From positions 2,912,001 to 2,976,000 of the forward strand of contig OY762428.1 in assembly GCA_963665665.1 (NCBI GenBank): a stretch of DNA of 64,000 nucleotides, in the 5' to 3' direction. This DNA is from Candidatus Kapaibacterium sp. (GTDB taxonomy: Bacteria; Bacteroidota; Ignavibacteria; Kapaibacteriales; UBA2268). Under the pieces are notes generated by a model that searched no databases, was not told the DNA's origin, and saw only the letters and a list, made by a program, of their open reading frames with translations. Positions 1-64,000 of the stretch are shown in pieces. Positions within the stretch are counted from its first letter, which is position 1. Every line of letters begins with the position of its first letter. The position numbers and the translations under genes are program-made.

Positions 1-740
1 TCTTCTTTATTGAACTTGAAAGAGACTAAACCAGACTTAGGGTCTTTTTTTTCGTAAGATTTAATGGCTATCGGACCTAAATTTATGCCGTTTTTGATAA
101 ATTCCAATTTTGATCTAACAATAATTTTTCCATCTAAACAGCAAATAATATTAGGAATTAATTCTTTGTTTACATTTGTAAATTCGCTTTTTAAAGAACC
201 TTTATCCATATCATTCGAATCGCCAATAATCACAAAATGAAATAAATCATTCTGTCTTTCACCTTTTCTATTTATTGATAAATTATCTCCAAGACTAACT
301 CCATTTCCAACATATGATAAGGGAACTGATTCTCTTGCCATACCGTTCATAACTTGATTAATTGCATTAACAAAGTTTTCTAAATACTTTTTGGATTTAT
401 AATAAGTTGATTTGATCTCACCAATAGCATATACAGATTCATATGGAAAATATTCAGTCCCATTTTCACTATCATAAAGAATCTGAGTTGTCGTAGAATC
501 GGCAATAATTATATCAAATTGAGGGCTAACGGATAAATTCTTATCCACTATGTGGCCATGCCCAATGTAGAATTTTTGGGGCAATCTTTTTTTCAAAAAC
601 TTTCTAATAGGTATTTCAAGTTCATCTCCACTAGCATCGATGTCACCAGTATTATGAATGATTTTTGATGAATTTCTTGCTGATTTTATTCTCTCCACTT
701 CTTGTTTGTAGATATTTTCTATTGGAAATTTTTTCATCAT
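1..740 (-). CDS. NucC-like/DUF6602 PD-(D/E)xK nuclease, truncated at window edge
   Basis: Not in ORF track; manual translation MMKKFPIENI...SGDELEIPIRKFLKKRLPQKFYIGHGHIVD...SPQFDIIIAD...FPYESVYAIGEIKS fits the NucC-type motif series; AT-rich. Confidence 0.65.
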   Translation of the reverse strand, partial: MMKKFPIENIYKQEVERIKSARNSSKIIHNTGDIDASGDELEIPIRKFLKKRLPQKFYIGHGHIVDKNLSVSPQFDIIIADSTTTQILYDSENGTEYFPYESVYAIGEIKSTYYKSKKYLENFVNAINQVMNGMARESVPLSYVGNGVSLGDNLSINRKGERQNDLFHFVIIGDSNDMDKGSLKSEFTNVNKELIPNIICCLDGKIIVRSKLEFIKNGINLGPIAIKSYEKKDPKSGLVSFKFNKE

Positions 741-875
741 TAAACTTTCAATTCATTATAATTATAAATTTATCAATATAAAATATAGAAATGTTTGGAA
801 TTTTTCAATTTATATAACAAGAATCTTTATCTCATATTCCTTATTTACTAGTAAATGTATAAAAATTTAATATTT

Positions 876-1598
876 CTATACATAAGTAATATTCGACACA
901 ACCGCCACATCTCCGTCAAGCAACTGCAAAGCCTCTGCAGAGACAATATCAGGCGGAAGAATACCTTCTACATCAAGCCCTGTACCGCCAAGTTTCCATG
1001 TGATTGCAGTAAATAAACCTACAGCGGTCAGATCAGCTTCAACAAGCCCTGAATTCTTATAGGAAACAAATGTCATTGTCAGGCTTGCCGGGTTGTTGTT
1101 CAGCTGCTGCTCAATGTCATTGTTGATCTTGCCTATCATGTGGATATAGCCGTCCGGCTTTCTGAGTGTTGCATCAGTCCTTGCTTTGTGAGAATAACCT
1201 GTACCAATAGTTATCATAAATAAAGCTCCCAGTTTTCCCTGTAATTCTTTCAAAAATGCAGTCCATGAATTGGATTCCATCGGAGCCTCATTAGCCACGA
1301 GAGTTATCTCGCCTTTGCTTGTAGCATCACTTGAAGAATCAGCCGGTGTAATATCAGTTTCATCAATACCGGACAGAATGAGATTCGTTTTCGGGAAACG
1401 AATAATAGCCCCATCAGAGCGGTTGATATCAATATTATCCGAACCGGCGGAATCAGAACCCGGTTTCATCAGCTTATATGTTGAAGACTGCAGGTTGTTG
1501 AATTTCCACAGCTCAGTTATTGTATTGCTCTCAATCAGATGTACCCAGCCAAAGGGCGAGCCAGTCAGGATTATCTTTTTATCAGTTGTAGTCGGCAT
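876..1598 (-). CDS. Phage structural protein, possible major tail/tube protein
   Basis: 240 aa, small-residue-rich, SD GGAG, in late structural operon; function inferred from position. Confidence 0.45.
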   Translation of the reverse strand: MPTTTDKKIILTGSPFGWVHLIESNTITELWKFNNLQSSTYKLMKPGSDSAGSDNIDINRSDGAIIRFPKTNLILSGIDETDITPADSSSDATSKGEITLVANEAPMESNSWTAFLKELQGKLGALFMITIGTGYSHKARTDATLRKPDGYIHMIGKINNDIEQQLNNNPASLTMTFVSYKNSGLVEADLTAVGLFTAITWKLGGTGLDVEGILPPDIVSAEALQLLDGDVAVVSNITYV

Positions 1599-1611
1599 TT
1601 CAAACTCCTAT

Positions 1612-1782
1612 CTATTTATTAATATTATCTTCTTCAATCGGAACAGCTTCGAGATTTTCCTCTTTGGTTATTGGTGAAGCCTTGATTTCGTTCAGCAAGT
1701 CAATTACCAGCTTAAATGGTTTGTCTTCCAATAGCTGTACAATCCTGTTAAGCGTTTTCTCATTAATGATGTATTCCTGCAT
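1612..1782 (-). CDS. Small phage protein, 56 aa (MQEYIINEKTLNRIVQLLEDKPF...)
   Basis: Manually translated; GAGG SD; fills the gap between two late genes. Confidence 0.7.
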   Translation of the reverse strand: MQEYIINEKTLNRIVQLLEDKPFKLVIDLLNEIKASPITKEENLEAVPIEEDNINK

Positions 1783-1792
1783 TCTTACCTCT

Positions 1793-3328
1793 TTAAATTA
1801 TTTCATTACAAACAATTCCTTCAGTGCCACCTAAATACCGGGCATGAAGATAGCCACCAAGTATCTGCCTGAATGAACCGTTCGGCAGAGTAGCTTTCCA
1901 TTTAACATCTCTTTGTCCGCATAGTTCGAGCTGGACAAACATCATCACGCTTCCCTGAAGAGAATTATTATACCATTCCGGCAATTGTTGTTGGGGGAGA
2001 GGTATGAAATTTCCACTTTCGTCAATCAATCTCCAACTGTCTCCGGGAGTATCTAGTTCAAGGGTCTGCGGATTTTCTGTTCTGTAATTCGTTACCTGGT
2101 CAGAATCATATTCAATAACCCGTAAAAACATATCAAAATGATAGAAACCGTCAAATGGGAGACCTTCATTATCATCTGCCGGAACATTGCCAGTGATGAT
2201 GGTTACAGGGGTAATACTACTCTCAGGAATATCGAATCTTTTAAACCATGACGTTTTTGCACATTTTATCACCGTCATTTTAATATGGAATAGTTCGAAA
2301 TTCTGAATTGGTATAACCGGGTTGCCATGATCATCCGGCTGGTCGGAGAGCGAGCATCCTATAAAAATATCTTCATCGGATGTGAAGATAAATTCTTCGT
2401 TGAAGCTTATAGTATCACCAGATGACCAGACGTATTCTGTTGACCGGATAAAGGTCCAGGCAGAGCTTTCATCAGACCTTGTTAGGTATTGGCAATAAAT
2501 TGGCTGTGATGTAAAATCTGTATTACAGTCATTATCTGAAGGATTTGCTCCCCATTCACCTTCGATTTTTATTTTGAAATAATAACAGGGATCACCAGTG
2601 ATTTTCAATCCTTTTGGAACATCTCCAAGCATCAGTTTATCACCTGATGAACTTGATATTAATTCATAAATCAGATGGTTCTTGCAGCATATAATTTGTT
2701 TCAGTTCCTGTGTTAAATCATTCCGGGTTAGGTAAGAATCATCCTCTTTGCGTTCAAAACTAATCAGTACCCATTTTTCAATATTGTTGTTATATGAAAA
2801 TTCAGCTTTTGTTACTTTGTCAATATTTGTATTTGTTCCTGTATCGATCTTTTTATGATTTGCCGGTATTGTCTGTGTGGAATTGTCCTTAATGTTGAAC
2901 CAGGATCCGTCTTTTGCCGTATAAACAAAACGCCTTCCCTTTAAATCATCCCAGTCTGTTACAGTTCCGGAACTGCCGATGAAATGCAGAGTGCCGAGAG
3001 TATTTGAAGAATTATCGTTGTATCCTTCCGATAAATTTATATTTGAATCTGACTGGTGTAGAAAATTGCTGGTTGCGCTTGTGACAGTATCATCATCCCT
3101 TGGATTTGCCGGATCCAGTGAATTTGTAGATTCATCGGTCCAGGATTTATTATCCCAGGTATTCCAGTTGGTGCCATCCCATACCCAAATCTTATCGTTA
3201 TAATAAACAGAATAACCCTTTTCATCAGTTCCCAATCCTGTTGGCAGAGAGCTTACATTTTCCAGTCTTCCTTTCATAATCTCAGTGAAGTTGAAGTCTG
3301 TATCATCAAGTATTGGCCTGCCTGACAT
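1793..3328 (-). CDS. Phage virion/fibre-associated protein
   Basis: Likely start MSGRPILDD at 3328 after GGAGG SD (track extends to 3427); YYNDKIWVWDGTNW motif typical of fibre N-termini. Confidence 0.6.
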   Translation of the reverse strand: MSGRPILDDTDFNFTEIMKGRLENVSSLPTGLGTDEKGYSVYYNDKIWVWDGTNWNTWDNKSWTDESTNSLDPANPRDDDTVTSATSNFLHQSDSNINLSEGYNDNSSNTLGTLHFIGSSGTVTDWDDLKGRRFVYTAKDGSWFNIKDNSTQTIPANHKKIDTGTNTNIDKVTKAEFSYNNNIEKWVLISFERKEDDSYLTRNDLTQELKQIICCKNHLIYELISSSSGDKLMLGDVPKGLKITGDPCYYFKIKIEGEWGANPSDNDCNTDFTSQPIYCQYLTRSDESSAWTFIRSTEYVWSSGDTISFNEEFIFTSDEDIFIGCSLSDQPDDHGNPVIPIQNFELFHIKMTVIKCAKTSWFKRFDIPESSITPVTIITGNVPADDNEGLPFDGFYHFDMFLRVIEYDSDQVTNYRTENPQTLELDTPGDSWRLIDESGNFIPLPQQQLPEWYNNSLQGSVMMFVQLELCGQRDVKWKATLPNGSFRQILGGYLHARYLGGTEGIVCNEII

Positions 3329-3338
3329 ATCTTCCTCC

Positions 3339-4928
3339 TTATCCGATAATAACCACTTTATAAACCTTACCGGATGCCGGAGCAGTTTTAAAAGAAAACT
3401 TAGCATTGTTGGTATCGTACCTCTCAATTAGTGGATAAGCAGAATAGCCGCTTGTGCTGTCATAAACATCTATCAGGATATCCTTTGAAGCAAGGTTGTG
3501 AGCTATCGTGAATGTTGTAGTTGCAGCATTGCCGGTGATTGTTCCAAGAACCTTCTTGTTCTTATAAGCCCCTTTGATCTGAAGCTGATTCCCGACAATT
3601 TCAAGTGTTGAATCATCTACATTTATCTTCAATCCACTGGCAGTTTTAGTAATACCGCCGGTAGCGTCAAGTTTTGCCTGTAATGTATCGCCGCTGATCT
3701 CAATTGATTGGTTATCAACATTGATATCCAATTGATTGCCTGTTTTTGATAAGCCCAAGCCAGCAACTATCTGTGATGCCCCGGTAAACTGTGTCCACGA
3801 TACGGCAGTTGTTCCAAGTGTCCCACCGTTATCAACAGTACATATCCATGCGGTATCAGCATTGACAGAGCCTTCCTCAACGAATACAGAAGCGGAAACC
3901 AATTCAGCCCAGGTATCATTATCATTTGCTCTTGACCATGAAGTGGAAGCCACAATATAAATACCATTTTGTGCGGCTGTTGTCTGATTTTTAACCAGAA
4001 TTCTGTCGCCGGCAACGAGACTTTTACCATCAATTGTCTGTGTTCCGGATAAAGTTAAATTGCCTGTTGAGGCTACACGAACGCTGTTCTTCCAGTCCAG
4101 ACCTGAAACGGCATTATCAACATAATTCTTTGTTGCGGCATCCTGCGGACTGGTTGGATCGGAAAGATTAGTAATTTTCTGACTATTCAGGTTAAGAGAT
4201 GTAGTGGGTAAAGCCATCTGGTCAAGCCTGTTCTGTCTTACTCCTGTATCGAAGTCAGTAATCTGCGTATGAACATGTGTATGAGATGGAAGATCTCCTG
4301 AACTGAGATTGGTTGCAGAAGTTACCCGGCCTTTAGCATCAACGGTTACTTTGGTATATGTTCCGGCAGCCACTCCGGTATTTGTAAGCTGAATACCATT
4401 GGATACTATCTCAATTCCACCACCGGAAACAATCCTGACATCTGCTTTGATTGAATTGCTGGCATCCGTATAGGTAAGATCAACGGAGTCAGTATCAGTA
4501 AGAGTTGATCCAACAGCATCCTGAGCGGCTTCATTGAAATTGGAGATTGTAGAAGCCGACTGTGTTCCGGTATGATTGGAACGGCTAAGGTAATATGAGC
4601 CATGCTGACTATCAAGGGTATCGGCATTATCAGCCTCTTCTACGATTCCGTCATTATCTGTATCATATACAGATTTCTGCATATCCGGATATATCCAGCT
4701 TGTAGCAGTCCTGTAGCCAAATTTACCATCGCCATTAACATTGTCAGTTTTTCCAGTATTATGCAATATCTGTCCGGCTAATGGCGATGCAGGCTCAGAA
4801 GCCAGATTCTGCACAACGGCATTCCTTATCTCGTTTTTATCCAAATCCAGATAACCTGTGCTGTTCAGGATTTTCAGGATTCCCGATAAATCTATATCAT
4901 TCAAAAATGGAATTGACGGCACACACAC
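3339..4928 (-). CDS. Phage fibre/tail-fibre-like structural protein
   Basis: Fibre motifs GTYTKVTVDAKGRVT, DAATKNYVD, LSGTQTIDG...GDRILVKNQT...NGIY; C-terminal HNL domain. Confidence 0.75.
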   Translation of the reverse strand: MCVPSIPFLNDIDLSGILKILNSTGYLDLDKNEIRNAVVQNLASEPASPLAGQILHNTGKTDNVNGDGKFGYRTATSWIYPDMQKSVYDTDNDGIVEEADNADTLDSQHGSYYLSRSNHTGTQSASTISNFNEAAQDAVGSTLTDTDSVDLTYTDASNSIKADVRIVSGGGIEIVSNGIQLTNTGVAAGTYTKVTVDAKGRVTSATNLSSGDLPSHTHVHTQITDFDTGVRQNRLDQMALPTTSLNLNSQKITNLSDPTSPQDAATKNYVDNAVSGLDWKNSVRVASTGNLTLSGTQTIDGKSLVAGDRILVKNQTTAAQNGIYIVASTSWSRANDNDTWAELVSASVFVEEGSVNADTAWICTVDNGGTLGTTAVSWTQFTGASQIVAGLGLSKTGNQLDINVDNQSIEISGDTLQAKLDATGGITKTASGLKINVDDSTLEIVGNQLQIKGAYKNKKVLGTITGNAATTTFTIAHNLASKDILIDVYDSTSGYSAYPLIERYDTNNAKFSFKTAPASGKVYKVVIIG

Positions 4929-4930
4929 CT

Positions 4931-5004
4931 CAGTTTACAGTTGACAATTGATAGTGGACAGTTTTTCTTTAACTATCAACTATCCACTGTAAACTATCAA
5001 CTAC
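4931..5004. repeat. Heptamer-repeat inverted repeat, (YAGTTGA)n...(TCAACTR)n
   Basis: cagttta-cagttga-caattga-tagtgga-cagt then actatca-actatcc-actgtaa-actatca. Confidence 0.8.
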
Positions 5005-5045
5005 TCTTGTATTATTACAGGTATTGAGTGTGGGTAGGGAGTGAG
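4987..5045 (-). promoter_or_regulatory. Putative late promoter P1
   Basis: Sense CTCACTCCCTACCCACACTCAATACCT-N5-AATAC-N12-TAGTTTACAG; one of four copies. Confidence 0.7.
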
Positions 5046-5101
5046 GTTTATATTTCTACAAATCCAGTTAATTCTCATGGAAAGCTATGGCTCTTATAAA
5101 A

Positions 5102-5140
5102 AGAAAAAGCTGAACCTTTTATTGAGATTCCAGTTTTTCT
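5102..5140 (-). terminator. Probable intrinsic terminator after ompA-like moron
   Basis: Imperfect hairpin with A/T tails; shares TTGAGATTCC with the 15458-15489 hairpin. Confidence 0.45.
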
Positions 5141-5184
5141 GTGAATACCTTGGCAGATGAGGATTTGAAGAAAAATTAGCATTG

Positions 5185-6546
5185 CTACTTTAAAAATTTA
5201 AATTCTACCCTTCTGTTTTTTGCTTTGCCTTCATCAGTTTTATTATCTGCAATAGGTTTAGATTCTCCATATCCAATAGCAATAAGATTATTTTTGTTAA
5301 TACCTTTTTTGATTAAATAGTTTACAACTGATTGGGCCCTTGATTGTGACAAACGTTTGTTGTAGGAGTCGCTGCCATCACTATCAGTATGACCGGAAAT
5401 TTCTACCTTAACATTTGGATATTCCTTAAGCAATTCAACTAATCTATCGAGTTCGGAATATGATTCGGGCCTCAAATCCGATTTATTATATTCAAAAAAG
5501 ATATTGTTTACAGTAATACTCCCATCCCAGGGTTTCTTCATTATAATGTCTTTAGTTATGGTAGTTTCTTTCTTTTGACCTTTCAACATTGCATTATCAG
5601 ATATGCTTGAGTATCCCTTCTTTTGAAAATAAAATGCATAATTCGAGCCTATAGGAACTTTGAATTCATAGCTCCCATCAGACGGCGAACTATTTGTAGT
5701 TCCTATTTCAACATTTTTATAATTCTCGCTCATCAGCTCCCACCCTACTTTAACTTCCAAAGGCGATCCGTTCGTCGTTTTTACAGTTCCTTTTACGGTT
5801 GCAAAGACAGGCGTTCCTTCGCCAAAAAGCTTTAGTATTGCAGGCTGCGTCTGGTTTTCATAACTTACGATTATTCTGCCGTCCGTCCTTCCGTCCTTCA
5901 CGGGAGCAAAACCGATATTCAATTCTTTGGTTTCATTCGGAGCCAAAGAAAAAGGAGTAAATTTATCGGTTAAAGAAAACTGCGAACCGGACTCGTTATC
6001 GATCGAAATTGAAGTAATTTTTATCGGACTTGTACCTATATTTTTTATCGCTTTCGATATAGCCCTGTCCGATTGAGAAAATATCGGGACTTTGCCAAAA
6101 TCGACAATTCCGGAATAAACTTCGATTTTCGCCTCGACGCTCTCGCCCGAGATTTTATAGATCAGCGTATCGGCCTGCGTTACTATAACGACGTCGGCCG
6201 TTTTCATTCCTGAGCTTTGCGGATTAAAGCGAAACTCGATATCCCTGCCAGAATTCGACGGAATAGAAAAGGGGAACACATACGTCAAAAGCCGGAAATC
6301 ATTAGCATGATCTCCGGCAATAGTAATATTATCAATCCTAACAGCAAACTTTCCCGTATTTTGTAAATAACCGGCAAAAACGGAATCCTTTTTTGTATTA
6401 TTCAATACTTGCCCGAAATCAATATCCATTGCCGACGCTTTGGGAACGATAATTGAAAGTCGATTGTCTGATTTGTCCTGGATTTGAGCTAAAGTCTCAA
6501 TATGTAGAGACAACAGCAAAACAATATATAAAATTAAATATTTCAT
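5185..6546 (-). CDS. OmpA-family protein with two ASH/Ig-like domains (moron)
   Basis: Signal peptide; C-terminal NNIFFEYNKS...ISGHTDSDG...NKRLSQSRA...KNRRVEF OmpA peptidoglycan-binding domain. Confidence 0.85.
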   Translation of the reverse strand: MKYLILYIVLLLSLHIETLAQIQDKSDNRLSIIVPKASAMDIDFGQVLNNTKKDSVFAGYLQNTGKFAVRIDNITIAGDHANDFRLLTYVFPFSIPSNSGRDIEFRFNPQSSGMKTADVVIVTQADTLIYKISGESVEAKIEVYSGIVDFGKVPIFSQSDRAISKAIKNIGTSPIKITSISIDNESGSQFSLTDKFTPFSLAPNETKELNIGFAPVKDGRTDGRIIVSYENQTQPAILKLFGEGTPVFATVKGTVKTTNGSPLEVKVGWELMSENYKNVEIGTTNSSPSDGSYEFKVPIGSNYAFYFQKKGYSSISDNAMLKGQKKETTITKDIIMKKPWDGSITVNNIFFEYNKSDLRPESYSELDRLVELLKEYPNVKVEISGHTDSDGSDSYNKRLSQSRAQSVVNYLIKKGINKNNLIAIGYGESKPIADNKTDEGKAKNRRVEFKFLK

Positions 6547-6570
6547 TCTTATATCCTTAATAATTTCAAA

Positions 6571-8652
6571 TTAATCCCGGACGCAGCGAACCGAATTCCC
6601 GCACGCCTTACCACTTTCTCGTCTCCCTATTTTAGATGAGGAAATTCCCCTTTCCCAAGCAAGAGTATCGTCTGATTCTGTGGCTGTCCACCAATAACCG
6701 ATACCTCCTTGCCAACCAAAGATATTAAATCTATAACCTCCCGGAACAGCAGAAAAACCGGTTTTATCAAAATTTTTATTTCTCATCAATATTTCTTCAT
6801 CTTCATAACGAAAAGTCCATAAATCCGGTTCCCCCGCCAACTGCGCGCCTTGGTCTGATCCTCGCTCATATTCTTTATCAGCTTCAGACCGGCTCATCCC
6901 AAGACACATTTCAAGTTCTTTCCATTCTTCGTCGGTGGGCACGTGCCAGCCCTCGGGCGCTAAACCGCGAGGGTCGTTCACAGCATACCAATTGTAAAGC
7001 TTACCGTAGATTTCTCCATTAGCAGGATCATTGTTGTAATAGCACCATGCTCCGGTTTTCAGGTTTTCCCATTCTTCGGTGTCCTTCACTTCAGGAATTG
7101 GATCCCCATTGCGGTACCGGTCAACATTCAGATTGCAGCCCATCCATATCTTGCCGCATATCTCCACATCGTTTTCACAACCTGTGTATTCTTCATACAT
7201 CGCCTTTGCTGTTGCTCTTACCCATACTTTATTACTCGGATAATTTGGCACCCGCCACCTGTATGCCAGACCACTTGCGGTGTCAGTAATCTGATTCCAG
7301 TTCTTCCCGTCATCAATAGTGTATTCTAATTTCACATAATCGGCAGGCGATACGCCCTCCCATGTTATTGTTGTATCGCTGCCTGCAACTAATTCTTCGC
7401 CGCCATTAGGAAAGACTATTTTGATATTTTGAGTTATCAGTGATTTCTTTTTTATATCGCCACCGGAAACATAGAAATATTTGCCATAGCATGAGTTGCT
7501 TTCAATTTCAAATCTGGAAAAAGCATATGATGAATCGTCTGGGCTGAATTCTATTCTCAATTCTCTTGTTTCGCCTGGTAACAGTGAAAATGGAGGATTT
7601 GTCCCCCCGTAATCAATTATTGTCATCTTTGGGTTACTGCTAATTATTGATTTAACATTTACAGGCTCAACCTGTGCAGTGATTGAGATTTTTTCAGTAT
7701 ATGTCTTTCCCGATTCCTTTATTCCAAATTTAATTGAAGCAGATGGAGAAAACTTCAGCTTAGGCAGTTTGTCGTAAGAGACGGAATAACTGAAATCTGT
7801 CATAAGTCCAATATCCGATATTGATAATTCTGCTTTCCTTTTTGTCGGACATCCTCCGCTTATCCATTCGATTTCGCATGGGTCGCCGCCCTGGGCAAAC
7901 ATAAGAATGCTTTTATAAATATCTTCTGCCTGTTTTTCAGTTGTAACGTTATCGAAATACATTCCGCCGGTCTTTTTCGATATCTCCTTAAGCAAGTCAG
8001 GTGTTGGGTTATCGACTGTAACACAATAGACTGTAGCGCTGATATCATTTGCTTTTTCAATTATTTCTTCTTGATTACCACTTGCAAAGCCGTCAGTAAA
8101 CAAAACAACAACCTTTTTATATTTTCCTTGTTCTGCAACCCGCAAAGCCCCGGCGCTCCTATCTATAAAAGCCGCGTCAAAATCTGTCCCGTCGTTGCAA
8201 TTCAGGCTTTGTATGCTGTTTATCAATTCTGCTCTATTATGCGAAAAATCAGAAATGAAAAAATTATCCGATTCGAACCCTGTAATAGCACATTCTGATG
8301 TTCCAAGTGGTAAAAGTTTTAGCCAGGTAGTTGCAGCTGCTTTCAGAATATCCATCGAACGACCACACATCGAGCCGGATAAATCAACTGTTAAAACTGC
8401 AGATATGGGTTGAGAAGGCTGTGGCGCAGGACAATTAATATTTGTAATTTGTCTTTCAATTCTATCCTCTTTAAGAATCAGCGTATAATTCGACAAATTG
8501 CTCATTACCGTTCCATCATCATCAACTACAAAACATTTGGCTTTCATTTCCGGAAATGTTGAGGCATCGATATCGAATACAGTAATATCTTGTGCCATAA
8601 TTGAGGATGATAGAATAAAAAGCAAGAAAAATTTGACTAATATTTTTCTCAT
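6571..8652 (-). CDS. Secreted VWA + Ig + FISUMP (Fib_succ_major) domain protein (moron)
   Basis: MIDAS DLSGSM...TDG; FPNGGE Ig domain; WMGCNLNV...YGKLYNWYAV...PEGWHVP...GNSVRCVRD; ATG 8652 preferred over TTG 8664. Confidence 0.85.
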   Translation of the reverse strand: MRKILVKFFLLFILSSSIMAQDITVFDIDASTFPEMKAKCFVVDDDGTVMSNLSNYTLILKEDRIERQITNINCPAPQPSQPISAVLTVDLSGSMCGRSMDILKAAATTWLKLLPLGTSECAITGFESDNFFISDFSHNRAELINSIQSLNCNDGTDFDAAFIDRSAGALRVAEQGKYKKVVVLFTDGFASGNQEEIIEKANDISATVYCVTVDNPTPDLLKEISKKTGGMYFDNVTTEKQAEDIYKSILMFAQGGDPCEIEWISGGCPTKRKAELSISDIGLMTDFSYSVSYDKLPKLKFSPSASIKFGIKESGKTYTEKISITAQVEPVNVKSIISSNPKMTIIDYGGTNPPFSLLPGETRELRIEFSPDDSSYAFSRFEIESNSCYGKYFYVSGGDIKKKSLITQNIKIVFPNGGEELVAGSDTTITWEGVSPADYVKLEYTIDDGKNWNQITDTASGLAYRWRVPNYPSNKVWVRATAKAMYEEYTGCENDVEICGKIWMGCNLNVDRYRNGDPIPEVKDTEEWENLKTGAWCYYNNDPANGEIYGKLYNWYAVNDPRGLAPEGWHVPTDEEWKELEMCLGMSRSEADKEYERGSDQGAQLAGEPDLWTFRYEDEEILMRNKNFDKTGFSAVPGGYRFNIFGWQGGIGYWWTATESDDTLAWERGISSSKIGRRESGKACGNSVRCVRD

Positions 8653-8732
8653 GATAATTTCCAATCTTATTTCCCAAAATAATTCAAATTAACATATTTT
8701 TGGGAAAAAAAAAAACGAGATTGTTTTTCAAC

Positions 8733-9020
8733 TTAATTACAAACCGCCACTCCGGCAAAAGCAAACTTGAACTCGATTTGAAGCTCATTCTCAGAGATAT
8801 GCTCTATATGCCCGTAAACGACATTGCCGGAGCTGTCGAGGGAAGAAACGGAAGGCCTTTTATTGAGATTGTGGGTAACTGTCCAGATTTGGCTTGCTGT
8901 TAGCTGTTCGTGGATATAGTGGACATCGGCAATACCCGGTTCAAGATCATCAGGTTTGATCTTACCGAGCTTGTTGAATTTGATCTCGCCATTCTCTATA
9001 TCTGCTTTTTGGACAAACAT
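8733..9020 (-). CDS. Small phage structural protein (THNL domain)
   Basis: WTVTHNLNKRPSV motif related to the C-terminus of 3339-4928. Confidence 0.65.
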   Translation of the reverse strand: MFVQKADIENGEIKFNKLGKIKPDDLEPGIADVHYIHEQLTASQIWTVTHNLNKRPSVSSLDSSGNVVYGHIEHISENELQIEFKFAFAGVAVCN

Positions 9021-9466
9021 TACTTAGTCAGGCTCCCGACAGTGAACCCAACAGCGACACCGCCGATAATATAAACCGGAGTTTCCCACCACGAGCGTTC
9101 TCTCATGATTTCTTTGGTGATATAAATAGTCTGAATCATTGTGCTGTCCGGTTTCTTCCTAATCATCAGATCAAAGCTATTTTCCGGGAACTCGTATTTT
9201 GCATAAACCGTATCCCTTTTGATAACCGTGTCAACCACAGCTACAAATGGCTTTGTCTCAATCATAGTATCCCGTTTGTAGATGATTTTCGGCTTAATCT
9301 TCTCAATAACTATCGGTTCGGATTCCTTAATAATCAGAACTGTATCCTTCCGGATAATGGTATTGGTAATCGGCTCGCAATGCTTAGTTGACCTTCCGAG
9401 AAAGAATGACAATGCAATCATTACGAGAATCAGGATTGTTCCGGCTATGTATTTGTATTTTTCCAT
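9020..9466 (-). CDS. Spanin-like membrane protein of lysis cassette
   Basis: N- and C-terminal hydrophobic segments, RDT repeats, follows endolysin. Confidence 0.5.
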   Translation of the reverse strand: MEKYKYIAGTILILVMIALSFFLGRSTKHCEPITNTIIRKDTVLIIKESEPIVIEKIKPKIIYKRDTMIETKPFVAVVDTVIKRDTVYAKYEFPENSFDLMIRKKPDSTMIQTIYITKEIMRERSWWETPVYIIGGVAVGFTVGSLTK

Positions 9467-10071
9467 TAGCTATTTACCGAAGTAAATCCAACAAAACCTC
9501 TTACAGCCATCCTTCCTATGAAATGCTTGTAATTTCTCTTCCTGATATATACTCCTTCGCCATCATCCTGAGAGCCTTTCCTGCCGGAACTTGTATTGAA
9601 ACCTACAGTCCTAATCCATCCGGCTTTCATAACTTCGATTATCCTCTCAACATGACCACGCCAAACTCTCGGCTTTTTCCAGAAAATCAGGTCATTGACT
9701 TTCGGAAAAGGAAATGTTTTCCTGCCATTCTTCATAGCATGGTTGAACATGGATACGGTTGAGCCTGTTCTTTTAATCGGTATTTCAGATAATGCAAAAC
9801 TCAAATCCTGACAGGCAGAATAAAAACACCAGTACTGGCCTGCCGCACAATAAGGATTACCTTTTCTCAGACCTACAGATTTGAGGTACTGCTCAACCAT
9901 ATATCCGTCATTCCTGCCAGTCCTTTCCTTTACTCCAACCTGGGCAATGGCAGAATCTGCCGACGCCTGAATCAATTCACTCCTGCACGTCATTACATAT
10001 CTTGCAAGCGGAAAAAGCTCGGCAGAGGCCGCTATATGAAGTAATATCAGCAATATTATCTTGTATTTCAT
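9466..10071 (-). CDS. Endolysin, CHAP-like, with signal peptide
   Basis: GVKERTGRNDG..VEQYL..VGL..GNPYCAA (Cys) ... GHVE (His) ... GFNT. Confidence 0.75.
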   Translation of the reverse strand: MKYKIILLILLHIAASAELFPLARYVMTCRSELIQASADSAIAQVGVKERTGRNDGYMVEQYLKSVGLRKGNPYCAAGQYWCFYSACQDLSFALSEIPIKRTGSTVSMFNHAMKNGRKTFPFPKVNDLIFWKKPRVWRGHVERIIEVMKAGWIRTVGFNTSSGRKGSQDDGEGVYIRKRNYKHFIGRMAVRGFVGFTSVNS

Positions 10072-10079
10072 AGTAGCAC

Positions 10080-10424
10080 CTAATTAGCAAACTGAGCGAT
10101 ATATACACCAAGAACAATCAGACCGACAAGAATATGCACTCCAAGGAAAATGTATCCGAGAACGTTTAGGACAGCTCCCTTTTCGGAGGAATTGATCTTG
10201 CCGTCATCTCCTTCCAGCAGGAATTTTGTAAAAGGTATCCGGGTGTAAACATAAAGTGCTATTCCAGACAATGCCAAAGCAGATGCTTCGAGAAATGCTA
10301 TCAGTAGGAATGTCTGAATCTCAGCGCTTCCCGGTTTCAAGAAGAAGTATGCTATGGCTCCGAGTATTATCCAAACAGTGTTTCTGGAAATAAAGTCGAT
10401 TACTGCTTTCAGTTTGTCATTCAT
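10080..10424 (-). CDS. Putative holin
   Basis: 114 aa, three hydrophobic helices, directly upstream of endolysin. Confidence 0.6.
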   Translation of the reverse strand: MNDKLKAVIDFISRNTVWIILGAIAYFFLKPGSAEIQTFLLIAFLEASALALSGIALYVYTRIPFTKFLLEGDDGKINSSEKGAVLNVLGYIFLGVHILVGLIVLGVYIAQFAN

Positions 10425-10435
10425 ATTTTACCTTT

Positions 10436-10726
10436 CTAATATGTACTTACTAAATGTTCGTTGAATCTTTTCTGAAGTTCTGTAAGGATGAGCTTAATGG
10501 CTTCAAGTTCCTTTTTTACCTGGTCATCATAGATGTCAACCCTTTGTTCAAGAAGCTTTACCCGGCGTTCCAGGTCATTGAATTTTTCGACATCTGCCAG
10601 CTTCTTTGAGAATATTTCCTCATTGGCTTTCCTGTTGTCCCTTTTCAGCATAAAATAGAAGGTCAGAAGCCCGATAATCAGGATTCCGAACTGTATGATG
10701 TTATATATCAGATTGCTTGTAGTCAC
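10436..10726 (-). CDS. Single-TM coiled-coil protein (holin/antiholin-like)
   Basis: N-terminal TM plus coiled coil, in lysis cassette. Confidence 0.5.
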   Translation of the reverse strand: MTTSNLIYNIIQFGILIIGLLTFYFMLKRDNRKANEEIFSKKLADVEKFNDLERRVKLLEQRVDIYDDQVKKELEAIKLILTELQKRFNEHLVSTY

Positions 10727-10729
10727 GCC

Positions 10730-11131
10730 CTAATCCCCAATGAAATAAACTGTCGGAAGCATAAATCTCATCTCATAATGCCATTTGTCATCTTCGACAA
10801 AGAGAAACTTCTCAGTCAGAGGATAAAGCTTCATATTCTCAATGTATAGGTCATTCGTCAGGGAATACCGGACCCTGTCCAGAGTTTCATAAGCCCCGAG
10901 ATGAGAACGAAGGTTTCTGACAATGACAATCACATCAATTTCAATCATCCTTGCCTGCTGTTCCAGCCTCGGATTTGTATAGTTTGAGCCTTCATAACTG
11001 ACCAACACTGCTCCGTTGGGATGCAGTAGTTCGTAATCCTTCACATTCTCCGGAAAAGGCTCAACAGCCAGATCGGTAATATCCGCCTGGAGCTTGGCTA
11101 CAATAGCATTTTCTATGTCTTTAATAGTCAC
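10730..11131 (-). CDS. Mu gp37-like tail-completion protein
   Basis: IENAIVAKL...FPE...HPNGAVLVSY.GS...GAYETLDRVR; follows gp36-like gene. Confidence 0.7.
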   Translation of the reverse strand: MTIKDIENAIVAKLQADITDLAVEPFPENVKDYELLHPNGAVLVSYEGSNYTNPRLEQQARMIEIDVIVIVRNLRSHLGAYETLDRVRYSLTNDLYIENMKLYPLTEKFLFVEDDKWHYEMRFMLPTVYFIGD

Positions 11132-11152
11132 TATTCACTTTTCATTTCTTCA

Positions 11153-11185
11153 AACTTTCAACTGTCAACTATCAACTGTCAACTA
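11153..11185. repeat. Heptamer tandem repeat (AACTRTC)n, single arm
   Basis: aactttc-aactgtc-aactatc-aactgtc-aacta. Confidence 0.75.
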
Positions 11186-11601
11186 ATAAAGTTATCCATC
11201 GCTTTCTTTGGTACAACAGGCTCCCTTTCAGAAAAAAGAAAGAATCCCGGCCTTGTTTCAGGAGTCCCTTCATTAAGAGTGATTGTCCCTTTCTGCAGCT
11301 TCTCCAAAGTCGATATGCTGTCCTTGTAAAGATTCTGAATACTGTCGAAGACCTTACCTCTCCGCTTATACAGCTCGTATTTAACTATATCAATACAGGC
11401 TTTTCTCAGGATAGAATGTTCATTCTCAAGAGGTAGATTATACCTTGCCCTCAGAAAGCCATCAATGAAATCTCCTGCATCAGATATATACTTATCAACC
11501 AAAGCTTCATCCACAACATTAGGATCAGCATCATTACTGAGCTGGGCAGTCACCTTCTCGGTTAAATCATCTTTTATATCCTGAATTGTACAGTACATCA
11601 T
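11179..11601 (-). CDS. Mu gp36-like (DUF1320) head-tail adaptor
   Basis: MYCT..D...DA...IDGFLRARYNLPL...C.DI..Y.LY.RR. Confidence 0.8.
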   Translation of the reverse strand: MMYCTIQDIKDDLTEKVTAQLSNDADPNVVDEALVDKYISDAGDFIDGFLRARYNLPLENEHSILRKACIDIVKYELYKRRGKVFDSIQNLYKDSISTLEKLQKGTITLNEGTPETRPGFFLFSEREPVVPKKAMDNFIS

Positions 11602-11630
11602 CCTTCACTAAAAGTATTTTCAAATCTCTT

Positions 11631-11689
11631 TGCTAAGATATTGGGATTTGATGTAGTGTCCTATGCATTGAGTGTGGGTAGAGAGTGAA
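11631..11689 (-). promoter_or_regulatory. Putative late promoter P2
   Basis: TTCACTCTCTACCCACACTCAATGCAT-N5-ACTAC-N12-TATCTTAGCA. Confidence 0.75.
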
Positions 11690-11791
11690 ATTATCAAAAA
11701 ATACGTATTTATACGGATAAAAATACCAAGTTCTTGGTATTGATTTTTTGATTAACATTTGTCACTTTGTAGTTATCAGTTTTTTTAATTC

Positions 11792-12610
11792 TTGAAGGAA
11801 TATAACATGAGACGATTTTTAGCCTTTATAGTATTTGTTTATTTGTTTTCCCCAATAGACAATATTGCTCAAATAATTGACATCAATTATTCTAATTTAA
11901 AAGGGGTAAATGCCATAACTGATACAGTAAAGAAAGAATCAAAAGATATTGAACTTTTGAGTCGTGGTTTTATGGACATTTTTTCTAATGGCAAAATGCA
12001 AAGTACAGCTCAAATATTAAAAATTAATATTGGAGAAAAAGATGGCTTCTATTTTCCTTTCTTTCTATTATTGGGGGCTTCAGGTGATGGTCTTGGTGAA
12101 CAAGAATTGAATGAAAATACAATAGCAAATTTGTTAAACCCATTAGGTGGTATTATTAATGGATCATTTAATGGCAAGAATAATTTATTGTCCTCAGAAT
12201 CTGGGATAACTTCATTAAATTTAGCATATCAAATTTCAGGAAAGTTAATAAATGCTCAAGATTCACTATCAGGAAACTCCAAATTTTTGGGAGTTGGTTA
12301 TGGTAATATAGGTCTCTTTTTTCAAACAGGAGCTTGGGATCCTGATGATGCTGGAAATATGGGAGTCTTTTGGGTTCAAGTAAAAGCCGCAGGTTCATTA
12401 GCTTTTGATAATGCAGTGATTAAAGAAGTCTTTGGAAACTCAGTAATTGATAGTTATTTTATTGGTTATTCCATAGATTTAGGTATTGAAATTGATAAAA
12501 AAATTAATTTGAAAGCTGGAATTTATCAATATTTAAACAGCCAAGATATAATTCTTATGAAAGATCCTGTTTTTAAATTTTCTTTGGATTACAATCTTGA
12601 AAATGATTGA
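11792..12610 (+). CDS. Exported, probable outer-membrane protein (moron, antisense to late genes)
   Basis: Signal peptide (likely ATG 11807), amphipathic beta-strands, near-terminal FSLDYNL; AT-rich. Confidence 0.6.
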   Translation: MKEYNMRRFLAFIVFVYLFSPIDNIAQIIDINYSNLKGVNAITDTVKKESKDIELLSRGFMDIFSNGKMQSTAQILKINIGEKDGFYFPFFLLLGASGDGLGEQELNENTIANLLNPLGGIINGSFNGKNNLLSSESGITSLNLAYQISGKLINAQDSLSGNSKFLGVGYGNIGLFFQTGAWDPDDAGNMGVFWVQVKAAGSLAFDNAVIKEVFGNSVIDSYFIGYSIDLGIEIDKKINLKAGIYQYLNSQDIILMKDPVFKFSLDYNLEND

Positions 12611-12700
12611 TTAATTCAGGATTTATTATTCATAAGTTCATCAAATATTTAAGCGTTTTCCGAAAGTAATTATTTAATAATATTTTTTATTAAGCTTTCT

Positions 12701-12752
12701 TTGCAAACTGCTACTCCAGCAAATGCAAATTGAACTCAATATGAAGTACATT
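12701..12752 (-). pseudogene. Frameshifted relic of the 3' end of a paralogue of gene 8733-9020
   Basis: 43 of 53 positions identical to 8737-8789 with one 1-nt gap; encodes ...HIEF/FAFAGVAVC. Confidence 0.7.
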
Positions 12753-12773
12753 ATTAGGATTTCCAATAATATT

Positions 12774-12804
12774 TTACGCCCCCTAAAACATTAGAGGGCG
12801 TTTC
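12774..12804 (-). terminator. Hairpin terminator after major capsid gene
   Basis: acgccccctaa-aaca-ttagagggcgt. Confidence 0.55.
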
Positions 12805-12807
12805 CAT

Positions 12808-13854
12808 TTATATCACCATAGCCGAAATAACCGCATTAGGTTCATGGATAGTCGGCAATGATTTCTGTTCAACTTTCCAGTCCAAAGCTGTTTTGTCATC
12901 GTTAGTATTAGTTTCCACCAATAGTTCATTCTGATAGATTTTCAGATTGCCGTTCTCGATCCTGTAAATTGGCCCGAAATGAACTTTGAAGCCCAAGGAT
13001 TTACTTGCCACCATGATAGCCTTCTTAGGGTCAATCATATCGGTAGTGACATCATCGGTATCTGTGTATTGCTGGTTATACTCGAAAATATCAATACCCA
13101 TTATCCTGCCGATATAAATACCAGAACGGGTATTCGATTGGGTCATGTCAAGCACGCCGATACGGTTGTTGTTGGTATCCAGTTCCTTCTTGATTGAATC
13201 ATGAGATACAAAGGCATCTGCAGCTTCACTGCCAAGAATCATGATATCAGCGTTGACACCACTTCGTTTCATGATGTCCCTTTTCCATGCCCTGAGTTTC
13301 TTCAAAGGTTTGGCAGTGGCATCGCTCCATTTATCTGCTGCAGCAAGCGTAACAAGATGAACGCCGTCTTCAAACTCGAAATCAACTGAGAATTCAATAT
13401 TATCCTGGCTGACAATAACTTCACCGGTTGAAAGAGCTTCACAAGCCATCTGCTCACGTCTTCGGATAATCCTGTTTTTCAGTTCTTCCAGTTCCTGGAG
13501 GATCATCTGATTTGCAAGCCTTGTCCTTTCTTCAGGGCTCGTCACGTAGATATTGCCGATTGACTTGTAGTTTGCAAGCTCAAGGGCAGTGAAGAGTTTC
13601 TTCTCGAAAGTCCTTGGCAGGGAGATGGTTTTGATTTCCTTGCTCAATTTCTTGATCGGCAAAGCACCTTCATGCTGATTTACGAACTGAGCCAGCTTAT
13701 TTGAGCCTGTGATGATCTCAATGTCGATTTTATCCGCTGCATGGAACTGCCTGTTTTTGAAGAAAGTATTCAAAACGAACGGTTCAATTACCTTCGACCT
13801 GTTAATCGCATTCGTCAGGCTCCGGGATTCAAACATATCAATTAATGCGCTCAT
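12808..13854 (-). CDS. Major capsid protein (lambda gpE-like family)
   Basis: 348 aa, RRREQMACEALSTG motif, follows protease and decoration genes. Confidence 0.85.
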   Translation of the reverse strand: MSALIDMFESRSLTNAINRSKVIEPFVLNTFFKNRQFHAADKIDIEIITGSNKLAQFVNQHEGALPIKKLSKEIKTISLPRTFEKKLFTALELANYKSIGNIYVTSPEERTRLANQMILQELEELKNRIIRRREQMACEALSTGEVIVSQDNIEFSVDFEFEDGVHLVTLAAADKWSDATAKPLKKLRAWKRDIMKRSGVNADIMILGSEAADAFVSHDSIKKELDTNNNRIGVLDMTQSNTRSGIYIGRIMGIDIFEYNQQYTDTDDVTTDMIDPKKAIMVASKSLGFKVHFGPIYRIENGNLKIYQNELLVETNTNDDKTALDWKVEQKSLPTIHEPNAVISAMVI

Positions 13855-14219
13855 GCCTGTTCCTCCTTAATCACTATTGAACCATTGTTGTATACTCCTG
13901 TGGATATTTCCTGTGCCGCTGTCAGGGCTGATTTCAGGAACTCCCCGTGAACGTACATGAAGCCTTTGCCGTCGCTGTCTGTAGCATCCACATTGCAGCC
14001 GAGTATTCCGACTAAGTTTTCTGTTCCATCAACAACTGTATTGTCCCAGATGTAATATTTGCCTGTGGCTGTTTCCTTGCCGAGGCAGGTTCCCCTTGTC
14101 AGGTTCTGACCGGAAGCGATGACAATATTGGTGATCTCCATATTTGGATGGAGACTTGCAGGTATGTCAACCGAAGGATCCATGTCAGCAAGTTTTGTAA
14201 AACCAAGATCGATTCCCAT
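13851..14219 (-). CDS. Head decoration protein (gpD-like)
   Basis: IASGQNLTRGTCLGK...GIL...Y.HGEF...L; between protease and capsid. Confidence 0.75.
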   Translation of the reverse strand: MGIDLGFTKLADMDPSVDIPASLHPNMEITNIVIASGQNLTRGTCLGKETATGKYYIWDNTVVDGTENLVGILGCNVDATDSDGKGFMYVHGEFLKSALTAAQEISTGVYNNGSIVIKEEQA

Positions 14220-15364
14220 TATTTATCTCCTTCGTTTTTGTAGTATTCGTCGATAAATTTATTCTGCTCTTCGAAGCTGTTGACGTTACCGGCTAAGGCT
14301 TTGTCAGCTATCTCTGAAAACTCCACCTGTGTCGGGAATGATTCGATCAGCTTTTTGATTATATCTTCGCCCCTGAGGGTTTTGGTAACTCCGTTCTCTG
14401 AGAATTCAAAGCCCTTGTCATGCCCTCTGGCAGTCTCAAAAGCCAGGCGGACAAGGTTCTTCTGTGCCGGGACTAATCGCCCTGTCTGTGAGCTGAAATA
14501 CTCATTGAATTTCATCTCCCTGTTGTCGTTTTCAAGAGATTCAAGTTTTATCTGCATCTCCTGATACTCCCTTGACTGGGTTAGGTCAATTTTGTTTTTT
14601 CCATCATTTGCTTCAACAAGCTTAGGTGGATTTTCCTCTTTCCTGATGTGCCTGTCTTTGATTTTTTCAAGCTCCTCAGCTGTCTGGTTGGCAATCTCTT
14701 CGTTGAAAGTCTGACCAAGCCATGTAAGGAGGTCTTCGAATAGTTTAGCATAGTTCTCCGGCATACTGCCTCCCTGGAAATTTATTTTTTGTGAATTGTC
14801 TTCTGAAAAATCTTCGGATTTTGAGGGAGAGAAATATATATTTCTTTTCTTTTCCTTTCTTTCCTGATTGTTTTTGTTGCCCTTCTGTTCATCATCCGTT
14901 GAACAGGTGTTCGATTCTGTTCGAGCATTCGTTAAATTCTCTTCAAACATCAGTTCAACAAATGCTTCATCACTGTTGAAATTTGTGTCTTTCAAACCCT
15001 TAACTGCCGGAGGAACTGCTCCCAAATATCCAACGTGGCGGAGCATCATATCCGGGTACAGGGCTATGGAAACTTTCTTGTACTTTCCGTCCTTAATAAG
15101 TTGTTCGAACTCTGGATCAAGCTGATTGAATTTAGCAAGCAACCTTTCGCCATCACGTTTCAATTGCTCAACCCAGGCATAAGCAGGAGAGTTATTCACA
15201 GGATGTCCAATTACTACAGGAGCTTCATGTTTTTCATCAGGAAGCTGATTATTGTATTTTGCTGCAATAGTGTCGAGGTCTTCAATAGTCCAGTCTTTCT
15301 CTTGCCCGCCTGCATCTGTGTGCAGACCGGCTTTAAAGACCTCCTTCCATATATCCTTTGGCAT
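14219..15364 (-). CDS. Mu gpI-like prohead protease/scaffold
   Basis: EVFKAG.H.D...APVVIGHP...PAYAWV...YKKVS...LRHVGYLGAVPPAVKGL; internal SD+ATG at 14764. Confidence 0.85.
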   Translation of the reverse strand: MPKDIWKEVFKAGLHTDAGGQEKDWTIEDLDTIAAKYNNQLPDEKHEAPVVIGHPVNNSPAYAWVEQLKRDGERLLAKFNQLDPEFEQLIKDGKYKKVSIALYPDMMLRHVGYLGAVPPAVKGLKDTNFNSDEAFVELMFEENLTNARTESNTCSTDDEQKGNKNNQERKEKKRNIYFSPSKSEDFSEDNSQKINFQGGSMPENYAKLFEDLLTWLGQTFNEEIANQTAEELEKIKDRHIRKEENPPKLVEANDGKNKIDLTQSREYQEMQIKLESLENDNREMKFNEYFSSQTGRLVPAQKNLVRLAFETARGHDKGFEFSENGVTKTLRGEDIIKKLIESFPTQVEFSEIADKALAGNVNSFEEQNKFIDEYYKNEGDK

Positions 15365-15388
15365 TTTCCACCTTTATAGTTTTACCTC

Positions 15389-15447
15389 TGCAAAGCTATT
15401 TATGGCGGTTGTATTGGGCAATGCACTTAATGTGGGTATGGAGTGAA
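15389..15447 (-). promoter_or_regulatory. Putative late promoter P3 (Mu PI analogue)
   Basis: TTCACTCCATACCCACATTAAGTGCAT-N5-AATAC-N12-TAGCTTTGCA, an exact TAnnTTTG. Confidence 0.75.
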
Positions 15448-15457
15448 GGGAAAATAT

Positions 15458-15489
15458 AAAAAACCGGAATCTATTTTTGAGATTCCGGC
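15458..15489 (-). terminator. Intrinsic terminator after WG-repeat gene
   Basis: Minus strand CCGGAATCT-caaaaat-AGATTCCGG followed by a T run. Confidence 0.7.
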
Positions 15490-15645
15490 CTGTCCTTTTA
15501 TTACTTATTATTAAAATGGATTTGGAGATGGCGGTTTATATATTAATTTTTAAACTATTCTTTATTTAATACCACATTTTTATAAATGTTTTTGACGTTT
15601 TTTATGCTCACCTTTGTTCTAATCATTACAAATTTAGAAGAATTT

Positions 15646-18600
15646 TTACATACAGTTAGGATCTGGCATTTCATCCACATATCCATGAATATCATTTTTA
15701 GAATGAATTTGTATGTAAACGATTGGAATAATAATCCTTCCAGTTTTATCAATAAAGCCGTATTTCCCATCTTTTGCTACTTTTGCCAGTCCTTTATAAA
15801 AATAATCTGCATAGTCATATTCAACAGGTACTAATACTTTGCCGCTTTTATCTATAAAGCCGTATTTCCCATCTTTTGCTACTTTTGCTAGGCCTTCGCT
15901 GAAAGAAGAGACATGATCATATTCAACAGGTACTATTACTTTACCGCTTTTATCTATAAAACCCCACTTATCACCTTTTCTTACTCTTGCAAAACCTTCA
16001 TGGAAAAAAATGCATCCATCATATTCAACAGGTACTATTACTTTTCCGCTTTTATCAATAAAACCGTATTTCCCATCTTTTTCTACTATTGCTAGGCCTT
16101 CGCTGAAAGAAGAGACATAATTATATTCAGGTACTATTACTTTGCCGCTTTTATCTATAAAACCGTATTTCCCATCTTTTTCTACTATTGCTAGGCCTTC
16201 GCTGAAATAAGAGACATAATTATATTCGAAAGGTACTATTACTTTGCCGCTTTTATCTAAAAAGCCGTATTTGCCATCTTTTTCTACTCGTGCAAGACCT
16301 TCGTTAAAAGAATCGACATAATCATATACAAGGGGTATTACTAGTTTACCCCTTTTGTCTATAAACCCATATTTCCCATCTTTAGAAACTTTCGAAAGCC
16401 CATCGCTGAAACCATAGAAAAACTCATTATCATAATCAAGCGACATAATTTCCTTACCGCCTTTATTTATAATAAATCTTTTCCCATCTTTCATAACTTT
16501 AGCGTAGTCATCTTCATAGAAATGAAATTTTTTATCATATATTAATGGAATTACTACTTTACCGTTTTTATCAACCGATCCCCATTTTCCTTTTTTTTGA
16601 ATTTGAATTAAATCACCATCTCTGAAACAAGAGACTTTATTATATTTCAATGGAATGACAAATTTTCCTTTCTTATTAATAAAGCCTAAACTACTTCCGA
16701 CTTCCACTTCTGCAAGACCGTCGCGGAAAAAATCAATCCAATCATATTCGAAAGGTATTACGACTTTACCACTTTTATCAATAAAGCCATATTTCCCATC
16801 TTTTTTTACTCCTGCAAGACCTTCTCTGAACCAATTTGCATCTTCATATTCGAAAGGTATTACGACTTTACCACTTTTATCAATAAAGCCATATTTCCCA
16901 TCTTTTTTTACTCCTGCAAGACCTTCTCTGAACCAATTTGCATCTTCATATTCGAAAGGTATTACGACTTTACCACTTTTATCAATAAAGCCAAATTTTC
17001 CATCTATTCTTACACTTGCAAGACCTTCTCTGAACCAATATGCTTCTTCATATTCAAATGGAATAATTTCCTGACCATTATTTTTAATATCAATATAACC
17101 CCATTTCTCTGATTTTTTTGCTAGAACAATTCCTTCTGAAAGTGAATTGTATTCTATTCTTTCGTATTCAGGTGGAACTATTGTTTTCCCAGTTCTATCA
17201 ATAAGTCCTCTACCTCCATTTGTTTTTCCTACTTCAAAATATTCATTATATGATCCAGTAATTGAACGATATTTAAAATCAACAACTACTTCACCTAAGC
17301 TGTCAATTATTCCATCATACCCTTTTGTATCTGTTACATGTGCCAAACCATTATGATAATTAAAGGCATTAATATATATAAATGGAATTACGACTTCTCC
17401 TTTTTTATTAATATATCCATACTTTCCATCCTTTTTGACATATGCTAATCCTTCAGAGAAATTTCCCACTGAAGATTTATCATATATAGGTTTATATTTA
17501 GATTCATAAATATCATATTTAATAGGAATGACGACTTTTCCAGTAGAATCTATATATCCGGTTTTACCGTATTTTTCAACCCTAACCAGCCCTTCGTTGT
17601 AGTTACCAATAAAATCATAGTCTAATGGAAAAACTACAGCTCCCGAGGTATCTATATATTTCCATACTCCTTCTTCTTTAACTCTTGCAATGCCTTCTTG
17701 AAAATCACTCACTTCTTCATACTTAGTGGCAATTACACCTTTCCCTGTTGTGTCTATAAACCCCCACCCATTCAAATAACCGCCTTTTGCATGTTTTACT
17801 TTAGCAAAACCATTTTTAAAATTATTAATAATTTCATATTCGACAGGTAATACTTCTTCACCTTTGTTATTTATTATCCCATATCGATAACAACGACCTT
17901 GACAACATATACCTTGAACCCTTGCTAATTTTTGATTTAAAAATTCAATGTTAGAGTAATCAAAACTAAATAACTCATCACCGCTTTTATCAATGAAAGT
18001 CTTTTTTCCACCTATTATTACCTGGGCGATCCCATCACTGAAATCTCCAGCTTCGTCATAATCAAAAGGTATTACAACATTGCCACTCTTGTCAATAAAT
18101 CCACACTTTCCATTTTTTCTCACCTTGGCAAGTTCTTCTGAAAAGTTAAAAGGATAGTCATAAGGGATATAAACCCCGAGAGATTCCAAATTAATAACAA
18201 TATTCCCACTTTTATCTATAAAGCCGTATTTCTCATCCTTATTTACTGCTGCAAGACCTTCATGAAAATTCTCAGCCCTGTCATACTCAAACGGAATGAC
18301 TATTTTACCGGTTTTATCTATAAAGCCATATTTATTTCCTTTACGTACTCGTACAAGATTATCTGAAAATTCCCAAACTGCAGCATATTCAGAATAGAAA
18401 ATGATTTTTCCGTTTTTGTCAATAAAGCCCCACTTATCATCTTTTTTTACTTTTGCCATTCCATTTTTGAAATCATGAGCTCTTTCAAATTCATAAGGAA
18501 TTACTTCATTGCCGCTCTTGTCAATAAAGCCATACTTCCCATCTTTTTCTATAGCAGCTAAATCTTCTGAAAAATCATTGCTTTTATAAAATTTGAAAGA

Positions 18601-19050
18601 TATTAACAACTTTCCTTTTTTATCTATGTATCCTGACTCTTTATTATTATAAACTCTTGCGAGTCCACAACTAAAATCTCTTGCCTCAGTGTATTTTATT
18701 GGAATTACTACTTTGCCGCTTCTATCTATAAAGCCGTAATCACGATCTTTTTTCACTAATGCAAGTTCATCGCTGAAAGATCCGGCCTTATCATATTCTA
18801 AGGGAACAACAATTTCTCCATCATTATTAATAAAGCCCCATTTCCCATTACTACTTACTCTCGCAAGCCCTGAATGAAAATCACCCACAAATTCGAATTC
18901 TTCTCTAAAAGTAAGAAAGACATCTCCATCTTTATCAAGAAAATGGAATTGCCCTTTTCCATCATTTGCAATAAAAGCAATATCTTTATTATTATCACAT
19001 GCAGAGATTAGTATTATCATAAAACTTAAAATAATTGAAATTCTGGTCAT
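15646..19050 (-). CDS. WG-repeat (KWG) lipoprotein (moron)
   Basis: Lipobox-like ISAC; about 30 repeats of FSEGLA.V.KDGKYGFIDK.G.VVIP..Y. Confidence 0.9.
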   Translation of the reverse strand: MTRISIILSFMIILISACDNNKDIAFIANDGKGQFHFLDKDGDVFLTFREEFEFVGDFHSGLARVSSNGKWGFINNDGEIVVPLEYDKAGSFSDELALVKKDRDYGFIDRSGKVVIPIKYTEARDFSCGLARVYNNKESGYIDKKGKLLISFKFYKSNDFSEDLAAIEKDGKYGFIDKSGNEVIPYEFERAHDFKNGMAKVKKDDKWGFIDKNGKIIFYSEYAAVWEFSDNLVRVRKGNKYGFIDKTGKIVIPFEYDRAENFHEGLAAVNKDEKYGFIDKSGNIVINLESLGVYIPYDYPFNFSEELAKVRKNGKCGFIDKSGNVVIPFDYDEAGDFSDGIAQVIIGGKKTFIDKSGDELFSFDYSNIEFLNQKLARVQGICCQGRCYRYGIINNKGEEVLPVEYEIINNFKNGFAKVKHAKGGYLNGWGFIDTTGKGVIATKYEEVSDFQEGIARVKEEGVWKYIDTSGAVVFPLDYDFIGNYNEGLVRVEKYGKTGYIDSTGKVVIPIKYDIYESKYKPIYDKSSVGNFSEGLAYVKKDGKYGYINKKGEVVIPFIYINAFNYHNGLAHVTDTKGYDGIIDSLGEVVVDFKYRSITGSYNEYFEVGKTNGGRGLIDRTGKTIVPPEYERIEYNSLSEGIVLAKKSEKWGYIDIKNNGQEIIPFEYEEAYWFREGLASVRIDGKFGFIDKSGKVVIPFEYEDANWFREGLAGVKKDGKYGFIDKSGKVVIPFEYEDANWFREGLAGVKKDGKYGFIDKSGKVVIPFEYDWIDFFRDGLAEVEVGSSLGFINKKGKFVIPLKYNKVSCFRDGDLIQIQKKGKWGSVDKNGKVVIPLIYDKKFHFYEDDYAKVMKDGKRFIINKGGKEIMSLDYDNEFFYGFSDGLSKVSKDGKYGFIDKRGKLVIPLVYDYVDSFNEGLARVEKDGKYGFLDKSGKVIVPFEYNYVSYFSEGLAIVEKDGKYGFIDKSGKVIVPEYNYVSSFSEGLAIVEKDGKYGFIDKSGKVIVPVEYDGCIFFHEGFARVRKGDKWGFIDKSGKVIVPVEYDHVSSFSEGLAKVAKDGKYGFIDKSGKVLVPVEYDYADYFYKGLAKVAKDGKYGFIDKTGRIIIPIVYIQIHSKNDIHGYVDEMPDPNCM
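16742..16992. repeat. Exact 102-bp tandem repeat, about 2.5 copies, inside WG gene
   Basis: tcatattcgaaagg... restarts at 16742, 16844 and 16946. Confidence 0.85.
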
Positions 19051-19118
19051 GATTACCTCAAGGATATTTTCAAAAGTTTTTATTTTCCCTTAATTTACTA
19101 AATATTTGTTAACTCTCA

Positions 19119-19177
19119 AACACCCAATCCCCACACTGAGTGCATTTCATAATACCCGGTCTTTGATTTGTTTTGCA
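19119..19177 (+). promoter_or_regulatory. Putative late promoter P4 for the modification/packaging operon
   Basis: AACACCCAATCCCCACACTGAGTGCAT-N5-AATAC-N12-TTGTTTTGCA. Confidence 0.7.
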
Positions 19178-19245
19178 AAGGATTCAGCTAATTCTGGAAA
19201 ATTGATACAGGTTTATAGCTGATTCAGAATAAAAGCAATACAACA

Positions 19246-19959
19246 ATGGACGGTTTTATGAACAGGTTAACACCAAAACAAATCTATAATGAGCTTAGCG
19301 AAGTCTATGACCGGAGCTATGGCAGCAGGATACATGAGCTTGAGGATGATTATATTTACAGCTTCCTTGCTGAACACGGTTTTACAAAAGGCTGTCTTCT
19401 TGATTTAGGTTCCGGTACAGGTTCGATATTAAATCATGTCGGAATCAGGAAAGAAGATTATACCGGAATTGATGTTTCCGACAAGATGATCGAGATCAGC
19501 AAAAAGAAGTTTCCGGGATACAATTTTGCAATCGCTACTATGACCAACCTTCCTTTCGAAGATGAATCATTTGATAATGTCATTTCACTATTCGGCAGTT
19601 TTACATATGCCTATAAGCCCGGCAAAGCAGTTAAGGAACTGGATAGGGTTTTAAAGCCGAACGGTAAGTTCCTGATCATGGCTTGCGGAAAGAAGTACAA
19701 GTACAGGGAATCCTATATCCTGAATAAATTCGATATTGAAAGCCCGGCAAGGTTCTTTTCCAGAGATGAGCTAAAGGATTTATTCTTTGGATTCAGCAAT
19801 GTAAAGATATTCAGCATGACATGGTTAAGTGAAAAGCTTGCTGAAATACTTCCATACCGTTTAGACAGATTATACCACAACTTTGAAACAAAGTATCTAA
19901 GCCGGTTCATTCCCGAACAGTTTTACTTCCACATAATAATAGGACAGAAAGATGCCTAA
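19246..19959 (+). CDS. Class I SAM-dependent methyltransferase
   Basis: LLDLGSGTG motif I, GIDVSDKMI, LPFEDESFD, RVLKPNG. Confidence 0.85.
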   Translation: MDGFMNRLTPKQIYNELSEVYDRSYGSRIHELEDDYIYSFLAEHGFTKGCLLDLGSGTGSILNHVGIRKEDYTGIDVSDKMIEISKKKFPGYNFAIATMTNLPFEDESFDNVISLFGSFTYAYKPGKAVKELDRVLKPNGKFLIMACGKKYKYRESYILNKFDIESPARFFSRDELKDLFFGFSNVKIFSMTWLSEKLAEILPYRLDRLYHNFETKYLSRFIPEQFYFHIIIGQKDA

Positions 19960-21097
19960 GCATTATAGAATTGAAAATGTATTTGATGCAGCTCTGGACA
20001 GGATGATTAAGCTGTATGAAGATGGTCACAGGGTAGTAGTATCATTCTCTGGTGGCAAGGATTCCGGTATTTGCGTTGAGCTTGCCATTATTGCCGCTAC
20101 TCTAACAAATAAACTACCTGTTGAAGTGGTTATGAGGGATGAGGAAATAATGTATCCCGGAACATTTGAATATGCAGTAAGGATAGCTAATAGACCGGAA
20201 GTTAAGTTCTACTGGTATTATGCAAATCAGCCTATTGTGAATATCTTCAACAGACAGAATCCTTATTTCTGGGTTTTCGATCCGAAGCTGCCACCTGAAA
20301 AATGGGTACGACAACCTCCTGATTTTGCAGTTAAGATACCCGAGCAAAGCATACAGGGATTAATCGGACAGAATAAATTCCCTCCTGCTGAAGGTAAAAA
20401 ACTTATAGCTGTAATTGGACTCAGAACAGATGAATCCATGCTAAGGAAAATGGGTTTGATGTCCAGTAAAGGATATGTCACCAAAGGTAAAAGCTCTTAT
20501 GGAACATATAACGCAAGACCGATTTATGACTGGTCGGACGGGGATGTGTGGAAGGCTATCAGGGATAATAACTGGGATTACAACAAAGCTTATGATGTTA
20601 TGCACAGGCTGGGTATCAGCAGGAATAAGCTTAGAATAGCGCCTCCTACATTAGCAGCTGCAGCTATAGACGGTATGTCTATGGCAGCCAAAGCATGGCC
20701 TCAATGGTTTGATAAAGTATGTCAGAGATTACCCGGGGTAAGGACAGCAAGTATGTTCGGCAGAAGATCAGTTGAACCGATCAGGAAACTCGGGGAATCA
20801 TGGAAAGACTGTTTCCACAGGACTTGTATAGATGAAGCTCCGGATTGGATAGCAGAAAGATCAAGGAAGTTAGCTACCTATGTTTTGATGAACCATAAAA
20901 GGCATTCCACCGAAGCATTTCCGGAAGTTACAAAATGTCCTAAGTGTCAGATGACATCATCATGGAAGAATCTGGCAAAGATCATGTATATGGGGGAACC
21001 TTTCTCCATGAAAGTGAAAGTTGATGTACTGCCTTATGTGGAACCGGAATATTTCAGGGAAGGGGCCGGAACCTGGGGCGGAAAACCCACCTGGTAG
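19952..21097 (+). CDS. PAPS-reductase-family PP-loop protein (YbdN/IbrA/DndC-like)
   Basis: SFSGGKDS, RDEE, GLRTDES..R, PIYDW...DVW, CPKC. Confidence 0.85.
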   Translation: MPKHYRIENVFDAALDRMIKLYEDGHRVVVSFSGGKDSGICVELAIIAATLTNKLPVEVVMRDEEIMYPGTFEYAVRIANRPEVKFYWYYANQPIVNIFNRQNPYFWVFDPKLPPEKWVRQPPDFAVKIPEQSIQGLIGQNKFPPAEGKKLIAVIGLRTDESMLRKMGLMSSKGYVTKGKSSYGTYNARPIYDWSDGDVWKAIRDNNWDYNKAYDVMHRLGISRNKLRIAPPTLAAAAIDGMSMAAKAWPQWFDKVCQRLPGVRTASMFGRRSVEPIRKLGESWKDCFHRTCIDEAPDWIAERSRKLATYVLMNHKRHSTEAFPEVTKCPKCQMTSSWKNLAKIMYMGEPFSMKVKVDVLPYVEPEYFREGAGTWGGKPTW

Positions 21098-21183
21098 TTG
21101 ATAGTGGACAGTTGAAAGTGGACAGTGAGAAGAGAATAAAAGAAAAAATTAACTATCAACTATCAATTATCAACTTTCAACTG
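21095..21183. repeat. Heptamer-repeat inverted repeat
   Basis: tagttga-tagtgga-cagttga-aagtgga-cagtg, A-rich loop, aactatc-aactatc-aattatc-aactttc-aactg. Confidence 0.85.
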
Positions 21184-21254
21184 AAATTCGGCGTAAATAC
21201 TTGATAAATATAGGTTTACATACAATAATAAAATAGAGTAACCGTCTTAAATAT

Positions 21255-21542
21255 ATGGAACTTACATCATTTATAGAATTCATTGACAGCCAGAAATGGA
21301 TATTTGCAAAGACTTATGCAAATAAAGCTCCTCATTCTTACTGCTTGAAGAAAAACTGTGAGGATATTGAGCGCTTCAATCAGGCTGTACAGTTTATCCG
21401 GGACAACGGAGTCAAAGAATTCTTCTATCGCAAAGCATTCATATACTTTTATCATGACGGTTACAAGTACTGGACTATGGGAGCGCCCATAGCTCAGACA
21501 ATACTAATTAACCGGACAAATGATTTTAGTAAATATGAGTGA
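21255..21542 (+). CDS. Small protein of modification operon, unknown function
   Basis: Aromatic-rich WIFAKTY...PH.Y...GYKYWTMG...LINR. Confidence 0.7.
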   Translation: MELTSFIEFIDSQKWIFAKTYANKAPHSYCLKKNCEDIERFNQAVQFIRDNGVKEFFYRKAFIYFYHDGYKYWTMGAPIAQTILINRTNDFSKYE

Positions 21543-21547
21543 TTTGA

Positions 21548-22228
21548 ATGAAGACATTTGATGACGGAAAATGGCTCTACGGTGATTCCTGGGAACGTTT
21601 CCCGATAGAGACTGGTCAAGTATGGCGTGCAGGAAATAACGTCGTCTCGGCAAGGGATTTAACTCATTTGGGCAGTCTGAACTTTCTCGGCAGGGCAAAG
21701 TTCGATATGTCCTATATCGATCCTCCCTGGAATACCGGCAATATCAATTCCTTTTACACAAAAGCAGGTTTATCCGAAAGAAAGCAGTTTAACTCATTTA
21801 TTGAGAAACTGATCATTCTTATCAGGAAGCATTCCCCTTATGTGAACTATCTTGAGATGGGAAAACAGAACCTTGAATATGTAAAGGATCTGATCTACAA
21901 GCATAATGGAATAGTCACTAATGTATGGAAGATAAAATACTATCGTAAGCATGATTGCTACCTGATACGGTATTCCTTTACCTATCCGGATATGCTTGAT
22001 TATAACTTTACCGGAATGGATGACGAATTGACTCCCAAGATGGCAATCTTCATGGAAAAGAATGTTGAGAATGTTCTCGATCTCTGTACAGGACGAGGAC
22101 TAACGGGAAGAACAGCCTTTGCACTGGGTAAAGAGTTTTTCGGAATCGAACTGAATAAGAGAAGATTAGCCAATCTGCTTGATTTCTACAGTAAACAAGG
22201 TTTAACCATTAATAAATTGAGAGGATAA
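21548..22228 (+). CDS. Amino (N6A/N4C) DNA methyltransferase-like protein, beta order
   Basis: YIDPPW motif IV precedes VLDLCTGRG motif I, then FFGIEL. Confidence 0.7.
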   Translation: MKTFDDGKWLYGDSWERFPIETGQVWRAGNNVVSARDLTHLGSLNFLGRAKFDMSYIDPPWNTGNINSFYTKAGLSERKQFNSFIEKLIILIRKHSPYVNYLEMGKQNLEYVKDLIYKHNGIVTNVWKIKYYRKHDCYLIRYSFTYPDMLDYNFTGMDDELTPKMAIFMEKNVENVLDLCTGRGLTGRTAFALGKEFFGIELNKRRLANLLDFYSKQGLTINKLRG

Positions 22229-22229
22229 T

Positions 22230-23099
22230 ATGAGCACTTACAACACAACACCCGAAGCTACACAGAAAGCGGTTTCCGAAAAGATTATCAAAAAAGGTAA
22301 AAAGGAAATTGACAAAAAGAATGTATCACTAGGGGAACTGAAGATTGAATATGTCGGTGTAGATAGCATCAAACCTAATAACTACAATCCTAACAGACAG
22401 AGCGAGCATGATTTTGAACTGCTTCTAAAATCTATGGAAGAGGATGGATTCACACAGCCTATCATTGTTCAGCAAGACACAAAGATGATAGTGGACGGCG
22501 AGCATAGATGGAGGGCAGCATCTACTTTAGGCTATAAGGAAATCCCTGTGGTTTTCGTTGAAATGACACCGGAACAGATGAGGATTGCCACTCTCAGGCA
22601 TAACAGGGCAAGGGGAAGTGAAGACCTGGAACTGTCCGTTCAGGTTTTACGTGACCTTCAGGAACTTGGCGCAATGGACTGGGCACAGGATTCCCTTATG
22701 CTCTCCGATGATGAGATAAACAGGCTTCTTGAAGATATTCCCGTACCGGAAGCATTAGCCAATGAAGATTATAATCAGTCTTGGGAACCTACAGAACTTT
22801 CTGATGAAGATAGCAATGTAAACTCTACAGAAGCAAGGCCTGTTGACGGTTATACTTACGGTGGTGAAATGGTAACTGCTGCATCTTCCAAAGCTGTAGA
22901 TACCATCAAGGAAAGACAGGCTCTGATTGAACAAGCTAAAAATGAAGAAGAAAAGGAAATGGCAAAACAGCAGACAAAACTTTACAGGGTTTCCCTGATA
23001 TTTGCCAATGAGGAAGCAGAGATCATTGAAGGAGTTCTGGGTAAGGAACCTGCCGTTAAACTGCTTGAACTGTGTAAGAAAGAACTGGGTACTGAATAA
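22230..23099 (+). CDS. ParB/Srx N-terminal domain protein (YbdM/IbrB-like)
   Basis: PNNYNPN...DGFTQPI...IVDGEHRW...TLRHNRARG. Confidence 0.85.
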   Translation: MSTYNTTPEATQKAVSEKIIKKGKKEIDKKNVSLGELKIEYVGVDSIKPNNYNPNRQSEHDFELLLKSMEEDGFTQPIIVQQDTKMIVDGEHRWRAASTLGYKEIPVVFVEMTPEQMRIATLRHNRARGSEDLELSVQVLRDLQELGAMDWAQDSLMLSDDEINRLLEDIPVPEALANEDYNQSWEPTELSDEDSNVNSTEARPVDGYTYGGEMVTAASSKAVDTIKERQALIEQAKNEEEKEMAKQQTKLYRVSLIFANEEAEIIEGVLGKEPAVKLLELCKKELGTE

Positions 23100-23785
23100 T
23101 GACCGAAGCTTGGGAAAGGCTACCGGGCGAAACCAACAAAGCTTTTAATGCTTTCTGCATATATCGTGATCTTCGTCAGAACAGAAGTTTTACCAAAGTC
23201 CAGATTCAGCTTGGCAAAAAGAGCAAGTCATACATTGCTTACTGGTCCAAGAAGTATAACTGGATCGAACGGGTCAAGGCTTTTGATGATGACGAAGACC
23301 GCAAGAACAGGATTAAACAGCAGGAGAGCATTCAGAAGATGAACGAGAGGCAAGCCCAGCAGGCAGAGACATTCCAGAGGATATTGTTTCTGCCTGTTAC
23401 TGCTATTTCCGCAAGGCTCAAAAAAGACAGGGATAATAAAACACCAGCAATCGAGGATTTAAATCAGCTTGATACAATTCAGCTTATTGAGATGATTGGT
23501 CAGATGAGCAGGAATTACGGCAATCTTGTAAATATCGAAAGGATTGCACGTGGAGCGCCAACCGAGATCGGTAAAAGCGAGAATACTATAATAGTTCCAA
23601 ACAACATTGCAAAATACGGGGAGATGGTAGCTAATGACGAAAAAGCTACAGAGAAGCTTACTGAATACCTCTTTTGCCTGGGAGACCCTGAAAACGGCAA
23701 GCCCGGCAACGATGGCGATGCACCTGTCGGACGGGAAGTATCTGATAGCTCCTCACATAAACATACTGAACAAGAAACTTCTTGA
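23099..23785 (+). CDS. terS: Terminase small subunit (putative)
   Basis: WERLPGET.KAF.AF..YRDL...WS..YNW.ER..AFD HTH-type N-terminus, upstream of TerL. Confidence 0.65.
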   Translation: MTEAWERLPGETNKAFNAFCIYRDLRQNRSFTKVQIQLGKKSKSYIAYWSKKYNWIERVKAFDDDEDRKNRIKQQESIQKMNERQAQQAETFQRILFLPVTAISARLKKDRDNKTPAIEDLNQLDTIQLIEMIGQMSRNYGNLVNIERIARGAPTEIGKSENTIIVPNNIAKYGEMVANDEKATEKLTEYLFCLGDPENGKPGNDGDAPVGREVSDSSSHKHTEQETS

Positions 23786-25064
23786 TGTAGCCGGAGGAAG
23801 GACTAAGAGGCTTATTGTTAATATGCCTCCAAGACATGGCAAATCCGAGCTTATTTCAAGATATTTTCCGGCATGGTATCTCGGTACTTATCCGGACAGA
23901 AGGATTATTCTTGTTTCGTATGAAGCAGGCTTTGCAGCATCATGGGGAAGAAAAACAAAGGAACTATTGGAAGAGTATGGAGAGGATCTATTCGGTATTA
24001 AGCTTAACAGGCTGTCAAATTCAGCATACCGATGGGATGTGGCAGACCATGAAGGCGGACTGAATGCTACTGGTGTCGGTGGAGCGATTACTGGAAAGGG
24101 AGCAAATGTTCTAATCATTGATGATCCAGTCAAAAACGATGAACAGGCAAACAGTAAAACATATAGGGATAAAACATATGACTGGTTCAGGGCTACGGCA
24201 TATACAAGGCTGGAACCGGGTGGAGCTATAATTGTTATCATGACAAGATGGAACTTCGACGACCTTGCCGGAAGGTTATTGAATGATCCGGATTCTGATG
24301 ATAAATGGGAAGTGATAGATTTTCCGGCAATTGCTAAGGAAGATGATATCCTCGGCAGAAAAGAGGGTGAAGCCTTGTGGCCGTACAGGTATTCACTAAA
24401 GAAACTGCAATCAATAAAGAAGCAGATAGGTTCTTACTGGTTCAATGCTTTGTATCAGCAACAGCCTATAGCTTCGGAATACCAGATATTCAAAAGCCAG
24501 TGGTGGCAGGAATATTTGGATTTGCCGGATTATTCTATTCTAATCCAGTCCTGGGATACAGCTTTTAAAGAAAAGGAACAGAATGACTTCTCGGTTTGTA
24601 CTACTTGGGCTTTAACTAAGAACGGATATTATCTGGTTGATTACTGGAGAGGAAAAGTACTGTTTCCGGACCTGCAAAGGCAGGTTGTAATGCAATATAA
24701 CAAGTACAAACCTAATGTAGTTCTTATTGAGGATGCTGCAAGTGGACAGAGCCTTATTCAGGTTCTGCAGAGGGAAACAAAGATCCCGATCAAGGCAGTG
24801 AAGGCTATGAAAGATAAAGTTACAAGGGCACATCTGGTAACGCCACTATTTGAAGCAGGAAAGATATTCGTTCCAAAGGATGCTGTCTTTCTTGCAGATA
24901 TTATCAATGAATGCTCTGAATTCCCGTATGGCAATCATGATGATATAGTGGATTCAATCACTCAGGCTCTTGATTTCCTGAGAAAGAGGGTAGGTAGTTC
25001 AAAACCAGTAAATCTTATGAAAAATGTTCAGCAAAAAAGAGAGAATTTCTTCACCACTTACTAA
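23634..25064 (+). CDS. terL: Terminase large subunit
   Basis: MPPRHGKS Walker A, LIIDDP Walker B, SWDTA, HDDIVDS nuclease motifs. Confidence 0.92.
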   Translation: MTKKLQRSLLNTSFAWETLKTASPATMAMHLSDGKYLIAPHINILNKKLLDVAGGRTKRLIVNMPPRHGKSELISRYFPAWYLGTYPDRRIILVSYEAGFAASWGRKTKELLEEYGEDLFGIKLNRLSNSAYRWDVADHEGGLNATGVGGAITGKGANVLIIDDPVKNDEQANSKTYRDKTYDWFRATAYTRLEPGGAIIVIMTRWNFDDLAGRLLNDPDSDDKWEVIDFPAIAKEDDILGRKEGEALWPYRYSLKKLQSIKKQIGSYWFNALYQQQPIASEYQIFKSQWWQEYLDLPDYSILIQSWDTAFKEKEQNDFSVCTTWALTKNGYYLVDYWRGKVLFPDLQRQVVMQYNKYKPNVVLIEDAASGQSLIQVLQRETKIPIKAVKAMKDKVTRAHLVTPLFEAGKIFVPKDAVFLADIINECSEFPYGNHDDIVDSITQALDFLRKRVGSSKPVNLMKNVQQKRENFFTTY

Positions 25065-25070
25065 ATAGCT

Positions 25071-26516
25071 ATGGGAATAATCAGTAAACTAAAAAATGTA
25101 TTTGCAGAGAAAAATGATGTAAAAGAATCACGGCCGTATCCTCTCGGTGTCATTGCCAGCAGGCAGGCCTTTTCTTATTCGCTTCTGAATGAGATCCTTC
25201 CGAATCCGGATTTGATCCTGAAAAAGAATGATGAGACTTTAGAGACTTACAGGAATTTTCTTTATGATGCCCATGTAGCAAGCTGTGTGCAGTCCAGAAA
25301 GTCAGGCATTCTCAGTATGGAATGGGAAATAAACCGGGGAGCAAAGAAAAGCCAGGAAGCTGAGTTTATTGAGAATATTTTCAATGATCTGAATATCCGA
25401 CAGATAATCAATGAGATACTTGATGCCCCTTTGTACGGTTTCAAGCCACTTGAAATATACTGGGGTGAAACAAATGGAATGATTATTCCCAAAGAGGTGA
25501 AAGGTAAACCTCCCTGGTGGTTCTTCTATGATACTAATAATATGCTCAGGTTTAAGGATAAGAACAAACAGTTCGGAGTGCTGATACCAAATAAAAAGTT
25601 TCTGGTTGTTCAGAGTAATGCAAGTTATGATAATCCTTACGGGGATGCCGTCCTTGCCAAATGTTATTATCCGGTCATCTTTAAGAAAGGCGGTATGAAG
25701 CTCTGGTCAATCTTTACCCAGAAGTATGGAATGCCTTTTCTTCATGGTAAAATTGGATTAGGTAAAGGACAGGAAGAAGCTTACGAACTGTTTAATGTTC
25801 TTGAAAAGCTACAGCAGGACGGCATCGCCATTACCGAGGAAGAGGTTGATATTGAAATTCTTGAATCTTCAAAAACAAGTTCTTCTGATATTTACAGGAA
25901 CCTGCTTCACTTCTGCAATGCAGAGATTTCCAAAGCTATATTATCTCAAACACTGACAACGGAACAGGGCGATACTGGCTCTTATGCAATGTCGCAGACT
26001 CATCTCCAGGTCAGGAAAGATGTAGTGGACTCAGACAAACAGCTTGTAGAAATTTGGATGAATAATCTCATCGAGTGGATCATAGAATACAACTTCAATT
26101 CAATATCAGAGATGCCTAAGTTTGTTTTGTTTGAGGAAGAAGATGTAGATATGACGCTTGCCCAGCGTGACCAGACCCTAGCATCCACAAATCAGATCAC
26201 ATTTACCAAGGAATATTTCAAAAGGAATTATGGCTTTAAAGATGATGAAATTGAAGTTGGTAAGAAAGAAATAAAAACTGAATTTTCGGAAAATCCGGAT
26301 TATGGAATTACAGATTTAAACCAATTCGACGAACTTACTCAGGAAATTATCAAACCAGTCCTGAAAATGATTGAAGAGAAGAAGTCCTTTGAAGAAATTC
26401 AGCATGGTATTGTTGAGCTGTTCCCTGATCTCGACACCAAACAGCTTGAAGATTATCTGGCAAAAGCTATCCTGGTTGCTTCCGGCAGCGGAATAATCGA
26501 AGCAGGATGCATCTGA
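25071..26516 (+). CDS. Portal protein (Mu gp29/DUF935)
   Basis: DAHVASC...RK, KYGMP, EISKAILSQTLTT...GSYA....H..VR. Confidence 0.88.
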   Translation: MGIISKLKNVFAEKNDVKESRPYPLGVIASRQAFSYSLLNEILPNPDLILKKNDETLETYRNFLYDAHVASCVQSRKSGILSMEWEINRGAKKSQEAEFIENIFNDLNIRQIINEILDAPLYGFKPLEIYWGETNGMIIPKEVKGKPPWWFFYDTNNMLRFKDKNKQFGVLIPNKKFLVVQSNASYDNPYGDAVLAKCYYPVIFKKGGMKLWSIFTQKYGMPFLHGKIGLGKGQEEAYELFNVLEKLQQDGIAITEEEVDIEILESSKTSSSDIYRNLLHFCNAEISKAILSQTLTTEQGDTGSYAMSQTHLQVRKDVVDSDKQLVEIWMNNLIEWIIEYNFNSISEMPKFVLFEEEDVDMTLAQRDQTLASTNQITFTKEYFKRNYGFKDDEIEVGKKEIKTEFSENPDYGITDLNQFDELTQEIIKPVLKMIEEKKSFEEIQHGIVELFPDLDTKQLEDYLAKAILVASGSGIIEAGCI

Positions 26517-27247
26517 TGAACTATTTCGGGGAATATTATAAATCCTATGGAAAAGTACCTTCATACACATTTGAAAGCCCTTTTGATGTATCTTTTAAGC
26601 TCCCTCCGGAAAAAGCCCTGGCGTGGCTTAAAGAAAGAGGCAAAAATCTAAAGCTAAGTATTGACTGGGACGAACTTGACGCCGAAGCACATGATAAAGC
26701 CTTTACAGTAGCAAAAGTGTTATCAGCAGATATTCTACAGCTTATATATGATCATGTTGAAAAAGCTAAGAAAGAAGGACAGACTTTAAAGCAGTTTCGG
26801 GATGAACTTTTACCAAAGCTCCAGGAGTCCGGATGGTCTGGTGCAACACCATCACGTCTGAAAGTTATTTATGATACTAATTTACAGATGTCGTATTCAA
26901 AAGGTAAATTCCGTCAGCATAAGCTAATTGCAAATATGTATCCCTACTGGAAATACAAACAGATCCAGAGAGCTACAAAACGGCACGATCACAGCCTTCT
27001 CGACGGTAAAGTATTCAAACATGATGACCCGATTTGGGATTTGATATATCCACCTTCCGGATTCGGCTGTAAATGTTCTGTTGTTCCTATTAAAGATGGC
27101 AGTAAAGCAGAGAAAGGTTCGGATTATTTGCAGAAGGTCAAGGCCAGCGGAGAATTTCAGTTAACTCCACTCAAAGCATGGAAGCCAGATACAGAAGTGT
27201 ATGTTACCGGGATTAGAGAGAAGTTAATAGGAATGCTGAAAATATGA
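26507..27247 (+). CDS. Mu gpF-like minor head protein
   Basis: AFTVAK, RLKVIYDTN, R.DH..LDG......DPIW...YPP.GFGCKC. Confidence 0.85.
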   Translation: MHLMNYFGEYYKSYGKVPSYTFESPFDVSFKLPPEKALAWLKERGKNLKLSIDWDELDAEAHDKAFTVAKVLSADILQLIYDHVEKAKKEGQTLKQFRDELLPKLQESGWSGATPSRLKVIYDTNLQMSYSKGKFRQHKLIANMYPYWKYKQIQRATKRHDHSLLDGKVFKHDDPIWDLIYPPSGFGCKCSVVPIKDGSKAEKGSDYLQKVKASGEFQLTPLKAWKPDTEVYVTGIREKLIGMLKI

Positions 27248-27825
27248 TCAAACAGGAAATAATAGACAACCTGAATCATACCTTCCGGGAAATCAGAAAG
27301 CAGTACGATGATCTTTCGCCTGTATTGGAAATGGTTTCAGCTTTAATAGATCGGGCAATTACAGCGAACTTCGATTCTCGCGGCCGCTGGGATGGAGATG
27401 AATCCAATATCGGATTATTCTCCGGAGGCTCACAGAAATGGAAAGCCCTTGCCGGCTCAACTAAATCTGACTATGAAAAATACGGCTACGAATTGCAGCC
27501 AACCTTGAACAGGACAAAAGGGCTTATGTCCTCAATAGAAGTGCGCCCACAAGGTAAATCCTCAGTAATAATCTCAGCAAATGCTCCTTACGCTGCTATC
27601 CACAACTATGGTGGAATTGTAAAACCTTCGATAACAATCACTCCCCGAATGCGGAACTTTTTCTGGTACAAATTCTATGAAACAGGCTTGGTTTCCTGGA
27701 AGGCTATGGCTCTGACCAAAAAGAAAAAGCTGAAACCTGTTATCGAGATTCCAGCCAGACCTTTTATTACTCTTACTGAAGAGGATTTGGAAGAGATAAT
27801 TTCAATTCTAAAAATTAATCTCTGA
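27244..27825 (+). CDS. Mu gpG-like virion morphogenesis protein
   Basis: W.AL, L.RT..L..SI, YAAIHNYGG, IPARPF. Confidence 0.85.
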   Translation: MIKQEIIDNLNHTFREIRKQYDDLSPVLEMVSALIDRAITANFDSRGRWDGDESNIGLFSGGSQKWKALAGSTKSDYEKYGYELQPTLNRTKGLMSSIEVRPQGKSSVIISANAPYAAIHNYGGIVKPSITITPRMRNFFWYKFYETGLVSWKAMALTKKKKLKPVIEIPARPFITLTEEDLEEIISILKINL

Positions 27826-27853
27826 AGTTATTAAATTTCAATTAAATTGATTA

Positions 27854-29884
27854 TCAAGACGATAATCCTAATTTATCAAAGAAAGCTTGGTTTCTTTCTT
27901 TTGCTGCTTTTACCAATTTATCAAAGGAAATAACTTCAATATAGGCATTATAATTATCGTTATAGCCGAAATACCCCATCTTATCATAAGAAATCTTCAA
28001 TCCAAATAGTTTACACCTTTCTTTCACAGATGAAGTTAAGTCACTCAAAACATAACAAAATCCTGGAACATTTTGAGATTCAGGAATCGGCCTTCCCGAA
28101 TGAGTATTTACTTTACCTTCACGTACTCGTTCTAAATATTTTAATGCTTGCTCGATTGGGTCTTTTTCCTCTCCAGATTTTGCATCATTTCTCATTGGTC
28201 TTTTTATTTCAATAACTATTATTGATGCTAATGGTAGTTCTTCACCATCATTAACAAGTAAGGGATTGTCAAATACATTTAATCCCATAATATCAGGTTC
28301 TTTTGTTTTTGTAGAATCTGTAATTGGCATAGACTTTAATGTTTTATCTGAAGCTAAATAATTGTGAAATGCAAATCTTTCATCAACTAACCATAGATTA
28401 CTGTCATCGGATTTAATTTCTTGACTTTCTTTACCCATTGGCATAATTAATTGGTGTATAAAGTCCTCACGGATATACTTGCCATCTGATTGTTTCTGAA
28501 TTGCCTTATTCAGAAGTTCGATAATTACTTTTCTATGTGAAACATAGCTGGCTAAATCAGATTTTTTTATATCTGATGCTTTTAAAAGATAATCATTTAA
28601 TTTTGCTTCATACTCATCTATCTCAAGAATTGTTTCTTGACTTAAGAGAGTGTGACCATCATCAAGAAGTTTACTTTCAATATCAAACAAATATTTATGC
28701 AATGTAAGTTCAAGATCTTTGTCATTAATATTAGGGTCGACTGCAAGATCATCTTCTGAAATTGAGTTTAAAATTGATTTGTACTTTGGTGCCCGGTTTG
28801 CAACAAAATTATCTACTCTTTCTCTTCCTTTCTTTTTGTTTTCTATCAAATATCCACTCAAATACTCTGAAATATGCTCAATCATTTTAGTTCTAATATC
28901 TTTAAAAGATAAGTCACTATCTTCAAAAAGCCCATCTGACTCGTCTTGGATGTTAAATCCAATTCGTTCGGGTCTTACTGATTCGTCAAGATATTCAGAA
29001 GTTATGAATCCAAGATAAGTAAATGTCTTCTCGTCTTCTCCTATTAATGCACCATATAAACCCGGTATTTTTCCATTGATATTCTCGTCTTTAACAACTC
29101 TATTTCCTGCACAATATGCAATTGAATGTTGTCTTGATGAAGTAGTAAGCAGTTTAACATGAATTAGGTTAAATTCTTTTTCTTTGTGTTCGATTTTTTC
29201 AACGAAAGATGATTCAATCATATACTCCTCAAAAATTGTATCAAGATTTTGAAGATCCTCTCCATCATTGACAGTTATTTTGGGAATACCTCCACCTCTG
29301 ATGAAATACCAGAGGCAATGCTCTAATAGTTCTTTTGCAATGGTTTCCGCAGTTTTTTTTGAATATTTTAAATATGGTTTCTTGAATCCAATTAAAGAAA
29401 GTTCAGTTTTTAAGTCTAGTGGTTCAGATATACTTAACAGATTTTCATTGCAAACATCATTTTCAACTTCAAAATCAAATGTTCTTTTTTGGTGATTCCC
29501 TTCAGAATCTTTAAAAATACTTATAACTGATACTTTTTCAAATGCTTTTAACCATAAAAGTCTGCCAATACCACGGCATCCTTTTTCGGCTTTATAATCA
29601 GAATCAAATGTTTGAAATGAAATATAGTTATTATTATCAAATCCAATTCCATTATCGGTGATTTTAAACCCAGTAATTTCAGGCTTTTGACCAGTTTCTA
29701 AATCTAAAGCAATTTGATTTGACCTAATAATGTCGACTCTAATATAAGACTCCTCAAAATCAATACCTCTTTCTTCAATTGAATGAATTGAATTGACGAC
29801 AGCTTCAAAAAGTGGCAAAAGTGCATGTGTTTTAGGCAATGTCGTATTTTTTAATCTGCCTTTCAAAAAAGTATTCATACTCAT
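27854..29884 (-). CDS. GHKL/MORC-type ATPase fused to a C-terminal PD-(D/E)xK nuclease (candidate defence moron)
   Basis: EAVVNSIH, DNGIGF, GCRGIGR; C-terminal EPDI...IVIEIKRP; AT-rich. Confidence 0.7.
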   Translation of the reverse strand: MSMNTFLKGRLKNTTLPKTHALLPLFEAVVNSIHSIEERGIDFEESYIRVDIIRSNQIALDLETGQKPEITGFKITDNGIGFDNNNYISFQTFDSDYKAEKGCRGIGRLLWLKAFEKVSVISIFKDSEGNHQKRTFDFEVENDVCNENLLSISEPLDLKTELSLIGFKKPYLKYSKKTAETIAKELLEHCLWYFIRGGGIPKITVNDGEDLQNLDTIFEEYMIESSFVEKIEHKEKEFNLIHVKLLTTSSRQHSIAYCAGNRVVKDENINGKIPGLYGALIGEDEKTFTYLGFITSEYLDESVRPERIGFNIQDESDGLFEDSDLSFKDIRTKMIEHISEYLSGYLIENKKKGRERVDNFVANRAPKYKSILNSISEDDLAVDPNINDKDLELTLHKYLFDIESKLLDDGHTLLSQETILEIDEYEAKLNDYLLKASDIKKSDLASYVSHRKVIIELLNKAIQKQSDGKYIREDFIHQLIMPMGKESQEIKSDDSNLWLVDERFAFHNYLASDKTLKSMPITDSTKTKEPDIMGLNVFDNPLLVNDGEELPLASIIVIEIKRPMRNDAKSGEEKDPIEQALKYLERVREGKVNTHSGRPIPESQNVPGFCYVLSDLTSSVKERCKLFGLKISYDKMGYFGYNDNYNAYIEVISFDKLVKAAKERNQAFFDKLGLSS

Positions 29885-29974
29885 ATTTTATCCAAAAGGA
29901 AAAAAAACTAACAATACAATTAATAAAACTCAATATAAATAAAAGTCATTAATTACTAATAAAATGTTTATTAT

Positions 29975-30247
29975 TTACCCCATTTCCCTCATAATCTTAC
30001 CGACAACCCTTTCATTCATACCAAGCTCCCGGGCAATTTTCTTTATCGGAATTTCTTTAGCATTGGCTTTGATATAGCGTTCAACGAGAGAACGGAGAGA
30101 TGTAAACATCGGGATGGATACAGTTATTCCGCCCAATTCTCTGATAAGGGTTCTGGCAGTTTCAATACCGCAGGTTTCGGATACGATCTGGAAATGCTCC
30201 GGTAAGTCCTGCTCTTCAAGCAAGTTGATTATTTTGTCGTTTCTCAT
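29975..30247 (-). CDS. Mor/C-family transcription activator
   Basis: DLP......E.CG.E.A..L..ELGG..V.IP plus C-terminal HTH (KKIARELGMNERVV); last gene of early operon. Confidence 0.75.
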   Translation of the reverse strand: MRNDKIINLLEEQDLPEHFQIVSETCGIETARTLIRELGGITVSIPMFTSLRSLVERYIKANAKEIPIKKIARELGMNERVVGKIMREMG

Positions 30248-30335
30248 TTATCTTCCTCTTTATTAATGATTCTTTGATACTAAGACTGATTCCGATACAT
30301 CGGAACCAGCCGGTGAAATTAATATGTATATGCTG

Positions 30336-32144
30336 CTAAAAGCCTACGTCATCGTCGTTTTTGTCCTCCCATTCTGTGAGCCAATCTGAAGGATAGCCAT
30401 CGTCACAGAGTTTTACGTACTTATCCAGCTCATTGGATTTATTTCTACTGTCTTTTTCGATATACCGTTGACAGGATACATCGAAATCGAACTTGGAGAA
30501 TCCGGTTTTGCCGATGAACTTATGCTTGACTTTCTGGACATAAACTATCGGATAACTCGTTGTAAAATCCTCTGAGAACTGCCTGTAAACAACCATTCCG
30601 TTGTCAGCGATGTTGAACCAATTTGCAGAACCCGATATATCATACAGAGTCGGGACTTCAAATAGTTTACTATCCTTTTTTCTTTGCATTTTCCGGGGGT
30701 GTGCAACCAGTACCAGGTGGATATCATGAATCCTCGCAAAATACTTGAGCTGATTAAGCACTTTTCCGGTATAAATGGTTTCAGAATCGCTCCCATACTG
30801 ATGCTCGAGAGTGTTCCATGGATCAAGGATGAGCCCTTTTATGCCATGTTTGAGTACCAATCCGCTTGCTGCTTCAAGAATCCTCTCAAGCCTGTATTCT
30901 TCATTATTTGGCAGGATAAAGAAAATCTGGTCATTGATAAAATCCCGAGCTTTTTCCATTTCTTCCATTGTCATGCGATTGTTGTACTCCTTCAGAAATG
31001 GTTTGCCAACCAGGATTTCACATAACCTTAGTAGATGAATCTCGATAGTGGCATTCTCCGGAGAGAAGATACCCCATCGCCAGCTGTGATTAATTGCTAG
31101 CTTGATCATCAGTTGATCCATGAAGTTACTCTTTCCATGCGAAGGAATTCCGGTAACGATTGTAAGCTGTGAACCATAGAATGTCATAAGCTCGTCAAAT
31201 TCAGGATAACCTGACTTTGCACCTTGTGGAAAACCATTCTCGTACAAATCCTTAAGCTCTGCCATACGATCATTGGCATAATGCACCCCTTCAACAGGAT
31301 ACATTTCAGCTTTCTCAAGGCATTCCCTGAGCTTTTCCTTTCCATGCTTCATCAGGACTTCATTTGCATCTTTGCAGTCCTTTGGATAACGAACAATCCA
31401 GGTTCGGTTCTTACCAAGCCTTCTTGCAAGTTCTTCTTTTAATCTTATTCCAGGACCATCAGAATCGGTAGCAATATAAATCTTCCTGATATTCCTGAAA
31501 TATCCCGAGCAGTTATCGAGGTAAGTAAGCTTTGTATGTATCTGCTTTACATCCGGATTTATACCGCCATCAGGAACGGAAATAGCATTCGTGAAACCGG
31601 CCACTTCGAAAGATAGTGCATCCATTTCCCCCTCGGTAATTATGCAATCTTTCTGATCTTTGATGTCATTCAGTTTATAGAATATCTTACTGCCGCCTTT
31701 TACCTGCTGAAATATCTTATAAACATTACGATATTTGATATTTACCAGCTTGTCATCAAGATAGTAGTTGAAGCATATACAAGTATCTTCTTTGTTAAGC
31801 TGGGAGAGAAAAACTTTCTCAACAGTAATCCTGTTTCTGTCAACAACAGCTTTGGGAATTTTTCTCATCTCAAAGAACTGATATACCTTATCCGATGGAG
31901 ACACTGCATTTGATTTAATGGATTTCGGTATAAATACTTTAAGGTTTTCCTGCTCATATAATCCCCCTGCATACCCGCAATGATGACAGAACCAGGTCCC
32001 TTTGTCAACATTTACTGCCAGACACTTGATATTTTTATGGGACGGTTTCCGGTAAGGGGAACATTTAGGACAGGTAGTTCTCTGTTCACCGCTACGGTTT
32101 ATATTAATTCCGCTTATATTAAAATCTTCATATTGTCTGTTCAT
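30336..32144 (-). CDS. Zn-finger/TOPRIM primase-DnaB-like helicase (T7 gp4/Twinkle-like)
   Basis: CPKC...CHHC, ITEGEMDALS, DSDGPG, KDANE, GIPSHGKS, LVAHPRK; start uncertain (track 32198). Confidence 0.88.
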   Translation of the reverse strand: MNRQYEDFNISGININRSGEQRTTCPKCSPYRKPSHKNIKCLAVNVDKGTWFCHHCGYAGGLYEQENLKVFIPKSIKSNAVSPSDKVYQFFEMRKIPKAVVDRNRITVEKVFLSQLNKEDTCICFNYYLDDKLVNIKYRNVYKIFQQVKGGSKIFYKLNDIKDQKDCIITEGEMDALSFEVAGFTNAISVPDGGINPDVKQIHTKLTYLDNCSGYFRNIRKIYIATDSDGPGIRLKEELARRLGKNRTWIVRYPKDCKDANEVLMKHGKEKLRECLEKAEMYPVEGVHYANDRMAELKDLYENGFPQGAKSGYPEFDELMTFYGSQLTIVTGIPSHGKSNFMDQLMIKLAINHSWRWGIFSPENATIEIHLLRLCEILVGKPFLKEYNNRMTMEEMEKARDFINDQIFFILPNNEEYRLERILEAASGLVLKHGIKGLILDPWNTLEHQYGSDSETIYTGKVLNQLKYFARIHDIHLVLVAHPRKMQRKKDSKLFEVPTLYDISGSANWFNIADNGMVVYRQFSEDFTTSYPIVYVQKVKHKFIGKTGFSKFDFDVSCQRYIEKDSRNKSNELDKYVKLCDDGYPSDWLTEWEDKNDDDVGF

Positions 32145-32331
32145 AAGCATATCTCTTGATTGTATCAATGAAAGCCAACTCTGCAGCTTCTTCTGCATTC
32201 ATCCTGCCTTCAAACTCCATGAGGGCAGCCCTTTCCTGAAAGATAAAGAAGTCAATCTCAGTAAAGAGTTTCTTCCTGTACTTCTCATCAAGTTTGATGT
32301 ATTTCGGATCAGTTTCTAATTTCGCTTTCAT
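32128..32331 (-). CDS. Small phage protein
   Basis: FQERAALMEFEG...AAELA motif; coupled to neighbours. Confidence 0.6.
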   Translation of the reverse strand: MKAKLETDPKYIKLDEKYRKKLFTEIDFFIFQERAALMEFEGRMNAEEAAELAFIDTIKRYAYEQTI

Positions 32332-32621
32332 AAAACCATGTTTTCATGTGAAAAAAGTTTATTCTTAAATTCCAGTATATTTGCAGGCATCCATGTATTG
32401 TAAGGCCAATTCATTGAGAATTCCAGCAATGTTTTCTCGAATTCCTGCTTTGACCATTCCTGTTTCTGCATCAGCTCAAAAGTGAAATCCACTTTCTTGC
32501 GGAACCTGCTGCCATCATTCAGAAGATCCTGATCAGGAAACAGGGAATCCATTATTGCCAGGAGTTCATTCTTCTGCTGTAATCCAAGCCGGTCTTTGGA
32601 CTTTTGCTTTGCCTGAGCCAT
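32328..32621 (-). CDS. Hypothetical phage protein
   Basis: Overlaps neighbours in replication operon. Confidence 0.55.
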   Translation of the reverse strand: MAQAKQKSKDRLGLQQKNELLAIMDSLFPDQDLLNDGSRFRKKVDFTFELMQKQEWSKQEFEKTLLEFSMNWPYNTWMPANILEFKNKLFSHENMVL

Positions 32622-33483
32622 TCAACCTCCTTTCCTGTTTGAATTTCTGAAGGAAAATGTCATAGTACATGACGCCGTCTTTGCTCTTATTTCGGAGCTT
32701 ACAGGCCGATAGGAAATTACCTTTTTCACCCCAGAATGAATCTTTTCGTGCCCATTCAGCGATCTGGTATATTTCATCCCGTGGCCGCTTGTCAATGCGT
32801 ATGAGCTTGTCGAAAGTATCACCCCAATTCCGAAAATCAGCATCAGTGATTTTTTGAGTGGGTGGTAAAAGAGTCCTGAAGTATTTGGCAAATTCCTGTC
32901 CTTCCTCGGAAATCGAAGATTTCTGGGGAGAAGAAATAATATTTTCTTTTTTTTCCTTTCCTTTCTTTTCCTTTCCTTTGTTCATTTCTGTTCCGGATGT
33001 GTTGAACACCTGTTCGTCATCTGTTCCGTTTCCGTTCCGATTGTGTTCCTCTTCTGATGAATCATCGCTTATATCCTGTTCATCATCTGATTCATCCTGT
33101 TCAATTTTTTCCATAGCTTTCTTTCTTCTGACTTCGCCGGATTTCTTACCGGCCAGTTGTTTCTTTTCTTTAAGTTCAGAAACCTTTTCTATCGACTGTA
33201 GGAGCCTTTTGGAGAACAGATAACCTTCATCATCAAGAACCAATAATTCAATTGTCTGAAGGAACTTTATGAACTCAAAGGCTTCCTCAGAGGATATTTT
33301 CAGCGACCAGGAAAATACTTCGAGGTTATCTTCAAATTTTATCTTTCCGTTTTGCTCATGAAGCATTTCAATAAGCGCCCAAAACATCCCATATCCTGCC
33401 CATCCGTATTTAGACAGCAGTTTGATTATTTTCGGATCCCTCACGGCATTGGCATCGTGTGAGAAATAATACGCTTCTTTCAT
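32566..33483 (-). CDS. Replication initiator-like protein (DUF4373-type N-terminus)
   Basis: YYFSHDANA..DPKI..L...YG..GYG.FW..IE.L; acidic linker; C-terminal DSFW. Confidence 0.75.
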   Translation of the reverse strand: MKEAYYFSHDANAVRDPKIIKLLSKYGWAGYGMFWALIEMLHEQNGKIKFEDNLEVFSWSLKISSEEAFEFIKFLQTIELLVLDDEGYLFSKRLLQSIEKVSELKEKKQLAGKKSGEVRRKKAMEKIEQDESDDEQDISDDSSEEEHNRNGNGTDDEQVFNTSGTEMNKGKEKKGKEKKENIISSPQKSSISEEGQEFAKYFRTLLPPTQKITDADFRNWGDTFDKLIRIDKRPRDEIYQIAEWARKDSFWGEKGNFLSACKLRNKSKDGVMYYDIFLQKFKQERRLNGSGKAKVQRPAWITAEE

Positions 33484-33567
33484 TTATTTATATCCAGTTT
33501 GTTTTTATCATTATCATAATTTTAATTAGCAATGTGCTGGAATTATAAAATCACACGAGTGTGTCTT

Positions 33568-34155
33568 TCATAATAATTCTTGTTCTGGTTTTAGAATTTC
33601 ATAATTAAGTGTGTTGCCTAAATATTCAATATCACAATCCCGGTTTCCATAGAATAGGCGGTCAATATTTGAGCAAGATTTATCTCCACCGAACCTTTCA
33701 ATCAATTTGCTTATTGAATGCCTGAATTCTGACGGACTGCTAATTCCCTTATCAATTACGAACACAATCCGGAACCTTTGGAACTCAGGTTTATGGCTTG
33801 GAGTGGTGTATAGTAACAAAGCATTTTCCTGTACGAATTCATCTTCAAAGGCTTCATGAAAGGTCAAATATCCTTCCTCTATGGTCTTTATTCGCTTATC
33901 ATACTTCTTTGTAACCTTGTTATACTCCTTTACATCATTATCAATGTCTATAGCCAGAATACGGGCAAAATCGACATCTTTTATTGATGGTTTCCTGCCT
34001 GAAGCAGTCGGTTTTAATACTCCTGGAGAAAAGGCAAATCCATCGGAAATATGATCCTGAAGGTTTTCTCCGGAAAATTCCACATTTTGCCAGCCATAAG
34101 TAGCAGGATTGGCTTTGTTAATCATGTTTTTGTTAATGCTAAGTTGAAATTTCAT
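33568..34155 (-). CDS. Stand-alone AEP primase-polymerase-like domain
   Basis: AIDID, YTTPSH, RFRIVF, D..C....RLFYG; SD AGGAG before ATG 34155. Confidence 0.6.
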   Translation of the reverse strand: MKFQLSINKNMINKANPATYGWQNVEFSGENLQDHISDGFAFSPGVLKPTASGRKPSIKDVDFARILAIDIDNDVKEYNKVTKKYDKRIKTIEEGYLTFHEAFEDEFVQENALLLYTTPSHKPEFQRFRIVFVIDKGISSPSEFRHSISKLIERFGGDKSCSNIDRLFYGNRDCDIEYLGNTLNYEILKPEQELL

Positions 34156-34266
34156 TTCAATCTCCTGATTATAGTTTGAATTATTTGTTTGCGATGATTG
34201 CAAATAAACCCTGGATGAGCGAAATATTTAAACAAAGGGATTATAAAATATTTTTACATAATTAGG

Positions 34267-34326
34267 GTTGACAGCTGACAAGGATTTTCTTCATTTACAA
34301 TCAACTATCAACCTCCAATTATCAAA
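34267..34326. repeat. Degenerate heptamer inverted repeat
   Basis: ggttga-cagctga-ca ... tcaacta-tcaacc-tccaattatcaa. Confidence 0.5.
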
Positions 34327-34329
34327 TAA

Positions 34330-36291
34330 TCATGCTGCTTGTTCAGTTTCAATTTTCAATTCAGAATCACCTACCTTTGTAACAATCATCTGTAATCCGG
34401 ATTCCATGGCTTTGGATTTGAACTCATTGAAAGTATCCTGATCCAGTTTTTCAATTCCATCCACACAGATAATCCCAAGATCACCGGCCCTTAGTTTGGC
34501 AACCTCTACTGCAAGTTTCACCTGTTCAGCAGTATTCAGTTTGTCGAATACAACTTCCTTACTGTAAATCTCGCCGTCCTTGATTTCAAGGCCTTTTATT
34601 GGCAATACTTTCATCAGGTCGCTTTTCATATTATCAAGGTTACCAATAGCCTGTGACAGCTTCTCAGATTCTTCTTTAAGTTGTTTGCACTCTTCTTCGA
34701 ACTGCTGTAACAGTTCCCTTGTTTTCTCCTGGGAGGAAATCTCTTTCTGCTTTTCCTTTAACCCTGAAATCTTATCTACTAATGGAATATACTTTTCATC
34801 AAATTTGGTCTGGATATCTTCTTTCTGCTTTTCAAATTGTTCATGGATTCCCTGTTTGATTTCATCATGTTCATTCCTGAGCTTGTTTATCTCAGTTTCA
34901 AACCTTTCCGCTTCTTCATCGAGACTGGCGATCTTAAAATTTGTAGCTTTGTCAAGAAATAGGCTCTTCTTAGATTCCATATCTCCTTTTTTGTTTTCAA
35001 GCTCTTTAAGCCTTTCTGAAATTGATTCAGGCGAAATATCTGCTGTAGTAACAGATCCCTGCAATTGTGTCATTGTAGAAAGCTTTTCTTTCAAAGCCCT
35101 GTTCACTCCGGTTCTTTCGTCATAGAATTGCTTCTGAATTTTTGAAATAGCTTCGAGGGCATGTTCCGATAAATCTGCATTGACCTTTCCACTCATACCG
35201 TTAAGGTATTGCTCAAGATTTTCAGTTGTAATCTTCATCGGTATAGCTTCAAGCAGATAATTGACCCTGTTCTTCTTATCTGCCGATAAGAACTGCACCG
35301 GATTTACTGAAATCATATCTATCAGCTTGTCAATGTATCCTTGTGGCTTACTAATGCTGTTTCCTTCTGCATCATGAAGTTTGATATTAGACTTGCTGGC
35401 TGTTACTGTTTTGCTTAGATGAACACCATCATCAAGTACAAGAACGATTTCGCCTTTGTCAGTACCGTTCCTGAGAAGCTTTGCATCATGACCGCCTTTC
35501 AGGGCATGTTTGATGGATTCAAGTATACTGGACTTTCCTGTACCGTTCTTTCCTTCAATGAGAGTGAAATTACCCGGTGAGAATTCAATATCCTCTATCC
35601 CGAGCAAATTGGATATTTTTATCTTTTGAATATTCATGTCCGTTTCTCCTGGTTTATTATTCTTTGGTTTGTTTTGGAAGTATTCTTCCAGCTTTCTGCT
35701 CTGAATAAATTCAAGAAAAGATGTGAGCAGTTCATTTAAATCACTGTCCAGATCAGGATAGCGGTCAAATGAGAACTGCTCTATTCCTCTTAGCTGAATG
35801 CCGTTTTTTGCATCGTAGAAGCAGAATACATTGTAGCTGACTTTCTCTGCTTCAAATATGTCCATATAGTATTTCCATTGGCATGACTGAAAGTACCTTT
35901 CAAAGCTGAAGCCTCCCCAGCAGGTCTTGTTTTCATAAACATAGTTGCCGAATAGCTGGTCAACTTTAGCTACTACTTCAACCTGTTCATTTCCAATATC
36001 ATATACTTTCGTTGTCTTGACTTCGAACGATGCTTCCTGATTAATAGCCTGATAGCATTGGGCTATGATATCATAGTTAAACTCAATTCCGTTTTTGGCT
36101 ATGAAGCATTTCTTCTCTTCCGAATACCTTTCATTAATCTTTTCAAGAATATCATGGAACGCTGTTCCAAGTTCCATGTACCTTGATGGTTCATACTTGC
36201 CCCTGATTCGTTTCAGCAGGGCTTCCTCTTCTAATGAACCTTTCAGGTAATTCCGGAAAGATTCTATTGTTGTTACTGAGATTTTAAGCAT
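34330..36291 (-). CDS. Exonuclease-like (Cas4/RecB-type) domain fused to SbcC/SMC-like ATPase
   Basis: LGTAFH, KVD...YENKT...QWKYY; then GKNGTGKSS, coiled coil, LNTAEQ, ICVDG.E. Confidence 0.75.
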   Translation of the reverse strand: MLKISVTTIESFRNYLKGSLEEEALLKRIRGKYEPSRYMELGTAFHDILEKINERYSEEKKCFIAKNGIEFNYDIIAQCYQAINQEASFEVKTTKVYDIGNEQVEVVAKVDQLFGNYVYENKTCWGGFSFERYFQSCQWKYYMDIFEAEKVSYNVFCFYDAKNGIQLRGIEQFSFDRYPDLDSDLNELLTSFLEFIQSRKLEEYFQNKPKNNKPGETDMNIQKIKISNLLGIEDIEFSPGNFTLIEGKNGTGKSSILESIKHALKGGHDAKLLRNGTDKGEIVLVLDDGVHLSKTVTASKSNIKLHDAEGNSISKPQGYIDKLIDMISVNPVQFLSADKKNRVNYLLEAIPMKITTENLEQYLNGMSGKVNADLSEHALEAISKIQKQFYDERTGVNRALKEKLSTMTQLQGSVTTADISPESISERLKELENKKGDMESKKSLFLDKATNFKIASLDEEAERFETEINKLRNEHDEIKQGIHEQFEKQKEDIQTKFDEKYIPLVDKISGLKEKQKEISSQEKTRELLQQFEEECKQLKEESEKLSQAIGNLDNMKSDLMKVLPIKGLEIKDGEIYSKEVVFDKLNTAEQVKLAVEVAKLRAGDLGIICVDGIEKLDQDTFNEFKSKAMESGLQMIVTKVGDSELKIETEQAA

Positions 36292-36302
36292 TTCTGACCT
36301 CC

Positions 36303-37271
36303 TTATTCAAAACTGAAATCCGGTTCCGGAACTGCTTCTTTTATTGTGGGAACTGCCCTTGCTTCGACAATTGTAATAGGATAAAATTTCTTGTCATTTT
36401 TGTTGAATTCAAGATTCAGCTCTTTTGCTCTTTGCTGAATTTTATCCCATAACTGCTTCTTAATTCCGTTTTTAAGTCCAGAAATATCCTGCATGAAAGA
36501 GTTTATTTCATCATCTGAACTCATGTTCTTTACTTTGCTGTTGAGATCATTGATTAGCTTTACTGTTTCAGCCTGGCTTTGTGTCTGTCCGTTTATTGCG
36601 TCTTTCATTTCCTGCATCAGGCCTGAAAAATAATCCGGCACACTGTTGAAATTTGGTATTTCCAATGCCGGAAACTTTGCTGAGTTCTTGCCAATCCAGT
36701 AATCAGTCGGATTGAAATCTATTGTTCTTTTATTATCCCGTATGAATAAATACCCTGCAAAATCTGCTGTCTGAAGAACCCTGTCATAGCTTCCCCCGGT
36801 TATTGCCGGTCTCTTTATCCTCAGGTCTCCTTCATCCTTTTCCTTTACATGGGCTATCATCACCACATCTTTGCCGAGGGTTTTGAGTTTGCCTACGAAA
36901 AGTGAAAACTCATCTTTCAACCTGCCGAAGAATTGAAGTTTGTTTCTGGCAAGTTTGGGTTCCTGATCAACTATCCATGCCCCAATGTAATCCAATAGGG
37001 TGTCTATAGTATCAAGAATGATTGTATCATACTGATTGAAAGTTTTAATCAGTTCTGACATATTATTATTTATCTGTTTCCATGATTCAATCACCATGAC
37101 GTCTTTTCGGAATTCGCTTCTGTGTACGCCCTTGTCAAAGTCAAGAGTCAGAGGCAATGATGCTGTGTTCACAAGGCTTGTTTTGCCTGCTCCGGGCTCG
37201 CCATAGATAAGTACATTTATCGTTTCTATGCGTAAGGGCTCATCGGATTTAACTATTTTAAACATATTCAA
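36303..37271 (-). CDS. AAA_24/Sak4-like recombination ATPase
   Basis: IYGEPGAGKTS, LDFDKG, IILDT, IAH. Confidence 0.8.
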   Translation of the reverse strand: MNMFKIVKSDEPLRIETINVLIYGEPGAGKTSLVNTASLPLTLDFDKGVHRSEFRKDVMVIESWKQINNNMSELIKTFNQYDTIILDTIDTLLDYIGAWIVDQEPKLARNKLQFFGRLKDEFSLFVGKLKTLGKDVVMIAHVKEKDEGDLRIKRPAITGGSYDRVLQTADFAGYLFIRDNKRTIDFNPTDYWIGKNSAKFPALEIPNFNSVPDYFSGLMQEMKDAINGQTQSQAETVKLINDLNSKVKNMSSDDEINSFMQDISGLKNGIKKQLWDKIQQRAKELNLEFNKNDKKFYPITIVEARAVPTIKEAVPEPDFSFE

Positions 37272-37408
37272 ACTCCTTTATTTATCATTAGCATTGCAAT
37301 TATCAATAGGGCTATTGAGATGTAAATCCCAATCAGGGCTATCCTGCTGGCTTTTGTTCTTATCTCAGGGGAATAGTAATTCAGTTTCTTAAGTTTTATC
37401 TGTTTCAT
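37268..37408 (-). CDS. Small single-TM protein, 46 aa
   Basis: Manual translation MKQIKLKKLNYYSPEIRTKASRIALIGIYISIALLIIAMLMINKGV; GAGG SD. Confidence 0.55.
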   Translation of the reverse strand: MKQIKLKKLNYYSPEIRTKASRIALIGIYISIALLIIAMLMINKGV

Positions 37409-37415
37409 ACTCGCC

Positions 37416-38606
37416 TCAATTCATTTTTAGCTGGTTATAAGATTTAACTGCCGGCCTGTCGTAATTCTCGATATTATCAAGAATATTTACAGAAGCGGTT
37501 TCCAGTTCGTATCTAAGATCCGGTTGAACGTTCTGTGCTAAGTAGGTAAGGCTCTGCACTGCTCCGAATCCCGTAGTATCCCTGCCGAGCATGAAATAGT
37601 TCAATAACTCGCTTTTTCTTTCTTCTGAAAATCCTAAAGAAACACTGATATTATTTACTGCATCTACCGGATGTTCAAGTAGCTTTGAACCTTTCATGGT
37701 CATTTCGTCAAGGACTTTACCTATATAATCTTCCGATAAATAGGCTGAAACAGCATCCTGAACCTGGCACTGGATTAGTTCAAGTTCTTTCTGCCTTGTA
37801 CTCTCGCTCCAGTCGAAAGTTCCTACATCCATCTTAGTTCCGAGGTGTTTCTCTGCAATTTTATCTTTGTGGAGAATCATTCCATTCCGGCAGGCTAAAA
37901 CTGTAAGCCTTGGAGCTATAGTAAATGTTGCATGACCGGTTTCTGAGTTGCTCAGAACAAATCCGGTACAAACTCCGAATCCTCCGTCATTGTTATTTCC
38001 GTTTGGAACATTGTAGTTCTTTAGAAGCTCCGGAGCAGATTTTACAATTTCAGGTGCTATAAATCTGACATACATTCTCTGTTCTGTCAGGTCTGCACTT
38101 TCAATGATTACATTCCTGTCCGAACTTTTTATAGCATCCAATGCGGTTATTAGTATATCAAGATGGTCAATCACTTTGAATCTGTCGCTTAAGAATGCCC
38201 TTCCTATTCCGTTTGAACCGTTACTACTGTTAAAAGTCCTCAAGAAATAGTTCGAAGGCTTTCTGCCTAACCATTCTGAAACATTGTAATCAAGCATTTC
38301 AACTGCTTCCGTTCTCATTTTCTCATAATACCTGCCTGGAATACCAAGCTTATCAGATATTTGAGCGTGGCATGAATCAGTCAGATCAAATATCTCATTA
38401 TCAGATTCTCCGGATGATGAAATACCTGATTCTTTGAGTAGATCCTGAAGCTCTCCATCTGATTCCTGATTCAACAGATTAAGCCTGCCCTCTCTCATTG
38501 AGATGGCTGTCGATGGGACTATCAAATCCCTTTTTCTGATCTTCTGACTTTCCAGTTTCTCAACCAGAACCTGTAAGTCAACTTTTGCAAAATTTTCTTG
38601 TTCCAT
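37416..38606 (-). CDS. DUF932-like phage protein
   Basis: QI..KLGIP..YY, RAFLSDRF, LSNSETG, LACRNG. Confidence 0.65.
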   Translation of the reverse strand: MEQENFAKVDLQVLVEKLESQKIRKRDLIVPSTAISMREGRLNLLNQESDGELQDLLKESGISSSGESDNEIFDLTDSCHAQISDKLGIPGRYYEKMRTEAVEMLDYNVSEWLGRKPSNYFLRTFNSSNGSNGIGRAFLSDRFKVIDHLDILITALDAIKSSDRNVIIESADLTEQRMYVRFIAPEIVKSAPELLKNYNVPNGNNNDGGFGVCTGFVLSNSETGHATFTIAPRLTVLACRNGMILHKDKIAEKHLGTKMDVGTFDWSESTRQKELELIQCQVQDAVSAYLSEDYIGKVLDEMTMKGSKLLEHPVDAVNNISVSLGFSEERKSELLNYFMLGRDTTGFGAVQSLTYLAQNVQPDLRYELETASVNILDNIENYDRPAVKSYNQLKMN

Positions 38607-38619
38607 TAGAATTTTCTCC

Positions 38620-38829
38620 TTATCTTTGATTTGAAATTTTAGTATTTCTGAAGGCCTTTTGAGTACCAGTCAAAGGGCTTTCTTCTTTTTTATGCTTAGT
38701 AATGTATTCTGCAATTGCTTCTCTAACCTGGACAGTAATTGGTTTTCTGATACCGTTCTGTTTCAGGTTTTCCCTTCTGAGATATAGCTCTGTAACAAGC
38801 TCCGGATCAATTTTCATGAAGTATGCCAT
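38620..38829 (-). CDS. Small RHH-like DNA-binding protein
   Basis: KPITVQVREAIAEY pattern. Confidence 0.45.
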   Translation of the reverse strand: MAYFMKIDPELVTELYLRRENLKQNGIRKPITVQVREAIAEYITKHKKEESPLTGTQKAFRNTKISNQR

Positions 38830-39217
38830 CTAACGCTCCTTCAGTTATTTTCAATCCAAGTTTGTTTAGAATAGGCGTAATCTCTGAAGAGCTTACAAGC
38901 CTTCCTCCGTTAACTGACCAGAATGTGTCGTACCACCATTTCAAGCCCGGGACTTTGAATCGCCATATTGAGAATTGAGGGATATTACTTTTAACCAGAA
39001 ATACAAAGACTTCGGTTTTATTCTCATCTACGAAACTTCCGATTGGCTCTGTATCAGCACCGGATTCTTTCCTGATGAACTGCTTAAAATCTTCATATTC
39101 ATTTTCTGCTATGATACATCCGTCCCATACTGCGATGGTATATCCTTCTGAATTTATCCAGTCATTCTCATCCGAGAACCATCTGGTTTTACCGTCTGCT
39201 TCAGTTGTTCTAATCAT
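38807..39217 (-). CDS. Hypothetical early protein
   Basis: ATG 39217 after GGAGG SD, coupled to upstream ORF. Confidence 0.6.
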   Translation of the reverse strand: MIRTTEADGKTRWFSDENDWINSEGYTIAVWDGCIIAENEYEDFKQFIRKESGADTEPIGSFVDENKTEVFVFLVKSNIPQFSIWRFKVPGLKWWYDTFWSVNGGRLVSSSEITPILNKLGLKITEGALDGILHEN

Positions 39218-39435
39218 GGTAAGTCCTCCGATCCCCAATTTCCGCTAACATTGTTCTGATCGGCTATTTTCTGGACTTCTCTTTCCAGCTTGACAGTTTC
39301 TGATTTTGATCTTGTTCCGAAATAGAATGATCGAAGATTGTAACTGACTCCGTCTGCTGAATACTTTGATTTATTTAAAGCTGACTTGAAAACCGAAAAA
39401 TCTTTTTCATCTTCGCATGTGAAAACTAAGTTCAT
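39214..39435 (-). CDS. Hypothetical early protein
   Basis: ATGA overlaps on both sides. Confidence 0.6.
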   Translation of the reverse strand: MNLVFTCEDEKDFSVFKSALNKSKYSADGVSYNLRSFYFGTRSKSETVKLEREVQKIADQNNVSGNWGSEDLP

Positions 39436-39662
39436 AGCGTCTCCTTTTCAGATAGTTCCTCTATCGTGTCATCAACGGTCACCATAGAACCGCCAAGGTA
39501 ATCATGTTCTTTCAGTATTGCTGTCTTGATATGAGCGTACCAGTACATTTCTGCGCGGACTTTTGAATGCCCGTCGGGAATAATCTCTCTTGCTTCCTCA
39601 AGAAGCTCAAGCATTGCTTCTCTAATCTCTTCGAGCCTTTCTTTTGCACGGTCTTTTCCCAT
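39432..39662 (-). CDS. Hypothetical early protein
   Basis: 76 aa ORF in early operon. Confidence 0.6.
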   Translation of the reverse strand: MGKDRAKERLEEIREAMLELLEEAREIIPDGHSKVRAEMYWYAHIKTAILKEHDYLGGSMVTVDDTIEELSEKETL

Positions 39663-39719
39663 GGTTTTTCCTTAATTAGTTGTAAATTGATTAATTATTT
39701 TTCCTGCATGGCAGGATGA

Positions 39720-40031
39720 TTAGCTCAGGTAAGTGGCTTTTAATCTCGCCATAACTTCATCTTTTTTTGATCTGCTCGGCGCCGGTTTTTGTACCATTAC
39801 CATCTTTTCTGTTCTTTGTCTTATATCCTGCATATTCAGTTCACAGGCCTTATAAAAATCTTCATATCTGTACTTTGGTAATGATCCGGAATATGTAAAA
39901 GGTTTAAGCCATTTATTCCTGACCCATCTGTACAGTTCCTTTTCACCGATTCCGAATTGGGTAAGCTCCCTTATATTATAAAGCTTCATTTTCAAGTATC
40001 CGTCGGTTTTATTATCAACTTTTTTCACCAT
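39720..40031 (-). CDS. Excisionase-like HTH protein
   Basis: LYNIREL..FGI....LYRWVR...L.P.......YR.ED MerR/Xis-like pattern. Confidence 0.55.
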   Translation of the reverse strand: MVKKVDNKTDGYLKMKLYNIRELTQFGIGEKELYRWVRNKWLKPFTYSGSLPKYRYEDFYKACELNMQDIRQRTEKMVMVQKPAPSRSKKDEVMARLKATYLS

Positions 40032-40070
40032 GCTTCCTTCGATTCTTCTACAAAAAGGGTGATTTTATCA

Positions 40071-40349
40071 TCAAATTGCTGTTTTGTTATCACTGTAATT
40101 AGAATTATTTTCTAACTCTTCTAATTCTCTTTCGATATTAATGGATTTTGCATCTATCAGCTCCCTAAGAGCCCTTTTCTTACTTATCCTTGTTTCTGCT
40201 TCGTACTTAGCAGCAATTTCTAATGTCTCCGGATCATGTTGGACAAATATTCTGTGCCATGCCAATTGATGTGAACAACCGAGCTTCCGAGCGACTTTAG
40301 CCACTACCCCTCTACTTAGTACGCTGTTATATTTTCTCTGCTTTTCCAT
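40071..40349 (-). CDS. Cro-like regulator
   Basis: KVARKLGCS HTH, divergent from CI. Confidence 0.55.
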   Translation of the reverse strand: MEKQRKYNSVLSRGVVAKVARKLGCSHQLAWHRIFVQHDPETLEIAAKYEAETRISKKRALRELIDAKSINIERELEELENNSNYSDNKTAI

Positions 40350-40404
40350 CTTAACTCATAATTTATTTGTTAATATTTGTAATTTTTTGTAAATTACGTT
40401 TAAA

Positions 40405-40472
40405 TAGATTTGAAATCTATTTTCAAAAACAAAAATAGAAAATATTTCTAATATATGCAAGAAATATTTTCT
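40405..40472. promoter_or_regulatory. Three candidate operators AGA-N7-TCT in cro/cI intergenic region
   Basis: 40406-40418, 40437-40449, 40460-40472; the last two are exact inverted copies of each other. Confidence 0.55.
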
Positions 40473-40500
40473 CATTCAGAAAATTTTTGTTGAGGGAATA

Positions 40501-41169
40501 ATGAAAGAAAACAACAGAGAGATCGGAGAGAGGATATTTAACGTCATAAAAGAGCTGGAGCTTACGGTTGATAAGTTTGCCGATGCTGTGGATACTACGA
40601 AATTCCGGTTGTACAGTTATAAGGCCGGCAAGGCTGAAGCTCCTCAGGACTTATTAGAAACATTAGAAGAAAAGTTAGGAATAAATCCTAAGTATATTAG
40701 AAAAGGTGAAGAACCAATGTTCTTAGGTAATACGGCTATTGCTCAAAGGCCTGCACCAAAAAATCTTGAATTATTTGGTGTGGAATCCAGGGAAGACAGA
40801 AGGATCCCGGTATTTCTGATGCCTGTTCCTGCAGGAAGTCCAAGCCCTATAGATGATTACATCGACCGATATTTCAATATTGATAAACTTTTTAAGCAGA
40901 AGTCATTTATCATAAAAGTAACTGGCGATAGTATGATCGAAGCGGATATCAAGGAAGGCGACGAGTTGCTGATTGATGTCGAGGTTCAGTACCGGGATAA
41001 TGATATTGTAATTGCATCTGTCGAAGGTAATCTAACACTAAAAAGGATTAAAAAGGTTAATGGTTATACATTGCTTCACCCCGAAAACCCAAAGTATGAA
41101 CCGATTAAGGTTGACGGGGATACACAAATTCTTGGGGTCGTCACCAGAATAATGAGGACGCCCAAATAA
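40501..41169 (+). CDS. CI/LexA-type repressor (HTH + S24 peptidase)
   Basis: HTH, VPAG cleavage site, GDSM serine, TLKR lysine. Confidence 0.9.
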   Translation: MKENNREIGERIFNVIKELELTVDKFADAVDTTKFRLYSYKAGKAEAPQDLLETLEEKLGINPKYIRKGEEPMFLGNTAIAQRPAPKNLELFGVESREDRRIPVFLMPVPAGSPSPIDDYIDRYFNIDKLFKQKSFIIKVTGDSMIEADIKEGDELLIDVEVQYRDNDIVIASVEGNLTLKRIKKVNGYTLLHPENPKYEPIKVDGDTQILGVVTRIMRTPK

Positions 41170-41186
41170 CTTATTAGGAGGCTGTC

Positions 41187-41657
41187 ATGAAGATCCAAAA
41201 AATTTATAAGGCATCAGATGAATATAAAAAGAAGCGATATAATGTAAAACACTTCTACGAGGACGAGAATAATCTCAAATATGTTTCTGTTGATCCGGAT
41301 GAAAAGCAAAGGGCAATCAGGGAACATAATGAGATCAGAGATATCTTTGCCCTTGAACATCTTTTAGTCGCAATTCTCGACGATGACCTGCCCGAACTGG
41401 ATTATAAGAAAAATGACCAAATACTTATAACCGACAGTCTCCCGCTAAAAAATTCTTGCTGTGTAGTGATATCATATGACGAAAATTATTATTTTGCAAA
41501 ATATAATGAAGGTTCGGACAAGGAAAATTTTACGCTAAAACCCTACTCGGATGAGTTCCCGGAATTCACCGGGCAAGATAAAGAAGAATATGATATAATT
41601 GGCATGGTAGTTCTGCACGAACGAGGTGTGGAAGAGGAATATTCGATAACTGTTTGA
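41187..41657 (+). CDS. Degenerate S24-like protein without HTH
   Basis: C-terminal half aligns by eye to the CI peptidase domain; GDSM replaced by DDDL. Confidence 0.5.
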   Translation: MKIQKIYKASDEYKKKRYNVKHFYEDENNLKYVSVDPDEKQRAIREHNEIRDIFALEHLLVAILDDDLPELDYKKNDQILITDSLPLKNSCCVVISYDENYYFAKYNEGSDKENFTLKPYSDEFPEFTGQDKEEYDIIGMVVLHERGVEEEYSITV

Positions 41658-41671
41658 AATTAGGATTTTTT

Positions 41672-43639
41672 ATGGATTATAATATTCACAATTCGATAGT
41701 AAATTTTATTTGGGGAATAGCTGATGATGTCCTCAGAGATGTTTATGTGCGTGGCAAATATAGGGATGTAATTCTGCCAATGACAGTAATTCGACGTCTT
41801 GATGCTCTTCTGGAACCAACAAAGGAAGCAGTTCTGGGAATGAAAAAACAGCTTGATAAGGCCGGTATTGCAAATCAGGAAGCTGCTCTTTGTCAGGCAT
41901 CTGGAGAAGCTTTTTTCAATAGTTCTCCATTTACTCTTAGGGACTTGAAAAACAGGGCTAAGGTTCAGCAACTCAAGACTGATTTTGAAGAGTATTTAGA
42001 TGGGTATTCTCCAAATGTACAGGAAATATTAGATAAATTTAAATTCCGCAATCAAATTCAAACTCTTGTTGAAGCTGATATTCTTGGAGCTCTAATTGAG
42101 AAGTTCCTGAATCCTGCAATTAATCTAAGTCCAAAACCTGTCTTTGATTCTGATGGGAATGAGAAATTACCCGCTTTGGATAACCATAGTATGGGAACAG
42201 TATTTGAGGAACTTATCCGCAGGTTTAACGAAGAAAACAATGAAGAGGCCGGAGAACATTTTACTCCACGTGATATAGTCAAATTAATGGCAGATATTAT
42301 ATTCCTGCCTATTGCCGACAAAATTGAGTCTGGAACCTACCTTGTTTATGATGGCGCTTGTGGCACAGGCGGAATGCTAACTGTCGCTGAGGAACGTTTA
42401 AAGGAACTGGCAGATAAAGCCGGGAAAAAAGTTTCAATACATTTATATGGTCAGGAAGTACAACCGGAAACTTATGCCATTGCCAAAGCAGACCTTTTAT
42501 TGAAAGGCGAAGGTACAGAAGCAAATAACATTAAATATGGGTCAACTTTATCAGCAGATAGTTTTATTTCCAGGCAATTCGATTTCATGCTTTCTAATCC
42601 TCCATACGGGAAAAGCTGGAAAACAGATTTAGACAGAATGGGCGGAAAAAAGGACATGAAGGATCCCAGGTTTATACTTGAATATGCTGATGATCCTGAT
42701 TTTAAAATGATTACTCGTTCAAGTGACGGGCAATTAATGTTCCTGGTGAATAAACTCATGAAAATGAAAGCTGATAGTAAGCTTGGTAGCAGGATAGCCC
42801 AGGTACATAACGGTTCTTCTCTTTTTACGGGGGATGCTGGACAGGGAGAAAGTAATATTCGCCGATGGATTATTGAAAATGATTGGCTGGAGGCGATAAT
42901 TGCTCTTCCAGAGAATATTTTCTATAACACCGGTATTGCAACATATATTTGGGTAATTACAAACAGGAAGCCTGATTTTCGCAGAGGAAAGGTGCAATTG
43001 ATCGATGCTACAGGATGGTATCAACAATTGCGAAAGAATATGGGGAAAAAGAACTGTGAATTAAATGAAGAACATATCGAACAGATTTGCAGCTTGATTC
43101 TGAATCCTGAACAAACAGAACAATCTAAAATCTTTCCTAATGAAGCGTTCGGTTATTATAAAGTATCTGTATTCAGGCCATTGAGAATTAAAAATGCCGA
43201 TCCGGAAAAGGTTTATTCAGCGAAAGAAGTAAAAGACTTTAAAGGCAATAATGAAATTTCCGAAGAAGGCGTTCCTTTAATTAAAAAGATACATAAAAAA
43301 GGAACAAAAGCAAACCCGATTTACGGGCTTTTCCCCAAAGTAATAAAAGGTAAGGAAAGTGTAGTAGAATATCATCAGGACACAAACCTGAACGACACCG
43401 AGCAAATTCCTTTGCTTGAGGAAGGAGGCATTGACGCCTTCTTTAAGAGGGAAGTTTTGCCATATACACCTGATGCTTGGATAGACGAGACAAGTATAAA
43501 AGTCGGATATGAAGTATCTTTTACAAAACACTTTTACAAGTCGGCTCCAATGAGGACACTGGATGAAATTAAAGCCGATATTTTTGCCCTTGAAGCGGAA
43601 ACCGACGGCCTCCTCGAAGAAATTATTGGTGAAGGATGA
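41672..43639 (+). CDS. hsdM: Type I R-M methyltransferase subunit
   Basis: FIWGIADDVLRD, EAGEHFTPR, YDGACGTGGM, NPPY. Confidence 0.95.
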   Translation: MDYNIHNSIVNFIWGIADDVLRDVYVRGKYRDVILPMTVIRRLDALLEPTKEAVLGMKKQLDKAGIANQEAALCQASGEAFFNSSPFTLRDLKNRAKVQQLKTDFEEYLDGYSPNVQEILDKFKFRNQIQTLVEADILGALIEKFLNPAINLSPKPVFDSDGNEKLPALDNHSMGTVFEELIRRFNEENNEEAGEHFTPRDIVKLMADIIFLPIADKIESGTYLVYDGACGTGGMLTVAEERLKELADKAGKKVSIHLYGQEVQPETYAIAKADLLLKGEGTEANNIKYGSTLSADSFISRQFDFMLSNPPYGKSWKTDLDRMGGKKDMKDPRFILEYADDPDFKMITRSSDGQLMFLVNKLMKMKADSKLGSRIAQVHNGSSLFTGDAGQGESNIRRWIIENDWLEAIIALPENIFYNTGIATYIWVITNRKPDFRRGKVQLIDATGWYQQLRKNMGKKNCELNEEHIEQICSLILNPEQTEQSKIFPNEAFGYYKVSVFRPLRIKNADPEKVYSAKEVKDFKGNNEISEEGVPLIKKIHKKGTKANPIYGLFPKVIKGKESVVEYHQDTNLNDTEQIPLLEEGGIDAFFKREVLPYTPDAWIDETSIKVGYEVSFTKHFYKSAPMRTLDEIKADIFALEAETDGLLEEIIGEG

Positions 43640-43643
43640 TGAA

Positions 43644-44447
43644 ATGAGCACTATTTTAGAATTGTTTAAAGAAGGTGAAATTGAGTCGCTCGCAAAAGTT
43701 CTTGGAGAATGCGGTTCAGGTTCGGATATCACACGTGTGCTTCAAGACCGTGGTATAATCGATAATTCAGGACAATCGACAAAATGGAGAAGATTGTACC
43801 ATACTTTTTTAGATATTCAAAAACAATACAAGAGCCCTAATCAAATCCTTGATTTTGTTATTGCTTTTCTGAATCCTGCTCGATTCATAGATCGAAGAGA
43901 TGAATTTGAGATGCATAGAAATAATCTCAATTCGATCTTATATTTTAAAGGATTAGAATTTGGAAAGGACGGCAAATTCAGAAAGGTTGACCCGGTAGCT
44001 ACGATTGATGAAGCAGAGAAAAGAGTCAATACAATCAGAACTAAATTTCAAGGCAGACCTATACATTCCGAAGTTCAAAAATATTGCCAAAAAGAGCTTA
44101 TGCAGGATAACTATTTCCATGCCGTGTTTGAAGCTTCAAAAGGTCTTGCTCAACGTGTCAGAGAGTTATCCGGTATTGATGGAGATGGAGCCATGTTAAT
44201 TGATAAGGTTTTCTCTGTTGAACGGCCAATATTGGCTCTGAATACATTGCGGACTGAAACTGAGAAATCAGAACATAAAGGATTTGCAGCTTTACTCAAG
44301 GGATGTTTTGCGGCAATAAGAAACCCTCTTGCTCATGAGCCTAAGATTTTATGGCAGGGAGAGGATGATGCTGCAGATTACCTAACATTGATTTCCCTTC
44401 TCCATCGAAAACTTGATAATTGTGTCAAAACTGGAATTGGAATATAG
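43644..44447 (+). CDS. TIGR02391 (Ymh-like HEPN) protein with AbiJ-like N-terminus
   Basis: NYFHAVFEASK...DGAML...SEHKGF...IRNPLAHE (RxxxxH); likely start 43644. Confidence 0.75.
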   Translation: MSTILELFKEGEIESLAKVLGECGSGSDITRVLQDRGIIDNSGQSTKWRRLYHTFLDIQKQYKSPNQILDFVIAFLNPARFIDRRDEFEMHRNNLNSILYFKGLEFGKDGKFRKVDPVATIDEAEKRVNTIRTKFQGRPIHSEVQKYCQKELMQDNYFHAVFEASKGLAQRVRELSGIDGDGAMLIDKVFSVERPILALNTLRTETEKSEHKGFAALLKGCFAAIRNPLAHEPKILWQGEDDAADYLTLISLLHRKLDNCVKTGIGI

Positions 44448-44498
44448 AATTGAATAAATTTTTAAATATTGTTACGATAAAGTCTGTGAGGTATTAAA

Positions 44499-45647
44499 AT
44501 GAGCACAGCTTATATCAATACTGATGTCCTAATTTGGGCAAGAAATAGAGCCGGATTATCGGAAGATGATTTGGTTCAGAGTATCAATAAGAAATACATT
44601 GAATGGGAAGAAGGTTTAACAAAACCTACTTTTAAACAGGCTCAGGCTATTGCTAAGAAGCTTCGAATTCCATTTGGGTATTTATATTTATCGAAACCGC
44701 CCGCTGAATCAAAACTTACTGTTGATCTTAGAACTTTTGGAGATTCGATAAGCCGGGAATTTAGCATAGATTTAAAAGATGTAATTGCCGACGCAATCCG
44801 AAAACAAGATTGGTACAGAGAATATATAAAAGAGGTAACTGATGAGCCATTAGAATTTGTAGGAAAATTCAATAGCTCTTCTAAAATAAAAGATGTCGCA
44901 GTTGATATTAGTAAAACTTTAAAATTACATTTAGATGATAGGAATCAATTCTCTAAAGATGAGTTTTTAAGATATTTAACAGAACATGCAGAAGAAGCCG
45001 GAATACTTGTCATAAGAAATGGAAAGGTTGGGTCTAATACTCATCGCACCTTAAATGTTGATGAGTTCAGGGGATTTGCCTTAACTGATCCTTATGCCCC
45101 TCTAATTTTCATTAATTCTGCTGATTTTACAGCCGCCCAAATATTTACCTTTGTACATGAACTTGCACATATCTGGATAGGTTATGATGGTGTGTCGAAT
45201 TATAGTATTAACGATGATTTTCTACATTCTGACACTGAAAGCCTTTGTAATCAAATAGCTGCGGAAGTACTGGTTCCTGATGAGGATTTCAAACGTGAAT
45301 GGCAGCATATATCCGGAGATGTACAAGTACGTTCGGAGAACCTGACTCGTATTTTTAAAGTTAGCTCGGTTGTTATCGCAAGACGTGCTTTGGATTTGGG
45401 ATATATCCAAAAAGAGGAATTCTTTAATTATTATGGAATATTACAGAAACTCTGGTCAAAGTCTAAATCAAAAAGTTCCAGTGGAAATTTCCACAACAGT
45501 TTTCCCATCGCAAATAGTAAATCGTTTACTAATGCCGTCTGCAAAGAAATATTTTCCGGGAATCTGTTAATGCGTAATGGCGCCAGGATGCTTGGGGTAA
45601 AACCTGAAACAATCGTAAAATATGCTAAACAGGGAGGTTTGATTTGA
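44499..45647 (+). CDS. HTH + ImmA/IrrE (M78) metallopeptidase
   Basis: WARNRAG HTH, FRGF, FTFVHELAH, CNQIAAEVLVP. Confidence 0.88.
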   Translation: MSTAYINTDVLIWARNRAGLSEDDLVQSINKKYIEWEEGLTKPTFKQAQAIAKKLRIPFGYLYLSKPPAESKLTVDLRTFGDSISREFSIDLKDVIADAIRKQDWYREYIKEVTDEPLEFVGKFNSSSKIKDVAVDISKTLKLHLDDRNQFSKDEFLRYLTEHAEEAGILVIRNGKVGSNTHRTLNVDEFRGFALTDPYAPLIFINSADFTAAQIFTFVHELAHIWIGYDGVSNYSINDDFLHSDTESLCNQIAAEVLVPDEDFKREWQHISGDVQVRSENLTRIFKVSSVVIARRALDLGYIQKEEFFNYYGILQKLWSKSKSKSSSGNFHNSFPIANSKSFTNAVCKEIFSGNLLMRNGARMLGVKPETIVKYAKQGGLI

Positions 45648-46129
45648 AATACCTCCTTGATGCTAATGTCTTTATTCAGGCTCATAGATTTTATTATCCG
45701 ATGGATGTTTTTCCAATTTTTTGGGATTGGCTGAAAAGAGAAAACGAAAAGGAATCCATTTTTTCTCTTGATATGATATTTGATGAACTTAAAATAGGGG
45801 AAGATGGCTTGGCTGATTGGTGCAACAAATTAAATAGGGATAATTGGTTCCTATCTTCTGAAGATGAAATTACTCAAAATAACTTAAGTACAATCGCTGA
45901 CTGGGTATTAATGCAGGACTATAAAGAAACAGCAAAAGCTGAATTTTTAAGCGTTGCTGATCCATGGCTGATTGCCAAGGCGAAAACAGATAATATGACA
46001 GTTGTTACCCAGGAGAAATCTGATCCCAATAGCAAAAGAAAAATATTTATACCGGATGTGTGTATGGCATTTGATGTTAATTTCATCAACACAGTTGATT
46101 TGCTCCGTACATTAGGAGGGAAATTCTAA
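45644..46129 (+). CDS. PIN-domain protein (DUF4411-like)
   Basis: YLLDANVFI, ADPWLIA.A, VVTQE, IPDVC. Confidence 0.85.
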   Translation: MKYLLDANVFIQAHRFYYPMDVFPIFWDWLKRENEKESIFSLDMIFDELKIGEDGLADWCNKLNRDNWFLSSEDEITQNNLSTIADWVLMQDYKETAKAEFLSVADPWLIAKAKTDNMTVVTQEKSDPNSKRKIFIPDVCMAFDVNFINTVDLLRTLGGKF

Positions 46130-47535
46130 TGAAACCATACCCCAAATATAAAAACTCTAATATCCCCTGGCTCGGAGATGTCCCGGAGCATTGGGAAGTA
46201 AATCCAGGTCTATCATTATTCAGAGAAAATAAAAATAAAAATATCGGTTTAATAGAAAAACAAGTATTATCATTAAGCTATGGTAAGATTGTAATAAAAC
46301 CTCAAGAAAAACTTCATGGCCTAGTGCCAGAATCTTTTGAGTCATACCAAATAGTTGAACCAGGTGATATAATTATAAGATCAACTGATCTACAAAATGA
46401 CAAAGTAAGTTTAAGAACTGGGTTAGTAAAAAACAAAGGAATAATCACATCTGCATATATTTGTTTGTGTTCATACTTAACCAGTAATTACAAATTTATT
46501 AGTTGGCTATTACATGGTCTTGATTTAATGAAAGTATTTTATGGTTTGGGTTCTGGTCTTCGTCAAAACTTATCATGGAGAGATTTTAAAAGGTTACTCC
46601 TACCGGTCCCACCCCTGCCCGAACAGCAGCAGATAGCCCGCTACCTCGACTGGAAAACGGCAAAGATAAATAAGTTCATCAGGAACAAGAAAAAGCTGGT
46701 CGGGCTGCTGAAGGAGCAGAAGCAGGCAATTATAAACGACGCCGTTACAGGCAGGATCGACGTTGCCACCGGCAAACCCTACCCTGAATACAAGCCCAGC
46801 GGCATTGACTGGCTGGGAGATATTCCGAAGGATTGGAATTGTACAAATTTATCAAAATATGTAGAAATCAAAGATGGGACACATGATACTCCACCTTATA
46901 TAAATAAAACGAAAAACAGTTTTCCTCTTATAACATCAAAATTTTTCTATAATGGCTTTATCGATTTTGATAAAGCGCCACATATTTCATTAGAATGGCA
47001 TGAGCTAATATATTCTCGATCCAATACTCAATCTGGTGATATATTGATGTCAATGATTGGAGGAAATATAGGTAGTTGTATATATGTGGATACTTCAAGG
47101 ATGTTTTCAATTAAGAATGTTGCTCTTTTCAAAACGTCAAATTCAAAAAAATTAAATGGATATTACTTGTTGCATCTTCTTAAAAGTTCAATAGTAACAA
47201 TTCAAATAGCAAATAATCAAACTGGAGGCGGACAACCTTTTATAGGATTAGGGAATATAAGAAAATTATTCTGTACATTTCCAAACCTTTCCACCCAAAA
47301 GCAAATCGTCTCCTACATAGAAAAAGAGACTTTTTTAATAGACCAGACCATAGAAAAAGCAAAAAAAGAAATAGAGCTGATACAGGAATACCGCACACGC
47401 CTTATTTCCAACGCCGTAACCGGGCAGATAGACGTGCGGGATATAGCCGTCCCGGACTTCGAAGAAGTAGAAGCCGAGCCGGAAGAAGAAATTGAAGAAA
47501 ATGAAGAAGAACTCATAGAGGAGTCCGAGGAATGA
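46129..47535 (+). CDS. hsdS: Type I R-M specificity subunit
   Basis: Two TRDs, repeated KPYP.YK.S.I.WLGD.P..W, PPLPEQQQI. Confidence 0.95.
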   Translation: MKPYPKYKNSNIPWLGDVPEHWEVNPGLSLFRENKNKNIGLIEKQVLSLSYGKIVIKPQEKLHGLVPESFESYQIVEPGDIIIRSTDLQNDKVSLRTGLVKNKGIITSAYICLCSYLTSNYKFISWLLHGLDLMKVFYGLGSGLRQNLSWRDFKRLLLPVPPLPEQQQIARYLDWKTAKINKFIRNKKKLVGLLKEQKQAIINDAVTGRIDVATGKPYPEYKPSGIDWLGDIPKDWNCTNLSKYVEIKDGTHDTPPYINKTKNSFPLITSKFFYNGFIDFDKAPHISLEWHELIYSRSNTQSGDILMSMIGGNIGSCIYVDTSRMFSIKNVALFKTSNSKKLNGYYLLHLLKSSIVTIQIANNQTGGGQPFIGLGNIRKLFCTFPNLSTQKQIVSYIEKETFLIDQTIEKAKKEIELIQEYRTRLISNAVTGQIDVRDIAVPDFEEVEAEPEEEIEENEEELIEESEE

Positions 47536-48995
47536 TGGATGAAAAGTATATAATAGACCTGATTAAGGAATTAATTAAATATCCAAAAGAAACAGAATGG
47601 ATAGAATTTAAGCACAATAATTCAGATCCTCAGGAAATTGGCGAGTATATTTCCTCATTATCAAACTCTGCAGCTCTGAATGGCAAAGCTAATGCCTATT
47701 TACTATGGGGAATAAGAGACGAGGATCATGAAATTTTGGGTACTGGATTCATTCCTTCTCAAATTAAAATTGGTAATGAGGAACTCGAGAACTGGTTACT
47801 TAGATTATTGTCCCCAAAAATTGACTTCAGTTTTTATCAGGTACAATTTAATAATAAAGATGTAGTATTATTAGAAATAAAACCTGCTTACCGCCATCCG
47901 GTTCAATTTCAGGGGACCGAATACATTCGCATAGGGTCTTACAAGAAAAAACTAAAAGATTTTCCCGAAAAAGAAAGAGAATTGTGGCGGGTTTTTGATA
48001 AAACACCTTTTGAATCATTATTTGCCAAAGAAAATGTAGTTTCCCAAGAAGTATTACGATTACTTAATTATTCATCATACTTCGAATTAATGAATAAACC
48101 TGTACCGGATGGTAATCAAGCTATCCTTGAAGCTCTGAAAAATGATGATTTGATATTGAAAAATGAAACAGGGAACTATAATATTAATAATTTAGGAGCC
48201 ATTTTATTTGCAAATAACTTCAATGAGTTCAAATTCTTAAAAAGAAAATCAATTCGTGTGATCCATTATAAGGGTAATAATCGATTAGAAACATTAAAAG
48301 AACAAGTAGGTGTAAAAGGGTATGCTTCGGGATTTGAAGGATTAATTGAATTTTTACTTGCATTAGTTCCCAGTAATGAACTTATCGGAAAGGCTTTAAG
48401 AAAAGACCTCCCAATGTTTCCTGCTATAGCCATTAGGGAACTTGTTGCAAATGCATTAATACATCAGGATTTCTTTCAAACAGGAACCGGGCCTACTATC
48501 GAAATCTTTTCTAACAGAATGGAAATTACAAATCCTGGTACCCCACTTGTAAAAACAGAAAGATTTCTGGACAGTCCGCCAAAATCAAGAAACGAATATA
48601 TAGCGTCATTGATGAGACGAGTCGGCGTTTGTGAAGAAAGAGGCAGCGGTATTGATAAAGCAGTCTTTGAAACTGAAATTTACCAGTTGCCTGCGCCAAT
48701 TTTCGAAGCAACCGAAGAACATACTCGAGTTGTATTATTTGCATATAAGAATTTTTGGGACATGGATAGTGAAGAGAAAAATTGGGCATGCTACCTTCAT
48801 TCCTGCCTAAAATTTGTACAAAGAGAATATATGACCAATGCTACATTAAGGAACAGATTTGGAGTAGAAGAAAAAAACAGTGCTGCTATCTCAAGGGTAA
48901 TAAGAGATACTCTTGAAAAAGGTCTAATAATAAAATACGACGAATCTTCCGGTCGCAAATTTGTAAAATATATCCCATGGTGGGCAAGGCAGTGA
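47532..48995 (+). CDS. Schlafen/AlbA_2 + HATPase_c_4 + wHTH protein
   Basis: ETEWIEFK...SSLSNS...WGIRD; RELVANALIHQD, EITNPG, CEERGSGID. Confidence 0.82.
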   Translation: MMDEKYIIDLIKELIKYPKETEWIEFKHNNSDPQEIGEYISSLSNSAALNGKANAYLLWGIRDEDHEILGTGFIPSQIKIGNEELENWLLRLLSPKIDFSFYQVQFNNKDVVLLEIKPAYRHPVQFQGTEYIRIGSYKKKLKDFPEKERELWRVFDKTPFESLFAKENVVSQEVLRLLNYSSYFELMNKPVPDGNQAILEALKNDDLILKNETGNYNINNLGAILFANNFNEFKFLKRKSIRVIHYKGNNRLETLKEQVGVKGYASGFEGLIEFLLALVPSNELIGKALRKDLPMFPAIAIRELVANALIHQDFFQTGTGPTIEIFSNRMEITNPGTPLVKTERFLDSPPKSRNEYIASLMRRVGVCEERGSGIDKAVFETEIYQLPAPIFEATEEHTRVVLFAYKNFWDMDSEEKNWACYLHSCLKFVQREYMTNATLRNRFGVEEKNSAAISRVIRDTLEKGLIIKYDESSGRKFVKYIPWWARQ

Positions 48996-48997
48996 TT

Positions 48998-49209
48998 TTA
49001 TTTGATTGCAACCGGAATAATGGATGCAAATTCCGTCTAATTCGTTCAATATCAATCGGTTGCTTATTTGATGGTTATTTGACAGATTTTTTAAGAAATA
49101 ATTTGATGATTCTATGATACAATCTTATTTGATAGAAATCATAGCTCAAATTGTGAAATACATGTAACTTTATTATGTTGCAAGAACTTGCTTATTTGAT
49201 GTTTATTTG
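48998..49209. repeat. Clustered TTATTTG(A) direct repeats
   Basis: TTGCTTATTTGATG(G/T)TTATTTG at 49060 and 49188; single copies at 48998 and 49125. Confidence 0.7.
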
Positions 49210-49233
49210 CAATAAAAATTATTAAGAAAATAT

Positions 49234-52224
49234 ATGCAAAACATGAACTATAATTTTACTGACACGAGCGAAGCCGGCCTTGAGGCTACAATAGAAAAAT
49301 ATCTGTTAGAAAATGCCGGTTATCAAAAAGGTAATCCCGAAGATTATGACCGTTCCCATGCTGTCGACCTGATTAAGCTAAAATCATTTCTCGAATCCAC
49401 TCAACCCCAAATAGCGGAAAGCCTTAATCTCGAAACTGAATCGCCTGCAAGGACTCAATTCCTCCACAGGTTGCAGGGGGAAATTGCTAAAAGGGGCATA
49501 ATTGATGTTCTTCGTAAAGGCATAAAACATGGACCGCATTCCATTACGATGTTCTATGGCAGCCCTACGGCAAATAACGAAAAAGCAAGGCTGATGTTCG
49601 GACAAAATATATTCAGTATTACAAGGCAGTTGAAATATAGTAAAAACGGGACACAATTAGCCCTTGATATGGGAGTATTCATCAATGGCCTTCCTATTGC
49701 GACATTCGAGCTTAAAAATAAACTTACAAAGCAGACCGTTGAAGACGCTGTTCAGCAATATAAAAATGACCGCGACCCGAAAGAATTGCTGTTTCAATTC
49801 GGACGCTGTATAGTTCATTTTGCAGTCGATGACCATGAAGTTCGCATGTGTACTCATCTGAAAGGCAAAGACTCATGGTTTCTGCCATTCAACAAAGGAT
49901 ACCTTGACGGAGCAGGTAATCCTCCCAATCCGGATGGCTTAGCCACGGATTATCTTTGGAAAGAAATTCTCCAAAAAGGCCGGCTGACGGATATTATTGA
50001 GAACTACGCACAAATTCTTGAAGAAAAAGACGAGAAAACCGGTAAAAAGAAAAGAAAACAAATATTCCCAAGATACCATCAATTAACAGTTGTGCGAAAA
50101 TTGCTTTCTGATGCTGCAAATAGAGGAGCCGGTAAAAGATATTTAATTCAGCATTCGGCCGGAAGCGGAAAATCTAATTCAATAGCCTGGCTTTCTCATC
50201 AATTAGTCGGATTAGAAAAGGATAAAAAAGCTGTATTCGATTCAATAATTGTCGTAACGGACAGAAGGATATTGGACAAACAGATCAGGGATACAATAAA
50301 ATCATTTGCACAAGTCGGCAATATTGTTGGTCATGCCGAGCGTTCGGGAGATTTAAGAAAGTTTATAAAAGAAGGCAAGCAGATAATAATAACAACTGTT
50401 CAGAAGTTTCCTTTTATACTCTCTGAAATTGGAGATGAACACAGGCAAAACAAATTTGCAATTATTATAGACGAGGCTCATTCGAGCCAGGGGGGAAAAG
50501 CATCTTCCAAAATGAATATTGCTCTTGCTGAGCCTACTGTTACTTACAATCCAGGTAATGAAGAAAAAGACATTGAGGACGTTATCAATGAATTGATTGA
50601 ATCAAAGAAAATGCTGACAAATGCCAGCTATTTTGCATTCACAGCTACGCCAAAAAATAAAACTCTTGAAATATTTGGCGAGCCATCCCCTCAAGCCGAT
50701 GGAAAAATAAAGCATTATCCATTTCACAGTTACACAATGAAGCAAGCCATTCAGGAAGGTTTCATTCTTGATGTGCTTAAAAATTATACTCCCGTCTCAA
50801 GTTATTATCGCTTAGTGAAAGCAATTGAAGATGATCCTGAATTTGATACCAAAAAAGCTCAGAAGAAATTGCGGAAATATGTAGAATCCAACGAACACGC
50901 TATTCGGGAAAAAGCGGAGATAATGGTTGATCATTTTCATGCAAAAGTAATGGGGCAGAGAAAAATTGGCGGTCAGGCAAGAGCCATGGTTATTACCAGT
51001 TCTATAATGAGGGCTATTGAATATTATCATGCAGTAAATGATTACCTGAGTAAAAAAAATTATCCGTATAAAGCCATAGTAGCTTTCTCCGGAGAGCATG
51101 AATATGGCGGAGTAAACGTAACTGAATCGAGTCTTAATGAATTTTCCAGTAATAAAATTGTCGATAAAATTGCTGAAGATCCATACAGGATACTGGTTGT
51201 AGCAGATAAATTCCAGACAGGATATGATGAACCATTGATGCACACTATGTATGTCGATAAACCTTTGTCAGGAATAAAGGCAGTTCAGACACTTTCAAGA
51301 CTAAACAGGTCGCACCCTAAAAAGCATGATACGTTCATTCTGGATTTTTATAATGACACAGAAATTATACAAAAAGCTTTTTCTGATTATTATAGAACAA
51401 CTATTCTAAGCGAAGAGACCGATCCGAATAAATTGCACGACTTAAAAGCTGATTTAGATGGATATCAAGTATATTCCCCCGAGCAGATAAATAGATTAGT
51501 AGAACTGTACTTATCGGGATCCGAAAGAGAAACCCTCGATCCTATATTAGATGCCTGTGTTGCAGTTTACAACACAGACCTTGATGAAGACGGACAGGTT
51601 GATTTCAAAGGAAAATCTAAAGCATTTGTGCGAACTTATGGTTTCCTTTCATCTATTCTTCCTTATAGCAACACCGAATGGGAAAAATTGTCAATATTCC
51701 TAAATTTCCTTATACCCAAATTACCTGCCCCGAAAGAAGAGGATTTATCCAAAGGAATACTTGAAACTATTGATATGGACAGTTATCGGTCAGAAATCAA
51801 AGCAAGTATGAGTATTACTCTTGAAGATAAGGATGCAGAAGTCGATCCAATTCCAACCTCCGGAGGAGGTAGAAAACCAGAACCTGAGCTTGACCGGCTG
51901 AGCAATATTATAAAAACATTTAATGATCTGTTTGGCAATGTCCCTTGGAAAGACAAGGACAAAATCCGACAGGTAATTGCACAAGAAATACCGGAAAAAG
52001 TTGCAGCTGATACAGCTTATCAGAACGCGATGAAGAACTCTGATAAACAGAATGCAAGAATAGAACATGACAGAGCTTTAGGTCGGGTAATGGTAGAACT
52101 TATAGCCGATCATACAGAATTATTTAAGCAATTTAGCGATAACCCATCATTCCAGAAATGGCTAAGCGACACAATTTTTGGGGTAACATATAATGCCGGT
52201 GGGCAAGCATTAGGAGGAATTTAA
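49234..52224 (+). CDS. hsdR: Type I R-M restriction subunit
   Basis: NGLPIATFELKN, HSAGSGKS, DEAHSSQ, FTATP, FQTGYD. Confidence 0.95.
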   Translation: MQNMNYNFTDTSEAGLEATIEKYLLENAGYQKGNPEDYDRSHAVDLIKLKSFLESTQPQIAESLNLETESPARTQFLHRLQGEIAKRGIIDVLRKGIKHGPHSITMFYGSPTANNEKARLMFGQNIFSITRQLKYSKNGTQLALDMGVFINGLPIATFELKNKLTKQTVEDAVQQYKNDRDPKELLFQFGRCIVHFAVDDHEVRMCTHLKGKDSWFLPFNKGYLDGAGNPPNPDGLATDYLWKEILQKGRLTDIIENYAQILEEKDEKTGKKKRKQIFPRYHQLTVVRKLLSDAANRGAGKRYLIQHSAGSGKSNSIAWLSHQLVGLEKDKKAVFDSIIVVTDRRILDKQIRDTIKSFAQVGNIVGHAERSGDLRKFIKEGKQIIITTVQKFPFILSEIGDEHRQNKFAIIIDEAHSSQGGKASSKMNIALAEPTVTYNPGNEEKDIEDVINELIESKKMLTNASYFAFTATPKNKTLEIFGEPSPQADGKIKHYPFHSYTMKQAIQEGFILDVLKNYTPVSSYYRLVKAIEDDPEFDTKKAQKKLRKYVESNEHAIREKAEIMVDHFHAKVMGQRKIGGQARAMVITSSIMRAIEYYHAVNDYLSKKNYPYKAIVAFSGEHEYGGVNVTESSLNEFSSNKIVDKIAEDPYRILVVADKFQTGYDEPLMHTMYVDKPLSGIKAVQTLSRLNRSHPKKHDTFILDFYNDTEIIQKAFSDYYRTTILSEETDPNKLHDLKADLDGYQVYSPEQINRLVELYLSGSERETLDPILDACVAVYNTDLDEDGQVDFKGKSKAFVRTYGFLSSILPYSNTEWEKLSIFLNFLIPKLPAPKEEDLSKGILETIDMDSYRSEIKASMSITLEDKDAEVDPIPTSGGGRKPEPELDRLSNIIKTFNDLFGNVPWKDKDKIRQVIAQEIPEKVAADTAYQNAMKNSDKQNARIEHDRALGRVMVELIADHTELFKQFSDNPSFQKWLSDTIFGVTYNAGGQALGGI

Positions 52225-52225
52225 A

Positions 52226-53431
52226 ATGAACAAAGTGGCACTTCTTTTAGGATCTGGGATGTCAATACCTGCAGGATTGCCGGGAACATGGGATATTACT
52301 AATGAAATCCTTAATAATTATAATAAATGGTTTAAAGATGGCGAGGAATATAGACTAAAGACTGCATCAGGTCAAAGTGAAGATTATTTTGCCAATTGTC
52401 CTTATTCTAGGTATCCCCAAAAAATATCAAGATTTCTTAAAATAATTGCCACTGAACTGAATCAGTACTACTGCACAATTGCAAAGTCAGAATATACGGT
52501 TAATTATGAAGAGATCTTTGATGTGATAAATCAAATTAAATTGGGCTTCTCAAGGGATGTAGATAATCCTCTTACAAACCGAATAATCCATTGTCTTGTA
52601 CATTCTATCGATCCAATTTTTCCAGATAATCAGGATAAATATGAAGAAGTGAAACTACTTTGTAAAGAAGCTGAGAAATTTATAAAATCGGTTATACACC
52701 TTTCTTTAGTAAAAAAGCACGGTTGCATTAATTATTTAGATATCATTTCCCAAATAGTTGAAAATAGTTATGTTCCTGGCATAGCTACATTAAACCATGA
52801 TACTCTTTTGGAAAAATCATTGAGGAAAAATTTGATTGAATACAATGATGGTTTTGCTGAAGCAGGGAAAGGAGTGAGATTTTTTGACAACCACCAATTA
52901 AATAGACAAGATAAGCTAAAATTGTTAAAATTACATGGTTCTATAGATTGGTATAATTTCAGAACCGATGATGGCGTATCTTTGAATATCGAAGAAATTG
53001 GACAGTATGACGAATGGCAAAGTGAGGACGAAGTCCAAATTTCTGTAAATGATAAAGAATATAGAGTTGATAAAAAACCTCTGTTCTTAACAGGCTTTAA
53101 TAATAAATATCTTGAATATAATTATGGAATTTACCTTGACTTATTCTATCAGTTTCATCAATTACTAAATCAGACTGATATTTTGATTATTGCAGGTTAT
53201 GGTTTTGGTGATAATACTGTAAACTTGAGAATAATTGATTGGTATACAAAAAGAAATGACAGAAAAATTGAGATAATAACTCCAAATAAAGATACAGCGA
53301 TTAATAATGCAAAAGGAGCTATACATTCAAGGTTAAAATTTGATTGGTCTGATGATCGCATTCACTGGATAGAAAAAGGTATTCAGGAATTAGAAATAAC
53401 AGATTTGAAATATATAAGCAAAAAATCATGA
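52226..53431 (+). CDS. SIR2-family (SIR2_2) protein
   Basis: LLGSGMSIPAGLP, TLNHD, KLHGSIDW, GYGFGD. Confidence 0.85.
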   Translation: MNKVALLLGSGMSIPAGLPGTWDITNEILNNYNKWFKDGEEYRLKTASGQSEDYFANCPYSRYPQKISRFLKIIATELNQYYCTIAKSEYTVNYEEIFDVINQIKLGFSRDVDNPLTNRIIHCLVHSIDPIFPDNQDKYEEVKLLCKEAEKFIKSVIHLSLVKKHGCINYLDIISQIVENSYVPGIATLNHDTLLEKSLRKNLIEYNDGFAEAGKGVRFFDNHQLNRQDKLKLLKLHGSIDWYNFRTDDGVSLNIEEIGQYDEWQSEDEVQISVNDKEYRVDKKPLFLTGFNNKYLEYNYGIYLDLFYQFHQLLNQTDILIIAGYGFGDNTVNLRIIDWYTKRNDRKIEIITPNKDTAINNAKGAIHSRLKFDWSDDRIHWIEKGIQELEITDLKYISKKS

Positions 53432-53506
53432 AAACATTATTTACAAGAGTCGAGTACACATTATCATTTTTAATTGAAAAAATAGAAATGGGAGCTTAGA
53501 AGGGAA

Positions 53507-54394
53507 ATGCTATTATACAAATATATTGACAACAATATCATCAAAGTACTCGAAAAATGTAGTTTGAAATTTACACGTAGGAATGAACTAAATGATCCTT
53601 TTGAACTTTTTCCTTATTTCAAACTAACAGACAATAACTCAGATGATATTATTGACACAATTGATGAAAAAGAATTCCAAAGATTATTTCTTGAGAATTT
53701 ACCTGAAGAAGCATTTCAAAAAATGTCTCCTGCTGATTGGTTGGCTTTTGAAAAAAATACAAGAGGTCAGAATCCTTATAAAGAAGAAGATCCACAAAAC
53801 TGGCAGGTTAATTATTTTAATGATTTAGTTCCGAAAATAATGGCTCAACTTAACAAGGAATTTGTTTTATTGAGTTTAACAGAAGATCCATTAAATATTA
53901 GCATGTGGACACATTATGCTAACAATCAAAAAGGCTTTGTGATAGGTTTTGAAACTGATAATGATTTCTTCTATGAAAAGAGAGATATAAATTTAGAATA
54001 CCGGAATGTACGAAAAGTTGAATATGTTCAGCAAAGGCCAATAATAGCAGACATATATAATATGGATGAATTGAGTAATACTTTTTTTAGAAAAAGTACA
54101 GATTGGGTTTTGGAAAAGGAATGGAGAATATTAAGAATGCATGATGATGCCGATGAAATTATTACTGATAATAACCAAGAGATAGTTTTATTTAATTTTA
54201 ATCCGATGATTATAAAAGAAATATATTTTGGTTTAAGATCAGATAATGAACTAAGAAATAATATATTTGAGATTATTACAAATAATAATGCTTTTTCAAA
54301 TGTGAAGTTATATCAAATTGAATTAGATGAAAAGCAATTTAAATTATTGCCGGCTAAAGTTACTTTGCCAGAATCGGAGGCAGAAAATGAATAA
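53507..54394 (+). CDS. DUF2971-domain protein
   Basis: LYKY, LNDPFE, MWTHYA...GFVI, K...W..EKEWR. Confidence 0.8.
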   Translation: MLLYKYIDNNIIKVLEKCSLKFTRRNELNDPFELFPYFKLTDNNSDDIIDTIDEKEFQRLFLENLPEEAFQKMSPADWLAFEKNTRGQNPYKEEDPQNWQVNYFNDLVPKIMAQLNKEFVLLSLTEDPLNISMWTHYANNQKGFVIGFETDNDFFYEKRDINLEYRNVRKVEYVQQRPIIADIYNMDELSNTFFRKSTDWVLEKEWRILRMHDDADEIITDNNQEIVLFNFNPMIIKEIYFGLRSDNELRNNIFEIITNNNAFSNVKLYQIELDEKQFKLLPAKVTLPESEAENE

Positions 54395-55385
54395 TCAATT
54401 AGAAGATGAATTAATTTCAATAGTAAGAAAAATAAGTTATCGTGTGATGAACTTGCATAAAATTTATTCTTTCAAGCTAATCAATTTTAATTCGAGTTCC
54501 AATTTTGAAAAAGCTCAAATTACTAATGTCCGCAATAAGAAAGATATTGAAGATTCTAAAGTGCTATTTGGAAATATTCTATTAAGATGTGAATCACTTA
54601 TTTATTATTTCAATCAAATGACAACAGAAACATTATTACCAAATGGAGACCATAATTCGATAAAGAATTCGACTCCATTTGATTCTAACTTGAACAGAAC
54701 ACATATGAAAGTATCAAGAAATTACCTTTTTTTATTTGATACAATTATTAATCTTATAGTTTCCCTATATGAATATATTGCTAATTGTTGCTCCTACATT
54801 CTCATAGGACAACATGCTCGAAAGTTTAAATGGAAGAAATCTATCTTGGAAATACAAAAAAGGAGCTTTAGCGATTTAAGTTTCTGTTTAAACCAAATTA
54901 ATAAGGAATTTATAGATAAACTATCAGAGATCAGAGCAGATATATTCCATTACAATTTTCTTCGGTTATCTTCAAAACTATCACAAAATATTATGGATAG
55001 TTCAGTAGAAATGGAATTTAAAGTTGATGAAAAAATTCAGAAATTTTTAATTGATTCGCAATTAATTACTGAAAATAGCTCCAAAGTAGAAATATTGAAC
55101 GCCACAAAAATAATAATATCAAAAGGATTAGAGAATGTAATTAGTATTCTCGAAGAGCTGAAGAGAAGCGTATTATTTATGAATAAAGATAATTTAAAGA
55201 AACCTTCAAATATTGGAGATTTATTCGTAAATGCTGGTTTTAAAAATTTTTACGAATTACAACAAGCCCTGTTGTACCATTGGGGATATTTCTGGGATGA
55301 CATCCAGCAATTTGAGAATTTGGATTATTATCAGAGAGCCATGAATAAAATGATGATGCCATTTAAGTTTTATCCTGAAAATTAG
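54387..55385 (+). CDS. Helical protein with HEPN-like motif (Cthe_2314-like)
   Basis: IRADIFH RxxxxH motif; likely start MNNQ at 54387. Confidence 0.5.
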   Translation: MNNQLEDELISIVRKISYRVMNLHKIYSFKLINFNSSSNFEKAQITNVRNKKDIEDSKVLFGNILLRCESLIYYFNQMTTETLLPNGDHNSIKNSTPFDSNLNRTHMKVSRNYLFLFDTIINLIVSLYEYIANCCSYILIGQHARKFKWKKSILEIQKRSFSDLSFCLNQINKEFIDKLSEIRADIFHYNFLRLSSKLSQNIMDSSVEMEFKVDEKIQKFLIDSQLITENSSKVEILNATKIIISKGLENVISILEELKRSVLFMNKDNLKKPSNIGDLFVNAGFKNFYELQQALLYHWGYFWDDIQQFENLDYYQRAMNKMMMPFKFYPEN

Positions 55386-55418
55386 ATAGGAATTAATTAA
55401 TATTTATAGAATAATATT

Positions 55419-56714
55419 ATGCCAAGACAAAGAACAAGAAAAAGATGGGAACACCCTACATATAAATTCGCATACTGCATCGAGCGGAATGGTATCGTCT
55501 ATACAATCATTGATGGAGCTGAAAAAGTTGCCATCAAAGGGCTGATTTGGGATAATAAGAACAAAGCCGAAGCTCTGAAAATCCTTGATGAGAGATTAAC
55601 CGAAGCTCATAAAGTTGAAGAAGTCGAATCAAAAGAAGAATCTGATTTAAGGCCTAAAACACTGTATGAAGCAGTAGAGGAGTTTTCATCTATCAGATTT
55701 ACCAAATTTGATAAAGCTACGATCAAATCTTATATGACTGCATTCAAAGCATATCTTGTAGAAGATTTGAATCTTGCTGATATTAACCGGATAAGAGCTA
55801 TGATTCGGGAAAGGCAGACGATCAATAAACATGCTCCGAATACTCAACTGAAATATCTTTCCAAACTCAATAAACTGTTTGAGTACTGTATTGACCAGGA
55901 ATATATAAGCAGAAATCCTATTCTGAAAGATATGAAACCAGATGAGGTTGCCCCAGAAGTAAAACTTTTTACTCAGGATGAACTTAATACACTGTTTGAT
56001 TATTTCTTTAATCTTGAGAAGGTTGTAATTCCGTTAAAAGGGAAGCCCGGAAAAAGAGTGAGGAATAGAAATCTTGCAGAAGATAAAAAGCAATTTGCCT
56101 GGATGATTAAATTCATTTCAATGGTTGGTACAAGGGCAATGGAGACAATAAACATCTGGTGGGATGTGCCGAAGGCTCCATTGATTTCTAATTCAACAAG
56201 GAAATCTGTAATCCAGTTACCTGAAAGAATAATAATTGATGGGAAAAGATCAAGACGAGCCAAACCAAGAGTAAGAGAATTTCCATTACAGCTAATTCCG
56301 CAGGTATATGAAGTCATTCAGGAATTAGAAAAGTATAAAGATATTAACAAAGGAAAACTTTTCAAATGGAATTCAGTTGCCTGTCTTGAATTGTGGATGA
56401 GAGATGCATTACAAGAATTGGAGCTTGAACCCGGAAGAAATTTACATGCTTTGAGAAAGACGGCAATAAACTGGTGGGAAAAGGAACTCGGGATTCCTCT
56501 TCATGTTTGTAATTACATGGCAGGCCATAATCAACAAACAAGAGATAAGTACTACGGATCGAATCCAACAGCACTTGAATTAGTCAATATGAGCTCAGTC
56601 CGATTCCAGTCCGATTCAATTTTAAATGGAAACATCATTAGTCCACAAAATTCGAATCAAGGAAAAGATGGAATTATTGTAAATCCTTATCTATCAGCTA
56701 TTAATAAAAACTAA
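55419..56714 (+). CDS. int: Tyrosine recombinase, phage integrase
   Basis: GTRAME (R), LHALRKT (HxxR), MAGHN, DKYY. Confidence 0.88.
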   Translation: MPRQRTRKRWEHPTYKFAYCIERNGIVYTIIDGAEKVAIKGLIWDNKNKAEALKILDERLTEAHKVEEVESKEESDLRPKTLYEAVEEFSSIRFTKFDKATIKSYMTAFKAYLVEDLNLADINRIRAMIRERQTINKHAPNTQLKYLSKLNKLFEYCIDQEYISRNPILKDMKPDEVAPEVKLFTQDELNTLFDYFFNLEKVVIPLKGKPGKRVRNRNLAEDKKQFAWMIKFISMVGTRAMETINIWWDVPKAPLISNSTRKSVIQLPERIIIDGKRSRRAKPRVREFPLQLIPQVYEVIQELEKYKDINKGKLFKWNSVACLELWMRDALQELELEPGRNLHALRKTAINWWEKELGIPLHVCNYMAGHNQQTRDKYYGSNPTALELVNMSSVRFQSDSILNGNIISPQNSNQGKDGIIVNPYLSAINKN

Positions 56715-56741
56715 AAATTTGGGAATTGGCTTATCATAGTT

Positions 56742-56801
56742 CGTCCCTGACCACAAAATAAAAACTTAAACCCTTGTAGATGATAGATTTGCAAGGGCTT
56801 T
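56742..56801 (+). other. Putative attR: tRNA 3'-end fragment (tRNA-Phe-like CGTCCCTGACCA) plus hairpin
   Basis: Just after int stop; resembles the ...CCGTCCCTGGCCACCA end of tRNA-Phe; followed by ccttgtaga...tttgcaagg hairpin. Confidence 0.5.
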
Positions 56802-56969
56802 GTTTTTTTAGGTGGCAAAAACTTAATAAATATATTATTCATCCCATCCTTGCCTTTTTCCCTAAAATTTACGATATTAAGGTATTGTAGATATTTGGGG
56901 GTGCCGAATATAGATTAAGGTTTCAAATTAATCATTAGAGGCACTTAATTAATTGGAGACGAGGAACTC

Positions 56970-59900
56970 ATGAATAAAGCAATCCTTATATTATTACTTC
57001 TTCTGCCGCTGGCAGTGCAGGCACAAAGCTTTTCGGTATTTGATATTGATGATACGAATTTTCCGGTTATAAAAGCCAAATTCTGGGCTTTCGATGCAGA
57101 CGGAAAACAGATCACAAATCTTTCCCCATCCGATTTTGAAATAACAGAAGATGGTGTTCAAAGGGATATTTTAAATATCTACTGCCCTGAGCTTCAAGCG
57201 TTGCAGGCTATATCCAGCGTTTTAACAATAGACGTATCGGGCTCAATGTCAGGCAGAAACCTTGAAATGGCGAAAGAAGCTGCCAGGACATGGATTGAAA
57301 CAATGCCACTCGGGAAATCAGAATGCGCTATTACTTCATTTACTTTCGAGAACCTAATGGTTCAGGACTTCACAACGGACAAATCAAGGCTTCTTGAAAA
57401 ATTGAATACCATAATATTAGGCGGCGGAACAGATTTTGATGCCGGTTTTATAGATCCTATGGCAGGAGCTTTGATTACCGCTGAGAAAGGGAAGCATAAA
57501 AGAGTTTTAGTATTCCTTACTGACGGCCAATCCTCCGGAAGTGAAAATGAAATAATCCAAAAAGCAAATGAACTCGAAGCACAGGTTTTTTGTATCACTC
57601 TTGGCCAGGAATGTCCCAAAATATTGCGAAATATTGCCGAGCAAACAGGAGGCTGGTGGTTTGAAAATATCATAGAAGTCCAACAGGCAAAGGAAATTTA
57701 TCTAAGAATATTAAATGTTGCTCAAAGCGTAGGCGCCTGTGAAATCGAGTGGCGAAGCGACTATTTTTGCAACACCGGAAAAACGAATGTGAATCTGGAA
57801 TTGTTGCCATACAGTTTAATAGCCGAAAGCAAATATGAACGCCCGGAATTGTCAATAGCGCATCTCGAATTTGAACCACCATATCTCAGCTTTAAAAATC
57901 CTAATCCGGGAGAAAAGATTTGGCAAGTTGTAAAAGTAACAGCAAAAAATGATGATTTTAAAATCAATGACATTATTGTCAACAATCAGAAATACTATAT
58001 TTATCCTTCGAATTTTACTCTGAAAAAAGGAAAAAGTAAAGATTTACAAATTAGTTACGAAGCAACTGACAGCGCATACACATATTGTAAAATGGAATTT
58101 CAAACGGATAAATGCCAGGAAATATTTTATGCCAGCGGTGGATGGACAGGAGTAGCTACACTGGTAAGAACATTGGAATTGATACATCCCAACGGCAACG
58201 AACAGTTCATTGCAGGCAGTGATACAATTATTACATGGGAAGGACTAACGCCGTATGATGTTGTCTCGATCGATTACAGTATAAACAACGGGCAGTCATG
58301 GAGGAATCTCGCCGATAGCGCTATGGGCCTGCTTTACAATTGGAGTAACGTCCCATTGCCAGCCTCGGATAGTTGCCTTATAAAAGTATCCCAGCCGGGA
58401 GAAGGGCTGCCTGCTCATTCAATCGAATGGCAGAAATGCTTTGGCGGCAGCAAAAACGATTGGGCCTTATCGATTTGCCAAACAGATGACGGTGGTTATA
58501 TTACTTTTGGCTATTCAGAATCAAATGACGGTGATATAAGTGAAAATTACGGCAACTATGACTACTGGGTTGTGAAAACGGACTTCGCCGGAAATATTCA
58601 ATGGCAAAAAAATTATGGTGGGAGTTCGCTTGAACAGGCAGAAGTAATAATTCAAACTCTGGACGGTGGGTATATTATTACCGGCACTTCCGGTTCAAAC
58701 GACGGAGATGTTAGCGATAATCACGGAAATAATGATATTTGGATAGTAAAGTTAAATAAAGCAGGTGCAATAGAATGGCAGAAATGCTATGGTGGAACTC
58801 AAATGGAAATCATTAAAGATATTGTACAAACTTCTGACAACGGATATATTTTTGCGGGTTTTACTTATTCCAATAACGGGGATGTTTACGGAAATCATGG
58901 AAGCACAGATTATTGGGTTGTAAAGATAGATTCAGAAGGCGTACAGGAATGGCAGAAATGTCTTGGCGGAACCAATGGAGATTATGCCAATTCCATACAG
59001 CAAACGAAGGACGGAGGCTATATTGTAGCCGGCTATACAAGGTCAAGGGATGGTGATGTTTCAGGATATCATTCGTTTAATGATTTCTGGGTAGTAAAAT
59101 TAACTGATGCTGCTGAGATAGAATGGCAAAAATGCTATGGCGGGTATGACGATGATATTGCTTATGCTGTTTGCCAAACAAAGGACAGCGGATATATTGT
59201 TGCTGGTTTTACTTATTCAAATGATGGCGATGTTCTGAATAATAAGGCAGGCAATAATATATGGATACTGAAGCTAAATACTTCCGGCGAAATACAATGG
59301 CAAAAATGTTATGGGGGAAGCGAATTTGATTGTGCTATTGATATCAATGAAACAGATGATGGCGGTTACATAATTGCGGGAGAGTCAGGTTCGAAAGACG
59401 GCGATGTTGATTGGAACCACGGAGAAAGAGATTACTGGATAATAAAACTCAATGAAAACGGTTTCATTGAATGGCAGGAAAATTTGGGCGGCAGTTTAAG
59501 GGATGCTACTTATTCAGTACTGCAAACCAGTGATAAGGGATATATAATTGCCGGTTTTACTTATTCAAACGATGGTGACGTGTCCGGCAATCATGGCGAA
59601 TCTGATTTCTGGATTGTTAAATTAACGCCCGACAAACCTCCCCTCCAATCCGATACATCCGATGCAGTTTTCTCCATTGTTGCCCCTCTCGCCGAAGCCA
59701 GAAACATAGATATGGGAAGGGAAATTGTTGGCGAAGTGAAAGATTCTCTTTTCGTGGATTTTGTTGTTAATACCGGGTCGTATAAGGTAAGGATAGATTC
59801 AATATATTTCACCGGGGCTGATTCAATTGCTTTTGCCCAGGTTTCGGCTTTCCCTGTTTATGAAATTGAGGTGGATAAGGCGCAATCCACAGAATTCAGG

Positions 59901-60998
59901 TTTATACCGAATCGGGGCGGGCTGCATACAGCAAAATTGAATATAATAACACAGGCGGCAACCCTGGAATATGATATAACAGGCATTGGCGAAGAAAGAA
60001 GATTGCAGATTGCCTGCGATATTCTCGACTTCGGCGAAGTGGAATTAACATATGAAAAAACAATATCCGATACTGTCCTGATAAAGAATATTTCTGCACA
60101 TACTGTAAATGTAACCGGTGTCAGCCAGCTCGGGCCGGATATGGAGCAGTTCCATATTATCAGCGGCGGCGAGCCGTTCACTCTTGCCCCGAACGGCGAG
60201 CATGAAATGACATTGCAGTTCATGCCCAAATACGGAGGCAGGACTTCAGGCCAGCTTGGTTTTGAATACGATGGTACGGGCAGCCCTGCAAGAGTACAGC
60301 TATTTGGAACAGGCAAGGGCGGCCTGGTTTATACCATGAACGATTCTGCATATGCCGGAGACCGGTTCAATATAAAACTCATGCTCGGAAATGTTAAACC
60401 CGAGGGCATTGCCAAACTTGCCACTGATTATGAAGCAACAATCCGCTTCCAGAGAACCCTGCTGGCTCCCTCGGGAAGTATTGACTGGCAGAGTACTGTT
60501 GATTCGATCTATGTAACAATCAAAGGCAAAATCGGCAACAGCCTGGAGATATCTGAAATACCCGTTATTGCCTGTTTGGGCAATACTTTTGGAACTGCTA
60601 TCGACGTTGTGGAAATGAAACTGCTTGATGAATCCGGCAACCCGATAGAATATGAATTTGAAAAACAGAGCGGTATTTTTACCCTCCTCGGTATCTGCCG
60701 CGAGGGCGGAACGAGGCTGATAAACCCTGATGTTGAAGCCGGAATAATAAATATATTCCCCAACCCGGCGGAAAAGAGCCTGAATATTGAAATTTCACTG
60801 ATTGAAGAAGGATATACCGAACTGACAATTTCCAACTCAATAGGGGAATCTGTTCAAACATTATTTTCAGGAAATAACGATACCACCGGCGCAAACAAAT
60901 TCAAAGCTGACATCAGCAATCTTGCCAACGGCGTTTACTATGTTATCCTGAAAACACCCAACCAGCATTTTATTGAGAAGGTGTTGGTGATAAGGTAG
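56970..60998 (+). CDS. Host VWA + Ig + beta-propeller + ASH-domain protein with T9SS-like C-terminal domain
   Basis: DVSGSM MIDAS, QT.DGGYI.AG repeats, IFPNP...GVYYV.L...EKVLVIR. Confidence 0.85.
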   Translation: MNKAILILLLLLPLAVQAQSFSVFDIDDTNFPVIKAKFWAFDADGKQITNLSPSDFEITEDGVQRDILNIYCPELQALQAISSVLTIDVSGSMSGRNLEMAKEAARTWIETMPLGKSECAITSFTFENLMVQDFTTDKSRLLEKLNTIILGGGTDFDAGFIDPMAGALITAEKGKHKRVLVFLTDGQSSGSENEIIQKANELEAQVFCITLGQECPKILRNIAEQTGGWWFENIIEVQQAKEIYLRILNVAQSVGACEIEWRSDYFCNTGKTNVNLELLPYSLIAESKYERPELSIAHLEFEPPYLSFKNPNPGEKIWQVVKVTAKNDDFKINDIIVNNQKYYIYPSNFTLKKGKSKDLQISYEATDSAYTYCKMEFQTDKCQEIFYASGGWTGVATLVRTLELIHPNGNEQFIAGSDTIITWEGLTPYDVVSIDYSINNGQSWRNLADSAMGLLYNWSNVPLPASDSCLIKVSQPGEGLPAHSIEWQKCFGGSKNDWALSICQTDDGGYITFGYSESNDGDISENYGNYDYWVVKTDFAGNIQWQKNYGGSSLEQAEVIIQTLDGGYIITGTSGSNDGDVSDNHGNNDIWIVKLNKAGAIEWQKCYGGTQMEIIKDIVQTSDNGYIFAGFTYSNNGDVYGNHGSTDYWVVKIDSEGVQEWQKCLGGTNGDYANSIQQTKDGGYIVAGYTRSRDGDVSGYHSFNDFWVVKLTDAAEIEWQKCYGGYDDDIAYAVCQTKDSGYIVAGFTYSNDGDVLNNKAGNNIWILKLNTSGEIQWQKCYGGSEFDCAIDINETDDGGYIIAGESGSKDGDVDWNHGERDYWIIKLNENGFIEWQENLGGSLRDATYSVLQTSDKGYIIAGFTYSNDGDVSGNHGESDFWIVKLTPDKPPLQSDTSDAVFSIVAPLAEARNIDMGREIVGEVKDSLFVDFVVNTGSYKVRIDSIYFTGADSIAFAQVSAFPVYEIEVDKAQSTEFRFIPNRGGLHTAKLNIITQAATLEYDITGIGEERRLQIACDILDFGEVELTYEKTISDTVLIKNISAHTVNVTGVSQLGPDMEQFHIISGGEPFTLAPNGEHEMTLQFMPKYGGRTSGQLGFEYDGTGSPARVQLFGTGKGGLVYTMNDSAYAGDRFNIKLMLGNVKPEGIAKLATDYEATIRFQRTLLAPSGSIDWQSTVDSIYVTIKGKIGNSLEISEIPVIACLGNTFGTAIDVVEMKLLDESGNPIEYEFEKQSGIFTLLGICREGGTRLINPDVEAGIINIFPNPAEKSLNIEISLIEEGYTELTISNSIGESVQTLFSGNNDTTGANKFKADISNLANGVYYVILKTPNQHFIEKVLVIR

Positions 60999-61264
60999 GG
61001 TTGTTATATAATCAAAGTATTCTAAGCCATTCAGTGAGTATAAGAATAAATCAAATATAATAATGATAACTGTTTACGATTATTTTGAATCAAACAGATT
61101 GTTGACTAATTCCAAAATAATCGATTATTTTTTAAAAAATCCTGATACCTTTTTACTACTTGATGTGTAATTTTATAAATGAAATTGCTTTGACGTTGTT
61201 ATTATATACATCTTCTCAAACTGCAATGAATAGTTGAAAAAGAGATTTTATCAGAGGTTCCACC

Positions 61265-64000
61265 ATGAAGAAAATAATCCTGACCCTGCTTTTTATTTTA
61301 TCACAAGATGCTATTTCGCAATCATTTATAGTAATGGATATTGATACAACCGATTACCCTATCATGCGTGCGAAATTTTATGCTAATGATGGCTACAGAA
61401 GGCAAATCAGAAATCTTTCCCCTTCTGATTTTGAGATAACTGAGGATGAATTTTATCGGGATGTGATAAGTGTATCCTGTCCTAAAGCTAAAGAACCAGA
61501 TGCTATTTCAAGCGTACTAACCATTGATGTTTCGGGTTCGATGGAGATGAAAGGTTTAGAAATGGCAAAGAAAGCAGGAGATGCATGGATAAACGCAATG
61601 CCACTTGGAAAGTCAGAATGTGCAATAACTTCTTTCAATGAAGACAATATAATGGTTCAGGATTTTACTACTAATAGAACGAGGCTTCTTCAGAAATTGA
61701 ATTCCCTCTCTGCAGATGGCGGTACTGATTTTAATGCCGGTTTTATTGACCCTATGTCAGGCGCTTTGCTGGCTGCCGAGAAAGGAAAATATAAAAAAGT
61801 TGTGGTATTTATTACTGATGGAGGAGGCAAAGGAAGGGAACAGGCTATTATTCAAAAAGCAAATGAAATTGAAGCTACTGTTTTTTGTGTAGTTGTTGAT
61901 TCCGATTGTCCAGATATTTTAAAAAATATTTCAGAACAAACAGGCGGATTTTGGTTTGAAAATGTAACAACTTATGAACAGGCAAAAGAAACATATTTAA
62001 ATATTTTGCAAATTTTTCAAGATCACAGCCCATGCGAAATTGAATGGCAAAGCAATCAAATTTGTCGGTATAATAAAATTGATTTAAAAATTTCCATACC
62101 CGCAATGGAATTAAGTTATTCCGGATATTATTATCCATCGCAAAAATCAATTGCAAAGCTAAAATATACTCCCAACGACATTTTATTTTTAAACAAACCG
62201 GTAGGGGTACGTGCTGATACAAGCATAAAAGTTACTGCAATTAATGCTGATTTCAATGTTACAAATATTATAAGCCATAACCCGGAATTTGAAATCAGTC
62301 CAAAATCATTTTTTATTAAAGCCGGGAATAGTAAAGAACTGACAGTGAGTTTTACTCCGACTGATAAAAATTATAAATTTGCCATATTTGATATCGAAAA
62401 TGATGTTTGCAATTCTAATTTCTTTTCTGCCGGCAGATTTGACGGACAGGCAGCACAGCAAAATATATTAAAACTCACACATCCCAAAGGAGGAGAAGAA
62501 TTTCTAATTGGAAGCGATACGGTGATAACCTGGGAAGGGATTTTACCTTCAGAAACTATTTCTATTGAATACAGTATTGATGCCGGCAATAACTGGAACA
62601 TGATTACAGAAAAGGCAAGTGGCCTGAGATACCCCTGGACTGATATTCCAAAACCGCCAAGTAATAATTGTAAAGTAAGAATAAGAAATGATAATATTTA
62701 TATAAAAAATATTGAAGAAACCATAGATTTATCCGGGCATACTTTTAATGTTCGTTGGATCAGTTGGAGCCCGGACGGTAACATGGTAGCCACCGCAGGC
62801 TATGATGGAACAGGCCGTATCTGGGATGCTGATACCGGCGAGCTAATTCATACACTATCAGGCCATACTGATTATGTCTATCACATCAGTTGGAGTTCTG
62901 ACGGCAGCAAGGTAGCCACCGCAAGTAAAGATCAAACTGCTCGTATCTGGAATGCCGTTAACGGGAATTTGATTCATATACTTTCAGGCCATAGCAGCAA
63001 TGTGTGTTATATAAGCTGGAGCCCGGACGGCAGCAAAGTGGCCACTGCAAGCTGGGATGATACCGGCCGCATCTGGGATGCAAACAGCGGGGATATGCTA
63101 CATACTCTGGCAGAACATAATTATGATGTCTATCACATCAGTTGGAGCCCGGACGGTAATTATGTAGCCACGGCAAGTGGTGATGAAACAGGCTGTATCT
63201 GGGATGCAGGCAGTGGAGAATTGATTCATACACTTCCCGGGCATAGAGGTAATGTGGAGCACATCTGTTGGAGCCCTGACGGAGAGAGAGTAGCCACAGC
63301 AAGTGATGATGGAAAAGGCCGTATCTGGGGTGCTATGAGTGGTGAAATTATTCATACACTGTCTGGGCATACAGGTCCTGCCTATCATATAAGCTGGAGC
63401 CCGGACGGAACAAAAGTAGCTACGGCAAGCAGCGATAATACCGGACGTATCTGGGATGCAGACAAGGGTGAACTTATTCATATACTAAACGGGCATATTA
63501 ACAGAGTCTATCATATCAGTTGGAATTTTGACGGGACTAAAGTAGCTACAGCAAGTTGGGACAATACCGGAAAAATATGGGATGTAAGTAATGGCGAACT
63601 TATTTATACACTATCAGGACATACCAAAGAAGTCTTTCATATAAGCTGGAGCCCGGACGGAACAAAAGTAGCCACGGCTGGTTTTGATTACAAAGCAAAG
63701 ATATGGGAATTAGAAAATGCCAATACTTTTGATCAGGAAGATGTGTCAGAATTATTCTCCATTGTTGCCCCTCTCGCCGAAGCCAGAAGCATAGATATGG
63801 GCAGGGAAATCGTTGGCGAAGTGAAAGATTCCCTTTTCACTGATTTTGTGGAGAATACAGGAACATATAAAGTAAGGATTGATTCAATATATTTTACCGG
63901 TGCTGATGCAAATGCTTTTGCCCAGGTTTCGGCTTTCCCTGTTTATGAAATTGATGTGAATAAAGCTCAATCCACCGAGTTCAGGTTTATACCAAACCGG
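61265..64000 (+). CDS. Host VWA + Ig + WD40 paralogue, truncated at window edge
   Basis: Not in ORF track; MKKIILTLL..., DVSGSM, about 8 GH...ISWSPDG..VATAS.D.TGRIWD repeats; frame spot-checked at 62735 and 63755. Confidence 0.85.
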   Translation, partial: MKKIILTLLFILSQDAISQSFIVMDIDTTDYPIMRAKFYANDGYRRQIRNLSPSDFEITEDEFYRDVISVSCPKAKEPDAISSVLTIDVSGSMEMKGLEMAKKAGDAWINAMPLGKSECAITSFNEDNIMVQDFTTNRTRLLQKLNSLSADGGTDFNAGFIDPMSGALLAAEKGKYKKVVVFITDGGGKGREQAIIQKANEIEATVFCVVVDSDCPDILKNISEQTGGFWFENVTTYEQAKETYLNILQIFQDHSPCEIEWQSNQICRYNKIDLKISIPAMELSYSGYYYPSQKSIAKLKYTPNDILFLNKPVGVRADTSIKVTAINADFNVTNIISHNPEFEISPKSFFIKAGNSKELTVSFTPTDKNYKFAIFDIENDVCNSNFFSAGRFDGQAAQQNILKLTHPKGGEEFLIGSDTVITWEGILPSETISIEYSIDAGNNWNMITEKASGLRYPWTDIPKPPSNNCKVRIRNDNIYIKNIEETIDLSGHTFNVRWISWSPDGNMVATAGYDGTGRIWDADTGELIHTLSGHTDYVYHISWSSDGSKVATASKDQTARIWNAVNGNLIHILSGHSSNVCYISWSPDGSKVATASWDDTGRIWDANSGDMLHTLAEHNYDVYHISWSPDGNYVATASGDETGCIWDAGSGELIHTLPGHRGNVEHICWSPDGERVATASDDGKGRIWGAMSGEIIHTLSGHTGPAYHISWSPDGTKVATASSDNTGRIWDADKGELIHILNGHINRVYHISWNFDGTKVATASWDNTGKIWDVSNGELIYTLSGHTKEVFHISWSPDGTKVATAGFDYKAKIWELENANTFDQEDVSELFSIVAPLAEARSIDMGREIVGEVKDSLFTDFVENTGTYKVRIDSIYFTGADANAFAQVSAFPVYEIDVNKAQSTEFRFIPNR

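Follow-up and report, generated by a model that had tools for sequence, protein, structure and literature searches.

How can a phage switch on several late operons at once? In P2 and P4, one small activator (Ogr and Delta, respectively) serves four late promoters that share a common upstream dyad; Ogr belongs to the zinc-finger proteins and acts at a site whose centre lies further upstream than that of the one described below, and, to our knowledge, no homology is to be expected between Ogr/Delta and the 90-residue protein considered here. The RinA/ArpU-type activators of Gram-positive temperate phages are described in PMC3152322 as required for the late operon, the promoter of which lies ahead of terS and is under tight control; the present locus resembles them in that a late operon would need a phage activator, but the protein family is unrelated, their late promoter is single, and the host sigma factor is of another type.

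The parallels with phage Mu extend to protein and promoter. Mor and C are small phage helix-turn-helix activators of the same family as the protein studied here. Their sites are centred at −43.5 in the descriptions given in PMC4390567 and PMC2582627; here, too, the site lies just upstream of the −35/−33 position and touches it, and the centres in the two systems fall near −42 to −43.5. In the account of 10.1101/2025.05.02.651988, Mu has four late promoters, which keep the downstream element and have a poor upstream element, a layout that appears to recur at this locus. The differences are equally specific. Mu proceeds in two steps, from Mor to C, whereas the family is represented only once in this phage; the Mu site is one 16-bp dyad (5-N6-5), whereas the present module carries two 11-bp dyads (5-N1-5), set in tandem at a distance of 13 bp, together with a half-site. 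The candidate activator has only 90 residues and a shorter N-terminal part, compared with 129 and 140 residues for the Mu proteins, the host promoter is of the −7/−33 rather than the −10/−35 type, and replication is of the primase-helicase kind, with no transposase.

The window analysed here is a single 64,000-nt stretch of DNA. On balance, the four modules that it contains probably serve a temperate prophage that does not transpose as its late promoters, switched on by the phage's own 90-residue Mor-family protein: a familiar phage strategy, in which a shared late promoter is paired with a small Mor-type activator, but in a little-studied bacterial group. A first-pass annotation had proposed a Mu-like late switch; the restriction of the module to virion genes, the Mor homology and a site predicted at about −42 speak for it, while a single 5-N6-5 dyad and a Mor-to-C cascade have to be given up.

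A composite module upstream of virion genes

A sequence scan finds exactly four copies of a 57-nt module (25+5+5+12+10) in the window, all of them intergenic and each oriented into a block of virion genes. Its 25-nt core, CACYCNNTMCCCACAYTVARTRCMT in IUPAC code, has four matches on the two strands of the 64,000 nt, all exact: 5019-5043 (−), 11663-11687 (−), 15421-15445 (−) and 19121-19145 (+); allowing up to three mismatches adds none, and 0 of 100 dinucleotide shuffles contain any match. Direct readout at each site returns the four sequences as they had been annotated, each copy is aimed at the ORF start that had been named for it (4928 (−), 11601 (−), 15364 (−) and 19246 (+)), and the dyad CACT-G-AGTG is present in P4. 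The alignment, described earlier as gapless for the four copies, is ungapped across the module (11 sequences of 75 nt give 75 columns); the element itself stands, with its length corrected from ~59 bp to 57 nt.

Where does the specificity lie? A shortened 14-nt core with up to two mismatches is not significant alone (6 matches, 5.66 expected), and the 10-nt unit YAYTNARTRC, taken singly, is no more frequent in the window than in shuffled sequence (12 matches versus 14.25 in 200 shuffles). Specificity therefore resides in the composite, not in the single unit. The composite comprises the two imperfect dyads, GYAYT-N-ARTRC, a T-run at the position of the −33 element, a conserved TRC and, after a further 12 nt, a −7 box of the Bacteroidota type; dyad B keeps an invariant distance from this box. 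The four window copies resemble one another (mean identity 19.5/25) more than they resemble the copies in related prophages (13.5/25, orthologous pairs included), which is consistent with a single genome-specific recogniser.

All four copies precede head, packaging, connector or fibre genes and none lies ahead of early or immunity genes, in keeping with the earlier claim that they mark late units. P1 (4987..5043, −; core scan, nhmmer 28.7 bits) comprises unit A (5043-5034), unit B (5031-5021), AATAC (5013-5009) and a −7-like box, TAGTTTAC (4996-4989), with a predicted start at ~4984. It lies upstream of a fibre-like gene, 3339-4928, whose product matches phrog_2647, phrog_11518 and others; the P1 unit (876..4928, −) consists of this fibre/virion-structural gene and ORFs of 544 and 240 aa, for which no family was found. 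P2 (11631..11687, −; core scan, nhmmer 24.9 bits), with its −7-like box TATCTTAG at 11640-11633 and a predicted start at ~11628, precedes the connector gene, which is Mu gp36-like (11179-11601). The P2 unit (5185..11601, −) carries gp36-like and gp37-like genes, small ORFs and a CHAP endolysin-like gene, then VWA/Fib_succ and OmpA-domain genes; the VWA gene shows DNA similarity to host genes.

P3 (15389..15445, −; core scan), the ortholog of the leftward promoter of the relatives, is made up of unit A (15445-15436), unit B (15433-15423), TTG (15421-15419), AATAC (15415-15411) and the −7 box TAGCTTTG (15398-15391), with a predicted start at ~15386; it is located upstream of the genes for the head maturation protease, decoration protein and major capsid protein (12808..15364, −). 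Just upstream of P3, a terminator-like hairpin (15461..15491, −; 12 pairs, then TTTATATTTT) ends a WG-repeat gene (15646..19050, −; 1134 aa, 32-35% G+C), which is inserted between P3 and P4. P4 (19121..19177, +; core scan) has unit A at 19121-19130, unit B at 19133-19143, AATAC at 19151-19155 and the −7 box TTGTTTTG at 19168-19175, with a predicted start at ~19180. The operon downstream (19246..27825, +) runs from a methyltransferase through PAPS-reductase-like, 95-aa, DNA methylase and ParB-like ORFs to TerS, TerL, a Mu-type portal, a MuF-like protein and a gpG-like protein.

The head module is of Mu type: Portal_Mu (E 7.6e-92), Phage_Mu_F (E 8.8e-15), Phage_tail_S (E 1.8e-10), Phage_Mu_Gp36 (E 2.6e-29) and Gp37 (E 2.6e-25) are all matched. 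The rest of the phage is not: none of the 44 phage ORFs scanned matches a transposase family, and its replication and control genes comprise a primase-helicase, DnaD-like and Sak4-like proteins, an SMC-like ATPase and an S24 repressor, a gene set that upholds the earlier description of the phage as non-transposable.

Predicted promoter elements and their spacing

In the start-site map of Flavobacterium psychrophilum, as presented in PMC9723704, the −7 box spans −12..−5; a related RpoD motif is reported for Chlorobaculum (10.1101/172254). When the box is set at −12..−5 according to this Flavobacterium map, the centre of dyad B falls at about −42. The two dyads would thus be centred near −42 and −55, and TRC would lie near −27; the numbering is approximate because the transcription start sites are themselves predicted.

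The resemblance to Bacteroidota housekeeping promoters (−33 TTTG/TTG, −7 TAnnTTTG) lies in the 3′ boxes, above all those of P3 and P4, which fit TAnnTTTG at 8/8 and 7/8 positions, respectively; the host here, however, is Ignavibacteria/Kapabacteria-like, and the consensus may not be its own. In the relatives, the box reads TA[A/G][G/T]TTTG and scores 8/8 (leftward) or 7/8 (rightward). P1 and P2 deviate: the P2 box fits at 7/8 positions and the P1 octamer at just 6/8, and the latter sits within an unrelated tandem 7-bp repeat array and overlaps a heptad-repeat hairpin, so the heptad repeat may have produced it as a by-product. The −7 box that had been annotated in all four copies resembles the consensus and keeps a fixed distance, but in P1 it may not be an independent element. 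TAnnTTTG is found upstream of 10 of 42 genes, a count that in so small a sample does not demonstrate an enrichment of the box ahead of genes.

The upstream element is less regular. A T-run lies 19 nt upstream of the −7 box in the window and in the relatives, but most copies have TTT without the G at −33 (of the 11 promoters in the alignment, 10 lack the G of TTTG), and P1 and P2 have no TTT. With a conserved T-run exactly at the −33 position, the late promoters do not appear to be simply devoid of a −33 element. By contrast, the phage's own divergent immunity and early promoters (40383..40430; box ends at 40412 (+) and 40430 (−)) show the full pattern, TTG-N(19-20)-TAnnTTTG, and carry none of the dyads; to judge from these elements, they exemplify an unassisted promoter in this phage.

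Could the dyads be operators instead? Because the P3 and P4 counterparts in the relatives have good −7 boxes and the T-run, some activator-independent activity is possible; such near-consensus promoters might fire unaided, and two S24-family genes are at hand, so a repressor (S24, 40501-41169, or S24-like, 41187-41657) could be thought to bind the dyads and silence competent late promoters in the lysogen. This is very unlikely: the inverted repeats of the immunity region are of a different kind and its intergenic DNA lacks the unit, activators typically have sites such as these, at −42/−55 and a fixed distance from the −7 box, and P1 and P2 have poor boxes (6/8 and 7/8) and no TTT at −33. The fixed two-part pattern AMTAC-N12-box invites a different thought, namely that AATAC and the 3′ box are the two recognition elements of an alternative sigma factor, of host or phage origin; a few homologues of the Mor-like protein (4 of 43 close and 3 of 127 wider ones) even touch sigma-70 region 4 models. 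Yet no sigma region 2 ORF is found among the 44 phage ORFs, the 3′ box fits the housekeeping −7 consensus, and AATAC is the least conserved part of the module, the relatives reading AAGGT, AGAAC or CTTGC, all of which makes such a promoter class extremely improbable.

The Mor-family protein

The gene of the candidate late activator, at 29975..30247 (−), closes the leftward early operon. On its own, the 90-residue sequence misses the Pfam Mor (PF08765) cut-off (22.1 versus 24.9 bits, E 1.5e-4), its residues 20-89 aligning to positions 25-95 of the 107-position model; it matches phrog_836, a late activator family, at E 1.5e-9. Its homologues make the case stronger: all 43 close ones match PF08765 at E <= 0.01 (best 7.1e-8), as do 74 of 127 wider ones at E <= 0.001. 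A broad profile finds Mor (1RR7) as its top PDB match (E 1.1e-8) and also matches Mu C (9L0X, E 0.0018), and hhalign pairs it with Mu Mor at 96.8% (E 3e-10), placing residues 27-90 on Mor 53-119, a part that spans the GGxxhxIP strand and the helix-turn-helix. A profile built from the close homologues only ties the protein weakly to Mor (PDB E 1.4; hhalign 40.7%) and not at all to C. Mor 1-52, the dimerisation domain, aligns with none of residues 1-26. At profile level, the protein is a genuine Mor-family homologue, and the broad profile vindicates the label "Mor-like" that it had been given earlier. It is the sole family member among the ORFs of the window (E 6e-37; second best E 1.1); because there is one such gene only, the phage has no Mor-to-C cascade.

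We infer that this protein binds the modules, that the late promoters depend on it, and that it acts as an oligomer. Upon induction, the leftward early operon would express its last gene, and the helix-turn-helix protein, once assembled, would bind the tandem dyads and recruit or stabilise host RNAP at promoters that would otherwise be too weak; the packaging, head, connector/lysis and fibre genes would be activated together. In each module, the host σA would find a −7 box, T[A/T]nnTTTG, and a weak T-run at −33, with the dyads immediately upstream. The geometry implies that a Mor-like dimer would not dock on the 5-N1-5 tandem dyads as it does on the Mu site.

This same geometry, which is unlike the Mor/C sites as described in PMC4390567 and PMC2582627, leaves room for another regulator of the late promoters (an unannotated early ORF, the ParB-like protein or a host factor), with the Mor-like protein acting elsewhere. 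At least 10 early ORFs belong to no family, and the P4 operon does encode a ParB-like DNA-binding protein. We consider this unlikely: activator homology is confined to the Mor-like protein, Pfam shows nothing regulator-like in the other early ORFs at E <= 1, and the end of the early operon is the usual place of late activators; ParB, for its part, is expressed from P4 and therefore could not start the switch.

Copies of the module in related prophages

Seven related prophage loci, which represent three independent lineages (L001/L002, L004/L005/L006 and L007), share the ungapped architecture at two orthologous positions and nowhere else; none of them extends to a Mor-like gene. A composite pattern (unit B, N24 and a −7-like box), searched in 186,565 nt, has 16 matches: the four in the window and two in each of six of the seven related loci, the seventh, a fragment of 3.8 kb, not covering the region. 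Shuffling the sequence 200 times gives a mean of 0.71 matches and a maximum of 4, but the pattern was written post hoc and its significance is overstated. A profile of the module recovers the same 16 sites (E <= 2.1e-6); beyond them, it finds only partial extra units in the same intergenic regions (E >= 0.0034), and its next match in the window has an E of 7.1. The two matches in each relative are orthologous to P3 and P4 and form the divergent promoter pair from which the protease and methyltransferase operons start. From copy to copy, unit B, the T-run and the −7 box show little or no change, and the spacers vary. The GTGCATTT block and the box TTGTTTTG are identical in the four aligned rightward promoters (P4, L001, L004 and L007), and the rightward promoters of L002, L005 and L006 agree with P4 in both.

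The WG-repeat gene is absent from the relatives, in which the P3 and P4 counterparts stand back to back, and a P2 counterpart is absent in 4/4 relatives with adjacent capsid and gp36 genes (L002, L004, L006 and L007); P3 and P4 alone are ancestral. Three of the four window copies border lineage-specific insertions, the copies are homogenised within the genome, and the relatives carry arrays of extra units between divergent operons. Are the repeats, then, something other than promoters, such as a recombination or insertion hotspot, a packaging or replication site, or a selfish small repeat? We regard this as highly improbable: all 16 copies keep an invariant distance to the −7 box and point toward the next gene, orthologous copies persist in relatives without the insertions, and no copy lies near terminase or replication genes.

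The insertion at P2 argues instead for late promoters. It is a lineage-specific segment of 1.2 kb (11602..12807) between the capsid and gp36 genes and contains a hairpin after the capsid gene and a counter-oriented ORF (ATG 11808 to 12610, +) that has no Pfam or PHROG family and, judged by eye, a signal-peptide-like N-terminus. P2 sits at its downstream edge, the point at which the gp36 block restarts: the split between capsid and gp36 genes, with a promoter module at the restart point, amounts to a natural experiment in support of the promoter reading.

Four copies of a 57-nt module in the late region

Pfam and PHROG scans place a prophage at roughly 1 to 41,200 of the window. Its early operon runs leftward from 40349 to 29975, divergent from the S24 repressor gene (40501-41169, +), whose product suggests SOS induction. 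The operon encodes Sak4-like, SMC-like ATPase, DnaD-like and primase-helicase proteins and closes with the gene (29975-30247) for a 90-aa Mor-like protein. The late genes form four blocks: the P4 block (19246-27825, rightward) carries methyltransferase, PAPS-reductase-like, DNA methylase, ParB-like, TerS, TerL, Mu-type portal, MuF-like and gpG-like genes; the P3 block (15364-12808), protease, decoration and major capsid genes; the P2 block (11601-5185), Mu gp36-like and gp37-like genes, small ORFs and a CHAP endolysin-like gene, then VWA/Fib_succ and OmpA-domain genes; and the P1 block (4928-876), a fibre or virion-structural gene followed by two ORFs without assignment. Pfam and PHROG find no transposase among the 44 ORFs, so the first-pass annotation was correct to speak of a non-transposable phage, here one with Mu-type head genes. 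The INPHARED phage collection holds no close relative (best TerL match 43%) and no match to the Mor-like protein. Rfam and tRNA scans of the window gave no match. Tape measure, tube, sheath and baseplate families were not recognised in 876-11601, where the connector genes are followed by small ORFs, the CHAP enzyme, cargo-like surface proteins and fibre-like genes.

The module occurs at 5043-4987 (P1), 11687-11631 (P2) and 15445-15389 (P3) on the minus strand and at 19121-19177 (P4) on the plus strand. The sites read as the first-pass annotation described them, and comparative data strengthen the observation; of its four-copy element of ~59 bp, the copy number stands and the length becomes 57 nt. 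Counted from the first C (idx 1), unit A covers idx 1-10 (CACTCnnTAC) and, after a 3-nt spacer, unit B, an imperfect dyad of 11 bp, covers idx 13-23 (nCAYTnARTRC). A T-run (idx 25-27), AMTAC (idx 31-35), 12 variable nt and a -7-like octamer (idx 48-55) follow, the octamer reading TAGTTTAC, TATCTTAG, TAGCTTTG or TTGTTTTG. The 25-nt core CACYCNNTMCCCACAYTVARTRCMT matches four times in the 64-kb window, with no fifth match at up to 3 mismatches, and none of 100 dinucleotide shuffles gave any match. Shorter pieces are uninformative: a 14-nt core with two mismatches yields 6 matches against 5.66 expected, insignificant alone; the 10-nt unit YAYTNARTRC is not enriched (12 matches versus 14.25 in shuffles); and GYAYTNARTRC has 0 matches versus 2.71 in shuffles. 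The unit by itself carries no signal. Early and immunity genes are not preceded by any module copy; their divergent promoters have the full TTG-N19/20-TAnnTTTG pattern, and the inverted repeats of that region are a set of their own, differing from the module dyads.

What kind of promoter would such a module make? The original Bacteroides consensus consists of TTTG at -33 and TAnnTTTG at -7. As given in a Flavobacterium psychrophilum start-site map, the sigma-A box TAnnTTTG lies at -12 to -5 (PMC9723704); the Chlorobaculum RpoD motif is reported as closest to the Bacteroidetes one, with the RpoD proteins grouping together (10.1101/172254). If the F. psychrophilum numbering is applied to idx 48-55, transcription is predicted to start at idx 60, at about 4984, 11628 and 15386 on the minus strand and 19180 on the plus strand, with unit B at -47 to -37 (centre -42), unit A centred at -55, the conserved T-run at -35 to -33, 19 nt from the box and in the expected place of the -33 element, and AMTAC at -29 to -25. 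The -7 box is good in P3, P4 and the relatives and mediocre in P2 (7/8) and P1 (6/8); on this placement the late promoters thus combine a good or mediocre -7 box with a degenerate -33, immediately upstream of which lies the conserved dyad. Judged by sequence, this is the layout of an activator-dependent promoter. An E. coli-type -35/-10 scan of 1-20000 stayed at chance (68 versus 66.4), and a TAnnTTTG box occurs in 10 of 42 upstream regions, a crude test with crude ORF calls and a small set. The modules are very likely late promoters that share a regulator site.

Conservation in related prophages

A single TerL scan of species-representative genomes found seven related loci (L001-L007; TerL identity 82-83%) from Ignavibacteria, Kapabacteria or "Bacteroidetes" MAGs. 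They amount to three independent lineages (L001/L002; L004/L005/L006; L007), L003 being a fragment of 3.8 kb. In all six loci containing both the protease and the methyltransferase gene, the two are directly divergent and ~270-300 bp apart. A composite pattern (unit B, N24, -7-like box) matches 16 times in 186,565 nt: at the four window sites and exactly twice in each of six loci, where the two matches are divergent promoters, the leftward orthologous to P3 and the rightward to P4. Shuffled sequence yielded 0.71 matches on average and 4 at most, figures that are generous because the pattern was written after seeing the sites. More telling is the alignment itself: 11 distinct copies (omitting five near-identical rows, both from L002, both from L005 and the rightward one from L006) align over 75 nt with zero gaps. 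Invariant positions are idx 15 (A), 21 (T), 23 (C), 25 (T), 48 (T) and 52-53 (TT), and idx 19, 20, 22, 26, 27, 35, 54 and 55 are nearly so; the spacers and unit A are variable. A profile built from the aligned rows recovers the same 16 sites at E ≤ 2.1e-6, a search that is circular for these sites yet informative on the absence of others: three orders of magnitude weaker, it meets partial extra units in the same intergenic regions only, and the best other match in the window has E 7.1. P3 and P4 are the ancestral pair.

Other features of these loci deserve mention. Between the relatives' divergent late promoters lie 2-4 extra dyad units, often in 13-bp steps (L001 5507-5570, L007 5481-5560), so that their dyads together make an array of at least 5 units across ~110 bp. 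In the leader of the P4 operon, a TTGATAC block (window 19201-19210; columns 36-42 of the leader alignment) is invariant in the window and 5/5 aligned relatives; the consensus RNA fold of this leader is weak (-1.44 kcal/mol, 4 pairs with compensatory change), and no structure is claimed. Directly after the gpG-like gene, the relatives have ordinary host genes, among them a sigma-54 activator, asparagine synthase and an ABC permease in L001 (15202-21356) and FabH, PAP2, patatin and AcrB in L007 (14314-21427). Their prophage thus stops at the point from which the window goes on into the Mor-like and early genes: the window prophage is circularly permuted relative to them, with a different attachment point. 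In L005 (1-3430), the protease gene is truncated and directly adjoined by primase-helicase and DnaD-like genes; the near-identical L004 and L006 differ, and the arrangement is either a rearrangement or an assembly chimera.

A Mor-like candidate activator

Which protein would recognise the dyads? As a single sequence, the 90-aa protein scores 22.1 bits against the Pfam Mor cut-off of 24.9, which is sub-threshold, and matches the PHROG "late transcriptional activator" over residues 12-47 only. Close homologues number 58 among 65 candidates, and all 43 that were aligned match Pfam Mor at E ≤ 0.01; a PDB search with the single protein or the 43-homologue profile gave no significant Mor match (E 1.4), and hhalign with the close-homologue profile gave 40.7% against Mu Mor and 0.2% against C. 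Only a wider profile settles the homology. At E ≤ 0.001 an exhaustive profile search recovered 566 representatives. From the 150 best matches listed, 127 were picked for near-query length; their profile has Mor 1RR7 as its top PDB match (E 1.1e-8) and also finds Mu C (E 0.0018), while hhalign against Mu Mor gives 96.8% (E 3e-10), placing residues 27-90 on Mor 53-119, the region of the GGxxhYIP strand and the HTH. Pfam Mor is matched at E ≤ 0.001 by 74 of these 127 members, and the N-terminal 26 residues of the 90-aa protein have no counterpart in the Mor dimerisation domain. The Mor-like label given earlier to 29975-30247 is now established as homology; as activator, the protein is a candidate.

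The window and loci together hold one Mor-family ORF (E 6e-37; next best 1.1) and no second Mor/C paralogue, and none of 12 small or unannotated ORFs gave a convincing match to another regulator at Pfam E ≤ 1. Its homology, its uniqueness and the place of its gene make the Mor-like protein the best assignment available, and we favour it as the regulator with moderate confidence. A 676-aa ORF of ~30% G+C (27854-29884, -) separates the late operon's end from the Mor-like gene; its one match, to HATPase_c_3, is weak (E 0.0088), no homologue occurs in the relatives' loci, and it is possibly a defence or cargo gene.

Several late promoters with a common upstream dyad under one small activator are a textbook arrangement in phages, so the finding adds to an established theme and overturns nothing. 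According to published accounts, Mu C binds a 16-bp imperfect dyad centred at -43.5 in four late promoters, described as having a -10 and lacking typical -35 hexamers (PMC2582627); Mor and C are described as binding as tetramers that contact alpha-CTD, sigma region 4 and the beta flap (10.1101/2025.05.02.651988). Our phage resembles Mu in (i) the protein family, (ii) the predicted site position, (iii) the weakness of upstream promoter elements and (iv) the number of late promoters, four. Unlike Mu, it is not transposable, its dyad is 5-N1-5, present twice at an interval of 13 bp and followed 12 bp on by a third half-site, its protein is shorter, its promoters are of the -7/-33 type, and a single regulator takes the place of a Mor-to-C cascade. 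A Mu-type 16-bp 5-N6-5 dyad around unit B, sought by eye, was dropped: TGCAT-N6-ATGCA fits only the leftward promoter of L001.

What we describe is a further version of a familiar phage strategy, met in hosts that have been little studied. Transcription control in phages of Ignavibacteria, Kapabacteria and Bacteroidota relatives has received little attention, and a literature search turned up no paper on their late promoters or on any Mor-type activators they encode. The module offers a testable handle, with four predicted start sites, defined invariant bases and one candidate activator, which could reveal how such a protein works together with a sigma factor of the -7/-33 type. The module could also mark late regions of related prophages computationally and, with the protein, possibly supply an inducible promoter/activator pair for genetically poor hosts.

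Insertions, probable cargo and a possible spread of the module

A 3.4-kb gene for a protein of 1134 aa with 28 WG beta-repeats (15646-19050, -; 32-35% G+C) is inserted between P3 and P4. It is missing from all six relatives holding the region and has its own terminator-like hairpin at 15461-15491, the sole item retained from the -35/-10 and terminator scans, the latter being at chance over 1-20000 (13 versus 12.9); the protein is probably cargo expressed on its own. P2, found only in the window, stands at the downstream edge of a 1.2-kb insertion (11602-12807) that separates the capsid gene from gp36 and contains a counter-oriented ORF of ~267 aa with a signal-peptide-like N-terminus (by eye) and no family; a hairpin follows the capsid gene. 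At this junction L001 has a different insertion, which continues beyond the end of the analysed DNA (L001 1-2848) and carries two other counter-oriented ORFs, one of 609 aa and one of at least 267 aa, neither in a Pfam family; in L002, L004, L006 and L007 the capsid gene abuts gp36 with no gap. The junction looks like an insertion hotspot. P1 follows the VWA and OmpA genes, in a region short of which the relatives' DNA ends. These genes (5185-8664, -) encode a VWA plus Fib_succ_major protein and an Ig/OmpA-domain protein; the 71-74% DNA similarity of the VWA gene over ~100 nt to two host VWA/T9SS genes (57422-57527, 61720-61821) suggests that it is host-derived cargo.

How did one genome come to hold four modules so alike? 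Across units A and B, window copies share a mean of 19.5 of 25 positions with one another and 13.5 with the relatives' copies; for P4 the figure is 17-20 against P1-P3 and 9-13 against its own orthologues. Within the dyad the window has ACAYT where the relatives have GTAYT. The likeness of the window copies speaks for duplication or conversion inside this genome, or for copies co-adapted with a single recogniser. Tentatively, and with the odds against it, the module may be a portable restart cassette for a Mor-family activator working with the -7/-33 sigma-A of the Bacteroidota-Ignavibacteria lineage. In the ancestral state, an array of dyads between the divergent late operons would seed a single higher-order activator complex that acts both ways; whenever cargo that was counter-oriented or terminated entered a late operon, a module copy would be duplicated to its far side; and gene conversion, or selection exerted by the activator of that genome, would keep the copies alike. 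If so, cargo could be taken up at any point of the phage's late region without polar damage, and the tandem 5-N1-5 dyads would represent a docking mode unlike the solved Mor and C complexes.

Adjoining the repressor gene is a defence-rich stretch (41654-56714), in which type I R-M genes for HsdM, HsdS and HsdR are interleaved with Hypoth_Ymh, M78 peptidase/HTH, DUF4411 and Schlafen/AlbA_2 genes and followed by SIR2-like, DUF2971 and tyrosine integrase-like (55419-56714) genes. The window also has a second repeat family, unrelated to the module and absent from all related loci: tandem 7-bp AGTTGAY units, for which GTTGAYAGTTGA at up to 1 mismatch gives 16 matches versus 0.60 expected. Its arrays lie at four intergenic spots (4933-5001, 11158-11183, 21097-21181 and 34267-34312), the first overlapping the -7-like box and predicted start of P1. 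Three of the four form long hairpins: in the P1 leader (-28.9 kcal/mol, z -5.8), at 34200-34335 (z -3.1) and at 21085-21200 (z -2.2).

Follow-up and report, generated by a model that had tools for sequence, protein, structure and literature searches.

The closest described counterpart of the locus analysed here is the IbrA/IbrB pair from prophage islands of Escherichia coli, a two-gene core made up of a PP-loop enzyme of the PAPS_reduct type with a helical DUF3440-type C-terminus and a short ParB-N protein. Pairs of this type are borne by phages or prophages, and have been noted in the Flavobacterium phages 6H and FCL-2. The pair has been named, but a literature search found no paper on its biochemistry. 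A PP-loop enzyme of the PAPS group is likewise accompanied by a ParB-superfamily protein in the DNA-acting DndBCDE, SspABCD and type 4 BREX (BrxP) systems, according to the available portions of PMC10853773 and PMC12839542.

The same two-gene core was found in a window of 64,000 nucleotides from Candidatus Kapaibacterium sp. (contig OY762428.1; positions are those of the window), as part of a cluster of five genes on the forward strand. In order, they encode a class-I SAM-dependent methyltransferase of 237 aa (MT1; 19246–19959), an IbrA-like PP-loop ATP pyrophosphatase of 381 aa with a PAPS-reductase fold and a helical C-terminal domain (19952–21097), a 95 aa protein recognised only through its homologue clusters (s95; 21255–21542), a small beta-class-like amino-methyltransferase of 226 aa (MT2; 21548–22228) and an IbrB-like ParB-N protein of 289 aa (22230–23099). 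The small terminase gene terS (23099–23785; phrog_6299, E 1e-22) and the large terminase gene terL (23634–25064; Terminase_6N and Terminase_6C; phrog_38, E 1.3e-122) follow on the same strand. This content and placement, as set out in a preliminary description, were borne out, and the TAATG said to link the last gene to terS is indeed the overlap of the ParB stop codon with the terS start codon. Within the cluster, there is an 8 nt overlap between MT1 and the PAPS-type gene, with 5 nt between s95 and MT2 and 1 nt between MT2 and the ParB gene. Protein-level conservation of all five, both in a further prophage of this genome and in a separate genome, shows that they are more than chance ORFs. 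The temperate phage that carries the cassette has head genes like those of Mu, and the cassette heads its packaging operon.

In profile searches, the enzyme matches PAPS_reduct (E 8.6e-10) and phrog_2302 (E 8.1e-60) and the ParB protein matches ParB_N (E 4.4e-14). When hhalign was used, the enzyme aligned with the IbrA-like profile over 347 columns (probability 100, E 9.2e-52) and with IbrA of an E. coli phage (probability 99.4), and the ParB protein aligned with E. coli phage IbrB (probability 100, E 2.6e-39). DUF3440 itself was not directly detected by Pfam in the enzyme. The homology extends over the full length of both proteins, yet identity to IbrA/IbrB is only 20–28 %; the ParB signature NxYNPN, DGxHR, NRARG is common to both. 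The suggestion that the PAPS-reductase and ParB genes form a pair akin to IbrA/IbrB is thus supported, both predicted proteins being full-length homologues (hhalign probability 99.4–100 %).

The PP-loop of the enzyme (SFSGGKDS, residues 31–38; 20042–20065) is intact. S33, G35, K36 and D37 are invariant in 39/39 aligned homologues, and the PP-loop and about 20 further residues remain invariant across these sequences at identities down to 20 %. In the AF2 model (pLDDT 92.7), the closest structural neighbour of residues 4–248 is the PAPS domain of FAD synthase (Z 16.1), other neighbours being APS/PAPS reductases (Z 13.4–14.6) and CysD (Z 14.3). A CxxC in the enzyme had been noted in the preliminary description. 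This C329-x-x-C332 (20936–20947) belongs to a set with C292, H315 and H318, which may form a metal site, and though this set is present in all 20 close-clade sequences, the CxxC is missing from all 19 distant ones, and hence is clade-specific rather than a family-wide catalytic feature. In the ParB protein, N50, N53-P54-N55, D89-G90, H92-R93 and A127-R128-G129 are invariant in 28/28 sequences. Close-clade ParB proteins also include a clade-specific acidic linker and a conserved C-terminal segment of approximately 45 aa; the C-terminal 55 aa of the window protein have no Pfam match.

MT1 matches Methyltransf_11 (E 2.6e-20) and Methyltransf_25 (E 2.5e-17) in Pfam, and its top sequence matches in the PDB are uncharacterised SAM methyltransferases, with RlmA at 3.8e-7. 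MT2, in which the DPPW motif occupies residues 58–61 (21719–21730), matches N6_N4_Mtase just under the cut-off (E 6.8e-6; 26.6 bits against 26.7) and has weak PADLOC matches to type II and type III methyltransferases. For s95, no Pfam, PHROG or NCBIfam family was matched. Its domain family includes 1657 cluster representatives at E<=0.001, with no Pfam or PHROG family common to more than 1/59 members, and the fold, predicted with high confidence (AF2 pLDDT 93.5), was unmatched in the PDB (Foldseek best E 0.11; VIA best Z 4.7). A class-I methyltransferase domain is fused to 11 of 25 longer homologues. Judged from these homologues, s95 defines an unnamed domain family, the apparent partner of class-I methyltransferases and often fused to them.

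Co-conservation of the genes, on which the preliminary description had made its proposal depend, holds far beyond close relatives. In 56/59 genome loci, the IbrA-like gene has a ParB gene on the same strand no more than approximately 2 kb away, and in all 41 loci of the distant clade the two genes abut. Two of the three loci lacking a nearby ParB gene are at contig ends. In the close clade (42–84 % identity, many phyla; 18 loci counted), MT1, which lies directly upstream of the PAPS-type gene, is present in 16 loci, s95 in 13 and MT2 in eight. The DPPW protein MT2 is thus an accessory. A search seeded by an unrelated s95::methyltransferase fusion recovered 80 viral loci, mostly of one lineage, and 75 of them include all five components. 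A locus from Rhodobacteraceae, with a PAPS-type enzyme only 27 % identical, has the order ParB, s95::MT1 fusion, MT2, PAPS, ParB. Identities to distant loci are 49–62 % for the PAPS-type enzyme, 43–71 % for ParB and 21–32 % for MT1, and terminases are mostly undetectable when compared with those same loci. Packaging modules with TerL proteins of four Pfam families (Terminase_6, TerL_ATPase, GpA and Terminase_3) have the cassette immediately in front of them or within them, as do those of mycobacteriophage Compostia and Flavobacterium phage FCV-1. The cassette is therefore found next to terminases in phages whose packaging machineries are unrelated.

It had also been stated that all of the genes lie behind a late promoter, P4. 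This was not confirmed. A scan for sigma-70 sites was uninformative (46 against 50.1 expected), and a 157 nt gap (21098–21254) breaks the cluster into two blocks, each with its genes coupled in translation. The motif TTGTTTTGCAA was not enriched in the window either (seven against 4.05 expected). What support there is for a promoter comes from a non-coding block ahead of MT1 (19096–19245, forward strand), a candidate promoter or regulatory site that is kept in 8/8 related prophages, TTGATAC included. In the alignment of these eight, the stretches TTGTTTTG and (T/C)(G/A)ATAC, 40–110 nt before the MT1 start codon, are invariant, and a sigma-70-like match of 9/12 lies at 19202–19230. The 157 nt gap, which separates the PAPS-type gene from s95, holds an imperfect inverted repeat (21096–21182; 31 nt arms, 77 % complementary). 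A copy in reverse orientation, 79 % identical, precedes the head protease gene in the sister prophage; the gap did not align in locus L010.

The reading we favour, with moderate confidence, is that the locus is an extended IbrA/IbrB-type cassette for ParB-assisted DNA modification and anti-restriction, putatively late and with its chemistry left unspecified, that marks phage DNA. It would modify replicated phage DNA ahead of packaging, and the marked progeny DNA could then escape host restriction or modification-sensing defences. By analogy, the IbrB-like ParB-N protein would bind DNA and give its partner enzymes access to the double strand. The IbrA-like enzyme would adenylylate a target oxygen at the expense of ATP, and a DNA phosphate is our preferred guess for that target because phosphate or sulfate oxyanions are the substrates of its closest relatives in structure. 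MT1 and the s95 domain may add or finish a methyl-bearing mark, with MT2 as an optional extra that probably makes plain m6A or m4C. It is the partners of the enzyme, together with precedent, that suggest DNA as the substrate.

A second reading, which we consider unlikely, is that packaging or the expression of late genes is the task of the pair, for instance through a ParB-type nucleoprotein complex or clamp at the pac region or at late promoters that the PP-loop partner loads or processes with ATP, the two methyltransferases being ordinary, separate anti-restriction enzymes in a shared late operon. It would explain the placement of the pair within, or immediately ahead of, packaging modules that represent four terminase families. 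The pair is even found between terL and the portal gene in Flavobacterium phage FCV-1, and in mycobacteriophages it occupies the slot expected for the small terminase, so that a packaging role fits equally well. The databases annotate the E. coli relatives as a co-activator of prophage gene expression, which points to regulation and against modification. The translational coupling of ParB to terS is in keeping with such a role, as is the conserved C-terminal segment of close-clade ParB, which could bind DNA, and at locus L040 a DUF1492 protein is encoded two genes upstream of the pair. The DUF1492 family includes late activators. However, the window already has a terS and a Mor-like gene, and the enzyme retains its full catalytic PP-loop. 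That MT1 and s95 accompany the pair across phyla, in overlapping frames and as fusions, is unexpected for unrelated functions, and at locus L045 the pair is in a chromosomal setting without any phage genes (PheT-QueA-IbrA-IbrB-MCP).

This non-phage pair also counts against the modification reading, as do a close homologue (L036) with no ParB gene within 7 kb, the absence of a nucleophile-donor gene (amidotransferase, desulfurase or carrier) from the 99 ORFs scanned around 11 loci, and the small-molecule substrates for which the MT1 family is mostly known. A target other than DNA (a nucleotide, small molecule, tRNA or protein, subject to AMPylation and methylation) that serves anti-defence or host takeover appears somewhat less likely still. 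Instead of binding DNA, proteins with the ParB/Srx fold can act as kinases or NTPases, and the window ParB also matches SerK, a serine kinase with the ParB fold (NCBIfam E 5.9e-8; PDB 5x0j and others). MT1 resembles the small-molecule methyltransferases UbiE and BioC, an MT1 homologue at locus L031 has an N-terminal AdoMet_dc match (27.3 bits against a cut-off of 25), and FMN or sulfate is the substrate of the proteins structurally nearest to the PP-loop domain. Against this, the best matches of the ParB protein are the DNA-bound ParB, Noc and Spo0J proteins and the ParB domains found in fusions with type II methyltransferases (PADLOC E 8.8e-14). In the loci that have it, MT2 resembles DNA methyltransferases, and a metabolic function would hardly explain a position next to the terminase genes.

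Phosphorothioation of phage DNA, by DndC/SspD-like insertion of sulfur into the backbone with host sulfur donors, is very improbable. In its favour, the enzyme shares the broad PP-loop/PAPS-reductase group with DndC and SspD and weakly matches both DndC (PADLOC E 7e-7; TIGR03183 E 1.1e-4) and BrxP (PADLOC E 1.2e-10), the Dnd and Ssp systems likewise have a ParB-superfamily protein as the partner of such an enzyme (PMC10853773, in part) and the close clade has its CxxC. However, its score with the DndC model is 21.2 bits where 290.4 is the cut-off, no cysteine is invariant family-wide, the distant members that lack the CxxC have the same ParB partner, and neither the operon nor the 99 neighbouring ORFs yielded a cysteine desulfurase, DndD/E or SspA/C-like gene. 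A CysH-like auxiliary metabolic gene for sulfate assimilation, as implied by the Pfam name and phage-record annotations and repeated in the portion available of PMC12323421, is extremely improbable, since CysH models score 16–17 bits against cut-offs of 154–165, the enzyme has a canonical ATP-binding PP-loop and, in common with IbrA, a 130 aa helical C-terminal domain, and the gene constantly found beside it encodes a ParB protein rather than a sulfur-metabolism function. Sulfur chemistry of either kind is poorly supported for this cassette.

The mom gene of phage Mu, to which the cassette had been likened in function, is a modification gene expressed late, at the far end of the Mu late region. 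Like mom, the cassette would be a modification locus in a transposable-phage-like genome, and the window also has a Mor-like gene. The analogy is one of putative timing and position, though the cassette is at the head of a packaging operon. It does not extend to sequence or fold, as no match to a Mom or acetyltransferase family was obtained with any of the five proteins. In a Vibrio podophage, p0018 (a PAPS domain fused to Dam) and its neighbour p0019 together enable the phage to infect hosts that carry Dnd (Piel et al., bioRxiv 10.1101/2021.05.05.442762, in part), and here too a phage PAPS-reductase-type domain is tied genetically to a DNA methyltransferase, with an experimental anti-defence effect. 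However, p0018 is a single fused protein for which the available text reports no ParB, and it may belong to another PAPS subfamily, as no Vibrio phage was among the 100 listed of 226 matching phage records. ParB-N proteins without partition partners beside a post-replicative DNA-modifying enzyme, as in the window, have several precedents in the accessible parts of published papers: the thymine dioxygenase 5mYOX requires a phage ParB-like protein on dsDNA (PMC13229309), phages are enriched in proteins that join a ParB fold to an N6_N4 or Methyltransf_23 methyltransferase (PMC12704722, the main text of which, as available, does not mention PAPS or IbrB), CmoX DNA-modification genes are accompanied by ParBc genes (PMC12783734), and DpdB is part of Dpd (PMC12839542). 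The window partner differs from those of 5mYOX, the ParB fusions and DpdB in being a PP-loop ATP pyrophosphatase rather than a dioxygenase, methyltransferase or transglycosylase. Compared with Dnd and Ssp, which are found in host defence islands, the cassette sits in a putatively late phage operon and has no desulfurase, DndD/E, restriction partner or family-wide cysteines. Compared with IbrA/IbrB, the clade found in the window adds the Cys/His set, a longer ParB with its C-terminal segment, MT1, s95 and MT2.

Gene calls and family searches bore out the five genes claimed in the preliminary description, all of which lie on the forward strand between 19246 and 23099. The first, MT1 (19246–19959, 237 aa), encodes a class-I SAM methyltransferase (Methyltransf_11, E 2.6e-20) and overlaps by 8 nt the IbrA-like PAPS-type gene (19952–21097, 381 aa), the product of which matches PAPS_reduct (E 8.6e-10) and, over 300 residues, phrog_2302 'PAPS reductase' (E 8.1e-60). 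They are followed by s95 (21255–21542), which encodes a 95 aa protein with no match in Pfam, PHROGs or NCBIfam, by the small methyltransferase gene MT2 (21548–22228, 226 aa) and by a ParB gene (22230–23099, 289 aa; ParB_N, E 4.4e-14). Only 5 nt separate s95 from MT2 and 1 nt separates MT2 from the ParB gene, the stop codon of which overlaps the start of terS in the TAATG junction reported previously. The cassette comprises four or five genes in ~3.9 kb. The 157 nt gap between the PAPS-type gene and s95 (21098–21254) holds an imperfect inverted repeat with 31 nt arms. This repeat (21096–21182) is built from 14 nt direct repeats. It recurs, in reverse orientation and at 79 % identity, ahead of the head protease gene in a sister prophage of the same genome (8040–8124 of locus L009), and might be a small mobile or regulatory element.

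The window contains a prophage with an S24 repressor gene at 40501. Downstream of the cassette are terS, terL (Terminase_6) and genes for a Mu-type portal, a Mu F-like protein and a Mu G-like protein, while a leftward head operon (decoration protein, major capsid protein, Mu gp36 and gp37) starts from 15364 and a leftward early operon ends at a Mor-like gene (29975–30247; 22.1 bits, under the Mor cut-off of 24.9). The sister prophage (G000:C1:4398000-4417999) shares 89 % nucleotide identity over the packaging operon and its IbrA-like protein is 99 % identical to that in the window, and a third prophage, in another genome, shares ~72 % nucleotide identity. The divergent arrangement and all five genes are common to the three. 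The closest public records are metagenome-assembled genomes of Ignavibacteria, Kapaibacterium and Bacteroidetes. A gene for a 1134 aa protein with 28 WG repeats (15646–19050, reverse strand), which splits the divergent promoter region, is absent from both relatives, and a 676 aa gene (27854–29884, reverse strand; weak HATPase_c_3 match) has no nucleotide match in either. Hence, both look like inserted cargo. Beside the repressor gene, 41654–52224 (forward strand) carries a type I restriction-modification locus (HsdM at 41654, HsdS at 46129 and a 996 aa ORF at 49234) interleaved with Hypoth_Ymh, M78/HTH, DUF4411 and Schlafen/AlbA_2 genes, and looks like a defence island. At the other end, beyond the Mu gp36/gp37-like genes, no ORF in 1–11131 (reverse strand) matched a tail-protein family in a Pfam scan; this region includes small ORFs, a weak CHAP match, a VWA plus Fib_succ_major protein, an OmpA-domain protein and two proteins of ~530 aa, one with a weak fibre match.

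The preliminary description also placed the cassette behind a late promoter, P4, and this is the one part of its observation that the scans did not bear out. A sigma-70 promoter scan of the window returned 46 sites against 50.1 in shuffled sequences, and a terminator scan 10 against 10.1. A non-coding block 40–110 nt upstream of MT1 is retained in all eight related prophages compared, and its conserved core word, TTGTTTTGCAA, does not occur above chance elsewhere in the window, where no shared late-promoter motif was found.

The PAPS-type enzyme belongs to a family of 820 proteins (E<=1e-5, among 2275 candidates). The best 120 of the 820 are 55–100 % identical and come from Chloroflexi, Blastocatellia, Kapabacteria, a Methanosarcinales archaeon and sediment metagenomes. 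The N-terminal PP-loop domain that is a feature of IbrA is present (PF01507, 39.3 bits against a cut-off of 22.5). When a profile of the close clade (42–84 % identity in its 18 loci) was compared to one built from distant IbrA-like relatives (20–28 % identity), the two aligned over 347 columns (2–366 of 380) with a probability of 100 and E 9.2e-52. The distant profile includes a member from locus L045 that carries Pfam DUF3440 (E 3.4e-87), a domain that the Pfam scan did not report in the window's enzyme at E<=0.01. The close-clade profile also matched the annotated IbrA of an E. coli phage (probability 99.4), and the ParB alignment matched the E. coli phage IbrB over 154 columns (hhalign, probability 100, E 2.6e-39). 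By these sequence comparisons, the two proteins form a pair of the IbrA/IbrB type.

An AF2 model of the enzyme (pLDDT 92.7) has as structural neighbours, over residues 4–248, the PAPS domain of FAD synthase (Z 16.1), APS/PAPS reductases (Z 13.4–14.6), CysD (Z 14.3), TilS (Z 11.5) and NcsA (Z 11.3), and Foldseek agrees, the C-terminal helical domain (249–381) being barely probed by the fold searches. A search of PDB sequences with the PAPS profile gave no significant match (best E 0.11). The motif S-x-G-G-K-D-S and about 20 further residues are invariant in 39 sequences, and the ATP-pyrophosphatase motif is intact. The CxxC to which the preliminary description drew attention (C329/C332) is real, and together with C292, H315 and H318 it is found in 20/20 close-clade members; yet it is missing from 19/19 distant members and is, hence, no family-wide catalytic feature.

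One IbrA-like homologue of 617 aa, P0020, is not the MT1-PAPS fusion for which it was considered, as it is a PAPS homologue with an insert of ~235 aa exactly within the invariant WDYNxAYD motif. The insert begins with Cys, ends with Asn followed by Ser and includes TxxH- and LAGxxDGxG-like motifs, which we take to be those of an intein with a homing endonuclease; no intein family was matched in Pfam at E<=0.001. An apparent fusion in locus L027 is in one frame, but on a 2.5 kb contig, and may be an error. In nine distant loci, mostly from Clostridia (L042, L048, L057, L059, L060, L066, L067, L069 and L070), a second, shorter PAPS-type paralogue sits 0.5–1.5 kb upstream of the IbrA/IbrB pair, at times with a ParB gene of its own.

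The ParB partner (ParB_N, PF02195, 52.7 bits against 26.3) includes DGEHRWRA and is predicted to adopt the ParB-CTPase fold. In 28/28 ParB partners, N50, N53-P54-N55, D89-G90, H92-R93 and A127-R128-G129 are invariant. For the C-terminus, a ribbon-helix-helix fold would be a tentative reading, for which Pfam gave no support. The association of the two genes was examined in 59 loci from contigs representing one genome per species, and in 56 of them a ParB gene is encoded in the same direction, no more than about 2 kb from the enzyme gene. Two of the other three are contig ends, and in the third (L036) the enzyme gene is beside YqaJ-RecT-RadC. In the distant clade the ParB gene abuts the enzyme gene in all 41 loci. 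The ParB-N partner co-evolves with the enzyme.

The 18 close-clade loci come from Ignavibacteria-type organisms, Chthonomonadaceae, Dehalococcoidia, Planctomycetota, Spirochaetia, Chloroflexia, Gemmatimonadetes and Actinomycetota, though six are near relatives of the window and the number of independent lineages is therefore nearer a dozen. MT1 is immediately upstream of the enzyme gene in 16 of the 18, s95 is present in 13 and MT2 in 8. In distant loci, identity to the proteins of the window differs sharply from gene to gene, being 49–62 % for the IbrA-like enzyme, 43–71 % for ParB and 21–32 % for MT1, and the terminases are mostly undetectable. A scan of viral contigs that started from a different protein, one s95::methyltransferase fusion, provides evidence independent of the first search. 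It recovered 80 loci, mostly of one lineage, with an IbrA-like gene in 78 and all five components in 75, in the order s95, MT1, MT2, ParB, IbrA, ParB, ParB. A Rhodobacteraceae locus has the order ParB, s95::MT1 fusion, MT2, IbrA-like (27 % identity), ParB. Only 4/61 related genomes and 2/201 genomes sampled from the phylum include matches, a sporadic distribution of the kind expected for mobile cargo. In the phage collection, no isolated phage has a homologue of >60 % identity, all 225 matching records lying below this value.

The cassette directly precedes terminase genes belonging to different Pfam families, namely Terminase_6 in the window, Terminase_4 with TerL_ATPase and an HK97-type portal in L030, GpA and a lambda-type portal in L040, Terminase_3 in L021, and Terminase_6C with an SPP1-type portal in L063. 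A Pfam terminase was within two ORFs downstream in five of the 11 loci examined; in the remaining six, a packaging gene was not found or the contig ended. One of these six, L045, has a plain chromosomal IbrA/IbrB pair between queA and a chemoreceptor gene. In mycobacteriophage Compostia the order is ParB, two small genes, PAPS-like, ParB, terminase, in Flavobacterium phage FCV-1 the pair is between terL and the portal gene, and in Pseudoalteromonas phage XCL1123 it is upstream of the portal gene.

MT1, described previously as a small-molecule-type SAM methyltransferase, has relatives most of which act on small molecules. A Planctomycetota homologue of 390 aa (L031:5808-6977) has an N-terminal match to S-adenosylmethionine decarboxylase (residues 14–78; 27.3 bits, cut-off 25), the only one among the seven MT1 homologues scanned, and this hints that some members of the family might use decarboxylated SAM. 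MT2 falls just short of the N6_N4_Mtase model (PF01555, 26.6 bits, cut-off 26.7) and had no PHROG or NCBIfam match and no significant match in a PDB sequence search. It includes DPPW at residues 58–61 and a glycine-rich LDLCTGRG near the C-terminus, which are presumably the motifs of a beta-class N6-adenine/N4-cytosine methyltransferase.

The s95 protein belongs to an unnamed family, for which the full library yielded 1657 cluster representatives at E<=0.001 (440 at E<=1e-10). Its members are either free-standing (about 90–130 aa) or part of longer proteins. Among 25 longer proteins scanned, 11 include a class-I methyltransferase domain, which may precede or follow s95; ParB_N (weakly) and DUF433 were each matched by one protein. 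No Pfam or PHROG family was matched by more than 1/59 members. The AF2 model (pLDDT 93.5) found nothing above noise in the PDB (Foldseek best E 0.11; best Z 4.7 in a wide VIA search), a PDB sequence search gave no significant match, the ESM Atlas gave no usable match, and the sole match among viral models was an unnamed 93 aa protein (E 9.5e-9). In s95, H27 and W73 never vary, and the pattern PHxY / YWTMG / INR is almost invariant. From the s95::methyltransferase fusions and the shared loci, we concluded that MT1 and s95 correspond to the two domains, encoded separately, of a common protein that belongs with the IbrA/IbrB pair. The cassette, which is widespread and strongly constrained, adds to an IbrA/IbrB pair a methyltransferase, an as yet undescribed domain and, optionally, a DNA methyltransferase. 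The methyltransferase, with its own accessory domain, is tied to the pair, and the cassette is at the start of the packaging operon.

Whether this cassette marks DNA is, in our view, an evenly balanced question, and the interpretation offered in the preliminary description, a packaging-coupled DNA hypermodification operon, is reasonable and unproven. Points against it are that the ParB fold, which includes kinases, gave a match to SerK (E 5.9e-8), that MT1 relatives are mostly small-molecule enzymes, and that the cassette encodes no nucleophile donor. The position of the IbrA/IbrB pair inside packaging modules would be equally compatible with a role in packaging or late regulation. In E. coli, the annotation of the pair is that of a co-activator of prophage gene expression, an activation with which the original work on IbrA/IbrB was reportedly concerned.

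Sulfur chemistry is poorly supported. The match to the DndC model (TIGR03183) is partial, covering residues 151–211, and scores 21.2 bits against a cut-off of 290.4, no cysteine is invariant in the 39 IbrA-like homologues, and neither the operon nor 99 neighbouring ORFs from 11 loci include a cysteine desulfurase, DndD/DndE or SspA/SspC (E<=1e-4). An AAA_23/SMC_N-like gene (34330–36291) belongs to the early region, where it is encoded on the opposite strand, 11 kb away from the cassette and unlinked to it. DndC/SspD-type phosphorothioation is therefore unlikely, and so is an assimilatory PAPS/APS reductase (CysH), for which the scores were 17 against 154 (NF002537) and 16 against 165.1 (TIGR00434). 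The ParB protein does not match the features of a partition ParB (ParABS), as TIGR00180 scored 52.5 against a cut-off of 58.45, solved ParB/Noc structures match only the N-terminal domain, and family scans found no ParA-like gene in the prophage.

If the cassette does mark DNA, ParB would bring or admit the enzymes to duplex DNA and the PP-loop enzyme would adenylylate an oxygen, for which a DNA phosphate is the preferred guess because the enzyme's closest structural relatives use phosphate or sulfate as substrates. MT1-s95 would then place a methyl group on the product or nearby, and MT2, where present, would add ordinary m6A or m4C. The specific form of this scheme, in which the ParB-delivered enzyme adenylylates a DNA phosphate in the backbone or at a nick and MT1-s95 completes a sulfur-free mark, we consider improbable. 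Were it true, such an adenylylation-based mark would add a new chemical class to the known DNA modifications, one made by many phages and prophages across many phyla, and s95 would act as a DNA- or base-recognition module of a new kind. More broadly, a DNA mark would give phages a new way of evading restriction and defences that sense modification, would imply a new enzyme chemistry acting on DNA and would provide the long-unexplained IbrA/IbrB pair with a function. Phage 'PAPS reductase' genes are common and are routinely interpreted as sulfur-metabolism helpers; among them is a large, strongly conserved group of ATP-using enzymes that are tied to a ParB-type partner at packaging genes and are often accompanied by a methyltransferase and a small domain absent from databases. 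As the cassette is small and its source is a harmless environmental bacterium, a direct test by heterologous expression and mass spectrometry is feasible.

In the literature covered, outside which most subscription journals fall, we found neither a biochemical activity for IbrA/IbrB nor a description of the extended cassette, though a prior computational mention may exist. Phage papers either leave the pair unassigned or regard it as a possible gene of virulence or sulfur metabolism (PMC4541368, PMC12323421). The likeness to the Mom system of phage Mu does not extend to the proteins, as the family scans gave no Mom or acetyltransferase match for any of the five. The mechanism proposed here draws on ParB and PAPS precedents. 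A thymine dioxygenase needs a phage ParB-like protein in order to act on dsDNA (PMC13229309), phages are enriched in ParB-fold fusions to N6_N4 and Methyltransf_23 methyltransferases (PMC12704722), CmoX genes are accompanied by ParBc genes (PMC12783734), and enzymes that modify DNA have the ParB-superfamily proteins DpdB and DndB as partners (PMC12839542, PMC10853773). For the PAPS domain, a Vibrio phage gene encoding a PAPS domain::Dam fusion, together with its neighbour, enables infection of Dnd-carrying hosts (bioRxiv 10.1101/2021.05.05.442762, cited as ref. 56 in PMC13551039).
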